A DNA stretch of 64,000 bases, taken from Acidobacteriota bacterium (GTDB lineage Bacteria > Acidobacteriota > Thermoanaerobaculia > Multivoradales > UBA5704). Positions 1 to 64,000 of this stretch are shown here, one piece after another. Where the stretch lies: the NCBI GenBank assembly GCA_040005235.1, contig JBDTZG010000028.1, positions 6,940 to 70,939 on the forward strand, given 5' to 3'. How positions within the stretch are numbered: position 1 is the stretch's first letter; every line of letters begins with the position of its first letter. Made by a program: the position numbers and the translations under genes. The notes below the pieces were generated by a model. The model was not told the origin of the DNA and did no database searches. It was given only the letters and a program-made list of their open reading frames with translations.

Positions 1-362
1 CGGCTGCCGGTCCCGGCGAGAAACGAGGGGGCCAAGTCGATCGCCGTCACCTCTTCGACCGCCGGTACGCGCGACAGGCGGGCGGTCGCCCAGCAGGTCC
101 CGGCGCCTAGATCCAGAACCCTACCGTGGACTCTCGGTCCGAGACGGGGATGGGCGAGCAACTGTTCGAGCTGCGGCATGCTCCCCGGCTCGTAGGCCGC
201 GATCACGTTCAGCCAGGGCTCGGCGTGCGGCCCTGGAACCGCTGCCGCCGCGCGATCCGCCGAGCCGTCCTCGTACTGCAGGTACTCGGGATACTCGGGG
301 TCGCGCGGCGTCGGGACGGTGCCGATCTCGACTTCGAGCGCTCCGGTCTGCGGTGGGGTCAT
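1..362 (-). CDS. class I SAM-dependent methyltransferase, N-terminal part only (gene runs off the window edge)
   Basis: ATG at 362. My translation MTPPQTGALEVEIG...RVLDLGAGTCWATARLSRVPAVEEVTAIDL contains SAM-binding motif I (VLDLGAGTC). Absent from the ORF track because it is truncated by the window edge. Confidence 0.6.
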   Translation of the reverse strand, partial: MTPPQTGALEVEIGTVPTPRDPEYPEYLQYEDGSADRAAAAVPGPHAEPWLNVIAAYEPGSMPQLEQLLAHPRLGPRVHGRVLDLGAGTCWATARLSRVPAVEEVTAIDLAPSFLAGTGS

Positions 363-398
363 GGTTCGTTTCTCCAGAACGGGATTCTCGGGGCTGCC

Positions 399-1559
399 TT
401 AGGGGCGCGGTCCCGCCAACCGATCGAGATGTCCGGCCAGCCGGTCCCGAAACCGGGCATATCTGAATTCCCGTTCCCAGCGGATCTTACCGGCTGCGCC
501 CATCCTGCGGCCGATCTCGGGTGACCCCAGCAACTGCGCGAGCGCCGCGGCCAGCTCTTGAACGTCCGAGGGATCGACCAACCGGCCGGTTTCGCCGTCT
601 TCCACCACCTCTGCGGCGGCGGTTCCGCGCACCGCGAGGCAGGGCCGGCCGGAGCGCATCGCCTCCAGGTAAACCAGCCCGAACCCCTCGCCCCGGCTGG
701 GCATCGCGAGCAGCGCCGCCCGCTCGTAGAGCACGGCGAGGGTCGCCTCGGAGACGAAGCCGGTGAAGAACACCCGGTCGGCGACCCCAAGTGCGGCGGC
801 TTTCGCTTCGAGCCGCGCCCGGTCGTCGCCCCCGCCCGCAATCACCAGGCGCGCATCGGCCACCTCGCGCGAGACCGCGGGGAGCGCTTCGAGCAATTCG
901 TCGTGCCCCTTGTAGCGTTCGCTCGCCGCCATCCGGCCGACGATCAGGGCGAACCCTTCGCCCGCCCGCTCGACCCGGGAAAGGTCGACTCCCCCCTCCG
1001 GCGTTCGCTCTTCGAGCGCGAGCGGCAGGATCTCGGCGTTCAACCCCGGATGGATCTCGCGCGCCCGGGCCAGGGTGTAGGCCGAGATCGAAAGCCGGAG
1101 CGCCGCGCCGGCAAGCGCCCGCTGCCGCGCCGGTTCGAGCGGGCGCCAGACCTCGATGCCATAGAGCATGACCAGGTAGGGCGTGCGGAGCGGAGCGGGG
1201 AGCAGCGCCTGGGTGCGGGCGAGGCCGAGCAAGTCGAACAGCAGCGCCGGGCGGCGAGCGGAGAGCTCGGCGCCCCAGGTGGCCGCGGCGAGCCGGCCGA
1301 AGCTCCGCCCGAAGAATCGCTTCCGCCCCGGCAGGCCATTCGGAAAGGTCGCGTTCAGAGCGTCGTCCAGCGCGGAGCCGGGAGAGCCGAGGGCCAGAAA
1401 ATCAGCGCTCACCCCGCGCGCGAGCGCCCATTCCGCCGCGGCACGCGCGATTAGCCGGCCGGCGAGCGCGCGGCCGCCGCCGTCGAGCTCGATCCCGGCG
1501 GAGACGAGCGTCAGGTCGCGCCGTCGGCCGGGCGGGAAGGGGGAGGGGCTCTCGGGCAT
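399..1559 (-). CDS. glycosyltransferase family 4 (GT-B fold)
   Basis: The C-terminal half has the typical GT4 signature (FTGFV...LYERAALLAMPSRGEGFGLVYLEAMRSGRPCLA...ETG). The ORF track starts at 1631, which overlaps divergent cls, so I prefer the ATG at 1559 (MPESPSPF). Confidence 0.8.
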   Translation of the reverse strand: MPESPSPFPPGRRRDLTLVSAGIELDGGGRALAGRLIARAAAEWALARGVSADFLALGSPGSALDDALNATFPNGLPGRKRFFGRSFGRLAAATWGAELSARRPALLFDLLGLARTQALLPAPLRTPYLVMLYGIEVWRPLEPARQRALAGAALRLSISAYTLARAREIHPGLNAEILPLALEERTPEGGVDLSRVERAGEGFALIVGRMAASERYKGHDELLEALPAVSREVADARLVIAGGGDDRARLEAKAAALGVADRVFFTGFVSEATLAVLYERAALLAMPSRGEGFGLVYLEAMRSGRPCLAVRGTAAAEVVEDGETGRLVDPSDVQELAAALAQLLGSPEIGRRMGAAGKIRWEREFRYARFRDRLAGHLDRLAGPRP

Positions 1560-1639
1560 TCTCGGGGGAGGCTGGATCGATCCGGTGGAATCCTCGCAGA
1601 TGGCGCCGGTTCGGGGAAGCCGTGCAATCATTCGGGTCT

Positions 1640-3052
1640 ATGTCCTCGCATTGGATTCTCGCGGTCATGGAGATTCTTTGGGTGTTCGGCATCGGGCTCT
1701 GGATCGTGCTCGAAAAGCGGAGCCCGGTCTCAACACTCGCCTGGGTCTTCGGTATGGCGTTTCTGCCCATTATCGGTTTCGTGGTCTATCTTTTGCTCGG
1801 CCCTCGCCGCATCGAGCGCAAGCGGAAGAAATACCTGACCGCGCGCGCCCTGCGCGGAGATGAGGCCGCGCTACGCCACCTGCCGGCGGTCTCGTCGGAC
1901 GTCATCCGTCAGGTGCGCCTGGCGGCGGCTTCCAGCGCGCCGCTTCACGTCGCGAACGAGCTTCAGATTTTCCAGGACGGTCCCCAGCTGTTCGCCGCGA
2001 TGGACCAGGCGATCGCAGCCGCGCGCCACCACGTCCACCTGGAGTACTACATCTGGGAACCCGATAACCTGGGCCGCGAGCTTCGCGATCGGTTGATCGA
2101 GCGCGCCCGGGCGGGGATCGAGGTCCGGCTGCTGGTCGATGCGCTCGGTTCGCCGCGCGCGGATCGGAAGTTTTTCGAGGAGCTGACCAAGGCCGGCGGC
2201 GAGGTCGCGTTCTTCAACCCGCCCCGCTTCTACCTGCCGAGCTTCCGCTTCCTCAATTTCCGCACCCACCGGAAAATCGTGGTCGTCGACGGCGCGGTCG
2301 CCTTTTCGGGCGGCATGAACGTCTCGGTCACCCACACCTCCGGGTCGTCCGGAGAGGTCGCCTGGCGCGACACCCACCTGCGGCTCGCCGGTCCGGCGGT
2401 CTGGGGGCTGCAGATGGCGTTCCTCGACGACTGGCAGTTCGCGGCCCACTGCTCGCCGCAGGGCGCGGCCTACTTTCCGTGCCTCGCGGTGGGGGAGGGA
2501 CCGAACACCTACGTTCAGGTGGTGGCCTCCGGCCCCGACCGCTCGACCTACCCGATCCACGAGCTGGTGGTCTCTGCGATCTCGGCGGCGGATGAGCGGG
2601 TGTGGATCGTCTCCCCCTACCTGGTCCCCGATGAGGCACTGCTAACCGCGCTCAAAACCGCCGGCCATCGCGGCGTGGATGTCCAAATCCTCGTGCCGTG
2701 CCACGGCGACAGCGGCCTGGTCACCGCCGCCATGCGCTCGTTCTTCGACGAGATGCTCGAAAGCGGCGTCAAACTCTTTGAGTACCTGCCCGGCATGCAC
2801 CACGCGAAGACCCTGATCGTCGATGACGAGCTGGCGATCGTCGGCACCGCCAACCTCGACAACCGGAGCTTCCGGCTGAACTTCGAGGTCGTGGTGGCGA
2901 TCCACGGCGGCGTTCGAACGGAGGAGCTGGCGCTCTCGTTCGAAAACGACCTCAAGAAGGCCCGCCCGATCACCGCGGAGAGCCGGTCGGCCCTGCCGTT
3001 CCCGCGGCGTCTCGCCGAGGCGAGCGCCCGGCTGTTCGCGCCGGTTCTCTGA
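1640..3052 (+). CDS. cls: cardiolipin synthase (PLD superfamily, two HKD motifs)
   Basis: N-terminal TM helices. HKD motifs HRKIVVVDG...GGMN and HHAKTLIVDDELAIVGTANLDNRSF. ATG at 1640; the ORF track starts at GTG 1622. Confidence 0.9.
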   Translation: MSSHWILAVMEILWVFGIGLWIVLEKRSPVSTLAWVFGMAFLPIIGFVVYLLLGPRRIERKRKKYLTARALRGDEAALRHLPAVSSDVIRQVRLAAASSAPLHVANELQIFQDGPQLFAAMDQAIAAARHHVHLEYYIWEPDNLGRELRDRLIERARAGIEVRLLVDALGSPRADRKFFEELTKAGGEVAFFNPPRFYLPSFRFLNFRTHRKIVVVDGAVAFSGGMNVSVTHTSGSSGEVAWRDTHLRLAGPAVWGLQMAFLDDWQFAAHCSPQGAAYFPCLAVGEGPNTYVQVVASGPDRSTYPIHELVVSAISAADERVWIVSPYLVPDEALLTALKTAGHRGVDVQILVPCHGDSGLVTAAMRSFFDEMLESGVKLFEYLPGMHHAKTLIVDDELAIVGTANLDNRSFRLNFEVVVAIHGGVRTEELALSFENDLKKARPITAESRSALPFPRRLAEASARLFAPVL

Positions 3053-3146
3053 GGGAAGCGTTTCCTCACCGATTCCTCACCGAGATTTCGCCCCTGGCGC
3101 CCGAGTGGGGAGTTAGGCTTGCCGCCAACCAACAAGGAGCCGCTCG

Positions 3147-3533
3147 ATGACCCCACCGATTCACATCACCGCCGTGGGCCAGATCGCCTGGTCGGTCAAG
3201 AATCTGGACGCCGCCACCGCGTTCTACCGCGACGTGGTCGGCCTCAAGTTTCTCTTTAGAGCGCCCCCTGGCCTGTCGTTCTTCGACTGCGGCGGCGTGC
3301 GCCTGATGCTTTCGGCCGAAGAGTCGAGCGGCGCCGCGGCGGGCGACACGTTTCTCTATTTTTCCACCGGCGACATCGAAGGGGCGACCGCGGCGCTCGA
3401 AGCGGGAGGGGCGGCGATCGTCCAAAAGCCGCACGCGGTGGCGGACCTGGGCGACCGGGTTCTCTGGCTCGCCGTCTTCCATGACTCCGAGGGGCGGGTG
3501 CAGCACCTGATGAGCGAGGTGCCGAAAGGGTAG
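3147..3533 (+). CDS. VOC/glyoxalase family protein
   Basis: 128 aa with a glyoxalase-like pattern (VGQIAWSVKNLDAATAFYRDVVGL...FHDSEGRV). Confidence 0.7.
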   Translation: MTPPIHITAVGQIAWSVKNLDAATAFYRDVVGLKFLFRAPPGLSFFDCGGVRLMLSAEESSGAAAGDTFLYFSTGDIEGATAALEAGGAAIVQKPHAVADLGDRVLWLAVFHDSEGRVQHLMSEVPKG

Positions 3534-3542
3534 GACCTGGCG

Positions 3543-4349
3543 TTAGCTTGTTTCGGCCCATTCCTTCAGGGAACGCCGGTGGACGGCATGCAGATTGGCG
3601 TTCGTAACGTCCAGCGTCGTCACCTTCGAAAGGTGAAAGCCGGTCGCCAGGAGCGTTTCGATCAGCTCCGCCAGCGGATAGACCGCGGGGTGATACTCGA
3701 TCGCCATCGAATCGATCCGGTCGAGCAGGGCGGGGTCGAGCGAGCGGAGGATCGCGAGCTCGCTCCCTTCGCAGTCGAGCTTGAGCAGCCGGATCCGCTC
3801 CAGGCCGAATTCCTCGATCACCGCGGGGAGCGAGCGGACCCGCACCTCCGTCCGCCCTGTAATCGGCAAAGTCGCGGCCAGCTCGGGATGGAGCGTGCTG
3901 GTCCCGCCGCCCAGGACCGGGCTGATCAGCAGCTCCGCGCGTCCCTCCTGTCCGGAGATCGCCTCAGGGAAAGTGCGCACCCGGTCCGCCAGGCCGTTGG
4001 CGGCGACGTTCTGCACCATCAGCTCGTAGACCTGCGGAGCGGGCTCGAAGGCGTAGACCCGCGCCCCGTGGTAGGCGAACCAGCAGGCCGCGAAACCGTG
4101 GTTCGCGCCCACGTCCAGCACCACGTCGCCAGGGCGCAAAGGGGCGGTTTCGATGTCGTAGACCCGCGAGTGGCAGATCTCGCCCAGCATCCGGTCCGCC
4201 CCGCGGAGGCACCGGAAGTGCAGCCCCGTGCGCCGGTCGATGACGGTGACCATCTCTCGGCCGAGGGCGCGTTGCGCGAGCAGGCTGAACGGCCGGCGAT
4301 AGTTGTGGACCGCCTTGGCGATGCGATACAGGCGGGCCGGGAGGCTCAT
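3543..4349 (-). CDS. FkbM family methyltransferase
   Basis: VVLDVGANHGFAACWFA...VYAFEP...GGTSTL pattern. Start trimmed to ATG 4349 (MSLPARLY), which forms an ATGA overlap with the upstream gene's stop. Confidence 0.8.
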   Translation of the reverse strand: MSLPARLYRIAKAVHNYRRPFSLLAQRALGREMVTVIDRRTGLHFRCLRGADRMLGEICHSRVYDIETAPLRPGDVVLDVGANHGFAACWFAYHGARVYAFEPAPQVYELMVQNVAANGLADRVRTFPEAISGQEGRAELLISPVLGGGTSTLHPELAATLPITGRTEVRVRSLPAVIEEFGLERIRLLKLDCEGSELAILRSLDPALLDRIDSMAIEYHPAVYPLAELIETLLATGFHLSKVTTLDVTNANLHAVHRRSLKEWAETS

Positions 4350-5596
4350 GAAAGGTCGGCGTCCGCCGCGAACAGATCCGCGAGCAGCACCACCCGGCGG
4401 GCGAGCGAGGTGAGATCGAGGAACTCTTCTCGCGTGTGCATACCGCCGCCCACCGGGCCGAGGCCGTCGAGGACCGGGACGCGGCCGGGGTCGGGGAGAA
4501 AGTTGGGAAACGAGATCCCGCCGCGGTCGTCCTCGACTTCGAGCGTCCAGCCGCGGGAGGCGGCGAGGGCGACCGCCCGGTCGCACCAGGAGCGCTGCGG
4601 GCCATGCGGATCGACCGGTGGCACGGTGTGGCCGATCGCCAGATCGAGGACGGTCCCCGTCTCCTCACCGATCTTCGTCGCGAGCGCCGCCAGATCCTCC
4701 GCGATCTTCTCTCCCTCCGCGGTGCGTAGAAAGCGAAACTCCCCCTCGGCGATCGCATGCTCGGGGACGACGTTCAAGCGCGACTCGGTGCCCAGCAGGG
4801 CGGCGTTGGCCGCCGGATCGGAGACGAATCCTGCATCGCCCGCGATCAGGCGGCCGACGTTGATCGTCGGACCTCCCCCGGGCGCCGAAAGAGCCTCGGC
4901 CTCGGCGCACCAGCGGGCCGCGGCGATCAGAGCCGAGTGCCCCTGCCAGTAGTGGAGCCCCGAGTGGGCGGGGGTGCCCGTGGCGGCGAGGCGCCAGTTG
5001 CGCATGCCACGCCGGCCGGCGACCATCGTCTCCGACCCCTCTCGCGGCTCACCCGGTTCGAGCACCCAGACCGCCCGCGCCGAGGCGCCCCAGCGGGCGG
5101 TCGCTTCGCGCGACAGCACGCCCCCCACTTCCTCGTCCGGCACCACGACCAAATGGATGTCGGCCGGCGGAGCGATGCCGCGCCGGGCGAGCAGGTCGAG
5201 CGCGCCGATCAGGGTCGCCAAGCCCCCCTTCATGTCGATCGCGCCGGTCGCGAGCAAGCGACCGTCCTGGCGCACGGGAGGAATCGCGGAGAGCACCGTA
5301 TCCATGTGGCCAAGCAGCAGCAGGCAGGGGGCGTCGTTTCGCGCCGCCGCGGGGCCGCGGGCGTGGAGCACCGGCAGCGTCGTCTCGCCCACCTGCCGCG
5401 GCTCGATCTCGACCGCCAGCCCGCGCGCTTCGAGCGCCTCGCGGAGGAACGCGGCGACCCGCTCCAGCCCCTGCTGATCGACGCTCGGCGAAGAAAGCGC
5501 CGCAAGCTCGGTGAGGAAGGCGAGGGTGGAGGCGAACAGGTCCGGCGGCAACAGCGGGTCGACGGTTTTGTCGGTCGGATCGGCCAGATCGGTCAT
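4346..5596 (-). CDS. M20 family metallopeptidase (carboxypeptidase G2/ArgE-like)
   Basis: LLLGHMDTV and AIDMKGGLA motifs. Start trimmed to ATG 5596 (MTDLADPTDK). Confidence 0.8.
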   Translation of the reverse strand: MTDLADPTDKTVDPLLPPDLFASTLAFLTELAALSSPSVDQQGLERVAAFLREALEARGLAVEIEPRQVGETTLPVLHARGPAAARNDAPCLLLLGHMDTVLSAIPPVRQDGRLLATGAIDMKGGLATLIGALDLLARRGIAPPADIHLVVVPDEEVGGVLSREATARWGASARAVWVLEPGEPREGSETMVAGRRGMRNWRLAATGTPAHSGLHYWQGHSALIAAARWCAEAEALSAPGGGPTINVGRLIAGDAGFVSDPAANAALLGTESRLNVVPEHAIAEGEFRFLRTAEGEKIAEDLAALATKIGEETGTVLDLAIGHTVPPVDPHGPQRSWCDRAVALAASRGWTLEVEDDRGGISFPNFLPDPGRVPVLDGLGPVGGGMHTREEFLDLTSLARRVVLLADLFAADADLS

Positions 5597-5600
5597 GGGG

Positions 5601-6356
5601 CTAGCGTATCGCGCCCCGGCCCTCGAACGCCCCGGTGGCGAGCACCTGGCGCCAGAGGCGACGCCAGGCGAACCAGGTGTGGCCGCCATGCGTGTGGAGC
5701 ACGCGATCGGGAGGCAGCAGCGAGGCGAGCAGGCGGTGCCCCCGGCGCAGACGGTCGGAATCGCCGAATCCAAGCAGCAGCGGAGGGCGCTCTGCTCCCG
5801 GGGTCTCAAACCCTTGGAACCACACCCAGAGCCGCCGCAGATCGCGCGGCTCGGGTGGAGCCGCGGGATGCCATTTGCGCGGGCCGCCGGCTTTCTCGAT
5901 CTCGTCCAAAATCGGATCGTCGCCCAGGTAGGGGGAAAGGAGGACCAACCCTTCTACCTCCCCGGGTCGGTCGCAGGCGTAGAGCGACGCGCCCAAACCG
6001 CCGAGCGAGATCCCGACGAGCCAGATCTTCTCGACCCCGCGGGCGCGGGCCGGCGCGATCACGTCCTGATGGAGACGCTCGACGATCGAGCCGTCGGCGA
6101 AATAACCGAAATGGCTTTCGACCGCGATCACCTCGCACGGAGATCCGCTGTCGCGGAACGCTTTCAGGAAGCCGCCCTTGTGGAAGAAGTCTTCTTTATG
6201 GTCGCCGAGACCGGGCAGGAAGACGACCAGGCATCGGCCGCCCGGCGCGCCGGGCAGGTCGGCGGTGGGGATTGGCACGGTGGTCGGCCCCGGTCGCGGT
6301 GGGCAGCCGGCGAGGATCAGCGCGGCGAGCAATCCCCAGATCGTTCGTAGGCTCAC
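5601..6356 (-). CDS. alpha/beta hydrolase lipoprotein (esterase-like)
   Basis: GTG 6356 gives VSLRTIWGLLAALILAGC, a lipobox (LAGC). Nucleophile elbow GISLGG. GTGA overlap with the upstream gene's stop. Confidence 0.7.
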   Translation of the reverse strand: MSLRTIWGLLAALILAGCPPRPGPTTVPIPTADLPGAPGGRCLVVFLPGLGDHKEDFFHKGGFLKAFRDSGSPCEVIAVESHFGYFADGSIVERLHQDVIAPARARGVEKIWLVGISLGGLGASLYACDRPGEVEGLVLLSPYLGDDPILDEIEKAGGPRKWHPAAPPEPRDLRRLWVWFQGFETPGAERPPLLLGFGDSDRLRRGHRLLASLLPPDRVLHTHGGHTWFAWRRLWRQVLATGAFEGRGAIR

Positions 6357-7762
6357 GGTCGTTCCTTTTCCGGCAAGACGTCCGGCCACCAGCCGCCCGG
6401 TTGGTTGAGCGGCAGAGGGCAGCGATCGACGATGTGCAGCTCGTGGAGCATTCTGTGGTCGGAGCGGAGCGCCAGATCCAACCCTTTCCGCCCGGCGCAG
6501 CGGTAATGGGTGGCGCCGAACGTCTGGGCGACCAGGAGCAACAGGGCGACCGGCGCCGCGACCCGGAGCGCCAGCTGGACCCGCTGTGCATGCCGGGTCC
6601 GGAGGAGCGAATTCAGCCACAAAAGCGGCGGCAGCACCGCGGCGTGGAGGATCACCAGCCCCTGCCAGTTCATCACCGTGGTCGGCGCTCCGCAGTAGAC
6701 GACCACGGCGGCGAGAAACGTCCACGCCGCGTACTCTTCGAGAAAGCGGCGGCCGCTCTTGCGAAGCACCGCGGGCGGCACCCGCCGACGCCAGCCGCGC
6801 CGGACGATCTTTTTGCCCAGGCGGAGATTCGCGATCAGCACCGCAATCATCGTCAACGCGCCGAGCGCGCCGAGCCCCTGGGCGAGCGGTGTCAGCCACG
6901 CGTCCATTCCGGGACCGAAATCGGGGGTGAAATCAAACACCGCCATCTTCCCGCCGATCGACAAGCTCGCATGGCGCAGCCAGTAGAGCAACCCGCGCAG
7001 CAGGGGGAAGACATAAATCAGCCCGCGGAACAGGAACCCCTGGTTCGCAGCGGAGATCTCCGGATGGGCCCCGAGGGCAAGAACCCAGGGGACGAGCGGC
7101 AGGGCTCCGAGAGCGATCCCGAGCACCACCCCCGGCCAGTGCGGTCGAAACGCGCGACGCAGCCAGAGCAGGCCGACAGAGCCGAGCAACAGCAGCGCCG
7201 AGGGGTGGATCTGAAACGACAGGACAATGCTTGCCGCGAGCACCAGCGACGCGAAGAACGAAGCCTTCTCGCGCTGGCGCCGGATCGACCACAGGTGGAG
7301 CGCGCCGAACAGGAACAGGTAGTTCGGATTCCACAAGAAAGCCGAGTGGTAGAGCCGCCACGGGTTCAGCCAATAGAGCAGGGCGAAAGGCAGGCGGGCG
7401 CGCGACCCCAGATCGCGATGGACGATCCGGTCGAGCAGCGCGTAGGCGGCGACGTGGAACAGCAGAATCAAGACGGTCGGCGCTCGGTGGTCGCGCCAAA
7501 GGTAGAGCGGCAGGGCGACCAGCAGGGTGGTGAATCCGCCCGCGGCATTGCCGCCGCTCGACAGCGGATTGCCGAACGGGATGAAGACCTGATCGACCAC
7601 CAGCAGCCAGCCGCGGGCGAGCAGATTTAGCTGGTCCCCTCCGACCTGACTGCGGAGCAACATAGCGATCGAGATCGCGAGCCCGGACAGAAAGCTAGCC
7701 GCGAGCAGCGCGCGTTCCCGTGGGGTCGTTTCCTGCCGAGGAGATGCTGCTTCGCGCGCCAT
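6353..7762 (-). CDS. polytopic membrane protein, GT-C-like glycosyltransferase (ArnT/PMT-like)
   Basis: ATG 7762 (MAREAASPRQ). More than 10 hydrophobic segments along 469 aa. The upstream 280 aa of the track ORF is Arg-rich read-through and was rejected. Confidence 0.55.
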   Translation of the reverse strand: MAREAASPRQETTPRERALLAASFLSGLAISIAMLLRSQVGGDQLNLLARGWLLVVDQVFIPFGNPLSSGGNAAGGFTTLLVALPLYLWRDHRAPTVLILLFHVAAYALLDRIVHRDLGSRARLPFALLYWLNPWRLYHSAFLWNPNYLFLFGALHLWSIRRQREKASFFASLVLAASIVLSFQIHPSALLLLGSVGLLWLRRAFRPHWPGVVLGIALGALPLVPWVLALGAHPEISAANQGFLFRGLIYVFPLLRGLLYWLRHASLSIGGKMAVFDFTPDFGPGMDAWLTPLAQGLGALGALTMIAVLIANLRLGKKIVRRGWRRRVPPAVLRKSGRRFLEEYAAWTFLAAVVVYCGAPTTVMNWQGLVILHAAVLPPLLWLNSLLRTRHAQRVQLALRVAAPVALLLLVAQTFGATHYRCAGRKGLDLALRSDHRMLHELHIVDRCPLPLNQPGGWWPDVLPEKERP

Positions 7763-7846
7763 GCCCGCCGAGGATAGCGCAGGCACTCGGAAGGGCACCG
7801 GACGCACAGGAGAGAGCCCCGGCGCCACGATAAGATCGAGGTAGCC

Positions 7847-9835
7847 GTGGAAAAACTCCGCCGACTCCTGCCGGGCTTCCTCGGCCTCGCGCTCTACGCC
7901 CTGCTGGCGACGCTTTTCCTCCGTCCGATCTGGCGGGTCTATTCCGATCACATCGCCCCTGGCCCGGGCGATCCGATTCTCAATATCTACTTCTTGAAGT
8001 GGGGGATGCATCAGATCGGGCTTGGTCTGCCGAACGTCTGGGATGCGAACTTCTTCTTTCCTATGAAGGGCACGCTCACGCTTTCGGACCATCTGCTCGG
8101 TCCGGCGCTCCAGCTGTTTCTGCTCCGGCCGCTCGTCCCGAGCGCGATCGTCGGTTACAACCTGTTGCTCTGGAGCTCGTTCGTGCTCACCGGAGCCTCG
8201 ACCGCCTGGGTGCTTCGGCAGACGGGCTGCTCGCGGCCGGCCGCGTTCCTGGGCGGCGCGCTGTTCGCGTTTTGCCCCTACCGCTGGAGTCAGCTCTGGC
8301 ACCTCCAGGTGTTGCTGATGCAATGGCTGCCGCTCACGCTCTGGAGCTTCGACCGGCTGCTCGCCGAACGGACGCCGCGCCGGGCGGGTCTGTTTCTGCT
8401 TTTTTACCTGCTCCACGTGACCGGCGGGGCCTATCTTGCCTACATGGTCCACGTTCCGCTCGCGGCGCTGCTGCTGGTGCGGCTCGCTCGCCCAACCGAA
8501 CGGCGCGAGTTGTTTTCGCCCCGCTCGCTGCGAATCCTGGGTGTCACGGCCGTCGCGGCGCTGCTGATGATCGGCGCGATCTTCGCCCCTTACGTGCGCT
8601 TTTCCCACGCCAACAAGCTCGAACGAAACGTGACCGACGTCGTGAGTGTCGGCGGCGCTTTCGCGAGCTATCTCTCGCCCGCGATGGGGGCCACGTACTT
8701 CGACGGCGGAACCAAGTATCTGCTGCGCAGGCGGGCTCCGAGCCTCGAAGGGGCGCTCACGCGGAATGAAAATTCACTCTTCCCCGGCTTCCTGGCCCTC
8801 GGATTCGGGCTCGCCGCGCTCCTGGCGGTGCGGGGTCGCCCGGCCGGGGAAATCCCCTGGTGGCGCCGACAGCCTCCTTCGGCGTGGACCGCGGCGGGGC
8901 TCTTGGCTGCCGCGGTCGCGGCTCTGGCGATCGGGGACCACCTTACCCTCCGCGGTCCCGGGTACGGCCCGCTTCCCGCGGAGGGTGTCTGGTGGGGCGT
9001 CGGGCTGGCCGCGTTGGCGGGGCTTGCCGGAGCGCTCTGGGTGCGGCATCGCGCGGGTGCTCCTCCTCTGCTCGATCGCTCCCGGCTGCCCCCCGAAACC
9101 GCCGACTGGTGGCTCGGCCTGGCGCTCGGCGGAGGGGTTTCGCTCCTCCTCTCGCTGCCGGCCATCTACATCCCGGCGATGCGCCTTCTGCCCGGGCTTT
9201 CCGGCATGCGGGTCTCCGCCCGGTTCGGCCTTTTCGTGGTCTTCACGCTCGCCGCCTTTGCCGCGCGCGGGGTCGATGCGGCGGCCGTCCAAATCTCGGC
9301 GGCGATCGGGAGCCAGAAAGCAAAACGACTCGCGCTTGGGGCGTTCGGGGTGCTGATCGCGATGGTCGCTTGCTTCGAGCTCGGCCCCAACGGCGTCCGC
9401 TGGATGCGGGTGCTCAAAGAGGCCGAGTTTCCTCCGGTCTACGGCTGGCTCGCGAACCGGCCCGAAGTGTTGGCGGTCGCCGAGATCCCGATGTTTGCGA
9501 CCCCGTCCGAGACCTCGTACATGTATTACTCGACCGCCCATTGGAAGCCGCTCGCGAACGGTTTTTCAGGCTACGACCCGCCGATCCATCGAGAGCTTGC
9601 GGCGCAGTTACGCACGGTACCGAGCCCCGCCGGCTTGGAACGGTTGCGCCAGTTGGGGGTCACTCACCTGGTGGTCCACGCGGGCAATCGCCGGGCGCAT
9701 CTCACCGAGGCGGATCTCGACCTTTGGACGATGCGCATGAACGGCGAGGTCGAGCGCGTGTTTTCGGCGCCGCCGGATTTCGTCTACGCGATCAAGCTCC
9801 CGAGCGACAGGAAGCCGAACCTCGCCGGTTGGTGA
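7847..9835 (+). CDS. large polytopic membrane protein, GT-C/YfhO-like (putative glycosyl- or mannosyltransferase)
   Basis: 662 aa with many TM segments and a soluble C-terminal domain. Divergent from the 6353-7762 gene. Confidence 0.5.
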   Translation: MEKLRRLLPGFLGLALYALLATLFLRPIWRVYSDHIAPGPGDPILNIYFLKWGMHQIGLGLPNVWDANFFFPMKGTLTLSDHLLGPALQLFLLRPLVPSAIVGYNLLLWSSFVLTGASTAWVLRQTGCSRPAAFLGGALFAFCPYRWSQLWHLQVLLMQWLPLTLWSFDRLLAERTPRRAGLFLLFYLLHVTGGAYLAYMVHVPLAALLLVRLARPTERRELFSPRSLRILGVTAVAALLMIGAIFAPYVRFSHANKLERNVTDVVSVGGAFASYLSPAMGATYFDGGTKYLLRRRAPSLEGALTRNENSLFPGFLALGFGLAALLAVRGRPAGEIPWWRRQPPSAWTAAGLLAAAVAALAIGDHLTLRGPGYGPLPAEGVWWGVGLAALAGLAGALWVRHRAGAPPLLDRSRLPPETADWWLGLALGGGVSLLLSLPAIYIPAMRLLPGLSGMRVSARFGLFVVFTLAAFAARGVDAAAVQISAAIGSQKAKRLALGAFGVLIAMVACFELGPNGVRWMRVLKEAEFPPVYGWLANRPEVLAVAEIPMFATPSETSYMYYSTAHWKPLANGFSGYDPPIHRELAAQLRTVPSPAGLERLRQLGVTHLVVHAGNRRAHLTEADLDLWTMRMNGEVERVFSAPPDFVYAIKLPSDRKPNLAGW

Positions 9836-10473
9836 AAATCGGGAGGATCGGCGAGGGTCGGCGACCAGGCGGAAAACTCGTGCGGAGTGTTCGGCGGGTT
9901 CGGCGGGCGTTCGATCCGATAGAAGTTCGCGCGCAGCAGCTCCGGAAGGGACTCCGGACCGATGAGCGAAGCCCACGGCAGCACCAGAACCGCCCACCAA
10001 TCCTGCTCGCCGACGCCCGTGTGAAGCAGATCGGTGCTTCCCGCGCCCCAGCGGATGTCCGGGCAGTTCCAGGCGGTCTCTACCTTTAGATCCTCGCGCC
10101 GGCCGGTCGGGTTCTCTACGCGCGCATCGAACAGCGCGCCGCGGGGGCTTACCTCGAATTCGAAGTACCGGCGCGGATCGTTGGCTCCGAAAGCCAGAAA
10201 CAGCTCGACCACCTCTTCCTGCCAGAGCGGATCGTCTCGCTCGGTGAAGGTCCCCCAGGCCGCGCGATCCGCGCAGTCAAAGCGCACGGCGAGGCCGAAC
10301 CGGTCGCGGCAGACGCGCACCGCCGTTTTCCAGATTGCGGCGCCGCCGGCGTCGGAACGGAGGAGCGGCGGCAACCGGGGAATGTGCTCCCAGGCCCAAA
10401 GGCCGACGACCGCATCGTCGTCGAGCGGTAGAGGCGCCATCGGTACGCGCCAGCGCGGCAAGGGAATCGTCAT
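9784..10473 (-). CDS. carbohydrate-binding family 9-like domain protein
   Basis: Pattern WQEEVVELFLAF...RYFEFEVSPRGALFDARV...NFYRIER...FHQPARFG matches the CBM9-like/DOMON-like layout. Confidence 0.7.
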   Translation of the reverse strand: MTIPLPRWRVPMAPLPLDDDAVVGLWAWEHIPRLPPLLRSDAGGAAIWKTAVRVCRDRFGLAVRFDCADRAAWGTFTERDDPLWQEEVVELFLAFGANDPRRYFEFEVSPRGALFDARVENPTGRREDLKVETAWNCPDIRWGAGSTDLLHTGVGEQDWWAVLVLPWASLIGPESLPELLRANFYRIERPPNPPNTPHEFSAWSPTLADPPDFHQPARFGFLSLGSLIA

Positions 10474-10558
10474 AGTGGTAGGCCCAACCTATTTGTAATA
10501 GCTTCTCACCCAATTGTCACCGCTTTTTCGTCCGTTTTCCCAAGAGGAGAGATCGGCC

Positions 10559-13369
10559 ATGAAGTTCCTTCGTACCCTCGGCCTCGTCGCGGGGCTCGCT
10601 TGGCTCGGTTCGGCAACCCTGTCGGCCCAAACCACCGGTTCGATCGTCGGCCGGGTGATCGACGAGAGCGGCGCGCCGCTGCCGGGGACCGCGGTCGAAG
10701 CGACCAGTCCGTCGCTCCAAGGAACGCGCTCTGCGACCGCCGACGCCAACGGCGACTACCGCCTGACCCTCCTGCCACCGGGCAGTTACACCGTGACCGC
10801 GAACCTCCAAGGTTTCGCACCCGAATCGCGCCAGGCTGTGGCCGTGGGGCTCGACAAAGGAACGACGATCGATCTGGCGCTCCGGGTGACGGCGTCCGAC
10901 GAGATCACCGTGACCGGCGAAGCGCCGGTGATCGACTCGACCTCGACCACCCTCGGTACCAGCCTCGACATCCGCGCCATCCAGACCCTCCCCACGGCGC
11001 GCAACTATTCGTCGGTGGTGCAGATCACCCCTGGCGCCTCCTCTGACGCTAACCCGGAAAACCAGGGGCAGACGACGATCTCGGTCTACGGCTCTTCCGG
11101 TGCCGAAAACGTCTTCTACATCGACGGCGTGAACACCACAGGGGTCGAATACGGCTTCCAGGGCAAGGAGCTGAACTTCGAGTTCATCGAGGCGATCGAC
11201 GTGAAGACCGGCGGATACCAGGCGGAGTTCGGCCGCGCGACCGGCGGGGTGATCAACGTCGTCACCAAATCGGGCGGCAACGAATTTCATGGCGATCTGT
11301 TCGGCTACCTGGATAACGACTCGCTCCAGTCGAGTCCCGACCCGATCGTCTCGACCGGTGGCACGGTCGAAGGCTTCTCGCGGAAAGACTACGGCATCGG
11401 TCTCGGCGGCTTTTTGAAGAAGGACAAGCTCTGGTTCTTCGCTGCCTACGACAAGGTGAGCAACACGCTCACCAGCGCGCTGCCGGCCGGCCCGCGGTCG
11501 GGCCAGGAGGTCGATTCCGACTCCGATCGAAAGCTCGGCGCGGCGAAGGTCACATACCGCTTGACCGAGAGCCAGTCGCTGATCGGCAGTTTCTTCCAGG
11601 ACCCGCGCGAGGACACCGGCGCGATCAACGATTCGAGCCATGCCCTGAACGGCGATCCCGACACCTACACCGGCCGGATCGAGCTGGGAGGCAAGGACTA
11701 TGCCTTGCGCTACCAGGGCATCGTCGCCTCCGAATGGGTTCTCACGGGGCAGGTCGCGCGGCACGAAGAGAAGAACTCCGTGGGTCCGTCGTCCGCCACC
11801 GGCGACACCGTGCAGTTTCGCGACGTGCAGAACGATTTCTTCCAAACCGGTGGCTTCGGCCTGATCCAGGACAAGAACTTCCAACGCGATCATGCCGGCG
11901 CCACTGCCGCGCGCTTCCTCGGCCGGCACGACCTGAAGCTCGGATTCGAGTACGAAAAGGAAAAGGCCGACGTGATCCGCCGCCAGTCGGGCGGCCAGTT
12001 GGTGGACGTCTTCCAGAATCCGTTGAACCCGAACCGGCCGATCTACCAGCACCACTACTGGACGACGCCGGACGCGACGGTCGCCAACGCACCCCTGGGC
12101 CAGCTCACGGCATCGCCGGAGCACAAGAACACCACCCTCTACTTGCAAGACGGCTGGTCGGTGCGGCCGAACCTGACGGTCAACCTCGGCGTGCGCTGGG
12201 ATCGCCAGCAGATCGTCGACGCCGAAGGCACCCAGCAGATCGACTTGAAGAAGGACTACGCGCCGCGCCTCGGCTTCGTCTGGGACCCGACCGCCGATAA
12301 CAAGAGCAAGGTATTCGGATCGTACGGGCGCTATTACGAGCAATTGCCGATGGACCTGGTGATCCGCTCGTTCTCATTCGAGCGCCAGCCGCGGATCGTC
12401 AACTTTTCGCCCACCGACATCCATCCGGATGCGGTGGCGGAAGGGATCTTGGGGACCGATTCGGCGATCCTCGGCGGATTCACCGAGCCGTCGGATCCGA
12501 ACATCAAGGGCCAGTACCTGACCGAGGTGCTGCTGGGCGGCGAGCGCGAGGTGATGCCCGACGTGGCGGTCGGCGCGAAGCTCATTTACCGCAAGTACGA
12601 CCGGGTGATCGAGGATTTCCTCTGCGCCGATGACGGCACCTACTGCATCGGCAACCCGGGAGAGGGTTTCTTCAAACAGGTGTTCACGCTCGACTATTCG
12701 CGCACCCTGCCGGCGCCGAAGCCGAAGCGGGAGTACAAAGGCGTTCAGCTCGACGTGACCAAGCGCTTCTCGAAGAATTGGCAGGCGCTCGCCTCGTACC
12801 TCTACTCGAAGCTCGACGGCAACTTCGACGGCGAATACGCGCCGTTCACCAACGTCGGCGCTGACCCGAATATCTCGGCCGCCTACGACTACTTCGACTT
12901 CTTCACCAACGGCAGCGACCTCACCCGCATCACCAACAAAGGTCCCCTGTCGAACGAACGACGTCACCAGTTCAAACTGTCGGGCATCTACCTCACCCCC
13001 TGGAATCTCCAGGTCGGCGCCTCGGCCTACTACCGCTCGGGCACTCCCCTCACCCGCTACGGCTACTCCGACGCCTATGGCCGCTACGAGTTCTTCCTCA
13101 CCCCGCGCGGCGGCGAAGGACGAGGCCCGGCGACCTACGAGGCCGATCTCCACTTCGGCTACCCGGTGAAGGCAGGACCCACGACGATCAACCTGCTGCT
13201 CGACGTTTTCAACGCCCTGAACGCCCAAAAGCCGATTCTGCTCGACCAGCGTTGGGGCTTCCAGGAGTCCGACAACACCCTGCCCAACCCGACCAATCCG
13301 GGCTACGGAAAACCGGTGCTGCGCACCGCCCCGACGTCGTTCCGAGTGGGTGTGAGGGTGAGCTTTTAA
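10559..13369 (+). CDS. TonB-dependent outer-membrane receptor with N-terminal carboxypeptidase-regulatory-like domain
   Basis: Signal peptide MKFLRTLGLVAGLAWLGSATLSAQ, then GSIVGRVIDESGAPLPGTAVEA (CarboxypepD_reg). Plug and beta-barrel follow, with a terminal aromatic (...RVGVRVSF). RBS AGGAGA lies before ATG 10559. Confidence 0.9.
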   Translation: MKFLRTLGLVAGLAWLGSATLSAQTTGSIVGRVIDESGAPLPGTAVEATSPSLQGTRSATADANGDYRLTLLPPGSYTVTANLQGFAPESRQAVAVGLDKGTTIDLALRVTASDEITVTGEAPVIDSTSTTLGTSLDIRAIQTLPTARNYSSVVQITPGASSDANPENQGQTTISVYGSSGAENVFYIDGVNTTGVEYGFQGKELNFEFIEAIDVKTGGYQAEFGRATGGVINVVTKSGGNEFHGDLFGYLDNDSLQSSPDPIVSTGGTVEGFSRKDYGIGLGGFLKKDKLWFFAAYDKVSNTLTSALPAGPRSGQEVDSDSDRKLGAAKVTYRLTESQSLIGSFFQDPREDTGAINDSSHALNGDPDTYTGRIELGGKDYALRYQGIVASEWVLTGQVARHEEKNSVGPSSATGDTVQFRDVQNDFFQTGGFGLIQDKNFQRDHAGATAARFLGRHDLKLGFEYEKEKADVIRRQSGGQLVDVFQNPLNPNRPIYQHHYWTTPDATVANAPLGQLTASPEHKNTTLYLQDGWSVRPNLTVNLGVRWDRQQIVDAEGTQQIDLKKDYAPRLGFVWDPTADNKSKVFGSYGRYYEQLPMDLVIRSFSFERQPRIVNFSPTDIHPDAVAEGILGTDSAILGGFTEPSDPNIKGQYLTEVLLGGEREVMPDVAVGAKLIYRKYDRVIEDFLCADDGTYCIGNPGEGFFKQVFTLDYSRTLPAPKPKREYKGVQLDVTKRFSKNWQALASYLYSKLDGNFDGEYAPFTNVGADPNISAAYDYFDFFTNGSDLTRITNKGPLSNERRHQFKLSGIYLTPWNLQVGASAYYRSGTPLTRYGYSDAYGRYEFFLTPRGGEGRGPATYEADLHFGYPVKAGPTTINLLLDVFNALNAQKPILLDQRWGFQESDNTLPNPTNPGYGKPVLRTAPTSFRVGVRVSF

Positions 13370-13379
13370 GATTCGAGTG

Positions 13380-13403
13380 GGGTGGGTCTTCGACGGCCCG
13401 CCC
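13380..13403 (+). terminator. GC-rich hairpin downstream of the TonB receptor gene
   Basis: GGGTGGGTC-TTCGAC-GGCCCGCCC gives a 9-bp stem including G-U pairs. There is no clear T-run. Confidence 0.3.
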
Positions 13404-13544
13404 AGTTAGTTCCGAGAACGAGATCCGCTAGTTTCCGAGGCCCAGCTCCTCGATCGAATCGACTTCCAAGATCCGATCGGCCAGTCCACCCAGGGCCGAA
13501 GCCCTCTGGCGGCATCGGAAGCCATCTGGGCTAGAATCCTTGGA

Positions 13545-13778
13545 ATGATCGGAATTCAGCCAAGCCTTGAGCCCCCGATTCGAACGGTTTCGCGCCGGCC
13601 CCCGGGCGAAAATTCCCTGCGCGACGCGGCGATCCTTCTCCGCACGGTCAACCGCCTGCGCGGTGGGGGTATCGCTCCGCGGGGCGTTTACCGGTTCGCG
13701 AGCCACGAGGAAGCCGAGACATGGATGATGAGGCAGATGGCCCTTTCTCCCGTGCGCCGGAGCTTGAAGATCTCCTGA
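13545..13778 (+). CDS. small hypothetical protein
   Basis: 77-aa ORF ending ...GVYRFASHEEAETWMMRQMA. It overlaps the next gene. Coding status is uncertain. Confidence 0.3.
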   Translation: MIGIQPSLEPPIRTVSRRPPGENSLRDAAILLRTVNRLRGGGIAPRGVYRFASHEEAETWMMRQMALSPVRRSLKIS

Positions 13779-14224
13779 AGCTTTGCGCCGACCTCAACCG
13801 TGAGGGCGCGCGCTATCTCCTGATTGGTGGCTTCGCCGTCATTCTTCACGGCTTTGTGCGCGCCACGAAGGACATCGATTTTCTCGTTGACGACTCAGTA
13901 GAGAACCTGCAGGCGATCAAGAGGGCCATGGCGTGCCTGCCGGATAATGCCGCGGCGCTTCTGGCGGACGATGAGGTTAGTCGCTACAAAGTCGTTCGAG
14001 TTGCCGATGAGTTTATCGTCGACCTGCTCGGCGCGGCCTGCGGCATCACCTATGCCGAGGCCGAGAAAGCAGGCGTAGAGCAGTTCGAGATCGAGGGAGT
14101 CAAGTTGCCGGTGGCAGGCAAAGGTCTCCTGATTCGCACGAAAGAGACAATCCGCGAGAGCGACGCGCTCGACGTAAGATTTCTCCGCATGAAAATCGCC
14201 GAGGAGGGCGGGCGGGAAGGGTAG
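13721..14224 (+). CDS. nucleotidyltransferase-fold protein (MNT/DUF-type)
   Basis: LLIGGFAVILHGFVRATKDIDFLV fits the G-G/S...DxD nucleotidyltransferase motif. Confidence 0.55.
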   Translation: MDDEADGPFSRAPELEDLLKLCADLNREGARYLLIGGFAVILHGFVRATKDIDFLVDDSVENLQAIKRAMACLPDNAAALLADDEVSRYKVVRVADEFIVDLLGAACGITYAEAEKAGVEQFEIEGVKLPVAGKGLLIRTKETIRESDALDVRFLRMKIAEEGGREG

Positions 14225-14241
14225 CAATCCATCTTTTCGCC

Positions 14242-15240
14242 CTACAGCTCGCCGGTCAGAATCCGCGCCATCACCTCGCCGTCGACGTTTCCTCCAGAGA
14301 GAATCACCCCGATCCGCGCGCCGCTCGGCGGCTCCACCGCTCCCGAAAGCAGCGCCGCCACCCCCAGCGCCCCGGAGGGTTCGACGACCAGTTTGGTGCG
14401 GGCGAAGAGGAATCGCACGGCTTCGGCGATGGCGGATTCCGAGACCGTCGCCATGTCAGCCACGTATTCGCGCACCAAGGGAAAGGTGAGCTTGCCGAGC
14501 GAGGGGGTGCGGGTGCCGTCGGCGATCGTCGGCGGGTTCTTCACCGTATGGAGCACTCCCGTGCGGAACGAGAGGGTAGCGTCGTTGGCGACCTCGGGCT
14601 CGACGCCGATCGTGCGGCAGTCGGGCGCGGTGCCTCGGGCCGCGATCGCTGAACCGGAGAGCAACCCGCCGCCGCCGCAGGGCACGAGCAGCAGAGCAAG
14701 ATCGGGCTGCTCTTCGAGCAATTCGAGCGCTGCTGTGGCCTGGCCGCTGATGATCCGCAGGTCGTCGTAGGGCGGAATCACCACGGAGCCCCGCTCGGCT
14801 TGAAGCTTGGCCGCCAGCTCTTCGCGCGCCGTCTCGTCGGGATCGTAGAGGATGATCTCGGCCCCGTATCCGGCCGTCGCCTCGCGCTTGCTCGCAGGAG
14901 AGTTAACCGGCATCACCACGGTCGCCGAGACCCCCTGCTCGCGGCAGGCGAGCGCGATCCCCTGAGCGTGGTTGCCGGAGGAGAACGTGAGCACGCCGCG
15001 CGCTTTTTCCTCGGTCGAAAGTTGTGAGACGGCGTTCCACGCGCCGCGGATCTTGAACGCCCCGACCCGCTGAAGGTTCTCGCACTTCAAAAAGACTCGC
15101 GCGCCGACCGTTTCATCCAGAGCGCGGGAGGTGGCCACGGGCGTCCGGTGGGCGATGGCCTTCACCCGCAATGCCGCGGCGCGGACCTCGGAAAACAGGG
15201 ACTCGAAGGAGGGGAGATCGGCAGAGGGGAGGGGGCTCAT
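14242..15240 (-). CDS. PLP-dependent threonine/serine dehydratase family enzyme
   Basis: ENLQRVGAFKIRGA (PLP lysine motif), SSGNHAQG and GGGGLLSG glycine loop. Confidence 0.85.
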   Translation of the reverse strand: MSPLPSADLPSFESLFSEVRAAALRVKAIAHRTPVATSRALDETVGARVFLKCENLQRVGAFKIRGAWNAVSQLSTEEKARGVLTFSSGNHAQGIALACREQGVSATVVMPVNSPASKREATAGYGAEIILYDPDETAREELAAKLQAERGSVVIPPYDDLRIISGQATAALELLEEQPDLALLLVPCGGGGLLSGSAIAARGTAPDCRTIGVEPEVANDATLSFRTGVLHTVKNPPTIADGTRTPSLGKLTFPLVREYVADMATVSESAIAEAVRFLFARTKLVVEPSGALGVAALLSGAVEPPSGARIGVILSGGNVDGEVMARILTGEL

Positions 15241-15378
15241 GGCGCCATCCTCCGCCGGAGGCGACGTGGGGTCAACCCTACCTCTAGGCTGCGGTCTAAG
15301 GGCGGTCCATCCGGAACGGGCTTTGGAGCGTAGACCCGCTTAGAGCCGCGCCGACTGCGGCTCGGGAATGGAGTTTCG

Positions 15379-15969
15379 ATGCCTCTGAGCGCACCCGCGG
15401 CCAGCCTTCCTCTCGATCCTCATCTCGCCCGGCTGGCGGCCGAGGTTGCCGAAATCAGCGCGGAGACCGAGACGCTCTGCGCCGGTCTTTCCCCGGCACA
15501 GCTCGCCTGGCGTCCGGCGCCGAACCGGTGGGGGGCGGCCGACTGCTTCATCCATCTGACGCAGGCGGCGGAGGTCTTCCACCCGCGATTCTTGAGCGCG
15601 ATCGAGCGCACCCGGGCGGCCGGTGCCAAGAGCCGTGGCGCATGGAACGGTACTTGGGCCGGGCGCCTGTTCCAGGCCGTTTCGGGTTCGAAAGTGCGCA
15701 TACCCCTTCCGGCGCCTCCAGCGCTCCGGGTGGTGGCTGCGGCGCCTCCGGACGCGCATCGACGCTTTCTCGCCCGCGAGGTCGAGCTGATGGAGATCCT
15801 TCGCCGCGCCGACGGTCTCGACCTCGGGTTCTCGACGACGGGCTCGCCGATTTCTCGCCGCTTGCGCCTGCCGCTGGGCGATGGTCTCGCGCTGGTCGTC
15901 GGCCACGCCCGGCGCCATCTGGAGCAGGCACGGCGGGTTATCCAGATGGCCAGGTTCCCGCGGAGCTGA
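15379..15969 (+). CDS. DinB-family (DinB_2) protein
   Basis: Four-helix-bundle pattern with conserved His residues (FIHLTQAAEVFHPRF ... LVVGHARRHLEQARRV). Confidence 0.6.
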   Translation: MPLSAPAASLPLDPHLARLAAEVAEISAETETLCAGLSPAQLAWRPAPNRWGAADCFIHLTQAAEVFHPRFLSAIERTRAAGAKSRGAWNGTWAGRLFQAVSGSKVRIPLPAPPALRVVAAAPPDAHRRFLAREVELMEILRRADGLDLGFSTTGSPISRRLRLPLGDGLALVVGHARRHLEQARRVIQMARFPRS

Positions 15970-16031
15970 GCGGCAGGGTCGTGGGCGCCCGGGGGGGCTC
16001 AAGCCCGGACGCCCAGTCTCCCCTGATCGAT

Positions 16032-17696
16032 CTACAGTCCGATCGGCTTCAATGTGGGTCCCACGATGTGACCGAACTCGCCGGGCTCCTCGTGGCTGAT
16101 GTCGTGGGTGAAGTGAGCGCCGTACCAGACCACGACGTCGGCGTTGTCGATCGCCTCGTGATTGACGAACCCGTCGATCCCCGCCTCGTACGGCGGACCG
16201 ATGGCCACCGAGCCGTCGTCGATCTCGTTGCCACGGTAGCGGACGAACCAGAGATCCCCCTTCGGATAGGGCCAATCGGGAGACTGGGTGGCGATCCCGT
16301 CGTGCGGCCCAGGCTGAATCTCGTAGCCGGTTCCGCTCGCGATGTTCTCGACCCGCCACTTGCGTTGGAAGATCGGTGCCCGCGCCCTCTGGGTCTCGAA
16401 CGGGACGGTCTTCCATTTGCCCGACTGGAACGGCAGCTTGTTGTACTCGCGGACCCGGTTGCCGCCCGCGGTTGCGATGTCGAGATCGAGCCGCCAATAG
16501 CAATGATGGTGATGGACGTTGCAGACGCAGGAAGAGGTGTCGACCGCGGTGAATCCGAACCGCGGGCTAATCGTGCCATCCACGTGCAACCGCCATTCGC
16601 TGACGTAGCGATACCAGCCGGCTTCCATCTCGCTCACCAGGACGACTTCGAGGCCGTCGACGTAGATGCCTACGCCGAGGTAATTGCCGAGATCCACTCC
16701 GGTGTCGAGGATCGTCTTCGCCTTAGAAGGGCAGATGCGAAAGCCGGGGGCCACGTCGTTGCCGGCCGGCGCCTGGATCATGCTCTCCTCGTTCTGCCAA
16801 TCGCGGTAGGGGCCGCAGGCGTCACCATCGTATTTGACGTTCAAGATCGGCACGTGCCCGCGATAGAGCACCCGTTTGCCCTTGTAGTCGACGTAGCGCA
16901 GCTCGATTCCAGAGCCGTTGGTGCCGGACGAGGCGGCCGGCCGGACCGCCAGAAACTTCCAGATCGTGGCCCCGCCGTATTTGACGGTGATCCAGACCTG
17001 GCCGGCAATGTTTTGTGCGGTCGCCTGGGTCGCGTGCGGCAAACCGCAGGTGCCGAACCGGGCGAGCGAGGCGGCGGGGGCCCGCTCGGGGAAACGCACG
17101 ACTTTCTTGGCTCCAAGGTTGACGCCGACGATCTCGTGCTCGCGGTTCGCGCCGCTTCCCGGGCCGAGCAGACCGACCGTGACGCCGCGCTCGCGGCTGC
17201 CGTCCTCGTGCTCGGTGATGTGCAACGGCGGCATCGGGGGATAAGCGCGAAGCTTTTGGTCTTTGAGCCGGGGGCCGATCTCCGGATCGCGCAGCAAGAT
17301 CCTCACCGCCTCGTCGAACTCCGCCGCGCTCGCCCGCGGCTGATCGCCCTTTACGCTCACATCCAGCTTGCGCGGATCGGCTAGGCTCCCGCGGGCGTTG
17401 ATCGTGCGCTCGTGGGTGTAGTCGTACCAGGTGGCGACGAATCGATCGGGGGGCGACGGGCGTGCGCTCTTGCCCGCGGCGTCCGGGTCCTCCCAGCGGA
17501 TCGAGAGCAGCCGGTTGCGCGTTCCGGCGAGCAGCTCGGCGATCTGGCGGCTCGCGATGAGGCGCTCGGCGAGCGCGGCCACCTCTTCAGGGCCCGGACC
17601 GTTGGTGCGGACCTGTACTTCAATCGCTGGGGATCTCACCGAGCGGGCGGCTCGGGCTTTCGGGGAGGACTTCTTCGGGGTTTTGCGTGTTGCCAT
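16032..17696 (-). CDS. copper amine oxidase-like catalytic domain protein (divergent)
   Basis: The layout parallels the CAO catalytic domain: IELRYVDYKGKRVLYRGHVPILNVKYD..., WYRYVSEWRLHVDGTI, the His cluster NVHHHHCYWRLDLDI, and the C-terminal VVWYGAHFTHD. Confidence 0.5.
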   Translation of the reverse strand: MATRKTPKKSSPKARAARSVRSPAIEVQVRTNGPGPEEVAALAERLIASRQIAELLAGTRNRLLSIRWEDPDAAGKSARPSPPDRFVATWYDYTHERTINARGSLADPRKLDVSVKGDQPRASAAEFDEAVRILLRDPEIGPRLKDQKLRAYPPMPPLHITEHEDGSRERGVTVGLLGPGSGANREHEIVGVNLGAKKVVRFPERAPAASLARFGTCGLPHATQATAQNIAGQVWITVKYGGATIWKFLAVRPAASSGTNGSGIELRYVDYKGKRVLYRGHVPILNVKYDGDACGPYRDWQNEESMIQAPAGNDVAPGFRICPSKAKTILDTGVDLGNYLGVGIYVDGLEVVLVSEMEAGWYRYVSEWRLHVDGTISPRFGFTAVDTSSCVCNVHHHHCYWRLDLDIATAGGNRVREYNKLPFQSGKWKTVPFETQRARAPIFQRKWRVENIASGTGYEIQPGPHDGIATQSPDWPYPKGDLWFVRYRGNEIDDGSVAIGPPYEAGIDGFVNHEAIDNADVVVWYGAHFTHDISHEEPGEFGHIVGPTLKPIGL

Positions 17697-17872
17697 GGAG
17701 AGTCAGCTCCTTTCGCGCCGAGCACGGCCGGACGGCCGCGCAGTGATGGCGTATGTGATGGGCGAAGAGGGAGAGTGGCGCGTTACAGCCGCGCCGGGTT
17801 GGAGCCCGTCCAACCTCCCGCGAGCGCCCTCGGAATCGAAACCTCCGCGCGCGATGCACGTAGTCTTCGGCT

Positions 17873-20314
17873 ATGCCAAAGACTCGCCTTTTCTACGGGC
17901 AAGACGTCCGTTACGCTTTTCGCCTCCTGGCCAAGAGCCCGCTTTCTTCGCTCCTGACGGTGGTCGTTCTCGCCGGGGGATTGAGCGTGAGCATCTTCAC
18001 TTTCTCCTTTCTCTATACGGCGATGCTCAAGCCGCTGCCGGTTCGGGAAGGGGAGGGCATCGTCAAGCTCCTCTCGGTGACGAACGGATCTTGGGGGGCG
18101 ATCGACGCCGCGGATCTTGCCGCCGTTCGGCGTCGACTGACAAGCCTCACGGACCTCGGCGCCTATTCCTCTCGGGAGTTGGTGGTCGGCACGGGAGAAG
18201 GGACTCGCGCGATCCAAGCAACCGAGACCGAGTGGAACATCTTCGAGGTGACCCGGACCTTGCCGGCGCTCGGGCGCGGCTTTCGGCGGGAGGATCAAGT
18301 GGCGGGAGCCGAGCCGACGGTGGTGTTGAGCGACGGGGTCTTCCGGAGCGTCTTCGGCGGCGACCGCGATCTCATCGACCGCCATGTCGTCCTCTCCGGC
18401 GTTTCGACCCGCTTGATCGGGGTAATGCCGCCCGGCTACGGCTTTCCCGTGGCCTCGGAAGCCTGGGTGCCGATTCGGCCCGAAATCCTCTCTGCTACCG
18501 TTCCCAATCAGCAGGCGGTCGAGGCCTACGCCCGGTTGGCGCCGGGATCGAGCCGTCGACGGGCGGCGGCCGAGCTTTCGGCGCTCTTGCTGGGGGTGCG
18601 GCGCGCGCGTCCCGCGGAGGCTACCGCGGAGGAGCGGGCCGAGCCGACCGGGATGCGGGTGGAGACCTTTCCGATCGCCCAGATCGGCGAGGTGGCTCCC
18701 CTCCTGCTCGCCGTTCTCAATACCCTCGCGACTCTGATCCTGCTACTCGCCTGCGTCAACGTCACGAATCTTCTCCTGGCGCGCGCCAACGAGCGGGCTC
18801 GCGAGACCGCCGTCCGGCTCGCCCTCGGCGCGCCCCGGCCGCGACTGATCATGCAGTGCCTTTGGGAAATCGTCCTCCTCTGTGTCGCGGGCGGATCGCT
18901 GGCGACGGGTATCGCTGCGGCGGCTCTGGGGACCCTCAACGATTGGGCTCATGCCCACCTGGCGGGAAACCTGGCGTTCTGGTGGGTCTGGGGCTTCGAC
19001 CGTACCCTCGGGTTCGCGGCCGGTGCCTTCGTCACCTTGGCGGTCGCGGTTTTGGGCGGAGTGGTCGCGGTGCGGGCTACCCGCACGGAGGTCAACTCCA
19101 TTCTTCAGGAGGGTGGTGCGCGGAGCGGCGACCGGCGCGAGGGCCGCATGGCCCGTGCCCTGGTGGTGACTCAGGTGGCGACGGTTTCGGTGTTGATGTT
19201 CGTCGGCTGCATGTCGGGCGTCATCGCCTGGCGGGTCGTCCACGTGGACTTAGGTTTCGACACCCGCAACCTCCTTGAATCCTCGGTCGAGCTTCCGGCG
19301 GAGCGGTATCCGGACGCGCCCGCCCGGGGCCGGTTCTACCAAACGCTCTACGAGCAGCTCGTTGCGCGGCCGGAGCTGCTCGGGGTGGTTTTGCGTGAAC
19401 CGCTCGCCTCGATCTCCGGCGAGGAGGGCGAGTTCGAGCTGAGGGAGCCGGGCGCCGCCTCGGCTCGTGCGCGGACTTTCGTCCAGGCGGTGCTCGGGCC
19501 GCTCACTCCGCTCGGTATCGATCTCCGCGCGGGCCGATTCTTTGACAGCCGAGACCGCGAATCCTCCGAACCGACGGTTTTGGTGAGCCGGGCCTTCGCC
19601 TCGCGGACCTGGCCGAACCAGTCGCCGATCGGACGCCAGATCCGGCTCGTGGGCCTTGAAGAAAAGCGATGGCGGACGGTGGTCGGCGTAGTGGACGACG
19701 CAATGTTGGGCAACCCGCTCTCCCGCGATCGGAGCACGATCGCGGCCTACCTCCCGCTGCGGCAAACCGGGGCGGAAGAGGCAATGGTCCTATTTCGCCA
19801 CCGCGGCAGCCGCCCCGCGGGCCAGTCGGCGTTCCACCAGACGCTCGCCGGACTTGATCCGCTGCTCACTCCGGCCGGCGTCCAGAGCTTCGAAGAGGTC
19901 TTGGCCAAGACTACGATGATCGCCCGATCGGTGGCCGGGCTGTTCGGAATTTGCTTCGGCTTCGCGCTCCTGCTAGCGGCGAGCGGCACTTTCGGGCTGA
20001 TGGCCCGCTCGATCGGCCGGCGCACGCGCGAAATCGGCGTCCGGCGCGCCCTGGGCGCTTCGGAGCGAAACATCCTCCGAATGCTCTTGGGTCAGGGCGG
20101 CCGGCAGCTGGGCATAGGCGCGCTCTTCGCGTTGCCGCTCACCGTGCTCGCGGGGTTCGGGTTCTCGCATTTCTTTCCTGTCTCGTTCGGTCTGTCGGTC
20201 GGTGTCGCACTCCTGGTCGCCGCCTCGGTCGGTGCGATGGTGCTCGCCGCGACCTGGGTGCCAGGTCGCCAGGCGGTCGCGGTCGAGCCGCGAGACGCCC
20301 TCTGGCGGGAGTGA
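17873..20314 (+). CDS. duplicated MacB/FtsX-like ABC permease (ADOP-type, no adjacent ATPase)
   Basis: 813 aa. Typical N-terminus (DVRYAFRLLAKSPLSSLLTVVVLAGGLSVSIFTFSFLY) and two MacB_PCD+FtsX halves. No ABC ATPase is next to it. Confidence 0.85.
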   Translation: MPKTRLFYGQDVRYAFRLLAKSPLSSLLTVVVLAGGLSVSIFTFSFLYTAMLKPLPVREGEGIVKLLSVTNGSWGAIDAADLAAVRRRLTSLTDLGAYSSRELVVGTGEGTRAIQATETEWNIFEVTRTLPALGRGFRREDQVAGAEPTVVLSDGVFRSVFGGDRDLIDRHVVLSGVSTRLIGVMPPGYGFPVASEAWVPIRPEILSATVPNQQAVEAYARLAPGSSRRRAAAELSALLLGVRRARPAEATAEERAEPTGMRVETFPIAQIGEVAPLLLAVLNTLATLILLLACVNVTNLLLARANERARETAVRLALGAPRPRLIMQCLWEIVLLCVAGGSLATGIAAAALGTLNDWAHAHLAGNLAFWWVWGFDRTLGFAAGAFVTLAVAVLGGVVAVRATRTEVNSILQEGGARSGDRREGRMARALVVTQVATVSVLMFVGCMSGVIAWRVVHVDLGFDTRNLLESSVELPAERYPDAPARGRFYQTLYEQLVARPELLGVVLREPLASISGEEGEFELREPGAASARARTFVQAVLGPLTPLGIDLRAGRFFDSRDRESSEPTVLVSRAFASRTWPNQSPIGRQIRLVGLEEKRWRTVVGVVDDAMLGNPLSRDRSTIAAYLPLRQTGAEEAMVLFRHRGSRPAGQSAFHQTLAGLDPLLTPAGVQSFEEVLAKTTMIARSVAGLFGICFGFALLLAASGTFGLMARSIGRRTREIGVRRALGASERNILRMLLGQGGRQLGIGALFALPLTVLAGFGFSHFFPVSFGLSVGVALLVAASVGAMVLAATWVPGRQAVAVEPRDALWRE

Positions 20315-20427
20315 ACCGCAGTGGGGGCTGAACGCCCGCCGACCTACCCGGCGGGTCGTTGCCTCGCCCTGGGCTTGCCTTTATCCTGTGCCTTCCGATC
20401 CGCCGAACCGACCTTCGAGGAGGCCGC

Positions 20428-22362
<1,935 letters not shown>

Positions 22363-22384
22363 GGGAAGGACCCCCTCCAGTATG

Positions 22385-23209
22385 CTACTCATTCGGGTGA
22401 ATGACAGGGAAGGTGATGCCGAACACGCTGTAAGCAACCTCCTGTTCGGTAGTCCATAGGCGATGGTCGATGCCTCGGTATTCGATAACGAACGGAATTC
22501 GTAGAGACCTCGGGCCCTGCGACGGCATGGGTACCTCTAATAGCGCGCGCTGGAGCGATGCGTTAAAGTTGCTGACGTTTTCATGAATGAACTCGCCAGG
22601 CTGGAGGCTTTGGAAAGGTCCTCTCACCAATGAGCTGCGGTCGCCGATACTGATCTTGGGTATATTGATGTTAACTGCTGACGCGAGACCAAGATTCACA
22701 ATGCGGACTCTCTCCACGGTGTACTCTTGGCCGGTCTCTTCGTGCTCGACTGCTTCGCGAAAATATTCGTCTATAACTACCCAGGGCCTCTGAGGCATCG
22801 TGACTATCGTTCCAGGAGCTCGGCTATCCAGTTCGCTGAGTGCAGTTTCCTCAGCTAATTGTTTCCAGGAGCGTAGGATAGTTTCGGGAAACCGATTTAC
22901 ATCAGAATCGATGAGTTTTGCGCAGGTTTGGCAAAGCCAAATCGCATTTTCTGCAGACTTTCTCTGTGACGCTGTAATTTCTGGATGGTAGCGAGGTCCG
23001 CCTGGAGAAGCGGAAGTGATATGAGCTGCCACGCCAACATTGATCACACCGTTCCCAAGGAGAGCTGGGCCGCAGGTTTGTTTTCGGCACTTTTCATTCG
23101 AACAGTGGTTGGCAACGCGGTGAGCCAGTTCTGCTTTGATTTTTGCGCTGAAGTCGTCTCTCATCCGTAGAGCCTCTAGTTCTTTTGTTGATCGAGAGAT
23201 CAGATACAT
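22385..23209 (-). CDS. HNH-nuclease-motif protein with unknown C-terminal domain
   Basis: CSNEKCRKQTC...AAHITSASPGGPRY...NAIWLCQTCAKLID shows a Cys pair, a His and an N...LC..C layout. It lies in visibly lower-GC DNA. Confidence 0.55.
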   Translation of the reverse strand: MYLISRSTKELEALRMRDDFSAKIKAELAHRVANHCSNEKCRKQTCGPALLGNGVINVGVAAHITSASPGGPRYHPEITASQRKSAENAIWLCQTCAKLIDSDVNRFPETILRSWKQLAEETALSELDSRAPGTIVTMPQRPWVVIDEYFREAVEHEETGQEYTVERVRIVNLGLASAVNINIPKISIGDRSSLVRGPFQSLQPGEFIHENVSNFNASLQRALLEVPMPSQGPRSLRIPFVIEYRGIDHRLWTTEQEVAYSVFGITFPVIHPNE

Positions 23210-23249
23210 CCACGGGCTCCTGGTTTAATTCTTGAAGGGCGAATTTCAA

Positions 23250-23331
23250 GGGCCGAAGGCCCATCCAATAATAGCCTAGGGCAACGCCCTAGGTTCCCGG
23301 TTCGCGCCCACCCCAAAAGGGCTGAAGGCCC
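23250..23331. repeat. REP-like hairpin cluster (3' side of the RAYT gene)
   Basis: GGGCCGAAGGCCC (23250-23262), CCTAGGGCAACGCCCTAGG (23275-23293), GGGCTGAAGGCCC (23319-23331). Confidence 0.65.
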
Positions 23332-23344
23332 GCACCATCCACCC

Positions 23345-23797
23345 TTAATCCCACACATACCGCTCATCGTAAGCCACTTTATATTTCGCCAGGAACGCCC
23401 GATATTCCTCCTGGAACGTGCGCGTTCGATGGTGCTCCTCCTGGTTGTCAATGTAGGCCACCAAAGCCTCCAGATCGCCGGGGCCGACAGAGAACACGCC
23501 GTAGCCGCGTTGCCACGCAAAGTTCTGAAGATCGGGCGACTGGGTCTTGAGCCATTTTGAGGAGGAAGTCTTGAGCTCTTCGACGAGGGCGGCAATCGTG
23601 ATCGTTCGAGAAAAGCGAATCGCCATGTGAACATGATCGGCCACGCCTCCGGCGCGATCGCAGAGGCAGCCCGCGTTGCGGGCGACGGTGGCCAAGTAGG
23701 CGTGTAGCGGTGTGCGGATCGTCGGTCCTATATATGCATAACGGTCCTTCGTGCTAAAGATCAGGTGAAGGACGACGTTGGCTAGCGATTGTGGCAT
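23345..23797 (-). CDS. IS200/IS605 family Y1 (HUH) transposase, REP-associated tyrosine transposase-like
   Basis: HUH motif (DHVHMAI), WQRGYGVFSV, and the Tyr region LVAYIDNQEEHH. 150 aa. Confidence 0.85.
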   Translation of the reverse strand: MPQSLANVVLHLIFSTKDRYAYIGPTIRTPLHAYLATVARNAGCLCDRAGGVADHVHMAIRFSRTITIAALVEELKTSSSKWLKTQSPDLQNFAWQRGYGVFSVGPGDLEALVAYIDNQEEHHRTRTFQEEYRAFLAKYKVAYDERYVWD

Positions 23798-23810
23798 GGT
23801 GAGTTAGGGC

Positions 23811-23893
23811 GGACTTTCAGTCCTTGGTGGGGTGCCAAACGGTCCTGTCCTGGGGCGTTGCCCCAGGCTTTTATAGGTTCGCGCCTTTGGCGC
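23811..23893. repeat. REP-like hairpin cluster (5' side of the RAYT gene)
   Basis: GGACTTTCAGTCC (23811-23823), CCTGGGGCGTTGCCCCAGG (23849-23867), GCGCCTTTGGCGC (23881-23893). Confidence 0.65.
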
Positions 23894-24046
23894 TGGCGGG
23901 ATCGTACACCTCGCCGACGGGTGGCGGCGACTCAGCTTCCTTAGCGTGTAATCCCCCTTACCGTTGGTGCCAAAGGGTAGACTGTGCTGAATCGGCACTG
24001 AGCACGGCCAGGAACCGCCGCAATCACCCTTCGATCTAAGCCAGGC

Positions 24047-24592
24047 ATGATCAACGTGAAGCCTTGGTTCCGCCGCACGGTCTTGATTCTCGGTAGCGCG
24101 ATTCCTGTCAGTTTCGCCATTGGCTTTCTCGGCCATGGCGAATTTCCCGTGACGCATGTTGCGGTCCAGGCACTGGTAGTTGGTGGGTTCGTCTTTCTGG
24201 TCGTTGGCGGCGTGCTTCCCGCTACGCTGGCACGAGGGAAGAGCAGTGTCCTTCGATCGGGGCTGGTGTGTCTCGTCGCCGCGTTGCTCGTTTTTCCGGC
24301 GGCGCGGCTCGCCTGGCGCATCGACCTCTTCCGGTTCGACCGCTACGTTCGCCGCGAGCTGACTACGAAGCTCGAATCGACCCGCGCCGCACGGGGCGAA
24401 TATCCGGAAAGTTTATCCGCCCTCGGCTTACCCTCCGCAGCGAGTCCCTGGCTCTTGAAGCGAAGCGGTTTTGTACCGAAAGGAGGAGGCTTCACGATCT
24501 CGGTAATGGACCCGGGGGTTTGCGGACACCTACTGACCTACGATTCCGTTAGCACTCGTTGGGCCGAGTCGTGGGAGTCGTGCTGGTTCTGA
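24047..24592 (+). CDS. hypothetical membrane protein
   Basis: 181 aa with about 3 hydrophobic helices at the N-terminus. No recognisable motif. Confidence 0.45.
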   Translation: MINVKPWFRRTVLILGSAIPVSFAIGFLGHGEFPVTHVAVQALVVGGFVFLVVGGVLPATLARGKSSVLRSGLVCLVAALLVFPAARLAWRIDLFRFDRYVRRELTTKLESTRAARGEYPESLSALGLPSAASPWLLKRSGFVPKGGGFTISVMDPGVCGHLLTYDSVSTRWAESWESCWF

Positions 24593-24711
24593 GGACCGGG
24601 TCTGCCCGTCCCATGGGATCCGGGATTCGGACCGGACACCACGGGCTGAGAGCTCGCGAGAGATAGGATCTCTTCTCCTGAGAGAGCACACAGGAAAGGG
24701 AAGCCTCACAG

Positions 24712-26853
24712 ATGAGCCCGTTTTCGAAGTCTGGCGCGGTGATCGCCGCTTTTGCGGTGGCCGCGGTCACGGCCACCCACGCGCAGGCGTCCTCACCCGC
24801 TGCCGCTGCCCCCACCCCCTTCGCCGCCCTCTACCAGGCGATCGGGAATCCCAAGATCGACGCCTCCATGCCCGCCCCGGCGCGCCTGATGATCGGCCGG
24901 GCGGAGATTCGTCCCGCGGCAGGCGCCCAACTCTGGCGGATGGTGGCGAATGGCCGTCCTTGCGGGGTGATGCTGGACGGTCCGGCGGTTTGGAGCTACC
25001 GGGTGGAGGATCGGTTCTCGCAGCCGATCGCCAAGCGGAATGCTCGGCGGGGATCGAAGTTGGAGGCAAAGGACGAGGACGGCGTGCTGGTGTTGAGCGG
25101 GAACCTTCGCGGGGTGGCGATCTGGAGTTGGTCGATCGCTTCGGAGTTGAGCTCGGCGGGGGCGACGGAGTGGCATGCTGGAGAGTCTCGGAAGCTCCCC
25201 GAGTGGGCGACGGATCGGTTGTCGCATCGCCTGTCGGCGAATCCCGCGCGCGACCTTCTTTTGAGCGACGGCAACGGCGATCCGCGGTATGCCTGGACAC
25301 TGCTTCATGGCGACAAGGTCGACTACGTGCTCGATTGGGATGCTCGGACGACCGTGGCGAGCGAATCGTTGTCGCGGGCGGAAACCGAGCCGCTCGCCAG
25401 CGAATACCGCGGGCGGTGGAGTGACGTCGAGATCGCAGCCCAGCCGATCGGCCGCTCTTGGTGGGATGCGCCCGGCGCGCTCGAATGGGTGAGCGTCGCG
25501 ACCGACCTCGACGTGAAGGAGCAGCCGGGAGACCGGGCGCGAGTGGCGAGCCGGGTGCGGATGGAGGCGAAGGCGCCGGGGCTCAAGGTGCTCGCCCTGG
25601 CGCTTCTCTCCGAGACGGCGAACAGCGCGGGCTCGCTCCGTCCGGCGACGCTCGAAAAGGTGACGATCGCCGGCCAGCCGGCCGACTACGTGATGGACCG
25701 CAACCACCTGTTGATCGCTCTGCCGCAGCCGGTGGCCAAGGGGGGAACCGTCGAGGTCGAGACGGTCTGGTCGGGCGAGTTGCTCGCCCGGCCGAACGGC
25801 GATAGCTATTGGCGGGTGGGCGGCATTCCTTGGTACCCCATGCCGGTCGGGGCGGGGAGCGCGCCGGCTTCGAGCTTTCACGTCGCGCTCGAAGTGCGGA
25901 AGCCGTTCGTCCCCTTCGCGCCCGGCAAGACCCTCGAACGGACCGAGACGGCGGAGACGAACAAGGTTGTCACCGAGCTGGCGGGGCCGATGTCGATCGC
26001 CTACATCGGCGCCGGAAAATACGCGACCGGCACCACGACCGAGGGGGATTTCAAGATCGGGATCTCGACCTACGGCGCCCGATTGCCGGGCGAGCTGGAG
26101 CACGCGGGCGAGATCGTCCTGGGCTCTCGACGGTGCCTGACCGACCTGTTGGCCGAGCCCTATCCGTTCGCCGAGCTGCACGTGCTCGAAGTGAACGAGT
26201 GGGGCTGGGGCCAGGCGCCCCCGGGGATGATCTTCATCACCAAAGAGGCTTTCTTGAGCAAGGCGCGGCTGCGGGCGATGAAGACCCAGCAGGGTCTCGC
26301 GCGCGCCATGGTCGCGAACGTCGATGCCCGAATCACCCACGAGGTGGCGCACGGTTGGTTTCCCCACGTGGCGCAGATCAACGATTCCGAGGACGCCTGG
26401 CTGTCGGAGAGCTTCGCGGAGTACGTCTCCTCCGTCTGCGTCAGCCTGCTCGCCTCGGGAGCGCGCGAGCGCGACGCCGCCTGGCAGTTCCAGCTCACGC
26501 AGTGGAAAGAGCTGGTCCGCTCGCTCGGCGATGAGCCCGCGGCGAGCGTCTTCTCCGCGAATCGCATCCCCATCGCCTCGGGCGAAGATTTCGCGATGCG
26601 CCGGGCACTCCTCTACGGCAAGGGGCCGCTCGTCCTCCACGCCTTGCGGCAAGAGCTGGAACGCCAGGCCGGCAACCAGGCCGACGGCGATCGCTTGTTC
26701 TTCAACTGGTTGCGCCGCATCCTCCACGACCACCGGTTCGCGATCACCCACACCCAGGACATCGTTGCGATTCTCGAAGAGATGACCGGCAAGCCATGGC
26801 GCCCGTGGTTCGAGAAATATATTTACAACAGCGACATCCCCAAAATCGACTGA
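24712..26853 (+). CDS. secreted M1-family (gluzincin) metallopeptidase
   Basis: Signal peptide. HEVAH followed exactly 18 residues later by E (THEVAHGWFPHVAQINDSEDAWLSESFAEY), i.e. HEXXH-X18-E. Confidence 0.8.
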   Translation: MSPFSKSGAVIAAFAVAAVTATHAQASSPAAAAPTPFAALYQAIGNPKIDASMPAPARLMIGRAEIRPAAGAQLWRMVANGRPCGVMLDGPAVWSYRVEDRFSQPIAKRNARRGSKLEAKDEDGVLVLSGNLRGVAIWSWSIASELSSAGATEWHAGESRKLPEWATDRLSHRLSANPARDLLLSDGNGDPRYAWTLLHGDKVDYVLDWDARTTVASESLSRAETEPLASEYRGRWSDVEIAAQPIGRSWWDAPGALEWVSVATDLDVKEQPGDRARVASRVRMEAKAPGLKVLALALLSETANSAGSLRPATLEKVTIAGQPADYVMDRNHLLIALPQPVAKGGTVEVETVWSGELLARPNGDSYWRVGGIPWYPMPVGAGSAPASSFHVALEVRKPFVPFAPGKTLERTETAETNKVVTELAGPMSIAYIGAGKYATGTTTEGDFKIGISTYGARLPGELEHAGEIVLGSRRCLTDLLAEPYPFAELHVLEVNEWGWGQAPPGMIFITKEAFLSKARLRAMKTQQGLARAMVANVDARITHEVAHGWFPHVAQINDSEDAWLSESFAEYVSSVCVSLLASGARERDAAWQFQLTQWKELVRSLGDEPAASVFSANRIPIASGEDFAMRRALLYGKGPLVLHALRQELERQAGNQADGDRLFFNWLRRILHDHRFAITHTQDIVAILEEMTGKPWRPWFEKYIYNSDIPKID

Positions 26854-26870
26854 GAGGAGAATCGAAAGCG

Positions 26871-27356
26871 ATGACCTCGACCCTGCGCACCGGTGCGATT
26901 GGCGCCATGCTTGACGAATACGATCGAGCTGCGGCGGAGCTGTACCGCCTGATCGAAAGCCTTCCGGAAGCGGACTATCTGCGGATTGACCCCAAGGTCA
27001 CCGACGAAGACGGCCGGTCCGTCCAGACGATCATGTCTCACGTCGTGGGCGCCGGATACAGCTACGCCTTCTACATCCGCCAAGCGCTCGGGATGGAAGC
27101 CGCGCGGCCCGCCCGCCCGCTGTTGTCTCAAACCGAGGTGCTCTCCGGTTTCCAGGCGATGCTCGCCCACACCGCCCAATCGTTGGAGGGTCGGTGGGAG
27201 ATGCCCTACGAAGAAATGGAGAGCATCGCGATCCAATCCCGGTGGGGGCCGACCTACAACCTCGAACAGATGCTGGAGCACGCGATCGTCCACATCCTGC
27301 GGCACCGCCGGCAGATCGAGAAGATGGGGTTGGGGGCGGCGGCGCCAAAGGCGTGA
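26871..27356 (+). CDS. DinB-family protein
   Basis: RBS GAGGAGA lies before ATG 26871. SHVVGAGYSY...LEHAIVHILRHRRQIEKM. Confidence 0.65.
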   Translation: MTSTLRTGAIGAMLDEYDRAAAELYRLIESLPEADYLRIDPKVTDEDGRSVQTIMSHVVGAGYSYAFYIRQALGMEAARPARPLLSQTEVLSGFQAMLAHTAQSLEGRWEMPYEEMESIAIQSRWGPTYNLEQMLEHAIVHILRHRRQIEKMGLGAAAPKA

Positions 27357-27393
27357 AGACGCCTGAGCTTTGCAGGCATCGGGTTCGAATTTC

Positions 27394-28071
27394 ATGTCAC
27401 CGTCCAACTTCCCTGCCACCGGTTTCGCACTCGTTCCGGAGGTCTTCTCCGCTGCGGAGTGCGAAACGCTCGCCGCGCTTGCACAGCCCTCGGATGGCGC
27501 TTCCCGAGGAACCCGCAGCCTCCTCCAGCAGCCGTGGTGCGCAGCGCTGGCGGAGCGCCTCCGGGCGCACCCGGTGCTGTCGGCTCTGATCCCGGCTGAT
27601 CTCGCGGCCGTTCAGTGTACATACTTCGAGAAATCGGCCGCGCGCAATTGGCTGGTTCCGTTCCACCAAGACTTGAGTATTCCGGTGGCCGAACGGGTCG
27701 AGGCTCCAGGGCTTCGGGGCTGGTCTAAGAAGGAGGGTGGCCTGTTCGTTCAGCCGCCTGTTACGCTTCTGGAGCAGATGCTCGCGGTTCGGCTCCATCT
27801 CGATGCGTGCTCGGAGAACGATGGTCCGCTGCGGGTCGTTCCGGGTTCTCACCTGGAGGGTCGCCTCGAACCGGAAGGGGCTGCGCGCGCACGGGCGCAC
27901 GGAACGGAAGTCGCGTGTATCGCGGACGCGGGCGCGGCGGTCGTTCTCCGGCCTCTTCTCCTACACGCATCCTCGAAGGCCACCGGCGAGAGTCGTCGTC
28001 GCGTGCTGCATTTCGTCTTTGGCCCCCGCGAGCTGCCGTTTGGCCTCCGTTGGCCGATTTCCACGCCGTAA
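27394..28071 (+). CDS. phytanoyl-CoA dioxygenase (PhyH) family Fe(II)/2OG oxygenase
   Basis: WLVPFHQDLSIPV (HxD), LRVVPGSHLEG and VLRPLLLHASS. Confidence 0.75.
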   Translation: MSPSNFPATGFALVPEVFSAAECETLAALAQPSDGASRGTRSLLQQPWCAALAERLRAHPVLSALIPADLAAVQCTYFEKSAARNWLVPFHQDLSIPVAERVEAPGLRGWSKKEGGLFVQPPVTLLEQMLAVRLHLDACSENDGPLRVVPGSHLEGRLEPEGAARARAHGTEVACIADAGAAVVLRPLLLHASSKATGESRRRVLHFVFGPRELPFGLRWPISTP

Positions 28072-28149
28072 CGTCGCTCTCGGCGACCGCAGTTGCTGAT
28101 GGCTCGGCGCGCTGCAAACTCCGGCGCGGATAGCGGCTATTCGGCGTTT

Positions 28150-28452
28150 TTACGCGGCTCCGCGCTCCAAAGCGGGAGAACAGCTAACGTCAACTCTGAC
28201 TCCGGCGCGAGCGAGCATGTCGACCAGGGAGTCGCTGCTAAAGAGATCGACTCGTCCTCGCACCAGGTCGCTGATCCGAGGTTGGGTGACGCCGAACAAC
28301 TGCGCGGCCTTGATCTGCGTCAGCTTGCGATCCTGCATCAGCTTGCGAATCGTGAACATCAACGACGAGCGTAATTCGAGATGCGCCGCTTCCTCCGCTC
28401 CGAAGCCTAGATCCAAGAAAACGTTGCCGCTCGAAGGTGTGATTTCACTCAT
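28150..28452 (-). CDS. XRE-family HTH protein, HigA/COG5606-like antitoxin (orphan)
   Basis: SSGNVFLDLGF...KLTQIKAAQLFGVTQPRISDLVRGRVDLFSSDSLVDMLARAGVRVDV. No toxin-sized ORF lies upstream. Confidence 0.7.
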   Translation of the reverse strand: MSEITPSSGNVFLDLGFGAEEAAHLELRSSLMFTIRKLMQDRKLTQIKAAQLFGVTQPRISDLVRGRVDLFSSDSLVDMLARAGVRVDVSCSPALERGAA

Positions 28453-28737
28453 GCGGAGCGGCTTCATTGGCAGAGAACTATACAAGCTTCAGTATGCCGC
28501 ACCAAGCGAGGCGCCACGCGCGCTTCAAAGATAACCGGCAAGTCCACATCCTGCGGCACCGTCGGCAGGTCGAGAAGATAGCCGCTGTCTCCACGCCGTA
28601 ACGTCGCTCTCGGCGACCGCAGTTGCTGATGCCTCGGCGGGCTGCGAAATCCGGTGCGGAAAGCGGCTATCCGGCGCGTAAAGCCGATTGCGGAGCCCGA
28701 TTGCCGGATTCGGGAGTTGAACCGCGTGTTTTGCGAC

Positions 28738-28997
28738 GGCAAGCCGCGTTTCGGGACCGCATTCGCGGTTCTGGGACCGCAAGCCGCTTCCTGAGACGGA
28801 TAGCCGCTTCCTGGGACTTCTCGCCGCTTTCTGGGACGGATAGCCGCTTCCTGGGACTTCTCGCCGCTTCCTGGGACGGATAGCCGCTTCCTGGGACCTC
28901 TCTCCGCTTCCTGGGACGGATAGCCGCTTCCTGGGACTTCAAGCCGCTTCCTGGGACGGATAGCGACTTCCTGGGACAGATCGCGGAGTTTCGGGAC
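28738..28997. repeat. tandem 20-bp minisatellite, about 13 units, with a 40-bp super-period
   Basis: The units keep an exact 20-bp phase. A 15-bp core GCCGCTTCCTGGGAC is preceded by alternating 5-mers GGATA / TTCTC (for example 28798, 28818, 28838, 28858, 28878). Confidence 0.9.
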
Positions 28998-29059
28998 GGC
29001 TACGCGCTTTCCGCGGCGCGGAGCCGACTGCGGCGACTTTTCTCCGTGATTCCTGACCG

Positions 29060-30850
29060 TTAACTCGCCACGGCCAATTCTGCAGGCCGGGGGAGCGCGG
29101 GAACCATCGTCGGCCGCCGTTCGCCGATCTGCTGGCGCCACATGGCGAAGTAGAGACCTTTCAAGGCGAGCAGCTCGTCATGGCGGCCCGATTCGACGAT
29201 CCGGCCGTGTTCCAGGACGTGGATGCGGTCGGCGTGCATGATGGTCGAAAGCCGGTGGGCGATCAGGATCGTGATGACCTGGCTCGACGCCACCTCGCGG
29301 ATCGTGTCGGTGATCTCTTCCTCGGTCAGCGAATCGAGCGACGAGGTCGCCTCGTCGAACACCAGCAGGCGCGGTCGGCGGAGAAGAGCGCGAGCGATCG
29401 ACAGCCGCTGCTTTTCGCCGCCGGAGACTTTGACGCCCCCTTCGCCGATCACCGTGTCGAGACCGCGGTCGGCGCGCGCGAGCAGGCTTTCGCAGGCCGC
29501 TTTGTGGAGGACTTCCAGGCACTCGTCGTCGGTCGCATCCGGATTCACGAACAGCAGATTCTCGCGGATCGATCCGGAGAACAGCTGGGTGTCCTGGGTG
29601 ACGAAGCCGATCTGTACCCGCAGTTCGTCGAGGTCGATCTCTTCGCCCGACTTGCCGTTGTAGAGGACCCGTCCCCGGCCCGGGGAGTAGAGACCGACCA
29701 GCAGCTTGACCAGCGTCGTCTTGCCCGAGCCGGAAGGGCCGACGAATGCAGCGGTCTCTCCCCGGTGCAGCGAGAACGAGATGTCGGAGAGCGCCGGGGC
29801 GGACGCGGTCTGGTGGGTGAAGCCGACGTTTTCGAAGTCGAGAGTGGTGAGCTGGCCCAAAGGAAGCGGATTCACCGGCTTCGCCTCGATCGGGGTGGCG
29901 AGCACGGTCTGGAACATCTCGAGCGACGCTTCCGTCTCGCGGTAGGTGTTGATCACCGTCCCCAGCTCCTGGAGCGGGCCGAAGATGAAGAAGGAGTAGA
30001 TGAACAGCGAGAAGAACTGCCCGACCGTGATCTGCTGGGTAAAGATCAGGTAGAGCATCAAGAACAGGATTGAGGTCCGCATCGCGTTGACCAGCGTCCC
30101 CTGGATGAAGCTCAACAGGCGGAGCGATTTAACCTTCTTGAGCTCCAGCTGGAGGATCTTCGCGGTCGTCGCATTCAGCCGGCCGATCTCTTGCCGCGCG
30201 AGGCCCAGGCTTTTGACCAGCTCGATGTTGCGCAGCGATTCGGTGGTCGCCCCGGCGAGCGCCGTAGTCTCGGCGACGATCACCTTCTGGATCTTCTTGA
30301 TCCGTTTCGACAGCACCGAACTCAAGATCCCGATCAACGGCACGGTGAGCAGATAGACCGGCGCGATGATCCAGTGCACGCTCGCGGCGTAGATCATCAC
30401 GAAGACCACGCCGACTAGCGTCGTGAACAACAGGTTGACCGCGATCGCGATCAGCTTTTCCACGTCCGACCGCACCTTCTGGAGACGTCCGAGCGTCTCG
30501 CCGCTCCGCTGGTCTTCAAACAGCGAGTAAGGCAGCTCCAGCGAATGGCGGACGCCGTCCGAATAGAGATCGGCACCGACCCGCTGAGTGACGACGTTGA
30601 CGAAATAGTCCTGGAAGTTCTTGGCCACGCGCGACACGAACGCCACACCGACCGCCGCGGCGAGCAGGAGCGACACGCCGCGGAAGAACTGCTCGGTGGT
30701 GTACTCGGAGTAACGAGTGGCGTATTCGTCGATGACGTGACGAAAAATCAGGGGATCGAGCAGAGAGAAGACCTGATTGATCGCCGCCAGCACCAGGGCG
30801 AGCACCACCAGACCCCAGTAGCGACGGAGGTAGGAGTAGAGAAGTTTCAT
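29060..30850 (-). CDS. ABC exporter, fused TMD-NBD (MsbA/type I exporter-like)
   Basis: Six-helix TMD, Walker A GPSGSGKTT, signature VSGGEKQRLSIARAL and Walker B LLVFDEATSSLD. Confidence 0.9.
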   Translation of the reverse strand: MKLLYSYLRRYWGLVVLALVLAAINQVFSLLDPLIFRHVIDEYATRYSEYTTEQFFRGVSLLLAAAVGVAFVSRVAKNFQDYFVNVVTQRVGADLYSDGVRHSLELPYSLFEDQRSGETLGRLQKVRSDVEKLIAIAVNLLFTTLVGVVFVMIYAASVHWIIAPVYLLTVPLIGILSSVLSKRIKKIQKVIVAETTALAGATTESLRNIELVKSLGLARQEIGRLNATTAKILQLELKKVKSLRLLSFIQGTLVNAMRTSILFLMLYLIFTQQITVGQFFSLFIYSFFIFGPLQELGTVINTYRETEASLEMFQTVLATPIEAKPVNPLPLGQLTTLDFENVGFTHQTASAPALSDISFSLHRGETAAFVGPSGSGKTTLVKLLVGLYSPGRGRVLYNGKSGEEIDLDELRVQIGFVTQDTQLFSGSIRENLLFVNPDATDDECLEVLHKAACESLLARADRGLDTVIGEGGVKVSGGEKQRLSIARALLRRPRLLVFDEATSSLDSLTEEEITDTIREVASSQVITILIAHRLSTIMHADRIHVLEHGRIVESGRHDELLALKGLYFAMWRQQIGERRPTMVPALPRPAELAVAS

Positions 30851-30952
30851 AGGCGAACTATATAGGATGTGGGGGCCTTGGGCCGATGCCCGCCGGCCTC
30901 AGGTGCTACGTTGGCTCAGGGGGAAGTGCCAGTGCGTGGACGCCGTTCGAGC

Positions 30953-31561
30953 TCAGGCGAGGTCATTCTCGCCTCCGATCACGAAGAGCTTCAGCTGGGA
31001 GGCGATGCGCGCGACAAAGGAGTCGTTGCGGGCGCGCTTGCCGCGCCATTCCGCGCGCGTCATCACGGTGGGATGGACCGGCCGGGAGAGGTGAGCCTCC
31101 GTAGGTTCGAGGGCGGCAAAGACATCGGCGTATTCTAGGTCGTCGCTCAATACCAGAAGGTCGAGATCGCTGTGAGCCCGGTCGCTCCCCTTCGCGAGTG
31201 AGCCATAGACGAAGGCTGCCGCAATGCGACGGCTGAGCGGTTCGAGGGCGGCGCGGATCGGCTCGACGATTCCGACGGTCTTTTCGACCAAGCCACGCAG
31301 CTCCGGGAAGATCGGCGACTTCGGGTCGGCCTGGTAGTACTTTTGATTTCCCGCGTGGGTGGCGAGGACGAGGCCGCTCGCTTCGAGTCTTTGGAGCTGA
31401 CGATGCACGGCGCCGGTGCCGCTGTCGGCGAGGCGAATCAGCTCGGCGCTCTGGAATCGCCTTTCGGGTTGTCCGAAGAGAAGGCCCAACACCCGCTGTT
31501 GAACCGGGGTGAACAGCGCTGCGGCGAGCCCGCTATCGGTGTTTTCTACGACCGTTCCCAT
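30953..31561 (-). CDS. winged-helix (ArsR-like) + nucleotidyltransferase (MNT-like) fusion protein
   Basis: ATG 31561 (MGTVVENTD). wHTH region FQSAELIRLADSGTGAVHRQLQRLEASGLV, then FVYGSLAKGSDRAHSDLDLLVL (GS...DxD). Confidence 0.65.
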   Translation of the reverse strand: MGTVVENTDSGLAAALFTPVQQRVLGLLFGQPERRFQSAELIRLADSGTGAVHRQLQRLEASGLVLATHAGNQKYYQADPKSPIFPELRGLVEKTVGIVEPIRAALEPLSRRIAAAFVYGSLAKGSDRAHSDLDLLVLSDDLEYADVFAALEPTEAHLSRPVHPTVMTRAEWRGKRARNDSFVARIASQLKLFVIGGENDLA

Positions 31562-31700
31562 AATGGGAATGATCCTACCCGAATTGGGAACGATTGTCGT
31601 CCCGCGACTCAACAACCGACACCCGCCCGCTTCCGGCCCCAAGGGGGTTAAGGCCGGGGGGCGGACGGGTGTCGCACTGCGGAACCTACGTTTCCTGCGG

Positions 31701-32975
31701 TCAGTCCATCTGCTTGCGCAGCACGGTCGGGATGTCGTAGTCGTCGACGTTCGACCAGTTCGGGCCGAAGCCGCCCGGATCTTCGCCGCGGCCTTGGGCG
31801 ATCACCTTGCGGTAGAACGGCACGTCCATCTCCGGCTCGGGCTCCGAACGGTCGAAGACCGGCGCTGCGGCGAGGCTCTGGACCGGCGAAATCGGCGAGA
31901 GGTTCTGCGGCGGCACCGCCATCGGCCGGTGGACGCCGAGGACGGGATTGGCCCGGGCGCGCAGGCCCTCGACCCGGTCGAAGCCGGTCGCGATCACGGT
32001 GACCTTCATCGCGTCGTCGAGCGTCGGGTCGATCACCATGCCGGTGATGATGTTGGCGTCCGGATCGACCGCTTCCTGAATGATCCGGGCCGCTTCGTTC
32101 ACCTCGTGGAGGGTGAGGTCGTGGCCGCCGGAGATGTTGATCAACACCCCCTTGGCCCCCTGGATCGAGGTCTCTTCGAGCAGCGGCGACGAGACCGCGC
32201 GCTGCGCCGCCTCGATCGCCCGGCTCTCGCCGCGGGCGATGCCGGTGCCCATCAACGCCATTCCCATGCCGGTCATGATCGTCCGTACGTCGGCGAAATC
32301 GACGTTGATCTCGCCCGGCACCGTGATCAAGTCGCTGATGCCCTGCACCGCCTGGCGCAGCACGTCGTCGGCGATCCGGAACGCCTCGGTGAGCGGCGTA
32401 CCGCGCTCGACGAAGTTGAGCAGGCGCTCGTTCGGAATCGTGATCAGCGTGTCGACCGACGCGCGCAGCTCTTCCACCCCCCGCTCGGCGAGCTGCATCC
32501 GGCGGCGTCCTTCGAAGCCGAAGGGCTTGGTGACGATCGCCACCGTCAGCGCACCGATTTGCGCCGCGAGCGAGGCGAGGATCGGCACCGCGCCGGTTCC
32601 CGTGCCGCCGCCCAGGCCGGCGGTCAGGAACACCATGTCCGCGCCGTCGAGCACTTCCAAAATCCGCTCGGAGTCTTCCAGAGCGGACTTCCTGCCCACC
32701 TCCGGATCTGCGCCCGCGCCGAGGCCTTTGGTCAACAGGGTGCCGAGCTGGATTTTGGTCCGTGCCCGGCACTTGGCGAGAGCTTGGAGGTCGGTGTTGG
32801 CGGCCACAAATTCGATGCCGCGCAAATTGGCATCGATCATCCGGTTGACCGCGTTACCGCCCCCGCCACCCACGCCGATGACCTTGATCCGAGCGGGAAC
32901 GATGTCGAGGCTCTGCATCACGATCGTGTGCTCGAGCTCCTCGTTCGCTGCATCCTGGTCGTCGAAGAGAATCAT
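31701..32975 (-). CDS. ftsZ: cell division GTPase FtsZ
   Basis: Tubulin signature [10 protein letters not shown] and conserved C-terminal peptide [11 protein letters not shown]. Confidence 0.97.
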
Positions 32976-33034
32976 GCGTTACCCCCTTGGTTCGATTTTC
33001 CGCTGCGTTTCATTCTTCGATTCCGAGTCAATTC

Positions 33035-34279
33035 CTAGAGCAGATCCGAGAACATGCCGCGCAGGCTCCCCATCACGCCGCGCACGCTAAAGCCTGCCTT
33101 CTTCTTCTGAGCTTTGCCCTGCCGCGATTCTTCCGCCGCGAGGCCGTAGAGCAAGAGTCCCGAGGCGGTCGACCAGCTCGGGTTGCTGATCACGTCGACC
33201 AGGCCGCCGAGCCCGCGCGGCAGGCCGTAGCGGACACCGGCGTCGAACATCTGCTCGGTCAGTTCGAGCAAACCGTCGAGCTGCGCGCCGCCTCCCGTCA
33301 AGACCACGCCGCCGCGCAGGGAGTCCTCCGAGGCGTGGCGCATCAGATCCTCGCGCAGCAGGCCGAAAAGCTCCTCGGCGCGCGGCTGAAGGATCTCGCA
33401 CAGCTCGCGGCGCGGCACCACGCGCGAGGAGCCTCCGGCGACCGTGGGGACCGAGATCCCTTCGTCGTCGGTGACCATGCTCGCCATGCAGCAGCCGTGT
33501 TTGGTCTTGATCTTTTCGGCTTCGGCAAACGGCGTGCGCAGCACCATCGCGATGTCGTTGGTGAAATGGCCCGCGCCGATCGGCGCCACCGCGCTGTATT
33601 GGATCTCGCCGTCGGCGAACAGGGCGTATTCGGTGGTGCCGGCGCCCACGTCGATCAACAGCGAGCCGAGCTCTCGCTCGTCCGGCGTCAGCACCGCCTC
33701 GGCGGTCGCGAGCGGCTCGAAGACCATCTCGATCACCTCGATGCCCGCGCGGTTGACGCAGGTGAGCAAGGTTTTCGAGCGGGTGATGTTGCCGGTCACG
33801 AGGTGGACCATCACCTCCAGGCGGCTGCCCAGCATGCCGAGCGGATCGCCAATTCCCCCCTGCTCGTCGACCAGGAACTCCTGCGGGATGGCGTGCAGGA
33901 TCTCGCGGTCGGAGGGGAGCGCCGCGGACTTTGCCGCGTCGAGCACGCGTTGGATGTCCGGCCGCGCGATTTCGCGATCCTTGCGCGCCACGGAGACCAT
34001 GCCGCGCGAGTTGACGCTCCGGATGTCGGCGCCCGAGATGCCCACGTAGGCGCGCGAGATCTCCTGGCCGGCCATCACCTCGGCCTCCTCGCTCGCCGCC
34101 TTGAGCGCCTCGACGGTCGCCTCGACGTTGACGATGTTGCCCTTGCGCGTGCCGCGATTGGGCGCAAGGCCCTTGCCCACGACCTCCAGGCCGCCTTTGG
34201 CGTCCCTTTGGCCGATGAGCACGCCCACTTTGGACGACCCGATGTCGATCGCTACGAAATACGGTTCCGGTTTCGCCAT
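33035..34279 (-). CDS. ftsA: cell division protein FtsA
   Basis: Actin-like ATPase pattern (VAIDIGSSKV...DVGAGTTE...) positioned between ftsQ and ftsZ. Confidence 0.95.
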   Translation of the reverse strand: MAKPEPYFVAIDIGSSKVGVLIGQRDAKGGLEVVGKGLAPNRGTRKGNIVNVEATVEALKAASEEAEVMAGQEISRAYVGISGADIRSVNSRGMVSVARKDREIARPDIQRVLDAAKSAALPSDREILHAIPQEFLVDEQGGIGDPLGMLGSRLEVMVHLVTGNITRSKTLLTCVNRAGIEVIEMVFEPLATAEAVLTPDERELGSLLIDVGAGTTEYALFADGEIQYSAVAPIGAGHFTNDIAMVLRTPFAEAEKIKTKHGCCMASMVTDDEGISVPTVAGGSSRVVPRRELCEILQPRAEELFGLLREDLMRHASEDSLRGGVVLTGGGAQLDGLLELTEQMFDAGVRYGLPRGLGGLVDVISNPSWSTASGLLLYGLAAEESRQGKAQKKKAGFSVRGVMGSLRGMFSDLL

Positions 34280-34290
34280 AGGCTCGACCC

Positions 34291-35238
34291 TCAGCTTGCC
34301 AATCTCGAAGCGGCTTCTTCCGAGCGCGCGCCGGCCGACGCGCCTTCAGCCGCAGGTTGCACCACGATCCGGTGGGAGAAGCGCAGATCCACGGCCGCGA
34401 GGGTGGGATACCGCTCGGCGAGCCGGGGGAGCAACGTCTCCAACCGGTGGACTTTGTCGATCACATCGCCGTCGCGGACCAGCAGCGGAAAAGGCAAAAC
34501 GCCGATCCGCAGACGGAAATCTTCCTCGCCCAACACCTCGATCTCAGCCAGGCGCGCGGCCCAGTCGGGATTTGCCTTGCCCAGCTCGGCGGCGACGCCG
34601 AGCGCACGGGCCACGCCATTGGGAACCGGCGTGGCGAAACTGACCACCAGAAAGCCACCCGCCGCCCTCGGCGCCCCCGGGCCCCCCGGCCCGACACTCG
34701 ATTCGGCCAAAGCGCGCTCGCGGGCGATCTCCTGCGCCGCCTCCGCCGCGGAAAGCGGCGCGATCGCCTTGCCGGCAGCATCGGCCCAGAACAGGCGACC
34801 GCCGCTGCGCAAGAAGACCGCGGGCTTCTTCTCGGACACCCGGACCACCAGCCGGCCCGGCAATTCCTTGGCGATCTCCAACGAATCGACCCAGGGGTGG
34901 ACCGACAGACGTTCCGCCGCCGCCGACAGCGGCAGCAACGGCAGATTGCGGCCGAGGAGAGGCGCGAGGCGGGCGCGAATCCAGCTCTCGCCCACCCGGC
35001 CGGCCCCTTCGATCTTGATCTCGGAGAGGGCGAACTGCGGCGCGGTAGCCACCCAGAATCCCCCCGCAAGCGGCACCCCGAGGATCGCGAGAGCGGAGCC
35101 CAAGGGGCGCATCAGCTTGCGCCATAGGCTCCGGCGCTTCCGCTTCGGCGGACCCTGGGAGCGGCGGAACGGGATCACGTTGCCGCCCGGGCCGTCCCCT
35201 TCCGCATGGCCTGCGGCTCCGAAGCCGTCGTGCTTCAT
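34291..35238 (-). CDS. ftsQ: cell division protein FtsQ (POTRA domain)
   Basis: Basic N-terminus, a single TM, and a POTRA-like region (FALSEIKIEGAGRV...). Its position fits. ATGA overlap with the murC stop. Confidence 0.8.
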   Translation of the reverse strand: MKHDGFGAAGHAEGDGPGGNVIPFRRSQGPPKRKRRSLWRKLMRPLGSALAILGVPLAGGFWVATAPQFALSEIKIEGAGRVGESWIRARLAPLLGRNLPLLPLSAAAERLSVHPWVDSLEIAKELPGRLVVRVSEKKPAVFLRSGGRLFWADAAGKAIAPLSAAEAAQEIARERALAESSVGPGGPGAPRAAGGFLVVSFATPVPNGVARALGVAAELGKANPDWAARLAEIEVLGEEDFRLRIGVLPFPLLVRDGDVIDKVHRLETLLPRLAERYPTLAAVDLRFSHRIVVQPAAEGASAGARSEEAASRLAS

Positions 35239-36656
35239 GACGCGGCCTCCACTTCCGCTGGAACCGTTTCCGCCACCAGCTCGCGGCCCAGTTTGTAGAT
35301 GTCGCCGGCTCCGAGCGTGAGCACCAGATCGCCCGGCGCGACCTCCGCGGCGAGCACTCCATGGGCGTCGTGCCAGGAGGGGCAGTAGACGACGTTGCGG
35401 TGACCGCTCTTCGTCGCCTCTTCGACCACCCGCTCGCCGGTGACTCCCGGGATCGGCTGCTCGCGCGAGGCGTAGACGTCGGTGACCACCGCGCGGTCGG
35501 CGCCCAGGAGCGCGCGGCCGAACGCCTCAGCCTGGTCCTGGGTGCGCGAATAGAGATGCGGCTGGAACACGGCGTGGACCTTGCCGCGCGGGAAGCTCTG
35601 GCGTGCCGCTTCGAGGGTGGCCGTCACCTCCGTCGGGTGGTGCGCGTAGTCGTCGACCACGGTAGCGCCGCGCCAGGTGCCGATCGTCTCGAACCGGCGG
35701 TGCACCCCTTTGAACGTCGCGATCGCCGCTGCGATCGCGGCGAATTCAAGCCCCAGCACAAGGCCGATGCCGATCGCGGCGAGCGCGTTTCGGACGTTGT
35801 GGCGGCCGGGCATCGGCAGCTCGATCGAACCCAGCAGGCCGCGCTCCCGGCTGCGCACGCCGAAGCGGACGCCGCCCGAGGCTCCGAAGGTCGGCTCCAT
35901 ATCGACCGCCGCGAGATCGGCCTGCGGCGCGAAGCCGTAGGTGATGATTCGGCGCTCGGCGATCCGCGGCAGGATGGTCTGGACGTTCGCGTCATCCAGG
36001 CAGACCAGCACCCGGCCGAAGAACGGCACCCGGTTGGCGAACGCCACGAACGCGTCGAGGATCGCCTCCATCGTGCCGTAGGTGTCCAGGTGGTCGCGGT
36101 CGATGTTGGTGAGCACCGCGACGATCGGCGCGAGGGTCAAGAAGCTGCGATCGAACTCGTCGGCCTCGGCCACCAGGTACTGGCTGTGGCCCAGGCGGGC
36201 CCCGGTGCCGAGTACCCGGACTCTGCCGCCGACGATGACCGTCGGGTCGAGCCCCGCCTCGGTGAGCACGTGGCCGACCAGCGAGGTGGTGGTCGTCTTG
36301 CCGTGGGTGCCGGCGATCGCGAGGCCGTATTTGAGGCGCATCAGCTCGGCGAGCATCTCGGCGCGGCGGACCACCGGAATGCCGCGTCGCCGCGCCTCGC
36401 GGATCTCCGGGTTCTCTTCCGGCACGGCCGAGGAGACCACCACCACGTCGGCGCGGTCGACGTTTTCGGTCGCGTGGCCGATCTGGATCGTCGCGCCGAG
36501 CGAGGCGAGCCGCTCGGTCGCTTCGCCTCCGGCCTGATCGCTGCCCGAGACCTCCAGGTCGTATTCGAGCAGGATCTCGGCGATGCTGCTCATCCCGGCG
36601 CCGCCGATGCCGACGAAATGAATGCGCGAGAGGTCGGCGAATTGGGCGAAGCTCAT
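35235..36656 (-). CDS. murC: UDP-N-acetylmuramate--L-alanine ligase
   Basis: IHFVGIGGAGMS N-terminus and the Mur ligase motif GTHGKTTT. Confidence 0.95.
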   Translation of the reverse strand: MSFAQFADLSRIHFVGIGGAGMSSIAEILLEYDLEVSGSDQAGGEATERLASLGATIQIGHATENVDRADVVVVSSAVPEENPEIREARRRGIPVVRRAEMLAELMRLKYGLAIAGTHGKTTTTSLVGHVLTEAGLDPTVIVGGRVRVLGTGARLGHSQYLVAEADEFDRSFLTLAPIVAVLTNIDRDHLDTYGTMEAILDAFVAFANRVPFFGRVLVCLDDANVQTILPRIAERRIITYGFAPQADLAAVDMEPTFGASGGVRFGVRSRERGLLGSIELPMPGRHNVRNALAAIGIGLVLGLEFAAIAAAIATFKGVHRRFETIGTWRGATVVDDYAHHPTEVTATLEAARQSFPRGKVHAVFQPHLYSRTQDQAEAFGRALLGADRAVVTDVYASREQPIPGVTGERVVEEATKSGHRNVVYCPSWHDAHGVLAAEVAPGDLVLTLGAGDIYKLGRELVAETVPAEVEAAS

Positions 36657-37828
36657 CGCGACCCTCCCGATCCGGTGGCTGCGGCGGGCCGCGCCACGGC
36701 TTCCAGCGCGTCGGCGATCGCCGCGACGGCGCGCGGCTTGGAGAGCGACCGGGCAGCCGCCGCCCGGCGCGCCAGGCCTTCCCGATCCGCCAACAGGTCG
36801 ATCAATTTATTTGCGAGCCGGGCGGCCAAGCGCTCGGCGAACGGCTCTCCCGACTCGCTGGAATCGCCTTCGACCAGCACCTCCGCCGCTCCCGCCCGTT
36901 CGAGCAGACGAGCGTTTTCGATCTGGTGCCCCTTGGCGATCGTAAGCGGCAGGAACAGCGCCGGCCGACCCGCGGCGCAGATCTCGGCGACCGTCACCGC
37001 CCCGGCGCGCGAAACGATCAGATGGCTCTGGGAGAGTGCCGAGGCGACGTCCTCGATGAACGGCACGACGGAGACCCGCGCGAGCAACGCGTCGTCGAGC
37101 CCCGCCGCGCGATAGGCGGCGAGCGTCTCGTCGACGTTCTTGCCCCCGGCCTGGTGGCGGATCGAAAGATCGGGGATCTCGGTCAGCAGCCGGCGGGCGG
37201 CCTCCGGCATCGCCCGGTTGACCTGGCGCGCCCCCTGGCTGCCGCCGAGCACCAGCAGCCGCGGCGGTCCGGCCGGCAGGTCGGCCGCAATCTCGAAGAA
37301 CGCTTCGCGCACCGGCACGCCGGTCACCGTGGAGCGGCAGGCGAGATCGCGGCGGGTGTCTTCGAAAGCGACGGCCGCCGCGGTGGCACAGCGCGCGAGC
37401 ATCCGATTTGCCACTCCGGCTCGGGCGTTCAGCTCCAGCAGCAGGATCGGCCGTCCGGCGAGGCGCGCGCCGACCACCGCGGGCGCCGAGGCGTAGCCGC
37501 CGGTTCCAAGCACCGCGTCGACGTCGAGCCGCTTTACCAATGCGCGCGCCGCCACACTCGACCGGACCAGTGTGGCGAGGGCGCCGATCTTCGCGCCGAC
37601 GCCCCGGCCGAGGAACGCTTTGGCCGGCAACGGATGAAACGGCCAGCCCTCCTGCGGCACCAGGCGCGCTTCGAGGCCCGCGGCCGAACCGGCGTAGCTG
37701 ATGGTCCAGCCGCGCGACGCCAGCTCCCGGCCGACGGCGATCGCCGGGAAGACGTGGCCCCCCGTGCCGCCCCCTGCGAGCAGGGCGTGGCGGGGGCGCG
37801 CGGCGGAGGCGGAGGTCGCTTCGCTCAT
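36653..37828 (-). CDS. murG: undecaprenyldiphospho-muramoylpentapeptide beta-N-acetylglucosaminyltransferase
   Basis: LLAGGGTGGHVFPA motif. Start trimmed to ATG 37828, an ATGA overlap with the ftsW stop. The longer track ORF is read-through. Confidence 0.93.
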   Translation of the reverse strand: MSEATSASAARPRHALLAGGGTGGHVFPAIAVGRELASRGWTISYAGSAAGLEARLVPQEGWPFHPLPAKAFLGRGVGAKIGALATLVRSSVAARALVKRLDVDAVLGTGGYASAPAVVGARLAGRPILLLELNARAGVANRMLARCATAAAVAFEDTRRDLACRSTVTGVPVREAFFEIAADLPAGPPRLLVLGGSQGARQVNRAMPEAARRLLTEIPDLSIRHQAGGKNVDETLAAYRAAGLDDALLARVSVVPFIEDVASALSQSHLIVSRAGAVTVAEICAAGRPALFLPLTIAKGHQIENARLLERAGAAEVLVEGDSSESGEPFAERLAARLANKLIDLLADREGLARRAAAARSLSKPRAVAAIADALEAVARPAAATGSGGSR

Positions 37829-38910
37829 CCGTGTTGCGACAGGTTGAGCAGCACGCCGCAGGCGGTCATCGTGACCACCAGAGACGAGCCGCCGTAAGAG
37901 ATGAACGGCAGCGGAATGCCCTTGGTCGGCAGAAGCGCGAGCGCCACGCTGATGTTCAAGAGCGCCTGGAGCACGAGGACGATCGTGAAGCCCCAGGCGA
38001 GATAGCGGCCGAAGGCGTCCGGCGCCTTGGCCCCCGCGACATAGCCGCGCCAAGCGACGATCCCGAACAGGCCGATCACGAACAGCGCGCCGGCCATCCC
38101 CAGCTCTTCGCAGACGATCGCGTAGACGAAATCCGATTCCGGATGCGGCAGGAACCACAATTTCTGCAGGCTCTGCCCGGCGCCGAGCCCGAATGCGCCG
38201 CCCGAGCCGATCGCGATCAGCGATTGGAGCGCCTGGAAGCCCGAGCCGAGCGGATCGCGCTCGGGATCGAGAAAGGCGAAGAAGCGCTCTCTGCGATAGG
38301 GCACCGCGATCACCAGCGCGTAGAGGAGCGGCACCGCGAGCGCGAAGCCGCCGACCACGTAGCGCCAGGAGAGCCCGGCGAGGAAAAGCAGGAAGAAGAC
38401 CGTGCTGCCGAGCAGCACCGCGGTGCCGAAGTCCGGCTGGATCAAGATCAGACCGCAGACCAGGCCGCAGCCGAGCGCGATCGGCAGCAGCAGGTCGCGC
38501 TGGTTCACCCGATCGAGCTTCCGCGAGATCTGGTAGGCGGCGAACGGGATCAGCGCGAGCTTCGCGATCTCCGACGGCTGGATCGAGATCGGCCCGAGCA
38601 GGAACCAGCGTTGGGTGCCGTTCAGATGGCCGGAGAAGAGGACGGCGACCAGCAGTAACGTGATGCTCGCGAGCAGGCCATAGACCACCTCCGCCCGGCG
38701 CAGCACCCGGTAGTCGATGTGCATCACGACTGCCATCGCGACCAGACCGATGATCCCGGCGATCGACTGCTTGAGCAGGAACGGATTGATCCCCGCGGCG
38801 CGGTCGCGGGCGATCGCCGCGCTCGCCGAATAGACCATCACCAGGCCGAAGCCCGCGAGCAGGGCGACCGCGCCGAACAGCAGCTTGTCGTAGGCGAGCT
38901 TTTTGGCCAT
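37825..38910 (-). CDS. ftsW: SEDS-family lipid II flippase/peptidoglycan polymerase FtsW
   Basis: [18 protein letters not shown]..., 10-TM SEDS pattern, and ...LPTKGIPLPFISYGGSS. Confidence 0.93.
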   Translation of the reverse strand: MAKKLAYDKLLFGAVALLAGFGLVMVYSASAAIARDRAAGINPFLLKQSIAGIIGLVAMAVVMHIDYRVLRRAEVVYGLLASITLLLVAVLFSGHLNGTQRWFLLGPISIQPSEIAKLALIPFAAYQISRKLDRVNQRDLLLPIALGCGLVCGLILIQPDFGTAVLLGSTVFFLLFLAGLSWRYVVGGFALAVPLLYALVIAVPYRRERFFAFLDPERDPLGSGFQALQSLIAIGSGGAFGLGAGQSLQKLWFLPHPESDFVYAIVCEELGMAGALFVIGLFGIVAWRGYVAGAKAPDAFGRYLAWGFTIVLVLQALLNISVALALLPTKGIPLPFISYGGSSLVVTMTACGVLLNLSQHG

Positions 38911-40343
38911 CAGGCGTTCCCTCCGGCCTCGCCGAGCACCCGCGTGCGCACCAGCTCCTGGAACACCTGCCCCCGGTGCTCGAAGTTCTTGAATTGGTCG
39001 AAGCTCGCGCAGGCCGGCGAAAGCACCACGACATCGCCCGCCCGGGCGTGCCGGGTCGCCGCCTCGACCGCCCGGTCGAGCGTTCCGACGTTTTCGATCG
39101 GCGCGGCACGGCCAAGCGCCTGATCGAAATCCTCGGCCGATTCGCCGATCAGATAGACCCGGCGCGCCTTCACGGCGACCAGCGGCGCGAGCACCGAAAG
39201 GTCGGCGCCTTTGTTGCGGCCGCCGAGAATCAGATGGACGGTGCCGTCGGCGAACCCTTCGATCGACTTGCATGTCGCCGCCGGGTTGGTGCCTTTGGAG
39301 TCGTCGTACCAGGCAACACCCTCGTGCTCGCAGACCCGTTCCAGCCGGTGGGGGAGGCCGCGGAACGCCCGGATCGCTTCGCGGATCGCGCCCGCGCCGG
39401 CTCCGATTGCGCGAGCGAGCAGGGCGGCGGCCATCGCGTTTTCGACGTTCTGCACCCCGGCGAGCGGAACGTCGGCGGCCTCGAACAGGGGAGTCTTTCG
39501 ACCGTCCGGCTCTACCTCTACCACCCAGCCGTCTTCAAGCTGGCAGCCGTCGGTGACCGGCGCCAGACGCGAAAACACCCGCCGCCGCGCCGCGGTCGCC
39601 AATTCGAGCGTCCACGGGTCGTCGGCGTTCAGCACCGCGATGCCATCGGGCCGCATGCGGGCAAACAGCCGCTTCTTTGCGTGGGCATACGCCGCGAGGC
39701 TCGGATAGCGGTCGAGGTGATCCTCCGAGAGGTTGAGCAGCGCCGCGGCGTCCGGCCGGAAACGGTCGAGCCCTTCGATCTGGAAGCTCGACACCTCGAC
39801 CACGAACGCCCGGCCGGGCGCGGCCCCCGGCTCCGCATCGGCCCGTTCGGTGAGGGGAGTGCCGATGTTGCCGCAGACCTCCACCCGGCGGCCCGCGACG
39901 CGGAGGATCGCGCCGAGCATTTCGGTCACCGTGCTCTTGCCGTTGCTGCCGGTGATCGCGGCGATATTGGCGCCCTCCGCTTCGAGCGCGGGAAACGCCA
40001 GCTCGACCTCGGCGATGACGGGCAAGCCCTCGGCCCGCGCTTCATGGATCAGCGGCTGGTCCATCGGCACGCCGGGGGAGACGACGACCGCGTCGAGTCG
40101 ATCCAGCAGGCCCAACCGCGTGGCCGAGTCGGCGCCCAGGCGCAGCTCAACGCCGGGATCGTGGGCCAGCTCTTCGAGATGGAGGTCCTCGGCGAGCTTC
40201 TTGTCGACCCCGACCACGGCGACGCCTCGCTTCCTTAAAAAGCGCGCGGCCGAGATCCCCGACACTTTAAGCCCATAGACCAGCACCCGCTCGAAGCGGC
40301 CGGTGCCCCAAGGGGCGAACAGGGATGGATTCGTGCCGCTCAT
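38910..40343 (-). CDS. murD: UDP-N-acetylmuramoylalanine--D-glutamate ligase
   Basis: GSNGKSTV motif. Start at ATG 40343, an ATGA overlap with the mraY stop. Confidence 0.93.
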
Positions 40344-41416
40344 CGCAGTTTCAACGTCGAGATGGAAAGCAGCGCGAACAGGATCGAGAGAATCCAGAAG
40401 CGCACGATCACCTTGGGTTCGGCCCAGCCCGACAGCTCGAAATGGTGGTGGAGGGGCGCCATGCGGAACACTCTCTTTCCGCGCAGCTTGAACGAGGCGA
40501 CCTGGATGATCACCGACAGGGCTTCCATCACGAACACGCCGCCGACCACCACGAGTAGGATTTCCTGCTTCGCGAGCACGGCGACGCTGCCGATCGCCGC
40601 GCCGAGCGACAGCGAGCCGACATCGCCCATGAACACTTCGGCCGGATGGGAGTTGAACCAGAGGAATCCCAGGCCCGCGCCCACCAGGGCGGAGCAGAAC
40701 ACCGCCACCTCGCCGACACCGGGAACGTAGGAGATCTGGAGGTAGTTGGCGATCACCTTGTTGCCACCGACGTAGGTGAACAGGGCGTAGGTTCCCGCGG
40801 CGACCGTGGTGGCGCCGATCGCCAGGCCGTCGAGCCCGTCGGTCAGGTTGACCGCGTTCGAGGCGCCGACCAGCACCAGGACCACGAACGGCACGTAGGC
40901 GAGGCCGAGCGGAATCACCAGGCGCTTGAAGAACGGAAACGCCAGGGTCGAATCGAATTCCGGAATCGCCCACAAGGCGAGCCCCAGCCCGAGGCCGGCC
41001 ACGACCTGCAACAAAAACTTGGTGCGCGCGGTGAGCCCTAGGTTCTGCCGCCGCTTCACCTTCAGATAGTCGTCGAGGAAGCCGACGGCGCCGAAGGCGA
41101 CGGTCACCCCCATCGCGAGCCAGAGGTATCGGTTGCGTAGGTTGCCCCAAAGGAGCGTCGGCACGATCAGGGCGAACAGGATCAGCAGTCCCCCCATCGT
41201 GGGGGTGCCGGCTTTCACCTGATGCGCCTGCGGTCCCAGCTCGCGGATGTTCTGGCCGACCGACAGGCGCCGGAGAGTGCGGATGAACCAGGGACCGAGC
41301 AGCCAGGAGAGCAGCAGCGCGGTGACGATCGCCGCCGCCGCCCGGAACGTGATGTAGCGGAAGACGTTGAAGACCGCGAACCGCTCGTGGAGCGGATAGA
41401 GCAGCTCGTAGAGCAT
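40340..41416 (-). CDS. mraY: phospho-N-acetylmuramoyl-pentapeptide transferase
   Basis: Typical MraY sequence ([25 protein letters not shown]...[13 protein letters not shown]...HHHFE). Confidence 0.97.
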
Positions 41417-42927
41417 CAGGCCCTTTCCTCTCCGCGCATCCGATCAACCACCCGATCGAGATGCACCCCGCGCGAGCCCTTCACCAGCACGACGTCTCCC
41501 GGCACGACATGGCTTGCCGCCCACTCCGCCGCCGCATTGGCTTCGGAAAAGTGAATCGCTTCGGCGCCGCCCGCCGCGGCGCCGGCCACCAGCTCGCGCG
41601 CCAGCTCGCCCACTCCCACGACCGGGGAAAAGCCGAGCGCCGCGGCTTGTTTTCCGGCTTCGCGATGAAACGCCGGACCGCTGGCCCCCAGCTCCAGCAT
41701 GTCGCCGAGGATCGCCACCCGGCGATGGCTGCAGCCAACCCGGCCGTTTGGCCGGTTGCTTGAAACAAGACCCGCAGCTCCGGCGAGAGCCTTGCCCACC
41801 GCATCGGGATTCGAGTTGTAGGAGTCGTCGATCAAAACCGCGATCCCGCCTTCCAGCTCCAGGCGATGGACCTCGCCGCGCCCTTTGGCGCTCGGCATCT
41901 CGGCGGCGACTTCGAGGATCTCTTCGAGCGGCACGCCGATCGACCAGGCGGCCGCGGCGGCGGCGAGGAAGTTCTCGACGTTGTAGGCGCCGTGGAGAGC
42001 CAGGTGAACCGGCCGGCGCTCCCCCTCGACTTCGAGGGTGAAGCGGCTGCCGAGGCCGTCCGGATCGGCGAGGACGTCCAGCGCGCGAAGGTCGAGGCGA
42101 TCCTCGCCGTCGGCGAAACCGTCCACCGGCTCGCCCAAGGCGTACCAGATGATTCGTCCCCCTTGCTGCTCATCGCGCTCATCGCGCTCGTCGCGATGCC
42201 GGCGGACGATCCGGACGATCTCCGGGTCGCAGGCGTTGGCGACCACCCAGCCATCGCTCGCCAGACCGGCGAGCAGCTCGGCCTTCGCCTCGGCGATCGC
42301 CCGCACCGAATCGAAGAATTCGAGGTGCGCCGGCCGGACGACCGTAAACACCGCGAGGTCCGGCCGGGCCAGCAAGGAGAGCTCGCGCAGCTCGCCGGCC
42401 GACGACATGCCCATCTCGGCGACCATCCATTCGGTGTCGTCGGGGACGTTGAGCAGCGAGACCGGCAGGCCGATCCGGTTGTTGAAGTTGCCCACCGTGC
42501 GCCCGACCCGGAAGCGGCGGGCGAGCATCGCGGCCAGCAGCTCCTTGGTCGTCGTCTTGCCCGCCGAGCCGGTGATCCCCGCCAGCTGCTCCGGCGCCCG
42601 GTCCCGCAGGCTGCGAGCCAGCTCGACCAGCGCGTCGCCGACGTCGCCGACCTCGATTAGGAATCCATCGGAACCGGCCGGCAGGCGCGCCGCCGGATCG
42701 CCAGCCCCGCTCTCGGCGCTTTCAACGACCGCTCCCGCGGCGCCTCGGGCAAACGCATCGGCCACGAACGAGCGACCGTCGACCCGCTCGCCGCGGAAGG
42801 CGAAGAACAGCTCGCCGCCGCGGATCGTTCGCGAATCGATCGCCGCGCCGCCGAAACGCGCGGCGGGATCGCCCGCGGCGAGCCGGCCGGCCATCGCGAG
42901 CACCGCTTCAGCAGCCGAGGCGTGCAC
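41416..42927 (-). CDS. murF: UDP-N-acetylmuramoyl-tripeptide--D-alanyl-D-alanine ligase
   Basis: [12 protein letters not shown] motif. GTG 42927 overlaps the murE end by 20 nt; an alternative start is ATG 42894. Confidence 0.9.
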
Positions 42928-44437
42928 CGAATCTCTCCGTGAGCGCGCGCTCGATCTCTTCGAAATCCGAAAACGGCAGCTTGCGGTCGCCGATCGTCTG
43001 GTCGCGTTCGTGCCCTTTGCCGGCGATCAGCACGGCCGACCCCTCTTCGGCGGCGGCGATCGCGGTGCGGATCGCATCGCGCCGGTCGGGGATCAATAGA
43101 TAGTTGTTGCGCCCGGTCGAGCGCAGACCCTCTTCCACCGCGGCGAGGATCGCGTGCGGATCTTCGCTGCGCGGGTTGTCGGAGGTGGCGATCGCGAGAT
43201 CTGCCAGCTCGCCCGCGACCCGGCCCATCACCGGCCGCTTGCCCGGATCGCGGTCGCCGCCGCAACCGAAGACGACGATCGTCCGGCCCGGCGCGATCTC
43301 GCGCACCGAGGCGATCGCGGCGGAAAGGGCCGCGTCGGTATGGGCGTAATCGACGATCGCGGCAAACGGCTGGCCGCATTCGACCGGCTCCAGGCGGCCG
43401 GGAACCGGCTGCTGCGCCGCGGCGGCTGCGACCACGGCCGAGACCGGAATTGCCGCCGTCTGGAGCGCCAGGGCGCCCGCGATCGCGGCGGTCAGATTCG
43501 ACAGGTTGTAGCGGCCGAGCAGCGCCGAGGCGATCTCGAATTCATCCAGATTTCCGGAGTCGGAATCGGCCACGACGATCGTCGCGGAGAGCCCATGGCG
43601 ATCGAGCTTCGCGTCGCGCGCCGAGACGGTGGCCGCGTTCCCTTCGACGCTGTAGGTCCAGGCCCCGGGCAGCTCGGCTGCCAGCCGTCGGCCGTACTCG
43701 TCGTCGACGTTGATCACCGCCCGGCCGTTCGGCTTCAAGCGCGTAAACAGCCGGCGCTTCGCGGCGAAGTAGCTCTCCATGTCGCCGTGCAGATCGAGAT
43801 GGTCGCGCGACAGGTTGGTGAACAGAGCGAGATCGAATTCCGCGCCGTCGGCCCGGCCCTGTTCGAGGGCGTGCGACGACACCTCCATGGCCACCGCCGC
43901 CGCCCCGGCGTCGCGCATGGCGCGCAGGGTGCGGAACAGGTCGCTCGCCTCAGGCGTCGTCCGCTCGCCGGGAAAGCTCTTCCCGCGCAGGCGATAGCCG
44001 AGCGTGCCGATGAATCCCGCCGGCTGCCCGGCCTTTTCGAAGATCGCAGCGAGCAGCGTCGCGACGGTCGATTTGCCGTTCGTGCCGGTCACCCCGGCGA
44101 GGATCAGCTCGCGATCCGGATGGCCGTAGATCCGCGCCGCGAGCGGCGGGAGCAGCGCGCGGGGATTCGCCGCCGAAAGCCAGGGGATTTCGGTCCCGAG
44201 CCCCGCCGGACGGTTCCCCGGTGCGACCACCGCGACGGCGCCCCGCTCGACCGCCTGGGGCGCGAACTCCCGGCCGTCGAACCGTCCGCCGGACCAGGCG
44301 ACGAACAGGTCGCCGGGCCGGACCGCGCGCGAGTCGTGGCAAACGCCGGAAATCGTCGGGTCGCCCGGCAGACCGCCGTCGGCTTCCACCGCTAGCCTGA
44401 GCCCGTCGATCAGCTCCGAGAGGGGGAGCGCGCTCAT
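42908..44437 (-). CDS. murE: UDP-N-acetylmuramoyl-L-alanyl-D-glutamate--2,6-diaminopimelate ligase
   Basis: VTGTNGKSTV motif. Start trimmed to ATG 44437, an ATGA overlap with the ftsI stop. The 1134-aa track ORF is read-through. Confidence 0.93.
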   Translation of the reverse strand: MSALPLSELIDGLRLAVEADGGLPGDPTISGVCHDSRAVRPGDLFVAWSGGRFDGREFAPQAVERGAVAVVAPGNRPAGLGTEIPWLSAANPRALLPPLAARIYGHPDRELILAGVTGTNGKSTVATLLAAIFEKAGQPAGFIGTLGYRLRGKSFPGERTTPEASDLFRTLRAMRDAGAAAVAMEVSSHALEQGRADGAEFDLALFTNLSRDHLDLHGDMESYFAAKRRLFTRLKPNGRAVINVDDEYGRRLAAELPGAWTYSVEGNAATVSARDAKLDRHGLSATIVVADSDSGNLDEFEIASALLGRYNLSNLTAAIAGALALQTAAIPVSAVVAAAAAQQPVPGRLEPVECGQPFAAIVDYAHTDAALSAAIASVREIAPGRTIVVFGCGGDRDPGKRPVMGRVAGELADLAIATSDNPRSEDPHAILAAVEEGLRSTGRNNYLLIPDRRDAIRTAIAAAEEGSAVLIAGKGHERDQTIGDRKLPFSDFEEIERALTERFGARLGC

Positions 44438-46353
44438 CCTTCGCCTCCCGGAGTTACGGGCGTTGCCGCCGGGGTAATGCTGAGGGTGCTCGCCGGGATC
44501 GGCCGAACCGCCGGCCGGCCGGTCGGCTGGGTCGCCGGCTGGGCGGCCGGTGTGGCGCGGGCCTTGGGAGCCGCCGGAGGTCCCGGAGCGGCCCCCTCCG
44601 GTGCCGGAGTCAACCCCGCCGTCACCATTTTCGGCATCGCCTGGCCGTCCGGCCAGTCGGGCCGGGCCCGCTCCGGGCGGACGCCGAGGTAGAGCAGGAC
44701 CTGGCGGGCGATCGCGCCGAACACCGGCGCCGCGACCTGTCCGCCGTGATATTCGAAACCCTGCGGCGCGTCGATCGCGACGACGCCGACGATCTGCGGC
44801 CGGTCGCCCGGCGCGAAACCGACGAAGCTCGGCACGTAGTGGTTCCGATCGTAGCCGCCGTCGAGTGGAATCTGCGCCGTCCCGGTCTTGCCGGCCACGT
44901 TGTACCCCTCGACCGCGGCGGACTTGCCCGTTCCTCCGGTCACCACCCCTTCGAGCAGGCGCGTCACTTCGGCGGCGGTGGCCACCGACATGGCGCGCCC
45001 GACCGGCAGCGCCGCGGCATGAAGCGGCTCGATCTGCCCGGCGGCGCCGGTCGCGGCGACCATGTAAGGCCGAAGGCGGACGCCGCCATTGGCGACGGTC
45101 GCCGCCGCCACCGCGAGCTGGAGAGGCGTCACCGACACCCCCTGGCCGAACGAGATGTACGCCTTGCTGAGCGGAAAGCGGCGCCACTCGGACAGGGGGT
45201 GGAGGATGCCCGAGGCCTCGCCGGGCAGGTCGATGCCGCTCTTCCGGCCGAAGCCGAGCGCGCTCGCCATCCCGTACAGCCGCTCGTCGCCGAGCAGCAG
45301 GGCGGTCTTGATCATGCCGACGTTGCTCGATTTGGCGATCGCCTCGGCGAAGGTCAGGAGCCCGAACGGCTTGTGGTCGCGAATCCGGATGCCGGCCAGG
45401 GTGATGCCACCCATGCCGCAGTCGAAGGTGTCGCTCGCCTTGACCACGCCGCTTTCGAGCGCCGCCGAGGCGGTGACGAGCTTGAACGTCGAGCCCGGCT
45501 CGTAGGAATCGGTAACCGCCCGATTGCGCGCCCGGTTGCGCAACAGGTCTTTCGACGTCTCGCCGTACTGGTTCGGATCGAAGCTCGGGTAGCTCGCGAG
45601 AGCCAAAATGCCGCCGGTTCGCGGGTCGAGAAACACCGCCATCCCTTTGCGCGCGCCCCGCTCGTCGACCGTCTGGGCCAGCTCGCGCTCGACGATGTGC
45701 TGGATCGTCGCGTCGAGCGTCAGGTGCAGATCGCGCCCCGGCTCCGGATCGGTGAACGACAGCTCGGGGTCCATCACGGTCCCCTTGCGCGCATCGCGAA
45801 GGACGGTTCGGCGGCCCGGTTTGCCGGCGACGGTCGAGTCGTAGAGCTTCTCCAGCCCTTCCAGGCCATGGTTCTCGGTGCCGACGAACCCGAGCACTTG
45901 GGCGGCCAGCTCGCGCATCGGGTAGTAGCGCTTGCTCTCGGTGACGAACCGTAGTCCTTTGACCTGGAGCGCGCGAATCTGATCGGCGAACTGTGGATCG
46001 AGCTTCCTTTTGATCCAAACGAAGTCGCGGCTCTTGTCGCCCAACTGCTTGGCGAGCTTCTCCGGCTCTTTGTCGACGAGCTTCGAAAGCTGGCGCGCCA
46101 CCGCGGCCGGGTCGGCGATCTCCGAGGGGATGGCGTAGACCGAATCGACCTCGATCGAGACCGCGAGCTCCCTTCCCCGCGCGTCGTAGATCGTGCCGCG
46201 CGGGGCATCGAGCTCGACCACCCGCTGCTGCTGATTGCCGGCGCGCTGGGTGTAGTGCGCGTGGCGGATGACCTGGAGGTAGTAGAGCCGTCCGGTGATC
46301 AGCGCCACCCAAGCGAGGCCGAGGCCGGCGACCACCCGGAGCCGCGTCTTCAC
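44434..46353 (-). CDS. ftsI: class B penicillin-binding protein (division transpeptidase, FtsI/PBP3-like)
   Basis: N-terminal TM anchor. Motifs STFK, SSN and KTGT. Pro/Ala-rich C-terminal tail. Confidence 0.92.
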   Translation of the reverse strand: MKTRLRVVAGLGLAWVALITGRLYYLQVIRHAHYTQRAGNQQQRVVELDAPRGTIYDARGRELAVSIEVDSVYAIPSEIADPAAVARQLSKLVDKEPEKLAKQLGDKSRDFVWIKRKLDPQFADQIRALQVKGLRFVTESKRYYPMRELAAQVLGFVGTENHGLEGLEKLYDSTVAGKPGRRTVLRDARKGTVMDPELSFTDPEPGRDLHLTLDATIQHIVERELAQTVDERGARKGMAVFLDPRTGGILALASYPSFDPNQYGETSKDLLRNRARNRAVTDSYEPGSTFKLVTASAALESGVVKASDTFDCGMGGITLAGIRIRDHKPFGLLTFAEAIAKSSNVGMIKTALLLGDERLYGMASALGFGRKSGIDLPGEASGILHPLSEWRRFPLSKAYISFGQGVSVTPLQLAVAAATVANGGVRLRPYMVAATGAAGQIEPLHAAALPVGRAMSVATAAEVTRLLEGVVTGGTGKSAAVEGYNVAGKTGTAQIPLDGGYDRNHYVPSFVGFAPGDRPQIVGVVAIDAPQGFEYHGGQVAAPVFGAIARQVLLYLGVRPERARPDWPDGQAMPKMVTAGLTPAPEGAAPGPPAAPKARATPAAQPATQPTGRPAVRPIPASTLSITPAATPVTPGGEG

Positions 46354-46694
46354 GGCAGCTCCTCCCAGAAGATCACGCGATTGAGCGCGGGCGGTTCGAG
46401 CCCCAGCTCGTGCCGGGCGCGCTCCTCGATCCGCTGCGGGCTCGCCAGGTAGGCCGCTTCGAGCGACAGTTGCCGTTCGGTGCGGGTCATCTCCCGAAGT
46501 TGGGTTTCGAGTTTGTCGATCTTGTAGCCGGTCGACAGCACTTCGAGATGGATCCAGGTGTACGACAGCAAGCCGACGCCCAGAGCGCCGACCGCCGCCA
46601 GCACCAGACCCAGCTCGCGGAAGCGCTTGCGATCGCGCTCCCGAACCAGGTAGGCGTTGGCGACCGGCCGCGTGAAGGCGTAGGCATTCCTCAC
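46350..46694 (-). CDS. ftsL: cell division protein FtsL
   Basis: 114 aa, a single TM plus a coiled-coil-like region, positioned between rsmH and ftsI. GTGA overlaps at both ends. Confidence 0.8.
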   Translation of the reverse strand: MRNAYAFTRPVANAYLVRERDRKRFRELGLVLAAVGALGVGLLSYTWIHLEVLSTGYKIDKLETQLREMTRTERQLSLEAAYLASPQRIEERARHELGLEPPALNRVIFWEELP

Positions 46695-47635
46695 CGCGTC
46701 TCCAGTCTCCGACCCGCGCGCAGGCGCGCCGAGCGCGACCGGGGGTTGATCGCGATTTCTTCCTCGGTCGGGCGCACCGACCGCTTTGTCAGCAGCTCGA
46801 TCGCCTGGCTCTCCGAGCGGGGACGGCCGGTGACGAGATCGATCTCGCCGCGGTGCAGATCGCGCAGCGTGTTCTTGACGATCCGATCCTCCAGGCTGTG
46901 GTACGAGATGATCACCAGACGCCCTTCGGCGTCGAGCTGGTCGACTGCTTGGTCGAGAAAGCTAAGGAGTCCGGAAAGCTCCTCGTTGACCTCGATGCGC
47001 AGCGCCTGGAACACGCGGGTCGCCGGATCGACCCGCCCTTCGCGATTACGGTGTCCGGCCTCATGCCCCTTGCCGCGGTCGATCGCGCGGCGCAGCTCCG
47101 AGGTGGTCTCGATCGGTTTCTCGCGGCGCGCCGCGACGATCGCGCGCGCGATCCGCCGCGATTGCCGCTCCTCGCCGTACTCCCAGAAGATCTTGGCCAA
47201 TTCTTCCTCCGAGCTTTCGTTCACGATGTCCGCCGCGGTAAGGCCTTCGTGGCCCATCCGCATGTCGAGCGGTCCGCCGAACCGGAAACTGAAGCCCCGT
47301 TCCGGCGAATCGATTTGCAACGACGAAACGCCGAGGTCGGCGAGAATCCCCGCCACCCGGCCGATCCCTTCCGCCCCGAGCAGCTCACCCAGGTCGGCAA
47401 AATTCCCCTCGACCAGCCGCACCCGGGGGCCGAAACGCGCCAACCGTTCGCGCGCGAGCCCGAGCGCTTGGCGGTCGCGATCGATCCCCACCAGCTCGAC
47501 CCCGGGGCCGGCCTCGAGGATCGCTTCCGCGTGACCGCCGAGCCCAAGCGTCGCGTCGACGAACACGCCGCCCCGCTCTGGCGCGAGAAGCTCGACGACC
47601 TCGCGGAGCAGGACGGGGACGTGACGTGCGGCCAC
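46691..47635 (-). CDS. rsmH: 16S rRNA (cytosine1402-N4)-methyltransferase
   Basis: GTG 47635 gives VAARHVPVLLREVVELL...DATLGLGGHAEAIL, the typical RsmH/MraW N-terminus. The longer track ORF is rejected. Confidence 0.92.
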   Translation of the reverse strand: MAARHVPVLLREVVELLAPERGGVFVDATLGLGGHAEAILEAGPGVELVGIDRDRQALGLARERLARFGPRVRLVEGNFADLGELLGAEGIGRVAGILADLGVSSLQIDSPERGFSFRFGGPLDMRMGHEGLTAADIVNESSEEELAKIFWEYGEERQSRRIARAIVAARREKPIETTSELRRAIDRGKGHEAGHRNREGRVDPATRVFQALRIEVNEELSGLLSFLDQAVDQLDAEGRLVIISYHSLEDRIVKNTLRDLHRGEIDLVTGRPRSESQAIELLTKRSVRPTEEEIAINPRSRSARLRAGRRLETR

Positions 47636-47670
47636 GGGCTCTCGATCTCGGCGCGCGGAAGTCGCACGGA

Positions 47671-48114
47671 CTAGATTCCGCCGCGCTCCGCCAGGGCGCG
47701 GGAGTCGTCCTCGGTGAACGGCTGCTCGGCCATCCGCGCGACCAGGCGCTCGTGGTTCCAGACGATCAGGTGGTCGATCTGCGCCATCACCACCACGTCG
47801 CCGCTCATCCCGGCGCTCTCCCGCAGGATCTGCGGAATCACCAACCGCCCCTGGTCGTCCAACCGCACCTGCTGGCCGTAGTAGCTCGCGCGCTCCAGGA
47901 ACCGCTGCTTCGAGGGATCGGCCGAGGGCATCGCTTGGAGCTTCCCCTCGATCTCTTCCCAGACCGGCAGCGGGTAGAGCCGTGCGCAATCGCCGTGGAC
48001 CGAGGTCACGAACAGCTCGCGCCCATACCTCTCCTCAACGAACCGGCGGAAATCCGTCGGCACCTTGAGGCGGCCCTTCTCGTCGATCTTCGCTGGTGAG
48101 CTACCCCGGAACAT
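47671..48114 (-). CDS. mraZ: division/cell wall cluster transcriptional regulator MraZ
   Basis: MFRGSSPAKIDEKGRLKVP and a second DxxxR-type repeat DDQGRLVIP. First gene of the dcw cluster. Confidence 0.95.
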   Translation of the reverse strand: MFRGSSPAKIDEKGRLKVPTDFRRFVEERYGRELFVTSVHGDCARLYPLPVWEEIEGKLQAMPSADPSKQRFLERASYYGQQVRLDDQGRLVIPQILRESAGMSGDVVVMAQIDHLIVWNHERLVARMAEQPFTEDDSRALAERGGI

Positions 48115-48165
48115 GACCCCCGCCTTTGGGTCCAGCTATTTGGAGGGTGATTCTAGTCTGGTTGC

Positions 48166-48190
48166 TCCACTTCTGTCCAATTTTATCCAC
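48166..48190 (-). promoter_or_regulatory. putative MraZ operator: three direct pentamer boxes at 10-bp phase, overlapping a candidate -35
   Basis: The minus strand reads GTGGA-N5-TTGGA-N5-GTGGA (plus-strand tccac 48166, tccaa 48176, tccac 48186). A candidate -10 TAGAAT lies at 48150-48155. Confidence 0.5.
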
Positions 48191-48427
48191 TAGGGGCCAC
48201 CAGGACCCCGCGGTGGGCTCTGAAACCTCTTTCCGCAGGGTCGGCGCGGGCGGCAGAGTCGGCACGGGTGTTGAGTACCCGGTCCGGGCACGAGGCGTAC
48301 CTCAGGGGCTGTCGGCGCAAAAATTTGCGAAATTTGCCGCCCAGGGGTCCCGCTGTCTCGCATTGACGCGCCGAAGCACCGTAACATTGCAGAGACCACA
48401 CAATTGATTCGACCGAGGAGACCCCCC

Positions 48428-49888
48428 GTGTCGCAAAATCCTGTGCCGCTGCTTGCCGTGGTGTTGCGGAATCTCCGCGAGCGAGCCGGCTGGACCCAAG
48501 TCCGGCTCGAACGCGAGGCTCGCCTCAGCAAGGGATCGCTCTGCCGGCTGGAGAAGGGCAGCCAGACGGTCGATCGTTTCCTGCTCAATCGGCTGGCGAA
48601 GGTGATGAGAATCGCCGAGGGTGACGTGGAACAGGCGCTCGCAGTGCTGGAGCAGCTCCCGGCGGAGACCGGCGCCGGTTCGTCCGCGGACCTGCCGGTT
48701 CGCGACCGGCAGACGATCGAAACCGTCAGCGCGCGCTTTTCCCGCATGGTTCGCGAGAAGGCCCAGAACCGAATCGGGGGGAAGGTCCGCGCCCGGCGCT
48801 GGCGTCTCGACCGCGCGGCGGCCGCCGTGGCGTGGCAGCGGCTGCGCAAAATGCCCTCCGAGGATCGCCGGCTGATCGTTAAAGCGGTTGAGGCCTTTCA
48901 CACCTGGGCGGTGGTGGAACGGCTTTGCGAGGAGAGCGTAAGGGCGGCGGCCAGCGATATGGAGGAGGCCCGTAGGCTGGCGCAGCTTGCCCGGCAGGCC
49001 TCGACGGCCGCGAGCGGTGCCGAGCGAAGATATAAGTCGCTCGAAAATTACGCGGCGGCCTTCGAAGCGAACGCCTGGTGCGCTGCCGGCGAATTTCGGA
49101 AAGCCGAGCAGATTTTTGCCGAGGTCGATGCGCTCCATGGAGAAGGGCTGGACATCGCGGCAGTACCGGTCGATTGGGCCAGGCCACTGATCTTTCGAGC
49201 GGTGCTTATGATTTATCGGGCGAACCTCGATCCGGCATTGGAATGGCTGAACGAGGCGCTTTCGCTCACTCGCTCGCCGACCGTCAAGACTTGGGCGTTA
49301 ATCTGGCGAGCCGCTGTGCTCAAGCGGAAGCTCCAATTTCCCGCGGCGCTTGAGGAGCTGGAAAAGGCTCGGCCGTACGCCGAGCTTGCAGGCGATGCCC
49401 GGCTTCGATGGGCCATCGCCTTCAATGAAGCGGGTTATTTATGCGAAGCCGGCCATTTGGCGGAGGCTGCCGCCCGCCTTCCAGCCCTGAAGCTGGCAGC
49501 GTTGGAGCTCGGAGGAGCTCTGGATCGCCTGCGGCTCCGCTGGTTGACCGCGAGAGTGGCTGCTGCTTCAGGCCTGTTCCAGGAAGCCGCGACGAACCTC
49601 TCCGAGGTTTGGAATGCCTTTGCCGACCGGAACCTCTGGCTCGACGCGGCGATCGCGGTTCTCGAGCTGGCCAGCATCAACCTGGAGATGGGTCTGTCTG
49701 CCCAGGTCAAGAAGCTCGCCACGGCATCTGCTCACGTCTTCGCGGCGCAGACCCTGCCCGACCACCTTCTCGCGGCGGTTCGACTATTCTGGCAGGCCGC
49801 CCTTCAGGAAGCGGCCACTTCACAAATGGCGCGACAGCTGGTTGGGGACCTTCGCCGCGCCATGGTGGCAAACGCCGAAGCCTCCTGA
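48428..49888 (+). CDS. long XRE-HTH regulator with helical-repeat (TPR-like) C-terminal domain (R1)
   Basis: HTH LRNLRERAGWTQVRLEREARLSKGSLCRLEKG. Family signature FHTWAVVERLCEESV. About 300 aa of helical repeats. GTG 48428 has RBS GAGGAG; the track start is TTG 48404. Confidence 0.75.
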   Translation: MSQNPVPLLAVVLRNLRERAGWTQVRLEREARLSKGSLCRLEKGSQTVDRFLLNRLAKVMRIAEGDVEQALAVLEQLPAETGAGSSADLPVRDRQTIETVSARFSRMVREKAQNRIGGKVRARRWRLDRAAAAVAWQRLRKMPSEDRRLIVKAVEAFHTWAVVERLCEESVRAAASDMEEARRLAQLARQASTAASGAERRYKSLENYAAAFEANAWCAAGEFRKAEQIFAEVDALHGEGLDIAAVPVDWARPLIFRAVLMIYRANLDPALEWLNEALSLTRSPTVKTWALIWRAAVLKRKLQFPAALEELEKARPYAELAGDARLRWAIAFNEAGYLCEAGHLAEAAARLPALKLAALELGGALDRLRLRWLTARVAAASGLFQEAATNLSEVWNAFADRNLWLDAAIAVLELASINLEMGLSAQVKKLATASAHVFAAQTLPDHLLAAVRLFWQAALQEAATSQMARQLVGDLRRAMVANAEAS

Positions 49889-49907
49889 AGTCGTCGTCTC
49901 GCTTGGG

Positions 49908-50195
49908 CTAGGTCCCACACAGACCGTTCGGGTTGATCTCGCAGCCGACTTCGCCGAGAGGAGGCTTACTTCTCGGGCGACCGGAGTCGGAAGCACTGCG
50001 TCCGTCTGGGCTTGCGCCGCGGCGCCCGCTGGGCTCGATCTCGCAACCGCTCGGCGCCCACAGCGCGGAAAAGAATCTCCCGGCTTTGGCGAGCAGGTTC
50101 CCGAGATCCCACGGTGCGGCGGAGGCCTGGGTCGGGAAGGCGAGGACCACGACGAGAAGCAAGAGCGGCAGACGGCGGGGCGACGAAGCGGACAT
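49908..50195 (-). CDS. small secreted Cys-loop repeat peptide (pepA, 95 aa)
   Basis: Signal peptide MSASSPRRLPLLLLVVVLAFPTQASA, then FFSALW, module GCEIEPSGRRGAS and the terminal GCEINPNGLCGT. Paralogous to 58620-58952. Confidence 0.65.
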   Translation of the reverse strand: MSASSPRRLPLLLLVVVLAFPTQASAAPWDLGNLLAKAGRFFSALWAPSGCEIEPSGRRGASPDGRSASDSGRPRSKPPLGEVGCEINPNGLCGT

Positions 50196-50395
50196 GACCG
50201 ACTCCTATTCCGAGGGGACCGGCGCCGCGGCCTCCATGGCCGAACGGGCACCCTGCGAGTTCTTCCAGGCGCGCCTGGGCGAAGCTTGGACGCAAAATTT
50301 TGTGCTGCCAGGCGTACGGTGGGGTCTATCTTAGGAGCAAGCCCCGCCCTGCACGCTCTTTCGATACGATTCCCTCCAGAAACTCGGGAGGTGAC

Positions 50396-51220
50396 ATGAA
50401 CGACGCCTTGGATCGCCGCGCGGCAGGCTTGGTGATGCAGTTGTTTCGCTTCATGGCCGGCCGCCACCAGCACGACCTGAGCGAACGGACCGGGATCGAC
50501 ATAAAGCGGATTTCGCGTTACGAGCAGGGAAAAGTTCTGCCTCTTCGGCCGACGCTCGAACGACTCGCTGCGGGCGTCGGCGTCTCCGCGACCCGGCTCG
50601 ATCAGCTTCTCGCGTTGATTCGCACCGTGTGCGCCGAGGGCGAGGCGGCGACCGCCCAAAAGGAGCACGCCACAGCAGACCCCGACGAGTCCGATTGGCC
50701 GGACGATCTCGCCGAGCTGGCGGCGGAGATCGCCGAAGACCTACAGCCCGAGATTTACCAAGCCCTGAAGGAATTGAACGCCGAGCTGAACGCGCCGCCT
50801 CCGCCACTCGCCCCGGAAGCGGCGCGCGCCCAGGCTCGGGAGCTATGGGGAAGGTTCGAACCCTTGCCGGATCGCGTTCGCCGCCTGGTGATCGAACATG
50901 GCAAGGAGTACCAAACCTGGGCCTTTTGCGAACGGCTCTGCGAAGCAAGCCTCGACGCCGGATCGCGCGCGCCGGAGGACGGTCAGGCCTTGGCCGACCT
51001 GGCGCTCTCGGTCGCCGAGGCCGCCCAAGGGTCCGACGTGCTGCGCCAGCGCCTGACCGCCTTCGCCCTCGCCTGCGCCGCCCACGCGGATGTCCTCGCC
51101 GGGGACTCGGAAGAGGCCGCCGAGAAGCTGGGCCGGGCCAAGGCGCTCTGGACGGCCGGGGACGGCACCGACGATCTCGACCTCGGCCAGATCGCCGATC
51201 TGGTGCCCGCCGACTCGTAA
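50396..51220 (+). CDS. short XRE-HTH regulator paralog (R2)
   Basis: RBS GGGAGG lies before ATG 50396. HTH HQHDLSERTGIDIKRISRYEQG. Signature YQTWAFCERLCEASL. It lacks the long C-terminal repeat domain. Confidence 0.7.
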   Translation: MNDALDRRAAGLVMQLFRFMAGRHQHDLSERTGIDIKRISRYEQGKVLPLRPTLERLAAGVGVSATRLDQLLALIRTVCAEGEAATAQKEHATADPDESDWPDDLAELAAEIAEDLQPEIYQALKELNAELNAPPPPLAPEAARAQARELWGRFEPLPDRVRRLVIEHGKEYQTWAFCERLCEASLDAGSRAPEDGQALADLALSVAEAAQGSDVLRQRLTAFALACAAHADVLAGDSEEAAEKLGRAKALWTAGDGTDDLDLGQIADLVPADS

Positions 51221-51229
51221 GGAGTCCCC

Positions 51230-51631
51230 TCAGTTCGGCGCCCGCCGACTTGCGTCCGGCGGAAGCTCCGGCGGCGGCGGGCCGAGACGGCGCTCCAGGT
51301 CGGCGATCTTCTGTTCGAGATCTTCCGCCAGGATTTCGAGAGCCTGACAGAGCCGGTCCTCTTCCTCGGTCACCGTCGAGAGCCGCCGGGTCGCGGCGAG
51401 CCCGGCGAACGCCTGCTTTGTATGCCAGAGGTCGTCGATGCCGGCGCGCGTTCCCGCCTTGAGCCACGGTTCTCCGAACCCCGAGCCGTCTTCCAGCTCC
51501 AGCGCTTCCTCGGCGATCTTTTCGCAGGCATCCTGGACGCGTTGGCGCAAACCCGGCCGGGTGAAATGGACCAGGACCGACTCGCGGAACGGCGCCATCT
51601 CTCTCCAGCGGCGCTTGATCGGGTTGGTCAT
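51230..51631 (-). CDS. hypothetical cytoplasmic protein (S1)
   Basis: 133 aa, with a 4-nt overlap with the upstream S2 gene. No recognisable motif. Confidence 0.5.
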   Translation of the reverse strand: MTNPIKRRWREMAPFRESVLVHFTRPGLRQRVQDACEKIAEEALELEDGSGFGEPWLKAGTRAGIDDLWHTKQAFAGLAATRRLSTVTEEEDRLCQALEILAEDLEQKIADLERRLGPPPPELPPDASRRAPN

Positions 51632-52062
51632 CCTGGGGATGCCCGTCGCTCAGTCCGCACGGCGGCCCGGTGCCGGCCCAGGCGTCTCTCCTGCACCAGA
51701 CCCAGGAATGCGTCCCGATTCGCGGCCCCATGGGTCATCAGCGCCGCGAAGACCCGAAGGTTCAGACGGGCACCTTCCGGGGGCGGTGTACCTTCCAAGA
51801 GGGCGAGCAGTCGGGCGGCCAGCTCCGGCAAGATGCCCCCTCGCCCCTGGCGCAACAATACGGTTCCCAGCTCGATGTAGGCGTCCGCCGCTGCCATCAC
51901 CTCGCCCGATGCGCGCCAGGTTCCCGCGGCGCGGCCGAACAGTCGCGCCGCCTCTTCGAGGTTCCCATCGTCCCGCTCGCGCTCGGCCCGGTCGAAGATC
52001 TCTCCGGCGGCCCGCCGCAACTCGCCGGGTGCGAGGGGAGAGGCCGGACTTACAGAGGCCAT
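51628..52062 (-). CDS. hypothetical helical protein (S2), resembles the C-terminal module of R1/R3
   Basis: 144 aa. ...DDGNLEEAARLFGRAAG...AADAYIELGTVLLRQG...LAARLLALL... parallels the R1 and R3 C-termini and paralog S3. Confidence 0.55.
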   Translation of the reverse strand: MASVSPASPLAPGELRRAAGEIFDRAERERDDGNLEEAARLFGRAAGTWRASGEVMAAADAYIELGTVLLRQGRGGILPELAARLLALLEGTPPPEGARLNLRVFAALMTHGAANRDAFLGLVQERRLGRHRAAVRTERRASPG

Positions 52063-52499
52063 TCCATTCCTTTTCTGTGCTTCCGGACGTCCGCGAGCAA
52101 CTCGCCTAGTAACGGCGAGCTCGGCGGGGTGATCTCGAGCAAGAGCAAAAGGTTGGAAAAAAGCTCGATTTCCGGCGGCGCCACGGCGAGCGTCGCCGGC
52201 TTGGCGGCGAGCCAGTCCGGCAGGTCGACACGTTCAAGGCGATAGACCGCGGCCAGCGAGAGCGCCGCTAGCCCTTCGAGCCAGGGTTGCTCCGCTTTGC
52301 CGAAGGCATGGACGGCGAGAATAAAACTCTCTTCTGCCTGGGACAGGTTGCCCGCCGCCGCGGCGCGCTCGGCAAAATCCATCGAGCGCCAAGCCAACCG
52401 GAAAAAAGCCGGATGCGCCGGTTCCTTAGCCGGCGCATCCGCGGGCCCTGCGAGCGCGAGAGGGGGTGCGGGTCGCCCGCAGGGGAAAAAGGAGTCCAT
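52050..52499 (-). CDS. hypothetical helical protein (S3), paralog of S2
   Basis: 149 aa. ...AAGNLSQAEESFILAVHAF...LAALSLAAVYRLE... has the same layout as S2. 13-nt overlap with S2. Confidence 0.5.
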   Translation of the reverse strand: MDSFFPCGRPAPPLALAGPADAPAKEPAHPAFFRLAWRSMDFAERAAAAGNLSQAEESFILAVHAFGKAEQPWLEGLAALSLAAVYRLERVDLPDWLAAKPATLAVAPPEIELFSNLLLLLEITPPSSPLLGELLADVRKHRKGMEWPL

Positions 52500-52694
52500 G
52501 CGTGCGAGGGTAGGTCCAGGGATTCAGCTTTCGCGCTAGCCTGCCGCTCGTGGATGGCGTAGTTATCCATTTCGATAACATTTCTTGGGATGCCGGGGAA
52601 CTTTCCCAGCTCGTCATGCCGAGCGAGAGCTCTGCACACTCCAGCGGAGGCGGGGGGGAGTTCCGGCACTACATTCAATATTGCAGGAACCACC

Positions 52695-53810
52695 CTAGGG
52701 CTGCAGGCCGCCGTTCCACGAAGTGTCCTTGAGCAGATCGGCCCAATTCACGTCGGCGCTCAGCACATTGAATTCGTCGCTGCCGTCCGAGAAGACGTTG
52801 AGGTGTGCCGCCCGCCGAAAGACCTCCTCGCCTTGAATTTCGAAGCCGGGCCGTAGCGGCGGCAAGATGTAGAGGCCCATCCACGGACTACCGGTTGGGT
52901 TACAGCCCGTCTGGCCGGAAGCGGTGCAGAAGGGGAGCGCCGTGATTTCGCCCGTCGTCAAGCGTCCCTGGGTATCGGTGTGCAGGCGCAGCAGGAAGGG
53001 GATTTCCAGGTCACTGTAGACACACACTCCGTCGTCATCGCAGGAAAGGGCAGAGTCATAGGCGTCAATCCGGTAAGTCAGCGGCTCCTCCGCCCGGTAG
53101 AGAGCGGTCTTGTAGGAAATAAAGGCGCAGAACGGATTGGGAATGGGTTCCGCCAGGCAGCCTGTCGGCCGAACCGTCCGCGCGAGGATCGAGTAGACCT
53201 TGAGGTCAAAGTCGGTCACTTCGGTATGGCAGGGAGAGAGTAGGTCGTCGACGGTCAAACCGCGTCCCGCGGTGTCCGCGTGGTCCGCCTGCGCGTCCTG
53301 GAGAGTGGTGATCCGAATCGAATTCTTCGGCTGAAAAGGGTCTGGCGGCTCCCGGGACAGGATGAGATCCACGAGCATCGAGAACCGGGTCGTCCCCTCG
53401 AGATTCGAAGACGCATCCCGCCGAACCAAGGTGGCCTGGGGCCGGCGATCCCTTCGGGGGTTCAAGAAGTCCTCGTCCTCGCGAAGGATCAGGTCGAACG
53501 CCAGCTGTTTCTCCTGTCGCTCGCGGTCGCCTTGAACCGTGGTGTGTCGCAACTGGCTGGTGCTGGCCAATCCTCTGTAGGTGCCGCCATTGGCGCTCGA
53601 CCGCCAGAGGAGGAGGCTCGACTCCCCGTAGGAAACCCCCATGCGGTGCAGCAACCTCCCCATTTGCCGCTCTTCGCAGGCGACCTGCTCGGACGTGAGG
53701 GGGCGGCCGAAGGGCTGGGCCACAGCATTGCGTACCGCACATGCGCCGAAGACCAGGGCCACGGCCCAAGCCGGCACCCGCCACCCTACGGCTGCAGGCC
53801 GCCGTTCCAC
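52695..53810 (-). CDS. secreted Cys-containing protein of unknown function (P1), tandem paralog of P2
   Basis: Collinear with P2 over the full length (QPFG.PLTSEQVACEERQMGRLLHRMGVSYGE ... NWADLLKDTSWNGGLQP). GTG start at 53810; an alternative is GTG 53777. Confidence 0.7.
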   Translation of the reverse strand: MERRPAAVGWRVPAWAVALVFGACAVRNAVAQPFGRPLTSEQVACEERQMGRLLHRMGVSYGESSLLLWRSSANGGTYRGLASTSQLRHTTVQGDRERQEKQLAFDLILREDEDFLNPRRDRRPQATLVRRDASSNLEGTTRFSMLVDLILSREPPDPFQPKNSIRITTLQDAQADHADTAGRGLTVDDLLSPCHTEVTDFDLKVYSILARTVRPTGCLAEPIPNPFCAFISYKTALYRAEEPLTYRIDAYDSALSCDDDGVCVYSDLEIPFLLRLHTDTQGRLTTGEITALPFCTASGQTGCNPTGSPWMGLYILPPLRPGFEIQGEEVFRRAAHLNVFSDGSDEFNVLSADVNWADLLKDTSWNGGLQP

Positions 53811-54889
53811 GAGGTGTCCTTGAGCAGGTCCGCCCAGTTGACGTCGGCACGTAGAATGTTCAAGTCAGGAAAGGCAACCGAGAAAAGGTTCAGGTGGGCC
53901 GCACGCCGAAAGACTTCCTCTCCCTGAACCTCGATGCCGGGTCTCAGGGGAGGTAAGACGTAAAGGCCCATCCAAGGACTGTCCTCCGGGCTGCATCCGG
54001 TTTGGCCCGACGCTGTGCAAAACGGCAGCAGCGAGACCTCCCCGGATGCCAACCGGCCTTGGGCGTCGGCTTGGATGCGAAACAGCAGTGAATTCTGCTC
54101 GTCGCTGTAAACGCACACGCCGTCTTCGTCGCAGGACAACGAGGAGAGATATACGTCGGCCCGATAGGTCAGCGGCTCCTCCGCGCGGTAGAACGCGGTT
54201 TTAAAGGAAATGAATCCGCAGACCGGGTTGGGAATGGGTTCCGCCAGGCAGCCCGTCGGCCGCACCGTCCGGGCGAGGATCGAGTAGACCTTTAGGTCGA
54301 AATCGGTCACCTCAGTATGGCAGGTATTCAAAAGGTCGTCGACGGTCAGACCGCGTCCGGCGGTGTCCGCGTGGTCCTCCGGCGCTTCCTGGAGGGTGGT
54401 GATCCGGATCGAATTCTTTGGGTGGAAAGGGTCGGGCGGCTCCGGGGACAGGATGAGATCTACGAGCATCGAGAACCGGGTCGTTCCCATCGGGTCGAGG
54501 TTCGACGCCGCGTCCCGCCGGACCAGCGTCGCCTGCGGGCGGCGTTCCCGCCGGGGGTTCAAGAAGTCTTCATCGGCGCGGAGAATCAGGTCAAACGCCA
54601 GCTGTTTCTCATCGCGCATCCGGATGTCTACGGTCGTCGTAGGATCGAAATAAAGGTGGTCCGTACTGGCCAAGCCTCTGTAGCTGCCGCCGTTGGCCGC
54701 CGATCGCCAAAGGTAGAGGCCAGCCTCGCCATATGAGACCCCCATACGATGAAGCAATCGCCCCATCTGGCGCTCCTCGCAGGCGACCTGCTCGGACGTG
54801 AGGGGGCTGCCGAAGGGCTGGGCCGCCATAATTCCCGGGGCGATGATTACCAGGAAGAGAATCGCGAACAACGCGCTTTTGGGTTTCAT
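53786..54889 (-). CDS. secreted Cys-containing protein of unknown function (P2)
   Basis: ATG 54889 with signal peptide MKPKSALFAILFLVIIAPGIMAAQ. The track ORF's N-terminal extension is rejected. Confidence 0.75.
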   Translation of the reverse strand: MKPKSALFAILFLVIIAPGIMAAQPFGSPLTSEQVACEERQMGRLLHRMGVSYGEAGLYLWRSAANGGSYRGLASTDHLYFDPTTTVDIRMRDEKQLAFDLILRADEDFLNPRRERRPQATLVRRDAASNLDPMGTTRFSMLVDLILSPEPPDPFHPKNSIRITTLQEAPEDHADTAGRGLTVDDLLNTCHTEVTDFDLKVYSILARTVRPTGCLAEPIPNPVCGFISFKTAFYRAEEPLTYRADVYLSSLSCDEDGVCVYSDEQNSLLFRIQADAQGRLASGEVSLLPFCTASGQTGCSPEDSPWMGLYVLPPLRPGIEVQGEEVFRRAAHLNLFSVAFPDLNILRADVNWADLLKDTSWNGGLQP

Positions 54890-55098
54890 AGCTTCCCCGC
54901 TGAACCTGTCTTCTGTTGGACCTGGAGAACGATGTCGAAGGAATAGAACGGCGAAACGATCTCGCAACTTCCCCCGTTGCAGGTTTTGTGGATGGGATCC
55001 CAATTGATGGTCTGGACTGCCGTCATGGTTCCCGTTGCCGGCGTGACCCACTGGACCTCGAACCGATCGGCCGTCGGTCCGAGGTTCAAGAGCGTCAA
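54886..55098 (-). CDS. small protein X, translationally coupled to P2; the true N-terminus is probably further upstream
   Basis: ATGA overlap with the P2 start. The frame stays open and protein-like up to about 55320, but the first ATG/GTG/TTG in frame is TTG 55098. Confidence 0.5.
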   Translation of the reverse strand: MTLLNLGPTADRFEVQWVTPATGTMTAVQTINWDPIHKTCNGGSCEIVSPFYSFDIVLQVQQKTGSAGKL

Positions 55099-55321
55099 GC
55101 GGTCTTGGTATTTCTGCGCCAGCCAGATCCGCGCGTCGAAAGCGTTGCGCGGGAGAAATATCGGTTTGGCGCTCGGAGACGTGGACTCTTTGGGGCATCC
55201 GTTCGCAGTGAACTCCGCCTCGGGCGCGTTCGATGCCGTGCTGGCCGCGCAGCGGATCGTGCTGTGGTGTAGATAGAGCAGGAAAAGCCGGTTCGGCTCC
55301 GGTCTCCGACCTGGATCGGCA

Positions 55322-56821
55322 TCAATCGGTATCCGTCGGAGATTGAGGGCCTTGATGTAGGTCGGGTCTCGCAGCGCTATTGGGCAGCCCTCCAGACCAA
55401 GCTGACCGGGACGAGGTGAGGCGCCCGAGCGGCAGCGCGTTGACGAATTTCTTGAGTACGCCGAGTTGGCGCCGAATGGTCGCGGGGGTGTTCGGGTCGC
55501 CTCCGGAGAGATATCCGAAATGGTCGTAGGTGGCGCCCTGGTCGAACAGAAACTCCCAGGCTTCGGCGCGCGCCGGTTCGGCGAGCTTTTCTGTCAGGGC
55601 GCCGTTGGTATGGGCGCGGGTGCCGCTCTTGCCTCCGACATCTGGGTTGCCGATGAACTGACCGGCGCCTTTGGTCGTAAACGGCTGTACCGCCACCAAA
55701 TGCCCGCCGGCGGCCAAGCGCGGGTATTTCGCTTCCTGAAAGGTGACCTGGGCAATCATGTCGCGCTGCCACTTGGCGACCTCGAGGGGATCGACGGTCT
55801 GGGCCTCCGGCTCGTTGGCGATCTCCCAATAGACGGTGTCGAAGCACCAGAGTTCTTGGACCGTCCACTCGATCACTTTGGCCTGGGCCACGCGCATGCG
55901 CTCGTTCGTCAGGGCCTCCTGGGTGCCTCGCGTGTCGTGGGTCACGAAGTACTCGGGCTTTGAGAACTTCACCGTCTCGAACGTCCCGTCCGACTTCGGC
56001 ATCATCCCCTTGCCGCCCCAGGGACCCTGGGAGAAGAAATCTCCCTCGAACGGCGCGAAGATGGTCACTTCGACGATCATCTTCCTCGGGTCCTGGGCGT
56101 AGGCCACGACATCGCGCAAGCGTTGGAAATACCGCGTGTTCGGCTTGTCCAGGCGCCAGAACGGGTAGGCGTTGGCCGGGAAGTTGGCGCAGTCGGGGCT
56201 CGCCACGGCGCTCGGGCAATAGAGGAACGGGACGTTGTTCGGGTTTTTCTCTCCGGCCAGGGCGATCCAGAGGCGGAGCTTGTTCAGGCCCGCTTCGAAG
56301 GCGGCTTGGATCGTCGTGGGGTAGTTGGTCCAGTTGCATTTGTCGGAGGAGAGTTCGAGGTGGCAGCCGTTGTCAGCCGAGACGCCGACGAGGGTCTGGA
56401 TCGTGTTGCGGTACGAAAAGTAGCGCGAGGCGAAAGGCAGGGCGGCGGTCGTTTTGCCGATCTTGATCGGGGTGATCGTCTGCGTGATGTTGCCGCAACC
56501 GGTGGCGGAAATCGTGGGATCGGCCGGAACGTCGGGGTCGGTGCCCAGCAGCTCGGGCGGATAGAGATCCTCCGAGTCGAGCGAATTCGGGTCGCCGTCG
56601 TAGGGGAGCAAGTCGTCGCCGAGGGTCCACAGCTCGGCGGGCAAGCTGGGGTCGGTGGTCGAGCCACCGTCGCCGAAGACGGAAGAGAGGGGTGGCTCTT
56701 CTTCGGGTCCGGGTGGGGGTTGGGCGGGAAGGGGGGCACCGACCGAGAGGAACGAAAGAAAGATGAAGGCGAGGGTCGCACGGTGGCAGAGGGATAAGAG
56801 TAGCGAGCGAGTTCGGTCCAC
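55322..56821 (-). CDS. secreted glycoside hydrolase clan GH-A (GH5-like) candidate
   Basis: Signal peptide, a Pro/Asp-rich linker and a TIM-barrel-like domain with YWEIANEPE (the NEP acid/base motif). GTG start at 56821 with RBS AAAGGA. Confidence 0.5.
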   Translation of the reverse strand: MDRTRSLLLSLCHRATLAFIFLSFLSVGAPLPAQPPPGPEEEPPLSSVFGDGGSTTDPSLPAELWTLGDDLLPYDGDPNSLDSEDLYPPELLGTDPDVPADPTISATGCGNITQTITPIKIGKTTAALPFASRYFSYRNTIQTLVGVSADNGCHLELSSDKCNWTNYPTTIQAAFEAGLNKLRLWIALAGEKNPNNVPFLYCPSAVASPDCANFPANAYPFWRLDKPNTRYFQRLRDVVAYAQDPRKMIVEVTIFAPFEGDFFSQGPWGGKGMMPKSDGTFETVKFSKPEYFVTHDTRGTQEALTNERMRVAQAKVIEWTVQELWCFDTVYWEIANEPEAQTVDPLEVAKWQRDMIAQVTFQEAKYPRLAAGGHLVAVQPFTTKGAGQFIGNPDVGGKSGTRAHTNGALTEKLAEPARAEAWEFLFDQGATYDHFGYLSGGDPNTPATIRRQLGVLKKFVNALPLGRLTSSRSAWSGGLPNSAARPDLHQGPQSPTDTD

Positions 56822-57041
56822 GGCGCTGTCCTTTCAAGGTTTCCGCGTTACGCGGAAGACTGCTGGAACGGTAGCAGCGCCGACGATATTTTCGCAAACA
56901 ATTTCATCACATTCGGTATGGCTTTCAGATTTCTGCGGCTCTGGGGTGACCTGGGAACTGAGACGGATGGGAGCGGGCGTTTTCTGCCCGCGGGGCGATG
57001 ACGATGAACGGTGAGGACCCTAAGAGCCAAATGCTCCCAAT

Positions 57042-57060
57042 GAGGAAACCAGGTTTCCTC
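57042..57060. promoter_or_regulatory. perfect 19-bp palindrome in the divergent GH5-like/R3 intergenic region
   Basis: GAGGAAACC-A-GGTTTCCTC, about 100 bp upstream of the R3 start. Confidence 0.4.
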
Positions 57061-57158
57061 TCTGTGCGGCGGGCAGGCGTCCCAATTTATTTGTTGTCAC
57101 GAAAAGTGCCTCAGCGGCAACAAGATGTATTAAAGACACCAGACCCCGGAGAACCGCG

Positions 57159-58613
57159 ATGCCCAAGGTGGACCTGCCGCCGACGAATGCGGCGCTATTG
57201 ATTTTGCGCATCCTGTGTCGCCTGACACAGGATGAGTTCGGCGAGCTGACCGGCATGAAGAGCCGGATCGTCGAGATCGAGAATGGCCGGTATGTCCTTA
57301 AGCGCGCCGAGCTCGAAGATCTGGTGGAGGAGCTCAAGGTGTCGGCCTACGCGGTGCCGGTCGCCCTCGGCCTATCGGAGCTGGTGTTGCCGTCGACCGA
57401 CAAGACCCCCCACCCCTGGGAGGCGACGCCCGACGCGCGGTTTCAGGCCGAGCGCGCGACCCTCGAATCGTCCGCCATCGTGCGCCGTCTGTTCCTCGCC
57501 GAAGCGCGCGCGGAGCGCTACGCGGCGGACCGCGAGGAGGCCGAGCGCCTCTGGAAGCTGCTTGCGCCGCTCAATCGCGACCGGCGGCGGGTGATGGCCC
57601 GGATCGTCGATTTCTCGACCTGGGCGGTGGTCGAGCGCCTCTGCATCGAGAGCCTCAGGGGAGCGCCTCGGGATCCCGGGGCCGCCCGCTCGCTCGCCGA
57701 GCTGGCCGTTGAGGTGGCCCAGAGGATTCCGCCGCTGCCCAGGTTCAGCGATCGGGTGGAAGGGTACGCCCAGGCCCACTTGGGCAACGCCTTTCGAGTC
57801 GGGAACGACTTTGACGAGGCGGTTCGCGCTTTCGCGCTCGTCGCGAAACTTTGGATCGAGTTCCTGCCGGGCGAGGCCTGCCCGTTTGACGTGACGCTGA
57901 TCCCCGACCTAGAAGCTTCTCTGCGCCGCGATCAGCGTCAATTCTCCTTAGCGTTCGCTGGGCACGACCGGGCTCTTTCCTTCGCTGTCGAGGATGCGAT
58001 CCGCGGGCGCATCCTCCTCAATAAGGCAGTGACATTCGAGCATTCCGGCGATCCAGTTGGTGCGGTTGCAACTCTCAGCGCTGCTCAGCCTCTTATCGAC
58101 ACGAGCAACGAAACCCGGCTGGGTTGTGTCGCGCGTTTCAACTTGGCGGTCAACCTCCTCCATCTTGGAAACGCCTTAGATGCCGAGCCGCTGATCGCCG
58201 AGGTGCGGGCGCTTGCGATCGAACAGCGAAACGAGCTTGACCTGATCCGGGTCCTTTGGCTCTCCGGCCGCCTTGCCGCCGCGCAAGGAGATCGGGCGAA
58301 GGCGATGGTCTCGATCGATGACGCGGCCTGTCGCTTCGCCGAACAGGGCCTCGGATATGACGCCGCACTGGCGGTGCTCGACCTCGCGGGGCTGCTCTTG
58401 GAAGAAGGCAACCCGAGAGAGGCAGCCCGGAGGGTGGCCGAGGTGCAACCCACTTTCCACGTGCGAAACATTCACCGGGAGGAACTGGCGAGCCTGGTTC
58501 TGTTCCTCCAAGCCGTCGAAACCGAAGCGGCGACCGCCGCGCTGGCGCGCGCGGCGGCCGAGGCCTGGAGGTTGTTCGGCACGCCCGTTCCTTTCGGAAG
58601 TCTGGCCGACTGA
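57159..58613 (+). CDS. long XRE-HTH regulator with helical-repeat (TPR-like) C-terminal domain (R3)
   Basis: HTH LTQDEFGELTGMKSRIVEIENG. Signature FSTWAVVERLCIESL. The C-terminal repeats are collinear with R1. Confidence 0.75.
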   Translation: MPKVDLPPTNAALLILRILCRLTQDEFGELTGMKSRIVEIENGRYVLKRAELEDLVEELKVSAYAVPVALGLSELVLPSTDKTPHPWEATPDARFQAERATLESSAIVRRLFLAEARAERYAADREEAERLWKLLAPLNRDRRRVMARIVDFSTWAVVERLCIESLRGAPRDPGAARSLAELAVEVAQRIPPLPRFSDRVEGYAQAHLGNAFRVGNDFDEAVRAFALVAKLWIEFLPGEACPFDVTLIPDLEASLRRDQRQFSLAFAGHDRALSFAVEDAIRGRILLNKAVTFEHSGDPVGAVATLSAAQPLIDTSNETRLGCVARFNLAVNLLHLGNALDAEPLIAEVRALAIEQRNELDLIRVLWLSGRLAAAQGDRAKAMVSIDDAACRFAEQGLGYDAALAVLDLAGLLLEEGNPREAARRVAEVQPTFHVRNIHREELASLVLFLQAVETEAATAALARAAAEAWRLFGTPVPFGSLAD

Positions 58614-58619
58614 AATGAA

Positions 58620-58952
58620 CTACTGGCCGCAGCGACCCTCTGGGTCGACGACGCAACCCGCGTCGCGAAGGATCGGCGCCGGGGCACTCGACGAACCGCA
58701 GCGGCCGTAGGGATCGAGGCTGCAGCCCACGTCGCTGAGGATCGGCACCGGGGCGCTCGACGGGCCGCGGCCGCCGTGGGGGTCGAGGCTGCAGCCCTCC
58801 TCCTCCCAGAGGGCCGAAAGAAACGACCAGCCGCGGGCGAACAGGTCGGGGAGGGTGCGATCGAGCGGCAAGGCGCCGGCCGGGAAGGCACTGAGGAGGA
58901 AGAGGGCTAGCAGAGCGACGGCGAGGGCGAGGTGACGCTTCGGTTGGGGCAT
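58620..58952 (-). CDS. small secreted Cys-loop repeat peptide (pepB, 110 aa)
   Basis: Signal peptide MPQPKRHLALAVALLALFLLSAFPAGA, then FLSALW and three modules: GCSLDPHGGRGPSS, GCSLDPYGRCGSS and the terminal GCVVDPEGRCGQ. The modules are encoded by 69-bp tandem DNA repeats. Confidence 0.7.
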   Translation of the reverse strand: MPQPKRHLALAVALLALFLLSAFPAGALPLDRTLPDLFARGWSFLSALWEEEGCSLDPHGGRGPSSAPVPILSDVGCSLDPYGRCGSSSAPAPILRDAGCVVDPEGRCGQ

Positions 58953-59028
58953 GGCGGTGGGCTCCTGGTCAGCCCGGGAACCTCCGGCCGGGATGGCCGG
59001 CGGCCCGGTACGAAGGGGTTCAGAGGGT

Positions 59029-59046
59029 AACCCAAGTTTTTGGGTT
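59029..59046. promoter_or_regulatory. AT-rich inverted repeat between pepB and R4
   Basis: AACCCAA-GTTT-TTGGGTT, with perfect 7-bp arms, 22 bp upstream of the R4 ATG. Confidence 0.4.
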
Positions 59047-59067
59047 CATTTTTCTCTTGGAGGGATC

Positions 59068-59955
59068 ATGGAACGGAAATCCGGCAGAACGCGAGACGTT
59101 CGCTCAGGACTCAGTGCGGCACCCACCCCTGGCGCCGCCGCGAAGGGGGGAAGGGCCGCGGCCAAAGCGCGGGACGCCGAGTACTCGGCTCTGTTGGTCC
59201 GGTATATGGATGCGACGGTCGGCCCGCGGCACGACCAGTTCGCGGAGTTGGTCGAGATCAGCGCGGCGCGGGCGAGCCTCTACCGCTACGGCTACAAGGT
59301 GCCCCGGCCCGAGACGAAGGCCCGTTTCTCCGGCCGGGTCGGGCTGCCGATCGAATGGTTCGAGGCGATGACCGCCGACTCGTTGTTTCTCCGCGGCAAA
59401 AGCTCAAAGCCGGCGGGAAGTACTCCCGCAGCCCTGGCGGAAGACCTCTCCCGCCGGCTCGCGGGCCAGCTCGCCCCGCGGTTCGCGGCGTTGCGCAGCG
59501 TAGCCCCCGCCGCCCCTCCTCCTCCTCCTCCTTCGCTCGAACGGGCGGCGGCCGATCGAGCCGAGGCGGACCGGCATTGGACCGAAATCGAGCCGCTCAC
59601 CGCCGCCGAGCGCGCCCTCGCGGTGCCGGAGATCCCGAGGTTCCACTCCTGGGCGCTGGTCGAGCTGCTCTGCGGAAAAAGTGTAGAGGCCGCGCCCGTG
59701 TCGCCGGCCGAAGCGCTCGCCCTCGCCAAGCTGGCCATACGACTGGCCCGCCGGGTCCAAGCAAGCCAAGGATTTCGCGACCGCCTGATGGGCTACGCCC
59801 TCCTCCACTCGGCCGCCGCACTCAAGAGCCTGAACGACCTGCCGCGAGCCCGGGAAGCCCGCGCGCGCGGGCTACGGCTTTTCGCGGCGGGGCGGAAGGA
59901 GGATCCGGGGTTGCTGGATGAAGCGATCGCCGAGGGACTCGCGTCGTCGTCGTAG
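59068..59955 (+). CDS. short XRE-HTH regulator paralog (R4)
   Basis: RBS GGAGGG lies before ATG 59068. HTH-like HDQFAELVEISAARASLYRYG. Signature FHSWALVELLCGKSV. Confidence 0.65.
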   Translation: MERKSGRTRDVRSGLSAAPTPGAAAKGGRAAAKARDAEYSALLVRYMDATVGPRHDQFAELVEISAARASLYRYGYKVPRPETKARFSGRVGLPIEWFEAMTADSLFLRGKSSKPAGSTPAALAEDLSRRLAGQLAPRFAALRSVAPAAPPPPPPSLERAAADRAEADRHWTEIEPLTAAERALAVPEIPRFHSWALVELLCGKSVEAAPVSPAEALALAKLAIRLARRVQASQGFRDRLMGYALLHSAAALKSLNDLPRAREARARGLRLFAAGRKEDPGLLDEAIAEGLASSS

Positions 59956-59985
59956 GGCCGGCGGCATTCTGGGAAAGGGGAGCGC

Positions 59986-60013
59986 GGGCGCCGTCGAGGA
60001 GCGGGCGGCGCCC
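59986..60013. terminator. GC hairpin between convergent R4 and Q1 (bidirectional terminator candidate)
   Basis: GGGCGCCG-N12-CGGCGCCC. An identical copy lies 722 bp away. Confidence 0.45.
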
Positions 60014-60023
60014 GGGAATGCAT

Positions 60024-60584
60024 TCAGGGTGTGGATGCCTGAGCGAGGAAGGCACCAAAGACATCAGTAGGCACGTGGTCGATCTGGGCGCCGGGGCTGT
60101 TTGCGGCTTCAGAGAAGAAGTCCTCTATCGCTTGGACCGACCGAGCGAACGCATCGCTGCAAATTGTTGGAAATGCAGCGCCGAAGCCGAAGGTTTTTGT
60201 CACTTTGCTCGTGCCTTTCCTACCGAACCAAGTGACCGCGGAGACGAAGACTTCGCCTTGTCCTGGAACGTCCCGATAAGCGCAGTGGCCACGCTCGGAA
60301 CCGAATCGGTTCTCGGACAGGGCCTGCTGTAGCCGGCGGACGGCATCCGAAGTACCCCGGGCTCGAATCAGGGTCGTTTGGCCGGGCGACCGCTGGGTGC
60401 TGATCAACAGGCCATCGCGAAAGATGACGTAGTCGATATTTGTCTTGAAGCCGGTCACCTCGTCGTCGACGTGGGCCGTGCGACGAACGAGGTAGCTTTC
60501 GGGTGCCGGCGTCTGAGCCAGCGCCAGCGTGGGCAGGATCAGTGCCAGGGCATAGAGCCAGAAAACGGGTCTAGTTGCTCTCAT
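60024..60584 (-). CDS. secreted protein of unknown function (Q1), tandem paralog of Q2
   Basis: ATG 60584 with RBS GGAGG. Signal peptide ...LALILPTLALAQ. Near-identical to Q2 over 186 aa. Confidence 0.7.
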   Translation of the reverse strand: MRATRPVFWLYALALILPTLALAQTPAPESYLVRRTAHVDDEVTGFKTNIDYVIFRDGLLISTQRSPGQTTLIRARGTSDAVRRLQQALSENRFGSERGHCAYRDVPGQGEVFVSAVTWFGRKGTSKVTKTFGFGAAFPTICSDAFARSVQAIEDFFSEAANSPGAQIDHVPTDVFGAFLAQASTP

Positions 60585-60707
60585 ACGACACCTCCGGGGC
60601 GAGTATTCCACGGAACTACACGAACAATACCGGTTTGCCGGTTACAGCTTGTCAGTGGAGCGAGACATCCGGTTGTCGCCCAGGATTCTTACGGCGAAGG
60701 GACAAGC

Positions 60708-60735
60708 GGGCGCCGTCGAGGAGCGGGCGGCGCCC
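60708..60735. terminator. GC hairpin downstream of Q2 (duplicate of 59986-60013)
   Basis: The same GGGCGCCG-N12-CGGCGCCC hairpin at a +722 bp offset. Confidence 0.4.
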
Positions 60736-60745
60736 GGGCATGCAT

Positions 60746-61306
60746 TCAGGGTATGGATGCCTGAGCGAGGAAGGCACCAAAGACATCTGTAGGCACGTGG
60801 TCGATCTGGGCGCCGGGACTGTTCGCGGCCTCAAAGAAGAAATCCGCGATCGCTCGGACCGAGCGAGCAAATGACTCGCTGCATTGGGACGGGAATGCGG
60901 CGCCAACGCCGAAAGTTTTCGTCACCTGGCTGGTTCCCGTTCTTCCGAACCAAGTTACCGCTGAGACAAAGACTTCGCCTTGCCCCGGGAAGTCGCGATA
61001 CGAGCAGCGATTACCCGCGGTGCCGAACCGGTTCTGGGAAAGCACCTGCTGCAGCCTTCGGACGGCATCTGCCGTGCCCCGGGCTCGAATCAGGGTCGTT
61101 TGGCCCGGCGACCGTTGGGTGCTGATCAATAGGCCGTCTCGAAAGATGACGTAGTCGATATTTGTCTTGAAGCCGGTCACCTCGTCATCGACGTGGGCCG
61201 TCCTCCGGACGAGGTAGCTCTCGGCTGCCGGTGTTTGTGCCAGGGCCAACGTTGGCGGGTTCAGCCCCAGGGTACAGATCCAGAAAAGGTAACTTCTCGC
61301 TCTCAT
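60746..61306 (-). CDS. secreted protein of unknown function (Q2)
   Basis: ATG 61306 with RBS GGAGG. Signal peptide and the same sequence family as Q1. Confidence 0.7.
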   Translation of the reverse strand: MRARSYLFWICTLGLNPPTLALAQTPAAESYLVRRTAHVDDEVTGFKTNIDYVIFRDGLLISTQRSPGQTTLIRARGTADAVRRLQQVLSQNRFGTAGNRCSYRDFPGQGEVFVSAVTWFGRTGTSQVTKTFGVGAAFPSQCSESFARSVRAIADFFFEAANSPGAQIDHVPTDVFGAFLAQASIP

Positions 61307-61332
61307 TCGCCACCTCCAAGCCACAAAGTGCT

Positions 61333-62958
61333 CTAAGGTACTACCTGAACGATACCAGTTTGCCAGTTACAGCTCGCACCCGCAGGGCCAAAGTTCTCAC
61401 CGGCAAGCCACAGGCTCCCGCCAGATGGATCAGCCTGCGCACCTGAGTAGTCGCCCGTTTTGCCTGAGCTTCCCCCTCTTGAGCAGGTTCCCGGCCGCAG
61501 GACGTTCAGGGGTGAGAAAGCCGCAGAGCCCGAGACCCTCGTGAGCCAGCCCGAACCGTGATGCAAGCTAGCCGACCCCATGTGCAGCGCCAGCCCTATT
61601 CGGCCGCTGTTCGTCACAGCGATCGAGGGCATCCAGAGGAAGTTATTAGCCGACAAGCCAACGGTGGTTTGCTCGGCGAGGGGCGCCAGAAATCCGCTGG
61701 TCGTAGGTGCAAGGTTGAAGCGGAGGACCCGGAAGCAAGCTTCATTGTTTCCAGCGGCGATCTGGCATCCGGTAGTCTGAACAGCCCAGATGGAATCACC
61801 GATTCCCGCGACTTGGAGGATTCGGGAATCCCCCGTCTCCAGAGAGATTCCGGCCGGTTGGGGGGCGTCGGGAGGCGTCGTATACATCCGCAGGCCCAGA
61901 ACTTCGGTCATCTCTAGGCGCGGAGCCGTCGTTGCGCCATCGCGAATCCTCCAGACCCGATAACCCTTCGCGGGCGATCCCTTCGCGCTGATCAGATATC
62001 CGGAGGTGCCGCCGGTGGCGCTGGGGAGCGTGTAGTGCTGCACGGGCTGGAGAGTTTGGGCGTTCGCGGCTTCAAACGCGGCAAGCGGGAGAGGGCGGAA
62101 GGTCACAGCGGCAGGAAGTGCCGGGCAAGTTGCGACGTTATTGACCAAAGCTGCCTTGGCTAGTATCCGGAGAAGTGGATATCCACGCGATACATTGGCG
62201 TTATCCACCACGAACTGATTCGTCGTCACCATCACCACGTCTCGCCCCACGCCCAGGCTCGGGTAGTCGGCAATCGCCTTGTCGGCCGTGGTGATGTCCG
62301 TTCGGGCCTCCGTGGAATACCGGCACCACTGTGCGGCATCCAGGCCTGTCGGGTTGGCGCTCCGCGACACGGCGAGAAACAGCTTTTGCGGGTCGCCGTT
62401 GACCACCTTCTCCAGGACGACGACAAAGAAACGCTGGGAGTTGCGATCGTAGAAGACCTTGGGGTCGAAGACCCCCGGCGACTCGGGGATTCCGAAGAAT
62501 GCCGCGGTGGTCCGTGTCACACGGATCGTTCCGTCCGTATTGAACAGCCGCAGGGCGGCGTTGACCGCTTCGAGGACTCGATCGGTGCTGCGGGCGATGC
62601 CGACGTCTGGAGGCGTCTTCTGGCCGCCGGCCAGGTAGTCGAGCCCCGGAAAGCTCGCCGCGAGTGTCGCCGTGCCGGAGCGCGACGCAAGAGCCAGCAC
62701 CACATCGGGCGGCTCGGCGTTGGGATCTATGAGCGCCGCTTCCTGCGCCTTCGTTAGTTCCTCAGGCGTCAAGCCGAAGGGTTCCGGCATCTCTTCGGCC
62801 ACCGAATCGCCGGGGGCCGGGTCGGGGTAGTCCACCTCGGGCAGCGGCTCGACCGGCGCTTCCATCTCCGGTTCGAAGATTTCAACGTCCTGGCTGCGCC
62901 CGGGCCAGGCGGCGAGGACGATTGCGACGCAGAAAATACCGAGCACTCTCGAATACAT
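61333..62958 (-). CDS. large secreted protein of unknown function (Y)
   Basis: Signal peptide MYSRVLGIFCVAIVLAAWPGRSQ and an acidic Pro-rich linker. The body is beta-rich and has no motif I can name. Confidence 0.65.
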   Translation of the reverse strand: MYSRVLGIFCVAIVLAAWPGRSQDVEIFEPEMEAPVEPLPEVDYPDPAPGDSVAEEMPEPFGLTPEELTKAQEAALIDPNAEPPDVVLALASRSGTATLAASFPGLDYLAGGQKTPPDVGIARSTDRVLEAVNAALRLFNTDGTIRVTRTTAAFFGIPESPGVFDPKVFYDRNSQRFFVVVLEKVVNGDPQKLFLAVSRSANPTGLDAAQWCRYSTEARTDITTADKAIADYPSLGVGRDVVMVTTNQFVVDNANVSRGYPLLRILAKAALVNNVATCPALPAAVTFRPLPLAAFEAANAQTLQPVQHYTLPSATGGTSGYLISAKGSPAKGYRVWRIRDGATTAPRLEMTEVLGLRMYTTPPDAPQPAGISLETGDSRILQVAGIGDSIWAVQTTGCQIAAGNNEACFRVLRFNLAPTTSGFLAPLAEQTTVGLSANNFLWMPSIAVTNSGRIGLALHMGSASLHHGSGWLTRVSGSAAFSPLNVLRPGTCSRGGSSGKTGDYSGAQADPSGGSLWLAGENFGPAGASCNWQTGIVQVVP

Positions 62959-63129
62959 GATCCCTCCGTAGGCAAAAAATGACGTTTCTGTGGTCCTGTA
63001 TAAAAGAGAGAGTGCAAACCGAAAAAGAAGCGAGACAGCCGAAGTGTGGATTGGTACGAAACACCCTGCCGGCCCGCCGTGTCCGCCTCCGCCAGGGATC
63101 GGCGAAAAGAGAGGCCTTCATGGCGGCGA

Positions 63130-63891
63130 TCACCCCCGGTGACGTTGCAGCAATGAGAACAGGTAGCGGATGCGGGTGAGAAGGTCGTCGGCCGCCCGCT
63201 CGAAGGCGGTTTCCCGCTCCTTGTCGGTGCCTTCGACGCCGGAAGGGTCGGGGATGCTCCAATGGATCCGGTTACGCGCACCGGGGAAGATGGGGCAGGA
63301 CTCGCGGGCGTTGTCGCAGACCGAAATCACATAGTCGAACGGTTGGTCGATAAATTCGTCCAGGGGCTTGGACCTCTGGCCGCCGATGTCGATGCCCCGG
63401 GCTGCCATGGTCTTGATCGCCAGCGGGTGCACACGGGTGACCTCGGTGCCGGCGCTCCGCACTTCGACCTGGTCGCCGGCCATGTGGCGCAAGATCCCCT
63501 CGGCCATCTGAGATCGCGCGCTGTTGTGGGTACAAAGGAAGAGCACCCGGCCCCGCCTTCCTGCCTCGGTCAGCGGCAGCTCCCGGGTGTCGGGCTCACT
63601 CCCAAGACCTGGATGCAAAATTTCACCTGTGCTCATGAGCATCCCCTTCAGTCGGTCCAGATCCAAGCTGTAGTAGACATCCCGTCGATCCGCGGCGCTG
63701 CGCCGCTCCTTGACCAGAGCGAATTCCCGCAGCTTCCGAAGGTGGTAGGAGACGAGGTTCTGCGGTTGCTGGAGCACCCCGACCAGCTCCTGCACGCGCC
63801 GATCGCTGTACGCCAGAGCTTCGAGAAGCTTCCAGCGTTGCTCATCGGCAAGGAGCTTGAGGAACGGGGGAAAGGCCGAGGTTGCGTCCAT
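63130..63891 (-). CDS. ArsR-family HTH fused to LMW-PTP-type arsenate reductase
   Basis: N-terminal ArsR wHTH (RVQELVGVLQQPQNLVSYHLRKLREFALV). C-terminal ArsC/LMW-PTP P-loop VLFLCTHNSARSQMAEG (CX5R) and ...DYVISVCD... Confidence 0.85.
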   Translation of the reverse strand: MDATSAFPPFLKLLADEQRWKLLEALAYSDRRVQELVGVLQQPQNLVSYHLRKLREFALVKERRSAADRRDVYYSLDLDRLKGMLMSTGEILHPGLGSEPDTRELPLTEAGRRGRVLFLCTHNSARSQMAEGILRHMAGDQVEVRSAGTEVTRVHPLAIKTMAARGIDIGGQRSKPLDEFIDQPFDYVISVCDNARESCPIFPGARNRIHWSIPDPSGVEGTDKERETAFERAADDLLTRIRYLFSLLQRHRG

Positions 63892-64000
63892 GGCCCATCA
63901 ATATAGATTGATGCAGTTTGGGTTGCAAGAGCCTCGCCGCCGGGGCGCACATTCCTGCGCAGCGGGGTGACTGGCACTGAAAATGCCCGGAAGGTCGGCG

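Follow-up and report, generated by a model that had tools for sequence, protein, structure and literature searches.

The window, that is, the whole stretch of 64,000 nucleotides of Acidobacteriota DNA analysed here, carries a phase-exact array of 20-bp direct repeats in a chromosomal neighbourhood that includes FtsZ, FtsA and an ABC exporter (Table 1). As the first-pass annotation had recognized, the array lies between an antitoxin-like gene, of the HTH_37/XRE type, and the exporter gene; no toxin ORF is present beside the antitoxin-like gene. Between ftsZ and the exporter gene (30953-31642, reverse strand), an NTP_transf_2/Polbeta nucleotidyltransferase with a weak N-terminal match to a MarR-like winged helix is encoded. 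A 143-aa partner gene follows the nucleotidyltransferase gene in L019-L021 and is missing in the window, and L012 and L016 have neither gene (L001-L028 denote comparison loci retrieved from relatives and metagenomes, and W the copy in the window). An Rfam match to the Acido-Lenti-1 sRNA (23249-23293, reverse strand; 39.6 bits vs. a gathering score of 37) agrees with the Acidobacteriota origin of the window.

The centre of the array consists of ten near-perfect 20-bp units, each composed of the 15-nt core GCCGCTTCCTGGGAC and a 5-nt linker, whose cores (starting at 28783 to 28963) match GCCGCTTCCTGGGAC at 13-15 of 15 positions. The flanking units at 28743 and 28763 on the left and at 28983 on the right retain the phase and the GGGAC ending, with only 9-11 of 15 core positions matched. 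Along the ten units, the linkers read GGATA, TTCTC, GGATA, TTCTC, GGATA, CTCTC, GGATA, TTCAA, GGATA and AGATC, so that GGATA alternates with TTCTC-like linkers (TTCTC/CTCTC/TTCAA) and a 40-bp super-repeat results. Tandem repeat finding (TRF) on the tract returned a period of 20 with 10.6 copies and 76% matches, and a period of 40 with 4.9 copies, 92% matches and a score of 334. The claim of about 13 20-mers in exact register (28738-28997, counted linker-first), with alternating GGATA and TTCTC units and degenerate edges, was thereby borne out: all 13 are in 20-bp phase. Weaker in-phase units widen the periodic tract to approximately 28640-29040, i.e., to about 400 bp rather than 260 bp. The array is far beyond chance: allowing up to 3 mismatches, the core was matched 17 times in 64 kb compared to 6.0 +/- 2.5 times in shuffled sequence, none of 100 shuffles reached 17 matches, and 10 of the 17 are the phased units. 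Likewise, the identity at lag 20 peaks at 0.78 in the array (window mean 0.267, sd 0.052), which is the sole region of the 64 kb above 3.5 sd. A second tandem repeat of the window, at 58653-58797, has a 69-bp unit in 2.1 copies (84% matches, TRF score 206).

Table 1. Positions of the array, its parts and its neighbours in the window, followed by the arrays at the putative ancestral site in comparison loci.
Feature	Position	Strand	Remarks
HTH_37/XRE-type antitoxin-like gene	28150..28452	-	Pfam E=1.6e-22
Spurious 225-aa ORF	28464..29141	-	runs through the array into both neighbouring genes
Relic of the original 3' end of a DinB-family gene	28542..28601	+	...HILRHRRQVEKIAAVSTP, then stop
87-nt direct repeat, second copy	28590..28676	+	overlaps the outer head
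Head	28640..28742	+	degenerate units, 20-bp phase kept
Two boundary units, GCCGCGTTTCGGGAC-CGCAT-TCGCGGTTCTGGGAC-CGCAA	28743..28782	+	head/array junction motif
Homogenised array centre	28783..28982	+	ten 20-bp units; 40-bp super-repeat specific to the W copy
Tail	28983..29042	+	three degenerate in-phase units; ends 17 nt before the stop codon of the ABC exporter gene
ABC exporter gene (ABC_membrane + ABC_tran)	29060..30850	-	3' end faces the array tail
Putative ancestral-site array	L023, L026		core GCGACTTCCYGGGAC
Putative ancestral-site array	L024		older, heterogeneous
Diverged array at the putative ancestral site	L028 3441-3640		unit GAAGTGACTTCCCAGNNCAG; each unit a perfect 6-bp-stem hairpin

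Position-specific conservation among the decayed units amounts to a broad, weak signal with no sharp motif, and several degenerate units of head and tail are mini-hairpins with 5-bp stems, e.g., GCCGC-TTGCC-GCGGC. One unit junction recurs inverted in the head, as AAGCGGCTATCCG within 28661-28687, the complement of ...CGGATAGCCGCTT... in the array. The tail is orthologous to that of L005 and has no significant similarity to the tails of other copies. In the rest of the window, GGGAC was tested as an avoided, restriction-type site and found to be unremarkable (observed/expected 0.85).

A scar of two parts, a duplicate of the DinB 3' end and a copy of an 87-nt direct repeat, separates the antitoxin-like gene from the array. 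The first copy of this repeat (28060-28146; 92% identical) follows a PhyH gene, and the repeat provides the last codons and the stop for two ORFs. Together with a 38-nt direct repeat of 95% identity (27288-27325 and 28542-28579), it brackets the PhyH and antitoxin-like genes, the second copies being the DinB 3' relic. At L005, the orthologous locus in the closest relative, La6_metabat2.203, the relic sequence is the true end of the DinB gene, which still terminates in ...IAAVSTP (stop), and PhyH is absent. The PhyH/antitoxin region looks like an insertion with local duplication, and the DinB relic shows that the array was originally located directly downstream of DinB, convergent with the exporter gene; the antitoxin-like cassette (with PhyH in the W genome) was probably inserted later than the array. 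The HTH_37 gene is 96.8% identical in nucleotide sequence between the window (28147-28454) and L005 (1714-2022), compared to 86-93% for the flanks of the two loci, and the duplicated fragment beside it in L005 is another one, consisting of the peptidase M1 3' end and the DinB 5' end. This suggests that the HTH_37 gene is a recently moved cassette.

L005 also provides the closest comparison for the array itself; the ABC exporter proteins of the two loci are 98% identical. Ten good units in the window compare with 14 in L005, and both counts, taken from short-read data, may be marginally inaccurate. Edge units are conserved, the interiors differ, and the difference of 4 units, or 80 nt, is not a multiple of 3. 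Array interiors differ between L003 and L008 as well. In six further lineages, in which the exporter is 92-95% identical, no array was found at the site. Some of the array-less sites have an ECF sigma-factor gene 34 bp after the exporter gene, others a convergent peptidase M1 gene across a spacer of 110-835 bp with unrelated sequence, and SMAG_U11143 lacks the array at this site and has arrays elsewhere. From its absence in these lineages, SMAG_U11143 included, it follows that the copy in the window is probably a recent acquisition of the W/La6 lineage. The exporter/peptidase spacers of L016 (4786-5000) and L019 (4783-4892) hold long palindromic hairpins of G/C runs, e.g., CCTTCCCCCACAAGGGGGGAAGG, with a REP-like look, and a small ORF for a Cys-rich peptide is found near the exporter gene in L021 (6275-6445, reverse strand).

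GTDB was scanned, with one genome per species, for two perfect cores 20 bp apart, which yielded arrays on 5 contigs of the Thermoanaerobaculia MAG La6_metabat2.203, JBBSBW01, and on 1 contig of SMAG_U11143, DATMZU01; a slightly degenerate core pattern retrieved five further metagenome contigs. Loci beyond those of La6_metabat2.203 thus came from a second MAG and one metagenome. Every match is a phase-exact array with decayed in-phase units on both sides and 8-14 good units, numbers that may be imprecise, as all comparison sequences are short-read metagenome assemblies. At least 5-6 arrays were found per genome. Judged by sequence comparison, the array in the window, the sole such tract in its 64 kb, belongs to a repeat family that a small group of Thermoanaerobaculia (Acidobacteriota) carries in multiple, dispersed copies. 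The suggestion of a simple VNTR in the first-pass annotation was right with respect to the change in copy number and wrong with respect to a lone, locus-specific repeat.

In 90 good units pooled from nine arrays, core positions carry 1.2-2.0 bits and linker positions 0.5-1.1 bits, GGATA being the commonest linker (33 units). Linker variants and the higher-order period differ from array to array, the latter being 80 bp in L001, for example, and the 40-bp alternation is particular to the window copy. L010 (62-200) contains a run of variant units (TTCCCTTCCTAGGAC-GTATA and similar) beside two canonical units, which shows a second unit subtype within one array. The heads are homologous across loci and have in common the junction motif GCCGCGTTTCGGGAC-CGNNT-TCGCGGTTCYGGGAC; the form found in the window is conserved in paralogous and ancestral-site copies (L003, L006, L007, L008, L023, and L026). 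The tails are homologous for some copies and common only within subfamilies.

The surroundings of the copies vary, and statistics on context are weak, with about seven independent loci and six ancestral-site lineages compared. Arrays lie between convergent genes in the L003 group, between divergent genes in L001 and L006, after a gene for a TonB-dependent receptor in L002, and beside the dapD 3' end in L009. In L004 (5469-5808) and L011 (2657-2956), the array is located between hsdR and hsdM of a type I restriction-modification system, in an orientation relative to its neighbours that is opposite to that of most other copies. The genes downstream differ at every locus (none, hsdM, a DUF4351 protein, a membrane protein), and the tail faces the 3' end of a reverse-strand gene in W/L005, the L003 group, L009 and L028. 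Nothing that would explain the dispersal, be it a transposase, a terminal inverted repeat or a target duplication, was found, and no RAYT-type gene was seen. The inverted pairs that flank some copies are weak (24-31 nt, 74-79% complementary), and the ends of homology vary between copies; a MITE was rejected on these grounds, no target-site duplication having been seen. A type III toxin-antitoxin (ToxI-like) array was rejected as well, as no conserved toxin gene lies downstream.

At L003, the array lies between a cation-efflux (CDF) gene and a gene for a 125-aa XRE-like protein. Among CDF orthologues with 84-92% protein identity, a 20-bp periodic tract is found downstream of the CDF gene in every lineage examined, while a CDF relative at 71% identity has neither array nor 125-aa gene. 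The CDF/125-aa site therefore appears to be the ancestral home of the array family. At this site, the 20-nt period and CTTCCYRG persist, and the rest of the unit drifts in concert; in L028, which is without the 125-aa gene, the GGGAC element is lost and the unit forms a hairpin with the stem ACTTCC/GGAAGT and a 7-nt loop. The 125-aa gene abuts the array tail in L003, L008 (frameshifted there), L024 (5151-5528) and L026, and the protein is 79-83% identical across these loci, with the N-terminal 80 residues nearly invariant. In L001 and L006, head and tail contain relics of the 3' ends of the CDF and 125-aa genes, which implies that both are probably segmental copies of an L003-type locus; in the W tail, a relic of the 125-aa gene was sought and is absent (z<=2.2). 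Just upstream of the head of the ancestral-site array, small ORFs for Cys-rich peptides are present as well (L023 5257-5442, L024 4356-4541, and also L007 and L008). Together with the peptide of L021, these measure 56-61 aa and have CxxC-rich C-termini, and one of the set has a sub-threshold match to a class I lanthipeptide leader (E=0.0087). A single array-associated HTH family comprising the HTH_37 proteins of W and L023 and the 125-aa protein of L003 was considered and rejected: one pair resembles each other over 18 residues, the other not at all.

We favour, at slightly better than even chances, the explanation that a non-coding interspersed minisatellite, specific to the clade, has given rise to the array in the window as a secondary copy of young evolutionary age. 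Multiple family members occur at dispersed sites, orthologous copies differ in unit number and in their set of linkers, close relatives have gained and lost copies, and in some copies fragments of the genes beside the ancestral copy are preserved. A typical copy would comprise a decayed 20-nt head with the junction motif, 8-14 homogenised units, and a decayed tail. Slipped-strand mispairing or unequal recombination would alter the number of units in blocks of 1, 2 or 4, and such block changes would yield the 40-bp super-repeat of the window as well as the 80-bp one of L001. The self-complementary octamer of the core, TCCYRGGA, may favour slippage or recombination, and hence changes in unit number, because two adjacent forward-strand units fold into a hairpin of -13.6 kcal/mol through it (UCCUGGGA). 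New copies would be generated when a segment is copied, or recombines ectopically, into intergenic DNA that tolerates it, in most cases next to the 3' end of a gene, and the copy in the window would serve neither the antitoxin-like gene nor the exporter in any dedicated way. An iteron- or operator-like function on behalf of the two neighbours is not supported, given the heterogeneous contexts (convergent, divergent, hsdR-hsdM) and the six close relatives without an array; a trans-acting factor may still bind the core. Something sequence-specific, be it a binding factor or an amplification bias, would nevertheless be needed to hold the core more constant than the linker.

However, pure drift and local homogenisation would not predict a core that is conserved so far above the linker, and the ancestral array has persisted at 84-92% protein identity in the face of the deletion bias of bacteria, a hint that selection maintains it. 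Since the 20-bp period and a short motif persist across species-level divergence, and do so beside a small HTH gene, the family may be more than junk.

It is possible, though unlikely, that a sequence-specific protein uses the array as its platform on the DNA, the leading candidate being the 125-aa XRE-like HTH protein. Dimers would occupy TCCYRGGA, a pseudo-palindrome that recurs at intervals of two helical turns, and would line up cooperatively along a single face of the DNA, and secondary copies such as that in the window would act as extra platforms or titration sinks. The conservation of the core above the linker is consistent with this, as are the 8-bp pseudo-palindrome, whose symmetry is kept or improved in the common variants TCCCGGGA and TCCCAGGA, the strict 20-bp period in all lineages, drifted units included, and the position of the ancestral array next to the conserved 125-aa gene. 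Moreover, the only lineage without this gene, L028, is the one that has lost the GGGAC part, this being one data point only. Assembly on 20-bp tandem repeats is reported for RHH proteins, e.g., ParR of pSK41. However, the array is located at the 3' end of the HTH gene and not at a promoter, and convergent genes flank several of the copies. The HTH gene carries a frameshift in L008, is reduced to relics in L001 and L006 and is absent from the 64-kb window, and the window site is array-less in close relatives. The 125-aa protein matches no Pfam or NCBIfam family, so that even its DNA binding is putative. The more specific proposal that the arrays are dedicated multi-site nucleoprotein platforms for this protein, copied by one clade to at least 6 further chromosomal sites, is more doubtful still. 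If true, it would describe a chromosomal iteron- or centromere-like or titration system of a kind undescribed in Acidobacteriota. Should a protein assemble on the arrays, chromosomal array binding of a new type would be established for a phylum that has been little studied.

Lower again we rate the chance that the array acts as a repeat-motif RNA, read through from the tail-side gene as reverse-strand (GUCCCAGGAAGCGGCUAUCC)n with GGAAG or CAGGAAG every 20 nt. Such an RNA could be a CsrB/Rsm-like protein sponge or present Shine-Dalgarno-like motifs in a 3' UTR; alternatively, tandem hairpins could form in an RNA from the forward strand. GGAAG (CTTCC on the forward strand) is the most persistent part of the unit in all lineages, L028 included, and one GGA motif about every 20 nt on one strand is a feature that the array has in common with the CsrB/RsmZ sponge RNAs. 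The density of the motif matches that of CsrB. The orientation of the tail towards the 3' ends of reverse-strand genes would fit read-through, and on the forward strand the pairing of adjacent units and the perfect hairpins of L028 point in the same direction, the frequent core variants TCCCGGGA, TTCTGGGA, TCCTGGGG and TCCCAGGA remaining pairable when G-U pairs are included. In contrast to the sponge RNAs, the array shows no significant Rfam match and probably no stable presentation of the motif in hairpins. Rfam searches at gathering and at E<=10 returned nothing relevant, and the best relevant score, for CsrB on the reverse strand, was 10.1 bits (E=2.2) vs. a gathering score of 71. Scans for sigma-70 promoters and intrinsic terminators at four loci revealed nothing associated with the arrays. 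Folding z-scores of the whole tract are unremarkable (-0.9 on the forward and -2.0 on the reverse strand), and an alignment fold of seven heads showed no covariation, the covariation term being positive, i.e., unfavourable. Hairpin registers vary with unit type, so that a single conserved structure is absent. The reverse-strand fold is weak. In the frequent variant TTTCTG, the reverse strand reads GAA in place of GGA, and GAA is present in 10 of 90 units overall. The opposite orientation of the copies between hsdR and hsdM argues against an RNA, too.

The remaining readings can be regarded as effectively excluded. Replication-origin iterons or a plasmid- or phage-type centromere are very improbable: iterons and RHH/ParR centromeres (parC arrays) are likewise phase-exact direct repeats spaced about two helical turns apart, a geometry on which the first-pass annotation had drawn and which suits the cooperative assembly of protein along a single face, but the arrays described here are chromosomal, multi-copy (at least 5 in a single genome), often situated between convergent genes, and without a rep or par gene nearby. 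In addition, blastn of the window tract against plasmid and phage collections and a search of viral contigs with the core pattern gave no match. A simple VNTR confined to this locus, generated there by slippage and unrelated to any other repeat, would account for the variable copy number of orthologues, but is just as improbable, being refuted by the same core and head junction motif at many unlinked loci in several genomes. Least probable of all is a protein repeat, for which the reverse strand, which in every copy has one frame or more without a stop along the array, would give a 20-aa repeat, ...SQEAAIRPRKRLSVPGSGYP..., in whichever frame: the 225-aa ORF has no homologue at E<=0.001 among 5.8 billion proteins and overlaps two genuine genes, orthologues differ by 80 nt, and the open stretches across other copies begin and end at unrelated places. 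The earlier dismissal of this ORF as an artefact was therefore correct in its conclusion. The argument that 20 is not a multiple of three was insufficient alone, because three units add up to 60 nt and all reverse-strand frames are open.

The minisatellite family is of practical value as a marker of genome plasticity and as a target for strain typing. It also calls for caution: an ORF predicted over such an array is spurious, and the arrays may be points at which metagenome assemblies break or collapse. No comparable interspersed repeat family for Thermoanaerobaculia was found in Rfam and the literature searched, and a search of the literature for a described equivalent, in Acidobacteria or among dispersed bacterial minisatellites, gave no direct match.

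Among known repeats, a CRISPR array was rejected, because the unit is a 15-nt core with a 5-nt linker from a small recurring set instead of a repeat of at least 23 nt with unique spacers. REP/BIME elements are similar in being GC-rich, short, intergenic and near gene 3' ends, but BIMEs alternate inverted REPs, whereas the arrays are strictly direct and phase-exact. The closest parallels are to MIRU and BOX elements, with which the family has in common unlinked copies, conserved heads, polymorphic number or presence, and a non-coding, intergenic nature. MIRU-VNTR loci are intergenic minisatellite arrays of strain-variable copy number, some of which extend over the termini of adjacent genes; their units measure 46-101 bp, often with small ORFs coupled to flanking genes. 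The likeness lies in the scattered, intergenic minisatellites, and the 87-nt repeat of the window likewise provides gene-end codons. In contrast to MIRU, the units of the family are 20 bp with a 15-nt conserved core, and a coding signal is absent.

The BOX element of Streptococcus pneumoniae is, similar to the family described here, a dispersed intergenic composite in which conserved end modules surround a variable tandem module. BOX has the structure boxA-(boxB)n-boxC, is enriched between convergent genes, and varies in length between strains via slippage or unequal crossover, the variation increasing with the number of boxB modules (PMC3049150). Genomes tolerate both types of element mostly where they follow a gene or separate two convergent ones. 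They have no sequence similarity and belong to different phyla, the unit measures 20 nt compared to 45 nt in BOX, and at least 5-6 copies per genome were found for the family compared to more than 100 for BOX. In contrast to BOX, moreover, the end modules of the family are decayed units, and one locus, the putatively ancestral one, is conserved across species-level divergence.

Follow-up and report, generated by a model that had tools for sequence, protein, structure and literature searches.

In the RRNPP(A) pairs of Bacillota (Rap-Phr, NprR-NprX, PlcR-PapR, Rgg-SHP, PrgX-cCF10 and AimR-AimP), the gene for a small Sec-exported pro-peptide adjoins the gene for a cytoplasmic TPR receptor of 250-500 aa, the conserved peptide unit is C-terminal, and several paralogous cassettes are present per genome; the locus described here is alike in all of these points. 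Three of the receptors, NprR, PlcR and AimR, also carry an N-terminal XRE HTH, as does the regulator R1 below, and Rgg/SHP groups are found in convergent as well as divergent gene orientations. In the Rgg2/Rgg3-SHP system of Streptococcus pyogenes, two paralogous HTH regulators serve one peptide system, with one palindromic operator at more than one promoter, as in the cassette here, and the two regulators act antagonistically on shared operators. A hypervariable pattern over the signal-encoding and ligand-sensing segments is known from agrBDCA (Staphylococcus) and comQXP (Bacillus), where these segments lie between conserved flanks and the alleles are common across lineages. Tandem pheromone repeats, comparable to the tandem loops reported here, are documented for Phr of the Rap-Phr pairs (PMC11343458). 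Peptide quorum sensing by way of intracellular TPR receptors is regarded as a trait of Gram-positive bacteria (Bacillota), and Gram-negative bacteria are thought to use small molecules (PMC10075063). Our literature search found no paper combining RRNPP with Acidobacteria, in line with the earlier note's remark that an analogous system in this lineage would be new; a search on Thermoanaerobaculia and quorum sensing gave only titles of microbiome surveys, none concerning such a system, and the top-ranked results on HTH/TPR regulators and signalling peptides made no mention of Acidobacteria.

The window, a stretch of 64,000 nucleotides from a soil-type, Gram-negative Acidobacteriota bacterium (Thermoanaerobaculia), contains two copies of a hitherto undescribed three-gene cassette:

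48428-49888, + strand: R1, 486 aa from the annotated start GTG 48428; a cytoplasmic XRE-HTH (aa ~8-75), a long helix and ~350 aa of TPR-like superhelix; candidate receptor for the peptide
49908-50195, - strand: pepA, 95-aa pro-peptide, annotated by NCBI as a hypothetical protein
50396-51220, + strand: R2, 274 aa from ATG 50396; an HTH and a disordered linker, followed by no more than the initial ~3 helical hairpins of the receptor domain
57159-58613, + strand: R1', copy-2 HTH-TPR regulator, 484 aa
58620-58952, - strand: pepB, 110-aa pro-peptide with three loops, CSLDPHGGR (decayed), CSLDPYGRC and CVVDPEGRC
59068-59955, + strand: R2', copy-2 short regulator, 295 aa

The triad anatomy that the earlier note had read from the DNA proved accurate in every coordinate, order and orientation, as did its recurrence at 57159-59955 in the same arrangement. 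For R1, the end at 49888 on the + strand stands, and the start it had chosen (TTG 48404) lies 8 codons 5' of the annotated GTG, in frame. The truncation of R2, the tandem multi-loop precursor, the operators, the pherotype-like hypervariable island and the accessory genes s133, s144 and s149 are points that it did not contain. The convergent stop codons of R1 and pepA are separated by 19 nt (49889-49907), and those of R1' and pepB by 6 nt. The divergent pepA/R2 control region spans 200 bp (50196-50395), a length that follows from the R2 start at ATG 50396, itself confirmed by orthologues of 271-277 aa. For R2', ATG 59068 is most likely the start rather than 58951, since it is preceded by GGAGGG and the resulting protein matches a 296-aa orthologue (87.5% identity) in the related locus L003. 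Sequence comparison indicates that the two copies are paralogous, gene for gene (R1 vs R1', 30% identity, E 3e-31; pepA vs pepB, 36%, E 1e-11; R2 vs R2', 34% across 109 aa, E 1e-8). R1 and R2 also have a central region in common (E 2e-11), and R2, as judged from the alignments, is a truncated paralogue of R1 that lacks the distal TPRs. A nearly invariant cysteine (R1 C167, in an ERLCEES helix) is common to R1, R1', R2 and R2'.

The structure model of R1 (AF2, pLDDT 84) found its best Foldseek match in RapJ-PhrC (TM 0.67), and among bacterial structures its nearest neighbours are Rap, NprR, AimR and PlcR in peptide-bound form. The predicted R1 fold is structurally similar to the RRNPP receptors. 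Comparison with the solved RRNPP receptors detected no sequence homology of the receptor domain to Rap, Rgg, NprR, PlcR, PrgX or AimR, and the searches of Pfam and NCBIfam gave only generic HTH or weak TPR matches for the regulators. The R2 model, with its disordered linker, has only weak PDB matches, to ComR, PrgX and 4ryk (E at least 0.02, TM 0.2-0.28), and matches well in the HTH alone. An operational five-criterion RRNPP signature is available (PMC10075063): a pro-peptide of 10-100 aa, a Sec/SPI signal, a receptor of 250-500 aa, TPRs in the receptor, and direct adjacency of the two genes. Here, pepA (95 aa) falls within the size limit and pepB (110 aa) just above 100, the Sec/SPI signal is recognised in the peptide family by a rule set, both receptors (486 and 484 aa) lie within the length range and possess TPRs, and each peptide gene directly adjoins its receptor gene.

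The peptides pepA and pepB matched nothing in Pfam and NCBIfam; they belong to a family of 1,943 clusters at 50% identity that carries no family name. An AGGAG Shine-Dalgarno sequence precedes the pepA ATG by 7 nt. The predicted signal peptide (aa 1-26, ending ASA|AP) is followed by a conserved pro-region (..FFSALW), one decayed loop (GCEIEPSGRRG) and then the C-terminal loop GCEINPNGLCGT (49911-49946), which had already been quoted correctly. By a home-made rule set, not SignalP, 115/117 family members show signal-peptide features: the n-region is positively charged, the 12-residue core is hydrophobic (median Kyte-Doolittle 2.8), and the residues at -3/-1 are small. The members are 64-143 aa long (mean 109) and contain, after a conserved pro-region, 1-5 tandem loops C-x-[IL]-D-P-x-G-x-C, the last of which is C-terminal; the loop, with the consensus [DE][NA]G-C-x-[IL]-D-P-x-G-R-C, counts nine residues from Cys to Cys, and only 1-4 residues follow the last Cys in 107 of 115 members. 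In an alignment of six peptides, the C-terminal loop is kept while internal loops have decayed in some orthologues, with one variant (L008). This retention agrees with RRNPP pro-peptides, in which the active peptide is usually C-terminal. The variable loop positions, however, differ among loops of one precursor, which sits uneasily with a single ligand of high specificity. A conserved N-terminus followed by tandem hypervariable short cores with conserved spacers is also the layout of multi-core RiPPs and repeat pro-peptides (cyanobactin PatE and the fungal Kex2-processed repeat peptides), but here a Sec signal peptide replaces the cytoplasmic leader, maturation enzymes are missing from the vicinity, and the Cys pair is the only evident constraint. 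By their sequence pattern, these tandem loops appear to form a new class of bacterial disulphide-loop peptides, even if the peptides should be secreted effectors.

The cassette recurs widely. Among the genomes compared, which are MAGs of Thermoanaerobaculia/Holophagales, the peptide gene adjoins an R1 relative in 18/18 reference-genome loci, and R2 is found in nearly all of them; each reference genome has 3-5 cassette copies. In 17 close loci the peptide gene converges on R1 with 3' ends 2-22 nt apart, and in L022 it sits between two R1-like genes. When loci were looked up from distant peptides, a convergent R1-like gene was present in 7/7 and a divergent R-like paralogue in 6/7; the equivalent of R2 in these distant loci is a full-length HTH-TPR protein of 454-503 aa. 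Synteny in relatives, on which the earlier note had staked the pairing beforehand, is thus borne out from the receptor as well as from the peptide side. The flanking genes differ and are unrelated between loci (dcw, pur/pnt, Mtr cytochromes). The cassette is thus conserved and not a chance arrangement. All named homologues and loci belong to Acidobacteriota (Thermoanaerobaculia/Holophagales), rather than to Bacillota or their mobile elements, the occurrence that is a further RRNPP criterion.

Several candidate operators were located around the two copies:

48316-48329: operator O1 (candidate), palindrome CGCAAAAATTTGCG, 112 bp 5' of the R1 start codon
50265-50278: CCAGGCGCGCCTGG, another perfect palindrome of the pepA/R2 control region and perhaps a second operator
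50291-50304: operator O2 (candidate), CGCAAAATTTTGTG, in the middle of the 200-bp pepA/R2 divergent control region
57042-57060: inverted repeat GAGGAAACCAGGTTTCCTC, 5' of R1', inside a block identical to the relative; candidate operator
59031-59044: copy-2 operator (candidate), palindrome CCCAAGTTTTTGGG, 24 bp 5' of the R2' start

The motif CGCAA-N4-TTGCG, with at most one mismatch, is present inside the 320 bp 5' of R1 in 14/18 modules, mostly at -112, and no perfect copies were found elsewhere in ~225 kb of locus DNA. O2 is the most conserved block in the intergenic alignment, and an O2-type site (at most one mismatch) was found in 11/19 modules, most of them ~116 bp 5' of the R2 start (range -105 to -155); the palindrome at 50265-50278 is conserved only in part among the orthologous intergenic regions. 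The copy-2 palindrome retains the 5-4-5 geometry of copy 1 with a different arm base. These sites suggest a palindromic operator common to the R1 upstream region and the pep/R2 intergenic region, with R1 as the putative binding protein. The palindrome is not conserved in the distant loci L022-L026, where a GTGACAC-type motif is seen 5' of the R1-like genes instead. At the R1/pepA junction, no terminator or unusual structure was found, and its fold is no better than that of shuffled sequences (z = +0.73), so that the geometry is all that speaks for the earlier suggestion of antisense or transcriptional-interference control. A scan for promoters and terminators returned the mraZ promoter only.

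Comparison with the closest relative places copy 1 in a hypervariable island:

48200-50700: hypervariable island, 51-65% nucleotide identity to the closest relative across most of its length

The identity rises to 70-82% at the HTH end of R1 and the 5' part of R2, and reaches its minimum in the R1 TPR domain and pepA, including the peptide loops; in the flanks, identity is 93-99% on the left and mostly 88-96% on the right. The dS values follow suit, being 0.09 for mraZ, 0.145 for rsmH and 1.55 for R1, with the TPR part saturated, and the loop region of pepA retains 38% amino-acid identity. In copy 2 the divergence peaks at exactly two places, one being a patch of the TPR domain and the other the pepB loops: R1' codons ~256-330 show pS up to 0.96 and pN 0.30 vs pS 0.1-0.25 in the flanks, and pepB is 67% identical in amino acids in its loop region vs 88% in the signal peptide and pro-region. 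The 115-bp pepB/R2' intergenic region is 97-99% identical. The island pattern rests on this one closely related genome pair, together with trends in five other module pairs that go the same way. R2 is better conserved than R1 (72-85% vs 58-74%). The TPR identity tracks the terminal loop type, not genome relatedness. Across 18 modules, loop identity correlates significantly with both TPR identity (rho 0.54) and HTH identity (rho 0.44), which are not independent evidence because TPR and HTH identity are themselves strongly intercorrelated (rho 0.88). Within the cassette, divergence is fastest in the receptor TPR domain and the peptide loops, which are inherited together. On these sequence comparisons, the pattern resembles pherotype variation of the agr and comQXP type, in its conserved flanks as in alleles that recur across lineages; those systems, in contrast, employ membrane histidine kinases and enzymatically modified peptides (thiolactone, isoprenyl), whereas the candidate receptor here is a cytoplasmic HTH-TPR protein, and the cassette genes encode no kinase or peptide-modifying enzyme. 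The co-variation of receptor and peptide could also stem simply from co-inheritance of adjacent DNA.

Three small genes follow R2 on the opposite strand:

51230-51631, - strand: s133, conserved small cytoplasmic protein (RRWxExAPFRExVL...), a recurrent cassette neighbour
51628-52062, - strand: s144, a stand-alone protein paralogous to the final ~105 residues of the R1 receptor domain
52050-52499, - strand: s149, a further s144-family member that has diverged more

No match to s133 was found in Pfam, NCBIfam, PDB, PADLOC or PHROGs, and its profile returned nothing meaningful against PDB. The alignment of s144 with R1 (hhalign, A8 vs A3) has a probability of 87% and an E of 4e-6 and covers R1 377-482; s144 recurs beside the cassette in other loci. 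s149 has no Pfam or NCBIfam match, and was also found in L014 and is missing from L003. Genes for secreted proteins recur beside some modules. A RiPP-cluster reading was rejected, as no maturation enzyme (LanB/C/M, radical SAM, YcaO etc.) was found in the window or the other annotated loci except for a LanC-like gene downstream of copy 2 in L003; defence-system and phage readings were likewise dropped, since PADLOC and PHROGs gave generic HTH matches only.

Taken together, we consider it the likeliest reading, and a somewhat probable one, that each triad is a self-contained peptide-signalling circuit of a Gram-negative acidobacterium, analogous to the RRNPP quorum-sensing pairs (Rap, Rgg, NprR, PlcR and PrgX). 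The RNPP analogy that the earlier note had drawn is supported by the five-criterion signature (pepB length excepted), the structural neighbours, the synteny and the co-diversification of TPR and loops; it does not extend to sequence homology with RNPP receptors. In such a circuit, the pro-peptide would be cleaved in the course of export to yield one or several small peptides, each closed by a disulphide. These would build up, re-enter the cell and bind R1 on the concave side of its TPR superhelix, shifting the occupancy of the CGCAA-N4-TTGCG operators by R1. This switch would feed back on pep, R2 and R1, and would also control the s133-s144-s149 operon and possibly the adjacent secreted-protein genes. 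By analogy with the antagonistic Rgg2/Rgg3, R2 probably competes at the operators without sensing the peptide, or pairs with R1 as a heterodimer. The truncation of R2 (274 aa) in this clade, with full-length equivalents in distant clades, sets the two systems apart. As free copies of the receptor C-terminal subdomain, s144 and s149 probably modulate receptor oligomerisation. The paralogous cassettes within a genome and the divergent alleles at one locus would then constitute orthogonal signalling channels (pherotypes). The circuit would also differ from RRNPP pairs in several respects: it belongs to another, diderm phylum, shows no detectable sequence homology to them and has no known Opp importer; its peptide is a nine-residue disulphide loop C-x-[IL]-D-P-x-G-x-C instead of a linear 5-10-mer; and its peptide gene is sandwiched by two paralogous regulators, with the extra receptor-fragment genes s144/s149 and s133.

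The genes for a TonB-dependent receptor and an OMP barrel at 10502-13369 mark the host as diderm, so that a peptide of 1-2.5 kDa faces two crossings of the outer membrane and one of the inner. Neither the window genes scanned nor the genes recurring in related loci include an Opp-type importer, an exporter or a dedicated protease, and no Opp/Dpp genes were found among those scanned in the window or listed for the related loci. The disulphide loop would be reduced in the cytoplasm. The peptide may be a secreted output and not a ligand. It could be a disulphide-stabilised antimicrobial or bacteriocin-like agent, form a loop of the protease-inhibitor kind, bind metals or surfaces, or be a RiPP precursor whose enzymes are encoded elsewhere, with R1 and R2 sensing another cue and the hypervariability reflecting an arms race. 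A conserved leader and pro-region with hypervariable tandem cores is the classic layout of a multi-core RiPP or toxin precursor, extracellular stability suits disulphide loops, TPR sensors such as MalT bind non-peptide ligands, and the missing importer, the recurrent secreted-protein genes beside some modules and the LanC-like gene near copy 2 in L003 all fit as well. We nevertheless regard a secreted output as unlikely: conservation of the cassette does not extend to any modifying enzyme, immunity gene or exporter, LanC being confined to one locus, and this reading leaves unexplained why TPR similarity follows loop type, and why the divergence peaks of TPR and loops coincide against a conserved HTH and signal peptide and, at least for copy 2, conserved operators.

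Instead of serving cell-cell communication, the peptide might stay periplasmic as a private envelope-state sensor, its oxidative folding or proteolysis reporting redox or protease status to R1/R2 via re-import or a membrane component. Release and re-uptake are costly across a diderm envelope. Periplasmic disulphide formation is needed for the paired cysteines, and the near-invariant Cys of the four regulators would suit such a role; however, no membrane component is conserved in the loci, and pherotype-like alleles with several orthogonal paralogues per genome fit cell discrimination better than a housekeeping stress sensor, which makes this explanation quite improbable. Weak XRE HTH matches to phage repressor and defence-associated HTH models, and a multi-copy cassette in varied genomic contexts, might instead point to a repressor module of the XRE type, from a mobile element, a defence system or a toxin-antitoxin pair, with an incidental small ORF. 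As the matches are generic to the HTH, no integrase, toxin, phage or defence gene lies nearby, and the family that includes the small ORF numbers ~1,900 clusters, is strongly constrained and shows a signal peptide as well as a conserved Shine-Dalgarno sequence, such a module is very improbable and already largely refuted.

It is fairly possible, if somewhat less likely than not, that the triads represent the first cytoplasmic-receptor peptide pheromone family outside Gram-positive Bacillota, one that is widespread in Acidobacteriota and has tandem disulphide-loop peptides, two paralogous regulators per signal and many mutually orthogonal pherotypes kept by recombination. The system is open to direct testing, with defined peptides, receptor domains, 14-bp operators and natural allele pairs for specificity swaps. 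If true, the circuit would turn a large family of secreted peptides, now labelled 'hypothetical', into a named one with a testable role, and would raise the question of how small peptides traverse the outer membrane both ways. It would extend an RRNPP-like mechanism, by a multi-copy, pherotype-like cassette, to a major diderm soil phylum, and would mean that this abundant and largely uncultured group possesses genetically encoded peptide 'languages'.

The ORF list of the window, a chromosome segment with a GC content of about 66%, confirmed every coordinate of the earlier note. From the names of its homologues, the window belongs to a Thermoanaerobaculia-type acidobacterial MAG. Each of the two copies consists of a long HTH-TPR regulator, a Cys-loop pro-peptide gene and a shorter HTH paralogue, and three small accessory genes lie 3′ of R2.

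Genes of the two cassettes and the accessory genes
48428-49888, + strand: R1, long regulator of 486 aa (annotated GTG start, preceded by GAGGAG)
49908-50195, − strand: pepA, pro-peptide gene
50396 (start), + strand: R2, shorter regulator
51230-51631, − strand: s133, small gene
51628-52062, − strand: s144, small gene
52050-52499, − strand: s149, small gene
57159-58613, + strand: R1′, long regulator
58620-58952, − strand: pepB, pro-peptide gene, 6 nt from R1′
59068 (most likely start)-59955, + strand: R2′, shorter regulator (GGAGGG Shine-Dalgarno; 296-aa orthologue)

From these positions, the stop codon of pepA lies 19 nt from that of R1, and the divergent control region between pepA and R2 spans 200 bp. 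Judged by their sequences, copies 1 and 2 are true paralogues (R1/R1′ E 3e-31; pepA/pepB E 1e-11; R2/R2′ E 1e-8). Since R1 and R2 also have a central 'TWAxxERLCExS' region in common (E 2e-11), all four regulators derive from one ancestor. The Cys in the 'ERLCEES' helix (R1 C167, window ~48926-48928) is present in all four and nearly invariant (at least 90%) across the R1 family; since the candidate ligand itself contains cysteines, a redox or mixed-disulphide function can be envisaged. Two asparagines of the long regulators, N215 and N333, are nearly invariant as well. As for the accessory genes, profile-profile comparison identifies s144 and s149 as stand-alone paralogues of the C-terminal ~105 residues of R1 (probability 87%, E 4e-6); family libraries and a PDB profile search detected no relatives of known function for s133. 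In most loci, relatives of s133 and s144 are found next to the cassette, and as a rule they are transcribed divergently from R1.

The peptide genes belong to a large family. A profile search of 5.8 billion proteins gave 117 peptide clusters, all annotated as 'hypothetical' and all free of Pfam domains. When 1.84 billion representatives were searched exhaustively with an HMM, 1,943 proteins passed E <= 1e-3, and 784 passed the stricter E <= 1e-10. Family members are 64-143 aa long, and 115 of the 117 have a tripartite signal peptide. Next comes a conserved pro-region that ends in a hydrophobic LWxFLxSLW-like motif. There follow one to five tandem units of consensus [DE][NA]G-C-x-[IL]-D-P-x-G-R-C, separated by Pro/Ala-rich spacers, and the last Cys is trailed by only 1-4 residues in 107/115 members. 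The loops are diverse (306 distinct 9-mers among the top 141 representatives), and the motif occurs only once outside pepA and pepB in a six-frame translation of the window, in no identified gene. A conserved AGGAG precedes the peptide start codon. Among the loops of pepB are CSLDPYGRC and CVVDPEGRC. In the orthologues next to the dcw cluster, the C-terminal loop (GCEINPNGLCGT in pepA) is kept and the internal ones have decayed, the first loop being without its second Cys in pepA and without both in the peptide of L003, the locus of a close relative from another MAG. The repeats are thus semi-independent units, of which the terminal one is essential.

The linkage of regulator and peptide holds in relatives, as checked by scanning a single genome for each species. 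Among the 35 R1 homologues found, all those with a source name are from Thermoanaerobaculia/Acidobacteriota. A pepA-family small ORF adjoins the R1 homologue in each of 18 loci from six MAGs (3-5 per MAG). In L022 this peptide gene has an R1-like gene on either side; in the other 17 loci it is convergent with R1, the two 3′ ends being 2-22 nt apart. With few exceptions, R2 was found wherever the contig extends far enough. The flanking genes are wholly different between loci (the dcw cluster in the window and L003, purNM/pntB in L001, Mtr-type cytochromes in L004), so the triad moves or duplicates as a unit. In the reverse test, locus look-ups from seven distant peptides found a convergent R1-like gene 4-44 nt away in 7/7 and a divergent R-like paralogue in 6/7, of which four are full-length (454-503 aa) and two truncated (132-198 aa); for the 178-aa divergent gene of L028 no similarity was seen. 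The ancestral order is thus 'regulator, peptide, regulator', and R2 of the window clade is a truncated derivative. The cassette is a conserved unit, not a chance arrangement. Other small divergent genes were seen beside R1-like regulators (L023 8352-8615 and L024 8094-8255; L023 8092-8355, L024 9331-9618 and L025 8210-8866); one small gene of the distant cassettes has an H-x4-C-x2-C motif resembling zinc-binding anti-sigma factors, and another a conserved 'EIRTVI' motif.

R1 scores above the Pfam HTH_31 threshold. In its AF2 model (28 sequences; pLDDT 84, pTM 0.73), the HTH (8-75) is connected through a loop of low confidence to a long helix (106-140), after which helical hairpins continue up to residue 478. 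In Foldseek, the best match of the R1 model is RapJ bound to PhrC (TM 0.67), followed by RapF, RapH, pLS20 Rap, PlcR and AimR, interspersed with LGN/Pins and TTC7B. Because identities to these structures are 7-13%, and the R1 profile searched against PDB sequences matched only generic TPR and HTH proteins, the likeness to RRNPP receptors, the peptide quorum-sensing receptors of Bacillota, concerns fold and architecture and does not amount to demonstrable homology. In the R2 model (pLDDT 76), the HTH is joined by a disordered linker, rich in acidic residues and Pro, to a confidently modelled helical domain (140-251) that is the counterpart of the first hairpins of R1; the fold search with R2 gave nothing informative.

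Candidate operators are also part of the cassette. The best-conserved block in the alignment of pep/R2 intergenic regions is a palindrome, CGCAAAATTTTGCG, with the window form CGCAAAATTTTGTG at 50291-50304, and the same palindrome recurs at 48316-48329, 112 bp before R1. With at most one mismatch, 14/18 modules have it upstream of R1, where −112 is the usual position, and 11/19 have it in the pep/R2 region, in most cases near −116 relative to R2 (range −105 to −155); the other ~225 kb of locus DNA has no perfect copy. Copy 2 carries CCCAAGTTTTTGGG (59031-59044), also found in L003, which keeps the 5-4-5 geometry with a different arm base. With palindromes both before R1 and between pep and R2, the cis-acting sites of an autoregulated switch are thus present in the cassette. 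In L023-L026, the R1-like genes lack the CGCAA-N4-TTGCG palindrome upstream and have a GTGACAC-centred motif in common there (e.g., TTCGTGACACGAA in L024 at 7945), an indication that operators turn over between clades. Only one good sigma-70-like promoter match (TGGACA-18-TAGAAT, 48150-48179, − strand) was seen in the region; it belongs to mraZ and lies at the left edge of the hypervariable island around copy 1.

This island is evident from the comparison with L003, which is otherwise close to the window (mraZ protein 100% identical, dS 0.09; rsmH dS 0.145; DNA of the dcw flank 93-99% identical). From ~48200, identity falls to 51-65% over most of the island, except at the HTH end of R1 and the 5′ third of R2 (70-82%), and is back at 92-96% from ~50700. 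The minimum coincides with the R1 TPR domain and pepA: R1 has a dS of 1.55, with the TPR part saturated, and the pepA loop region is 38% identical in amino acids. Copy 2 is ~90% identical overall, with exactly two dips. In R1′ codons ~256-330, identity in DNA is 60%, and pS reaches 0.96 with a pN of 0.30, versus a nearby pS of 0.1-0.25; the second dip, to 73%, is at the loop region of pepB. Identity is 97-99% in the intergenic DNA between pepB and R2′. Because pS is raised along with pN, this mosaic points to recombination that imported divergent alleles rather than to point-wise positive selection alone. The ranking is repeated in five other module pairs, where HTH, leader and R2 are conserved and TPR and loops diverge, and orthologue identity is 72-85% for R2 versus 58-74% for R1. 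Within the clade, TPR identity goes with loop type: the TPR domain is 74% identical among the window, L001 and L005 (loop CEINPxG) and 52% identical in L003 (loop CVILPDGRC), despite its being the closest genome. By the convergent gene order, ligand-domain and loop codons lie within ~1.3 kb and are therefore exchangeable as a single specificity cassette. The pattern matches the joint variation of signal and sensor in agrBDC and comQXP, where the signal and the receptor ligand domain are likewise hypervariable.

Several neighbouring genes were also recorded. Between s149 and R1′, an insertion of ~4.4 kb relative to L003 carries tandem paralogous secreted proteins, 80% identical (52695-53810 and 53786-54877, − strand), and a 499-aa secreted protein (55322-56821, − strand), all without a Pfam family; relatives of both families adjoin cassettes elsewhere (L017 6536-9407, L004 14363-16144, L021 2722-3501), and these genes may be regulated outputs of the cassette. 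Directly 3′ of R2′ are two small secreted paralogues, 82.5% identical (60024-60611 and 60746-61324, − strand), with no family match and no counterpart at the corresponding L003 position; just 3′ of its copy-2 cassette (15105-16316), L003 has a LanC-like gene and a gene for a luciferase-like monooxygenase, found neither in the window nor in the other loci. A 594-aa protein without a family match (61333-63117, − strand) is matched in fragments, at 62-68%, immediately 3′ of R2 in L001 (10726-11243), possibly the remnant of a shared neighbour, and 63130-63897 (− strand) encodes an ArsR-type HTH fused to a low-molecular-weight phosphotyrosine phosphatase/arsenate-reductase domain. Farther away, an Acido-Lenti-1 sRNA (Rfam RF01687, 39.6 bits versus a gathering score of 37) lies at 23249-23293 (− strand) in a low-GC stretch (22001-24000, GC 0.57) where the coding-bias scan found no ORF.

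Beyond the anatomy, conservation, fold, operators and co-diversification that these data establish, we infer a circuit in which the pep product would be exported and cut to loop peptides, which would accumulate, re-enter the cell and bind the R1 TPR groove; the resulting change in operator occupancy would provide feedback and control of neighbouring genes. The part of R2 would be that of a competitor or partner that does not sense the peptide, and s144/s149 would modulate how the receptor assembles. The RNPP-type architecture proposed in the earlier note stands as far as fold and gene organization go, and not as homology. The cassette agrees with all five criteria of the published RRNPP signature (PMC10075063), except that pepB, with 110 aa, slightly exceeds the limit of 100 aa. 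Tandem pheromone repeats have a precedent in Rap-Phr, which resembles the cassette in this respect (PMC11343458). Against an RRNPP-like reading, the host is diderm (TonB receptor, OMP barrel), no importer, exporter or protease linked to the cassette was found in the window or related loci, loops differ within one precursor, the fold likeness reaches generic TPR proteins, and all data are from MAGs. In the main rival reading, the peptide would be a secreted effector under R1/R2 control; this leaves unexplained why the divergence peak of the receptor's TPR domain coincides with that of the peptide loops.

Taken together, the cassette appears RRNPP-like in logic without being a demonstrable member of that family, from which it differs in peptide chemistry, two-regulator architecture, accessory receptor fragments and phylum. 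The family libraries named no component of it. Its expected newness in this lineage agrees with the searched literature, in which no paper ties RRNPP-type systems to Acidobacteria and the top-ranked results held nothing relevant for Thermoanaerobaculia quorum sensing or HTH/TPR/signalling peptides. The most informative result of the analysis is the co-diversification seen against L003, a pherotype-like variation.

Follow-up and report, generated by a model that had tools for sequence, protein, structure and literature searches.

Two intergenic regions of a gene cassette in the DNA analyzed here (64,000 nucleotides, called the window below) each carry a 14-bp dyad, CGCAAA-WW-TTTGCG, which is probably an operator bound by a dimer of an XRE-type helix-turn-helix (HTH) regulator encoded in the cassette. 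The cassette begins with a long HTH-TPR regulator, which is followed by a convergently transcribed gene for a predicted secreted Cys-peptide and then by a short HTH paralog; several diverged copies of it occur per genome in soil bacteria of the Thermoanaerobaculia. In the window these genes are R1 (48428-49888, plus strand; 486 aa, an XRE-type HTH followed by a TPR-like superhelix), pepA (49908-50195, minus strand; a predicted secreted precursor of 95 aa with two Cys repeat motifs of the GCEI(E/N)P type) and R2 (50396-51220, plus strand; 274 aa, recognition helix IDIKRISRYEQG). A second cassette at 57159-59955 holds R3 (57159-58613, plus strand; 484 aa), pepB (58620-58952, minus strand; 110 aa) and R4 (59068-59955, plus strand). 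R1, R2 and R3 have XRE HTH domains, and the pep gene lies directly downstream of the long regulator, convergent with it, both in the window and at more than 30 related loci.

Site 1, the candidate class A operator, is the palindrome CGCAAAAATTTGCG at 48316-48329; the hexamer TAACAT follows 66 nt downstream and the R1 start codon 112 nt downstream. Site 2, the candidate class B operator, is CGCAAAATTTTGTG at 50291-50304, with the start codons of pepA and R2 at distances of 96 and 105 nt. The original prediction described both, together with a third site at 56893, as a single oriented 12-mer, CGCAAA(A/C)(A/W)(A/T)TTT. All of the sequences it gave are present where it placed them (CGCAAAAATTTG at 48316, CGCAAAATTTTG at 50291, CGCAAACAATTT at 56893 and AACCCAAGTTTTTGGGTT at 59029), but the written consensus is exact for site 3 only, with one mismatch in each of sites 1 and 2. 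At these two sites comparison with related loci shows the 14-bp dyad instead, and because both are palindromes a shared orientation has no meaning for them; the cgaaatttgc that follows site 1 is not kept in orthologs. The pattern CAAAWWTTTG matches sites 1 and 2 and nothing else in the 64 kb. A position weight matrix (PWM) built from 32 sites, all from other genomes, selects exactly the same two positions from the 64 kb (48316 with 26.8 bits and 50291 with 24.5 bits), compared to a maximum of 22.1 bits in 200 local-composition shuffles.

We compared 95 related loci. The palindrome recurs in front of the long regulator at a distance of approximately 110 nt (class A), where it is kept in 12 of the 14 aligned upstream regions, and in the middle of the divergent region between the peptide and short-regulator genes (class B). 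Across 631 kb there are 16 perfect copies and 9 copies with one mismatch, every one of them in cassette intergenic DNA; by our own estimate from base composition, about 0.002 perfect copies would be expected. In 833 kb, 41 of the 46 matches of at least 16 bits lie in front of a family HTH gene at a distance of 20-260 nt, an interval that covers 4% of the sequence, although these counts are not independent events since the sites share descent. Information in the 14-mer is approximately 1.6-2 bits per position and most flanks are near zero, among cassettes with 40-75% protein identity, and the palindrome is retained between paralogous cassettes at 40-48% protein identity while the flanking intergenic DNA is unconserved. 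Both inverted half-sites are conserved: without symmetrization, 40 sites have C0 in 37 cases and G1, C2 and A3 in 40 each, and the right half of the same sites has G13 in 34, C12 in 33, G11 in 40 and T10 in 33. As a point against the operator reading, flanking GGCGTAC boxes are conserved as strongly as the palindrome. At many loci a distal copy of the palindrome lies 83-85 bp from the proximal one, or about eight helical turns. Because it takes fixed promoter positions in a repeated cassette, the palindrome is very probably the target of the cassette's own HTH regulator.

The palindrome might instead be a core promoter element, such as the non-canonical -35 of a particular sigma factor, a UP-like AT tract or the back-to-back elements of divergent promoters, and we consider this unlikely. 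At class A, the palindrome is accompanied by a left box (GGCGTACCTCAGGGG, 48294-48308, plus strand), which always starts 22 nt ahead of it, and by a box in the -35 region and a -10-like hexamer of the R1 promoter (TGTCTCGCA at 48354-48362 and TAACAT at 48382-48387, both plus strand; the hexamer is TAATAT in subfamily 2). In subfamilies 1 and 2, counting from the start of the palindrome, a TGTCTC box comes at +39/40 and is followed by the -10-like box at +65 to +67. Subfamily 3 adds 8 bp to the class A spacing, a shift that does not amount to a full helical turn and that weighs against the operator reading. From the position of TAACAT, transcription would start near 48394 and the palindrome would be centered near -71.5. 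The class A palindrome is approximately 52 nt upstream of a clear -10 and therefore lies outside that core promoter. Also against an operator, the class A palindrome is absent from L006, which has the closest synteny to the window of all loci, yet the core promoter is kept there; at least one lineage can thus express R1 without the site.

At class B, the right box (GGCGTACGGTGGGG plus TATCTTA, 50311-50333) contains two -10-like hexamers, TACGGT on the plus strand 10 nt past the palindrome and TAAGAT on the minus strand 23 nt past it, whose assignment to promoters is putative. A scan with a sigma-70-type consensus found no promoter at site 1 or site 2; by eye, TAnnnT-like hexamers can be seen to the right of the class B site at distances of 10 and 22-23 nt. 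In most subfamilies a conserved one (TACGGT, TACAGT or TACCTT) is exactly 10 nt rightward, which would place CGCAAA at -35. Furthermore, the -35 region of the long-regulator promoter (TCTCGCAA/T) has the same CGCA(A/T) core, resembling a half-site, the GGCGTAC box 22 nt leftward has a -35/-10-like geometry relative to CAAAAT, and the palindrome overlaps possible core promoter positions, though this overlap is partly our own reading. However, the mirror position on the left has no consistent -10. Both halves are kept even where there is a single transcription direction; mraZ, to the left in the window, has its own TGGACA-18-TAGAAT promoter. Dyad symmetry does not favor a promoter element, the cassettes contain no sigma factor gene, and a shared sigma factor would not explain why the arms switch with regulator subfamily inside one genome.

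This switching of arms argues for a cassette-specific operator. Other cassette subfamilies have the outer arms GTCG, GGGG, GTGG and CCCA. A single cassette carries identical arms at its two positions in three of the classes, namely CGCA, GTCG and GGGG. In L022, for example, the class A palindrome is GTCGAAATTTCGAC and the class B palindrome GTCGAATTTTCGAC, and L052, L045 and L032 have GGGG..CCCC at both positions. A further group (L024, L061 and L062) carries GT(G/A)GATTAATC(C/T)AC, and each of these three sets has different recognition helices. The five arm classes (CGCA, GTCG, GTGG, GGGG and CCCA) track distinct short-regulator and long-regulator helices, across few independent clades. The second cassette of the window follows the same pattern: its variant palindrome, AACCCAAGTTTTTGGGTT at 59029-59046 with the core CCCA-AGTTTT-TGGG, lies in an intergenic region 98% identical to that of L006. 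The AACCCAA-N4-TTGGGTT seen at 59029 was thus correctly noted and is the R3/pepB/R4 cassette's own variant, in keeping with the cassette architecture; since that cassette carries a different variant, the proposal of one motif common to three island promoters fails. Cassettes with CGCA arms have a constant recognition helix in the short paralog, (I/V)D(Q/T/I)(K/R)R(I/W)SRYE, and a variable one in the long regulator (SKGSVCRLEKG, SQGAVSRLEHG and PPTAVSKMERG). Judging from these few independent clades, the short paralog (R2 type) is probably the main reader of the palindrome.

A site for a protein encoded elsewhere, either a global regulator or a nucleoid protein with control over the cassettes, would account for some of these observations, and we regard it as improbable. 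An identical CGCAAAATTTTGCG is common to three cassette subfamilies despite their differing long-regulator recognition helices, and the palindrome is also present before non-cassette genes. Against a global regulator, the 48 kb of the window outside the island contain no copies, the strong matches lie, as counted above, immediately upstream of family HTH genes, the arm variants track cassette subfamily, and the helix of the short paralog is constant exactly where the operator is. The protein that binds the palindrome is most likely encoded by the cassette itself.

Site 3 is a different case. It is a degenerate half-site (CGCAAACAATTTCA, 56893-56906) whose PWM score of 4.0 bits ranks 20th in the window, at background level. 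It lies 72 nt upstream of the 'GH5-like' gene (55322-56821, minus strand), which has no Pfam match and heads the minus-strand run GH, sec2, sec1, s3, s2, s1. Its placement upstream of R3 is not a conserved one, and it falls in a segment absent from the syntenic locus L006. The palindrome with its right box has been duplicated before other genes, at L058:461, L058:4886 and L014:11747, as would be expected of a regulon operator; the last of these is a full palindrome, homologous to site 3, upstream of a homolog of the GH-like gene. Site 3 is probably a decayed copy of a class B region, recruited in the past to a place in front of the operon for the GH-like and secreted proteins. The suggestion that the sites are candidate operators for the HTH paralogs stands for sites 1 and 2, with their fixed positions, conserved halves and co-varying arms, and is not supported for site 3.

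That all three sites are a chance likeness among AT-rich intergenic stretches of a GC-rich genome is very improbable, even though chance is the simplest account of the match at site 3. A one-mismatch search of the window with the consensus gives 3 matches where 0.59 are expected, a number reached by 1 of 100 whole-window shuffles. When only the four island intergenic regions are shuffled with matched composition, 219 of 300 shuffles yield two regions with an 11/12 match, so the window by itself shows nothing beyond chance. For sites 1 and 2, chance is refuted: they are conserved across genomes, dyad-symmetric and fixed in position, and their PWM scores exceed those of every shuffle. It is just as hard to credit that the palindromes are recombination or mobile-element boundaries mediating cassette exchange or duplication: the class A and class B sites, each with a similar left box, do bracket the long regulator and pep in direct orientation, and class B regions have been duplicated to new places, but neither a recombinase nor a transposase accompanies the cassettes, we saw no target-site duplications, the palindromes keep a fixed distance from -10-like boxes and start codons, and at many loci the second, distal copy is in helical phase.

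With an operator at both class A and class B, a single protein could couple expression of the receptor, the peptide and the short paralog. Such an arrangement would form an autoregulatory loop of the PlcR-box/RRNPP kind in a Gram-negative phylum. Specificity would reside in the 4-bp GC-rich outer arms around the AT-rich center, and because other subfamilies use other arms, paralogous cassettes would be mutually insulated. The peptide may act as a signal. More tentatively, it is conceivable that Thermoanaerobaculia hold a large undescribed family of RRNPP-like cassettes for peptide cell-cell signaling, each with a cytoplasmic HTH-TPR receptor, a secreted precursor, a short paralog and a private 14-bp operator. 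In such cassettes the precursor would release two or three GC-x-(I/L/V)-(D/E/N)-P-x-G-R-C peptides, each looped by a disulfide, and the outer arms of the operator would have co-diversified with the regulators. If this were true, each cell would contain several insulated 'pherotype' circuits driving secreted-protein operons.

The RRNPP signature has been defined by five criteria: a propeptide of 10-100 aa, Sec secretion, a receptor of 250-500 aa, C-terminal peptide-binding TPRs, and adjacent genes (PMC10075063). In the cassette, receptor and propeptide genes are adjacent, and R1 and R3 are both within the receptor size range. The peptide precursors (pepA, pepB and homologs of approximately 100-128 aa) are at or over the propeptide limit, and judged from sequence their N-termini resemble Sec signals (MSASSPRRLPLLLLVVVLAFPTQASA followed by APW). 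Pfam TPR matches were found in R3 only, all under curated cut-offs. The AF2 model of R1 (pLDDT 83.5) is an all-helical TPR-like superhelix, and its Foldseek matches include RapJ-peptide (4gyo; TM 0.51/0.67) and PlcR-PapR-DNA (3u3w) as well as generic TPR proteins. RRNPP systems are found in Firmicutes and the mobile elements of these bacteria and show sequence homology to known subfamilies, unlike the cassettes here; these are in Thermoanaerobaculia (Acidobacteriota) MAGs, and only the HTH matches PDB sequences, all of XRE HTH proteins (C.BclI, C.AhdI, HipB and the 434 repressor). A literature search found no link between RRNPP and Acidobacteria.

The PlcR box of the Bacillus cereus group is TATGnAnnnnTnCATA, with the core ATGhAwwwwTdCAT. 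It stands in front of regulated genes, its distance to the -35 box varies, and plcR itself is subject to autoinduction (PMC2464732). The two systems share a palindrome of 14-16 bp with specific outer bases and an A/T-rich center (required in the PlcR box) and an HTH-plus-TPR regulator beside a small secreted peptide gene (predicted here), and the R1 model has 3u3w among its Foldseek matches. They differ in that sequence relationship to the cassette proteins is limited to the HTH, the host is an acidobacterium rather than a member of the Firmicutes, and the cassette adds a second, short HTH paralog. In addition, the precursors here (approximately 95-128 aa) each carry two or three Cys-pair repeats, compared to one linear C-terminal peptide, and there are several cassettes per genome with operator arms differing by subfamily.

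Two HTH proteins or two sites per promoter also have precedents. In the Rgg2/Rgg3-SHP system, the peptide promoter contains a single operator that is targeted by two HTH regulators, paralogs of each other, and PrgX uses two operator sites on the same helix face, with looping. The two HTH paralogs per cassette and the spacing of distal and proximal palindromes resemble these systems, but the cassette's short paralog has no C-terminal TPR half. The operators of XRE/Cro-CI proteins (434, P22, SinR and the C-proteins of restriction-modification systems) are likewise comparable in their 14-bp dyad, conserved outer 4-5 bp, AT-rich center and dimeric XRE HTH (binding here being predicted); the cassette differs in having multidomain regulators of approximately 275 and 485 aa and a secreted peptide gene, and is not a phage switch or restriction-modification controller.

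A covariation check of a box in the pep leader (sense strand GGGTGCCCGNNCGGCCATGGAGGC; 50230-50255, minus strand) gave no support for RNA structure. The box is conserved even in distant cassettes.

The original prediction described an AT-rich 12-mer, CGCAAA(A/C)(A/W)(A/T)TTT, at 48316 upstream of R1, at 50291 in the pepA/R2 divergent region and at 56893 in the divergent region between the GH5-like gene and R3 (sites 1, 2 and 3), with a variant at 59029, and all four sequences are present there. With one mismatch allowed, the written consensus finds the three sites against 0.59 expected; it matches exactly at site 3 only, and we replaced it by a 14-bp dyad, CGCAAA-WW-TTTGCG. On the evidence of the window alone, the likeness of the motifs is not beyond chance, because an 11/12 match between two regions arose in 219 of 300 shuffles that were restricted to the four island intergenic regions to respect their lower GC content. 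Placed in register, sites 3 and 1 have an unremarkable 9 of 12 identities. Sites 1 and 2 are 14-bp palindromes, CGCAAAAATTTGCG and CGCAAAATTTTGTG, and are the only occurrences of CAAAWWTTTG in the 64 kb. A position weight matrix (PWM) of the 14-mer, trained on sites from other genomes only, gave 26.8 bits at 48316, 24.5 bits at 50291 and 4.0 bits at site 3, while the maximum in local-composition shuffles was 22.1 bits. The third-best match in the window (48432-48445, CGCAAAATCCTGTG, 16.3 bits) falls on codons 2-6 of R1, lacks conservation among orthologs and scores inside the shuffle range. The observation stands for two real sites and one variant, but site 3 is only a remnant.

These sites lie in an island that follows the end of the dcw cluster in a Thermoanaerobaculia (Acidobacteriota) MAG with a GC content of about 66%. 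After mraZ (47671-48114, minus strand) come R1 (48428-49888, plus), a protein of 486 aa with an HTH_31 and a helical repeat domain; pepA (49908-50195, minus), encoding 95 aa with a signal-like N-terminal region and GCEI(E/N)P motifs; and R2 (50396-51220, plus), a 274-aa HTH protein. A single minus-strand run, 51230-56821, then holds s1, s2, s3, sec1, sec2 and the 'GH5-like' gene, the last without a Pfam match, and is followed by R3 (57159-58613, plus), pepB (58620-58952, minus) and R4 (59068-59955, plus). R1 and R3 are long HTH-TPR regulators, and R2 and R4 are their short HTH paralogs. For the 38 R1 homologs in the protein database, the annotation goes no further than HTH regulator of Thermoanaerobaculia or Acidobacteriota.

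We collected 52 related loci (labelled L001 onward) from a genome scan and 43 more from a metagenome scan that used the short-regulator alignment. The cassette is kept across these loci, with several diverged copies per MAG, in the order long HTH-TPR regulator, convergent pep gene and short HTH paralog, and 2-3 small minus-strand genes (s2, s1) often precede the long regulator. Locus L006 is syntenic with the window over mraZ, R1, pepA, R2, s1, s2, R3, pepB and R4, and lacks s3, sec1, sec2 and the GH-like gene. GH and sec homologs adjoin cassettes again in L014, L023 and L019. Tandem paralogs are found in sec1/sec2 (79% identical) and in the proteins encoded at 60024-60611 and 60746-61324 (82.5%).

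Across cassettes, the palindrome holds two fixed positions. In class A it lies about 110 nt upstream of the long-regulator start, preceded at exactly 22 nt by a GGCGTACC-NN-AGGGG box and followed by TGTCTCGCA at +39/40 and by a clear -10-like box, GCACC(G)TAA(C/T)AT, at +65 to +67. Among the cassette subfamilies, this interval is 8 bp longer in subfamily 3, and the loci of subfamily 2 carry a second copy of the palindrome 83-85 bp farther upstream. In class B the palindrome occupies the centre of the divergent region between pep and the short regulator; in subfamilies 1 and 2 either start codon is about 100 nt away, and conserved boxes flank the palindrome on each side. We found 16 perfect and 9 one-mismatch copies in 631 kb, all in cassette intergenic regions; the number of perfect copies expected, as estimated from base composition, is about 0.002. 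PWM matches of at least 16 bits numbered 46 in 833 kb, and 41 of these fall 20-260 nt upstream of a family HTH gene, a zone that makes up 4% of that sequence. Information content is high over the 14-mer and drops to about zero in most of its flanks, in cassettes whose proteins are only 40-75% identical, and both half-sites are conserved without symmetrising. In the distant cassettes L026, L028, L031, L033 and L036-L040, the criteria used here gave no palindrome common to both positions.

The statement best supported by these comparisons is that an XRE-type HTH dimer encoded in the cassette would use the palindrome as its cassette-specific operator. The prediction that the motifs are operators for the HTH paralogs is in part supported, by the comparative data for sites 1 and 2, but site 3 scores at background. 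That site lies 72 nt upstream of the GH-like start codon, and when the sequences upstream of R3 in the window and in L006 are compared, the proximal 135 nt or so align and the site-3 segment does not. In L014, a near-perfect palindrome, CGCAAATTCTTGCG, lies upstream of the GH homolog at 11747. This copy (11747-11860) carries the class B right flank and a fragment of the short-regulator HTH (...SGVDQRRWSRW), and is a duplicated class B regulatory region set before the GH-sec operon. Site 3 has in common with it the left context ACGATAT and the CGCAAA half, and its own right half is decayed (CGCAAACAATTTCA). From this likeness we take site 3 to be homologous by descent to the L014 copy, and it is probably weak or non-functional. 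Two more perfect copies, CGCAAAATTTTGCG, occur in L058 at 461-474 and 4886-4899, each with a CACGTAC(A/G)GT right box, and precede non-cassette genes, one encoding a protein of about 130 aa that is also found in L008 and L009 and the other with a signal-peptide-like start. These genes are candidate extra members of the regulon.

We tabulated every family HTH gene with its upstream dyads. The common architecture is NNNN-(A/T-rich 6)-NNNN, with arms specific to the subfamily. The CGCA..TGCG form belongs to the R1/R2 cassette of the window and to subfamilies 1-3, with a short-regulator recognition helix (I/V)D(Q/T/I)(K/R)R(I/W)SRYE; the related palindrome CGCGAATTCTCGCG of subfamily 4 (L020/L025) is listed with this class. 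GTCG..CGAC occurs at both class A and class B in L022 (helix LDRRTIGRYE), and GT(G/A)G..C(C/T)AC in L024 and L061-L064 (V(D/E)R(A/G)LIS(Q/R)YE and related helices). GGGG..CCCC is found in L030, L045, L052 and L032, of which L045 and L052 have it at class A as well as class B, and the short-regulator helix of this class is unlike those of the CGCA, GTCG and GT(G/A)G classes. GACG..CGTC lies upstream of the long regulator in L079. Finally, CCCA..TGGG accompanies R4 of the window and L006, with the helix ISAARASLYRYG, and the variant at 59029, AACCCAAGTTTTTGGGTT, was correctly noted and corresponds to this class.

The pepB-R4 intergenic region (58953-59067 in the window, 11730-11844 in L006) is 98% identical between the two loci, with 3 differences in 118 nt, compared with 77% for pepB and 87.5% for R4, suggesting either very strong constraint or recent exchange. 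Upstream of R3, a perfect 19-bp palindrome, GAGGAAACCAGGTTTCCTC, at 57042-57060, about 100 nt before the gene, is kept in L006. It differs from the AACCCAA-N4-TTGGGTT of the pepB/R4 region, and no palindrome common to these two regions was found; CCCAA half-sites occur upstream of R3 besides GAGGAAACCAGGTTTCCTC.

As the main reader of the palindrome we favour the short paralog, because within the CGCA class its recognition helix is nearly constant while that of the long regulator differs between subfamilies. The comparison draws on few independent clades, and we give this assignment about an even chance.

An operator of this kind would couple the expression of a receptor-like regulator, a secreted peptide and a paralog, and in some loci it would also control cargo, namely the GH/sec operon of L014 and the genes beside the L058 copies at 461 and 4886. 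With the start of transcription that TAACAT predicts, the class A centre is at about -71.5, which would fit a class-I activator or looping. At class B, the plus strand has a TAnnnT-like hexamer (TACGGT, TACAGT) 10 nt to the right of the palindrome, and the minus strand a good TA(A/T)GAT at 22-23 nt on that side (subfamilies 1, 3 and 4). If both hexamers are used, the palindrome would overlap the short-regulator -35 region and the first 20 nt or so of the pep transcript, which would be a repressor geometry. Because -10-like hexamers can be read on either strand beside class B, geometry does not decide between activation and repression. The R1 ortholog of L006 has lost the class A palindrome and the GGCGTAC box and keeps the TGTCTCGCATTGACGG...TAACAT core (L006 5740-6000); the core promoter is retained without the site, and the site therefore modulates the promoter rather than constituting it. 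A sigma-70 scan of 47900-60200 gave the mraZ promoter alone (TGGACA-18-TAGAAT, 48150-48179, minus strand), with the same sequence in L006.

Other readings of the conserved elements fared less well. A MITE or REP element is rejected: the copies lie at fixed promoter positions only and their flanks vary by subfamily. The inverted repeat TGTCTCGCA...TGCAGAGACA upstream of R1 finds no support as an RNA hairpin, because substitutions in L007, L008 and L009 break its pairs. The spacings of the conserved boxes, judged by eye, misfit both the sigma-54 and the ECF consensus. The conserved ATGGCCG of the class B region is not a conserved ORF start, since it stands in different frames relative to the short regulator in the window and in L005.

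The closest functional analogue of the cassette palindrome is the PlcR box. This 16-bp palindrome has specific outer bases, requires A/T at its centre and is found upstream of the -35 box at a distance that varies; plcR itself is autoinduced (PMC2464732). The RRNPP signature has five criteria (PMC10075063), and the cassette agrees with receptor length and adjacency and, by prediction only, with a third, a TPR-like fold. Its propeptide size is borderline, secretion was judged by eye only, and it departs from the family in taxon and in sequence homology. PDB sequence matches of the regulator cover the HTH only, Foldseek matches include generic TPR proteins alongside Rap and PlcR, and the literature searched showed no link between RRNPP and Acidobacteria. 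As far as anatomy goes, then, the cassette resembles an RRNPP/PlcR-box circuit, and we do not file it as a member. We regard the palindrome as a new class of operator in a system whose kind is known.

A weak likeness within the window has become a defined cis-element, described by a PWM, by two fixed positions and by variants that are specific to subfamilies, and the palindrome offers a means of tracing the regulon of a regulator family that is uncharacterised and highly expanded in the abundant soil Acidobacteriota. The co-diversification of operator and regulator across paralogous cassettes is notable, and the operator variants together with the recognition helices make a specificity code directly testable. 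RRNPP-type logic (an HTH-TPR receptor, an adjacent secreted peptide, a palindromic box and autoinduction) is described for Firmicutes only in PMC10075063 and PMC9765709. If the cassettes do signal through peptides, this logic would reach beyond Firmicutes, and they would be a natural example of operator/regulator co-diversification separating paralogous circuits.

The putative secreted precursors (pepA, pepB and homologs) have no Pfam match and contain 2-3 repeats of GC-x-(I/L/V)-(D/E/N)-P-x-G-(R)-C, with two Cys about 8 residues apart and Pro/Ala-rich linkers between repeats. They have the look of precursors that carry disulfide-looped peptides in several copies, with GCEIEPSGR and GCEINPNGLCGT as candidate Cys-peptides. 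A pep-leader box (50230-50255 in the window, sense approximately GGGGTGCCCGCNCGGCCATGRRGGYC) is kept across the pep leaders of L001-L039, even in distant cassettes without the palindrome; as an RNA structure it yields a hairpin of only 5 bp and no covariation (term -0.02). An Rfam search of 48100-59200 gave no matches, even at E up to 1. Elsewhere in the window, Rfam matches an Acido-Lenti-1 sRNA at 23249-23293 on the minus strand (39.6 bits, gathering score 37), in a lower-GC stretch at 22-24 kb (GC 0.56-0.57).

Follow-up and report, generated by a model that had tools for sequence, protein, structure and literature searches.

The window analyzed here is a 64-kb stretch of DNA in which two modules each carry a long regulator (R1 or R3), a short regulator (R2 or R4) and, antisense between the two, a peptide gene (pep1 or pep2). 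The six genes are the following.

48428..49888, + strand: R1, 486-aa long XRE-HTH + TPR regulator, module 1 position 1 (ORF, Pfam, family HMM)
49908..50195, - strand: pep1, predicted 95-aa secreted propeptide (ORF, motif scan, SD AGGAG)
50396..51220, + strand: R2, 274-aa short regulator, module 1 position 2, divergent from pep1 (ORF, Pfam, family HMM)
57159..58613, + strand: R3, 484-aa long XRE-HTH + TPR regulator, module 2 position 1
58620..58952, - strand: pep2, predicted 110-aa secreted propeptide (ORF, motif scan; NCBI locus ABJC13_14680, annotated hypothetical)
59068..59955, + strand: R4, 295-aa short regulator with a degenerate HTH, module 2 position 2 (ORF, orthologs, AF2)

The R1 ORF opens at TTG 48404, and its start was placed at GTG 48428, which has the SD GAGGAG. 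For R4, the likeliest start is ATG 59068 (SD GGAGGG), which matches the 295-aa NCBI call P0121, and the ORF opening at 58951 was set aside in its favor. The stop codons of pep1 and pep2 lie 19 bp and 6 bp from those of R1 and R3, respectively. All six cassette genes are under purifying selection, with dN/dS values of 0.19-0.39 (R2 0.29, R4 0.39, pep1 0.37, pep2 0.34).

R1-R4 are paralogs that share an XRE HTH, a variable linker and a conserved box, and their overall identity in the alignment is just 22-28%. The Pfam HTH matches across R1-R3 are HTH_31, HTH_3 and HTH_19: R1 and R2 score 35.8 bits (1e-8) and 33.0 bits on HTH_31 (cut-off 27), and R3 scores 25.9 on HTH_19, just under the gathering score of 30.2. 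The HTH of R4 is below the Pfam threshold and gave no match; it aligns to the HTH of the family profile, and the R4 orthologs P0125 and P0127 carry PF01381. R1 matches the family HMM over positions 3-482 with 466.8 bits. Neither Pfam nor NCBIfam detected an NB-ARC or other P-loop NTPase domain before the TPR, which, together with a DNA-binding domain that is N-terminal and of the XRE rather than the LuxR type, distinguishes these regulators from MalT-type/STAND proteins.

The boxes, whose four sequences had been quoted in the original prediction, are all present in the plus-strand ORFs.

48896..48937 (residues 157-170), + strand: R1 box FHTWAVVERLCEES (alignment)
50909..50950 (residues 172-185), + strand: R2 box YQTWAFCERLCEAS (alignment)
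57612..57653 (residues 152-165), + strand: R3 box FSTWAVVERLCIES (forms model helix 155-168)
59641..59682 (residues 192-205), + strand: R4 box FHSWALVELLCGKS (alignment)

Their consensus is (F/Y)x(T/S)WAxxExLCxxS, with W, A, E, L, C and S invariant in R1-R4. The proposed signature of HTH, linker and box proved to be real and family-wide in a set of 151 distinct regulators from 82 sources, where the box ranks fifth in conservation among the 15-residue stretches (HMM positions 161-175, WALAERLCEESVRAA; W 85%, A 79%, L 79%, E 72%, C 79%, S 96%, A 90%). Directly after the box, A..LA.LA...A is 88-97% conserved; the tail P..A..LA.LA...A that had been assigned to all four regulators fits R2, R3 and R4, but R1 lacks the P. 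The box block maps to no known, characterised domain family, as no Pfam, NCBIfam or PDB family matched it, and we found no description of the protein family in these databases or in the literature. Beyond the box, 316 aa follow in R1, 319 aa in R3, 89 aa in R2 and 90 aa in R4.

The AF2 model of R3 (pLDDT 87.8, pTM 0.79) is all-helical and runs from the HTH through a long helix into a TPR-like superhelix. The box helix (155-168) pairs with helix 173-189, and at least seven more hairpins follow, indicating that the box starts the TPR array, as the original prediction had asked. We propose that the box would be the first helix of a sensor module and, with the end of the preceding helix (R-x-EA-x-x-LW-x-x-L), would form a conserved neck between the sensor and the variable DNA-binding head. 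The closest bacterial structural neighbors of the model are peptide-bound RRNPP receptors, Rap and NprR (RapJ-PhrC, Foldseek TM 0.63), and the eukaryotic LGN outscores every Rap in this comparison, TPR superhelices being generic. The family profile, compared with PDB sequences, matches the RapH TPR (E 5.8e-4) and the PlcR HTH (E 2.8e-3) amid generic TPR/HTH matches.

Each propeptide has two to four repeats of G-C-x-I/L-D-P-x-G-x-C. In pep1, a signal peptide ending in ASA is followed by the LLAKAGRFFSALW helix and two Cys-loop units (GCEIEPSG, GCEINPNGLCG); pep2 has an AxA-type site, AGA, and three units (GCSLDPHG, GCSLDPYGRCG, GCVVDPEGRCG). With a peptide motif defined from this window, pep1 and pep2 are the sole matches in the 64 kb, and a peptide gene with at least two C..[DENS]P.G units was found in 66 of the 82 sources. 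A set of 70 distinct peptide genes from Thermoanaerobaculia/Holophagales loci has a median length of 110 aa, and 65 of the 70 peptides have a signal-peptide-like N-terminus by a heuristic call (a hydrophobic 12-mer preceded by K/R). Their unit is (D/K/E)(E/A)G-C-x-(I/L)-D-P-(N/D/S/H)-G-x-C; the second Cys, at +8, occurs in 78% of units and invariably in the last one, which lies 2-5 aa from the C-terminus.

In the cassette, the receptor gene is convergent and the second regulator divergent with respect to the peptide gene, and a long (~490-aa) family regulator converges on the 3' end of 67 of the 70 peptide genes. All 78 genome loci are from Acidobacteriota (Thermoanaerobaculia, Holophagales, gp7). 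The best cross-locus match of a position-1 regulator is another position-1 regulator in 62 of 69 cases, and that of a position-2 regulator is another position-2 regulator in 30 of 45 cases; judged from these matches, the two positions are old, separate lineages.

The intergenic regions contain the following palindromes, none assigned to a strand.

48316..48329: candidate operator palindrome CGCAAAAATTTGCG, upstream of R1
50291..50304: candidate operator palindrome CGCAAAATTTTGTG, pep1/R2 divergent intergenic region
57044..57058: palindrome GGAAACC-A-GGTTTCC, upstream of R3, conserved in L001
59029..59046: perfect inverted repeat AACCCAA-GTTT-TTGGGTT, pep2/R4 divergent intergenic region

The operator pattern has no further match (≤1 mismatch) in the 64 kb, a circular test because the pattern was derived from the CGCAAAAATTTGCG and CGCAAAATTTTGTG sites themselves. 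The CGCAAAATTTTGTG site is largely conserved in the syntenic MAG locus L001, where its flanks have diverged. The AACCCAA-GTTT-TTGGGTT repeat (0.03 chance matches expected) is identical in L001, and it also scored as terminator-like.

We compared the window with L001, including by sliding identity. In module 1, the TPR part of R1 has an amino acid identity of 0.51 with a saturated pS of 0.74, the pep1 repeats have an identity of 0.39 and a dS of 1.04, and R2 beyond its HTH has a dS of 0.19. In module 2, dS is 1.18 in R3 residues 251-360 versus 0.10-0.28 in the remainder of R3, 0.72 in the pep2 repeats versus 0.20 in the signal part, and 0.20-0.22 in R4. The housekeeping neighbors are close (mraZ dS 0.09; dcw cluster 97% identical). 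Between close genomes, the TPR part of the regulator and the peptide repeats diverge together, a pattern absent from the HTH part and the short paralogs, on the basis of one genome pair (two modules) and mosaic patterns in four other loci, all of them MAGs. In L045 and L018, a single peptide gene is flanked by two long regulators whose DNA, between the box and the 3' end of the regulator gene, is 99.6% identical over 983 nt in L045 and 98.8% identical over 1008 nt in L018, against an identity of 23-27% for their HTHs. L041 holds two tandem regulator-peptide units with 95-97% identity in the HTH and neck, 54-58% in the TPRs, and different peptides. In P0105, the same sensor, from R3 residue 119 and including the box, stands behind a GGDEF domain. 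In related genomes the sensor module is thus exchanged as one unit, and the box marks its 5' edge or lies just inside it, as seen from the 1-kb gene-converted repeats that start there and from this GGDEF fusion. In principle, the 1-kb repeats might have been created artefactually by assembly, though they are seen in three different assemblies.

We lean, if only slightly, towards reading the cassette as an RRNPP-like receptor-propeptide pair with a second regulator that is full-length, cut ~90 aa past the box, or HTH-only. R1 and R3 would be ~490-aa cytoplasmic receptor-regulators in which a long helix connects an XRE HTH head to a TPR-like sensor. The propeptide, with its 2-4 units, would be exported by Sec and cut into short Cys-loop peptides, which would build up outside the cell, re-enter, and dock on the concave face of the position-1 regulator's TPR sensor, and this binding would alter HTH action at the AT-rich palindromes in the intergenic regions. 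Peptide processing, import, peptide-TPR binding and the DNA sites are steps that we infer. The hosts are diderm, so that peptide import must cross two membranes, which speaks against the RRNPP-like reading, and no Opp-type transporter, protease or modifying enzyme is recurrent within 4 kb of the cassette.

We regard it as unlikely, though well worth weighing, that the small secreted Cys-repeat protein is instead the regulated product, for example a bacteriocin-like, defensin-like, metal-binding or surface peptide, and that the regulators are ordinary pathway-specific XRE/TPR factors whose TPR domains sense another cue. The peptide is secreted and disulfide-capable and has weak, composition-driven Pfam matches to Defensin_5 and Metallothio_Cad (E 0.005-0.02, below cut-off), its promoter region is common to regulator 2, LanC-like and MacB/FtsX genes lie a few kb away in L001, and known RRNPP pheromones are linear, lack the paired Cys and are not known to form disulfide loops, all of which would suit a product rather than a ligand. 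However, a regulated product does not explain why the TPR part and not the HTH diverges with the peptide repeats, why both regulators around one peptide are identical in the sensor only, or why the L041 units changed TPR and peptide jointly and kept the HTH; nor are immunity, export or modification genes recurrent near the cassette.

It is improbable that the pair of XRE regulators acts as a cI/Cro-like bistable switch belonging to some mobile or defence element, with the small ORF as an accessory gene. Two XRE-type regulators do surround a divergent promoter with AT-rich palindromes, the cassette region is a divergence and insertion hotspot adjoining the conserved dcw cluster, and an integrase lies less than 5 kb away in one related locus. 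Yet no relatives were found in 2.9 million viral contigs, phage or integrase genes are not recurrent in the cassette flanks, the cassette occupies one and the same chromosomal site in two MAGs, several cassettes occur in single genomes, and cI/Cro switches have no ~330-aa TPR sensor.

The long/short pairing within each module, which had been taken to suggest heteromeric or antagonistic regulators, is a recurrent and selected architecture, as seen from the R4 orthologs, dN/dS and 11 clusters of short forms, but it is no general rule, since the second regulator varies (full-length in ~22-25 modules, mid-length in ~22-24, HTH-only in ~8-9). The pairing makes sense only in the light of the secreted repeat-peptide gene between the two regulators, a gene that the original prediction left out. 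For R4 there are 16 short orthologs (289-313 aa, 59-86% identity) with a conserved C-terminus (...DPGLLDE plus ~10 aa), and the 29 short forms, which fall into 11 sequence clusters, share an end at HMM ~254-260; the nearest relatives of these clusters are long forms. R2 and R4 retain the head, the neck and ~1.5 repeats without most of the sensor, so they should be signal-blind; most likely they would bind DNA constitutively, or as autoregulators, at the promoter that the peptide gene and regulator 2 share, or alternatively be partners of the long form via the retained neck, and we infer both this role and any heteromer. That R2 and R4 are decaying, truncated pseudogene remnants without a function of their own is very improbable: they lack ~230 aa of sensor, the R4 HTH is degenerate without a Pfam match and a long R4 relative exists (P0137, 516 aa, 55%), but the dN/dS values of both genes, R4 orthologs down to ~60% identity with their conserved C-terminus, the common end of the short forms, the absence of leftover coding space downstream, and the confident fold of the retained part of R4 (residues 150-290 at pLDDT 88-98 in the AF2 model) all argue against decay.

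The RRNPP(A) receptors of Firmicutes (Rap, Rgg, NprR, PlcR, PrgX, AimR, ComR) have adjacent propeptide genes. The acidobacterial system resembles them in a putative cytoplasmic receptor, 250-500 aa long, whose N-terminal XRE HTH is combined with a TPR-type sensor, in a neighboring small ORF that carries a Sec signal and would supply the pheromone from its C-terminal part, in repeated mature units as in some Phr peptides, in many paralogous cassettes per genome, and in its nearest bacterial structures. It differs in that sequence homology is not demonstrable beyond generic HTH/TPR, the hosts are diderm Acidobacteriota only (78 loci) rather than Firmicutes and their phages/plasmids, the peptide units are Cys-bracketed DPxG loops, a ~45-residue helix and the conserved box neck join HTH and TPR, the cassette includes a second regulator, and the peptide gene converges on the receptor gene, an orientation atypical of RRNPP pairs. 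In Streptococcus pyogenes, the paralogous receptors Rgg2 and Rgg3 respond to the same SHP pheromones with opposing outputs; two paralogous HTH-TPR regulators per putative peptide signal are likewise found here, fitting L045 and L018 with the same sensor in both, but the recognition sequences of the two HTHs are unrelated here (19-27% identity) and the second regulators of the window lack most of the sensor. The pherotype loci comQXP (Bacillus) and agrBDC (Staphylococcus) employ membrane histidine kinases and modified peptides; they share with the cassette a mosaic of strongly diverged sensor and signal segments with high dS between conserved flanks, whereas the receptors here are predicted to be cytoplasmic HTH-TPR proteins.

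Peptide signalling through cytoplasmic receptors is regarded as a hallmark of Gram-positive Firmicutes, and we found no description of peptide quorum sensing in Acidobacteriota in the literature. The family is large, so far undescribed, and looks like a peptide cell-cell signalling system of a type that only Gram-positive Firmicutes have been known to possess. Tentatively, soil Acidobacteriota may have here the first genetically encoded system of peptide pheromones and cytoplasmic HTH-TPR receptors beyond Firmicutes, comprising >3,000 clusters (50% identity); as parts of this joint proposal, multi-copy propeptides would release disulfide-capable C-x-I-D-P-x-G-x-C loop peptides as the signals, pherotypes would arise as sensor and peptide diversify together, recombination at the box/neck would freely combine the sensor module with other DNA-binding heads or with a GGDEF output, and the truncated, sensor-less paralogs would be built-in signal-blind partners. 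If true, cytoplasmic-receptor peptide signalling extends to diderm bacteria, here abundant, hard-to-culture soil organisms, and the ligands could be synthesised straight from sequence. In the convergent layout, the ends that code for sensor and signal lie within ~1 kb of each other, and the box/neck offers a natural domain-swap junction, useful for engineering orthogonal peptide-responsive regulators. The main RRNPP detection survey covered Firmicutes genomes only, with an operational signature of a 250-500-aa receptor with TPR and a small ORF of 10-100 aa located -60 to 400 bp away (PMC10075063). The cassette agrees with this signature (PMC10075063, section 15), pep2 being 10 aa over the default ORF limit.

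A conserved regulator-peptide-regulator cassette, in which sensor and peptide diversify together, is a stronger result of our analysis than the sequence signature that led to it. The original prediction held that four paralogous XRE-HTH regulators (R1 to R4) share a helix-turn-helix, a linker and a box, (F/Y)x(T/S)WAxxExLCxxS, and the quoted sequences are indeed present in four plus-strand ORFs, which flank two genes for secreted Cys-repeat peptides (pep1 and pep2), each with a good Shine-Dalgarno sequence:

48428-49888, + strand, R1 (long), 486 aa, most likely start a GTG with the Shine-Dalgarno sequence GAGGAG
49908-50195, - strand, pep1, 95 aa, between R1 and R2
50396-51220, + strand, R2 (short), 274 aa, most likely coordinates
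57159-58613, + strand, R3 (long), 484 aa, most likely coordinates
58620-58952, - strand, pep2, 110 aa, between R3 and R4
59068-59955, + strand, R4 (short), 295 aa, start as in the NCBI call P0121; the ORF opens at 58951

In the alignment, R1 to R4 are 22-28% identical overall, and all four have the W, A, E, L, C and S of the box in common. C-terminal to the box lie 316 residues in R1, 319 in R3, 89 in R2 and 90 in R4. The Pfam scan assigned an XRE-type HTH to R1-R3 and sub-threshold TPR matches to R3 alone, and gave no match for R4. Comparison of 151 distinct regulators extended the signature to the whole family: the box (HMM positions 161-175, WALAERLCEESVRAA) ranks fifth among the most conserved 15-residue stretches, it is preceded by a conserved R-x-x-A-x-x-x-W-x-x-L motif and followed by A..LA.LA...A, conserved at 88-97%, and it is equally conserved in long regulators of either position (defined below) and in short forms. 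The box lies in no sequence family of Pfam, NCBIfam or the PDB. When the four regulators, pep1, pep2 and the neighbouring genes were scanned with Pfam and NCBIfam, HTH and sub-threshold TPR hits were all that came back, the box and the peptides being unmatched even at E up to 10, and the family profile matched PDB sequences in the HTH and generic TPR only.

The AlphaFold model of R3 (pLDDT 87.8, pTM 0.79) contains the HTH in helices 8-58, a 45-residue helix at 91-135 followed by a short one, helix 155-168, which is the box, with its partner helix 173-189, and at least seven further helical hairpins reaching residue 472. A TPR-like superhelix thus has the box as its first helix, in agreement with the idea that the box begins a TPR array, and we consider it probable that the box is both the first helix of the sensor module and its boundary. 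The HTH part of the R4 model is uncertain, and residues 150-290, comprising the neck (the R-x-EA-x-x-LW-x-x-L helix end plus the box) and about 1.5 repeats, fold with confidence into a compact helical unit (pLDDT 88-98). Foldseek found nothing significant for the R4 model in the PDB (best match E 0.047), with RRNPP members among the matches at TM scores below 0.26. The structural neighbours of the R3 model are eukaryotic LGN/Pins proteins and, apart from these, peptide-bound RRNPP receptors are the best, RapJ-PhrC having a Foldseek TM of 0.63.

Both the pep1 and the pep2 product have a signal peptide and an amphipathic L..L..ALW segment, together with G-C-x-(I/L)-(D/E/N)-P-x-G-x-(C) in two or three copies. 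No other ORF of the 64-kb window has two or more C..[DENS]P.G units, and at least one such ORF occurs in 66 of 82 sources; that pep1 and pep2 are chance ORFs was rejected. A long family regulator converges on the 3' end of 67 of 70 distinct peptide genes (position 1), and beyond the peptide start, in divergent orientation, comes another family regulator (position 2), which among the 70 is full-length in ~22-25, mid-length in ~22-24 (ending at HMM ~254-260), HTH-only in ~8-9 and absent in ~5, with a contig edge in 5. The 70 peptides have a median length of 110 aa and 2-4 units, and 65 have a signal-like N-terminus. Within the units, G(-1) and D(+3) are each 95% conserved and a second Cys stands at +8 in 78%; the last unit always has this Cys and is 2-5 residues away from the C-terminus. 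The peptides belong to no Pfam family and are annotated as hypothetical. Clustering of the flanking ORFs of cassette loci produced no recurrent transporter, protease or modifying enzyme. The stop-to-stop gaps of the convergent genes are 19 bp (49888-49908) and 6 bp (58613-58620), and the promoter/terminator scan, which yielded nothing of use, found no terminator-like hairpin between these genes in the window; the R1/pep1 and R3/pep2 transcripts may overlap, in which case antisense or transcriptional interference would be possible.

To follow the divergence of sensor and peptide, we compared the window with L001, the syntenic locus of another MAG. The dcw cluster beside the cassettes is 97% identical, and the cassettes are mosaics. 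The TPR part of R1 has an amino acid identity of 0.51 with saturated pS, the pep1 repeats an identity of 0.39 and a dS of 1.04, and R2 past its HTH a dS of 0.19. In the second module, R3 residues 251-360 have a dS of 1.18 and the rest of R3 0.10-0.28, the pep2 repeats 0.72 and its signal part 0.20, and R4 is uniform at about 0.2; few genome pairs underlie this co-divergence. The high synonymous divergence speaks for old alleles or recombination and not for relaxed constraint; dN/dS is 0.19-0.39 for all six genes. We lean slightly towards the long regulators being receptors for the adjacent peptide. The boundary of divergence is sharp: 46350-48114 (dcw: mraZ, rsmH, ftsL onward) is 97% identical to L001, and 48354-59929, with the regulator cassettes, is 76-88% identical with local dips to 51-65%. 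In the pep1 ortholog (L001 7539-7805), the first unit has lost its Cys (AHEIHPNG) and the second is changed (GCVILPDGRCGA), in parallel with the strongly diverged TPR part of R1.

Other loci show modular exchange. In L045, one peptide gene is flanked by two long regulators that are 99.6% identical over 983 nt (4467-5449 / 6350-7332); L018 has the same layout with 98.8% identity over 1,008 nt (4484-5491 / 6366-7373), and L052 the same pattern at 86% (2663-3628 / 4334-5299). The identical stretch in L045 and L018 runs from the box through the 3' end of the gene, the HTHs being just 23-27% identical. These ~1 kb direct repeats starting at the box suggest gene conversion confined to the sensor domain. 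L041 is the reverse case, with tandem regulator-plus-peptide units whose HTH and neck are 95-97% identical, whose TPRs are 54-58% identical and whose peptides differ. In P0105 (604 aa, a JGI/ENA metagenome protein), an N-terminal GGDEF diguanylate cyclase domain replaces the HTH before the family sensor, and homology to R3 begins at residue 119 and takes in the box. The sensor is therefore a transferable module that follows the peptide, the HTH head being another unit. The N-terminal edge of the sensor lies between the R-x-EA-x-x-LW motif and the box, and the neck is recombination-prone at the box.

Position-1 and position-2 regulators form old, separate lineages: the two regulators of a locus are only ~36% identical, and the best cross-locus match keeps its position for 62 of 69 position-1 and 30 of 45 position-2 regulators. 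The long/short pairing noted within each module stands as a recurrent, selected architecture and fails as a universal one, the second regulator often being full-length. The 16 orthologs of R4 (59-86% identity) measure 289-313 aa and share a conserved end, ...DPGLLDE plus ~10 aa, which falls just ahead of LDLEASLRRDQRR, the motif most strongly conserved in the family. By sequence, the 29 mid-length forms make up 11 clusters, with mostly long forms as their nearest relatives, and thus the truncation point recurs. This recurrence, and the kept length and end of the R4 orthologs, argue against decay as the origin of the short form, and frameshifting of long genes was rejected because no coding space lies downstream. 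The short forms may bind the long partner or may compete for DNA; simple competition for one operator is disfavoured because the aligned recognition helices of R1-R4 all differ. Against a window GC of 62-72%, AT-rich palindromes stand out, the short ones having escaped an inverted-repeat search; they are leads only as putative DNA sites of the regulators:

48316 (upstream of R1) and 50291 (between pep1 and R2), CGCAAAAWTTTGYG, found at these two places only, in a test that is circular
57044, upstream of R3, GGAAACC-A-GGTTTCC
59029, between pep2 and R4, AACCCAA-N4-TTGGGTT, with 0.03 expected by chance

The cassette carries the operational signature of RRNPP systems, namely receptor size, TPR, HTH, an adjacent Sec-type propeptide and a short intergenic distance (PMC10075063), a signature that was surveyed in Firmicutes genomes only (PMC10075063). 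It differs in its non-Firmicutes hosts, in the convergent regulator and peptide genes, in the Cys-bracketed peptide units and in having a second regulator, and sequence homology was not demonstrable with the family profile against PDB sequences. We therefore say that it would work like an RRNPP system and treat it as only a putative member of that family. Literature searches on RRNPP in Acidobacteria, Thermoanaerobaculia peptide quorum sensing and 'RRNPP-like' gave no description of the cassette system.

All data come from MAGs. The relatives of R3 number in the hundreds, nearly all of them ~490 aa, from Acidobacteriota/Thermoanaerobaculia MAGs and with no annotation beyond XRE or TPR protein. 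Among 1.84 billion representative proteins, a profile search gave 3,306 clusters with E ≤ 1e-30, or 7,405 with a cut-off of 1e-10. The scan of one genome per species, with a 12-sequence alignment because the 44-sequence alignment was too diverse, gave 202 relatives, and all 78 kept loci, often several per genome, are from Thermoanaerobaculia, Holophagales or unclassified Acidobacteriota. A phage-borne cassette was rejected; the viral-contig scan contained no family relatives.

Several neighbouring genes accompany the cassettes. Just past the second regulator in eight loci (L007, L033, L037, L042, L047, L054, L072, L081; the L037 copy is L003 9650-10375) lies a ~390-aa family (YLLVRTE..G.ALDRFDP..L.LERV), without a homolog in the window, that could be a regulated target. 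In 12 loci (L011, L012, L029, L030, L033, L038-L041 and others), a gene directly upstream of and divergent from the position-1 regulator encodes a small protein that combines a C-x-x-C...RLWxLG segment with TEIRxVIxCVLxDxIxPAIxDL, a conserved motif at its C-terminus; the window lacks this protein, which may be an accessory component. Tandem ~190-aa paralogs with signal-peptide-like N-termini (60024-60611 and 60746-61324, - strand), just downstream of R4 and without family assignment, may be cassette targets. A ~4.4-kb segment (52601-57025) is missing from L001, where the two cassettes adjoin; it encodes paralogous secreted proteins (52695-53810 and 53786-~54870, - strand) and a 499-aa secreted protein (55322-56821), none with a Pfam or NCBIfam family. 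Between R2 and this insertion, three small genes (51230-52499, - strand; 133, 144 and 149 aa, with a weak TPR likeness in the middle one) are kept in L001, and in L004 a homolog 73% identical to the 133-aa gene lies upstream of the R3 ortholog.
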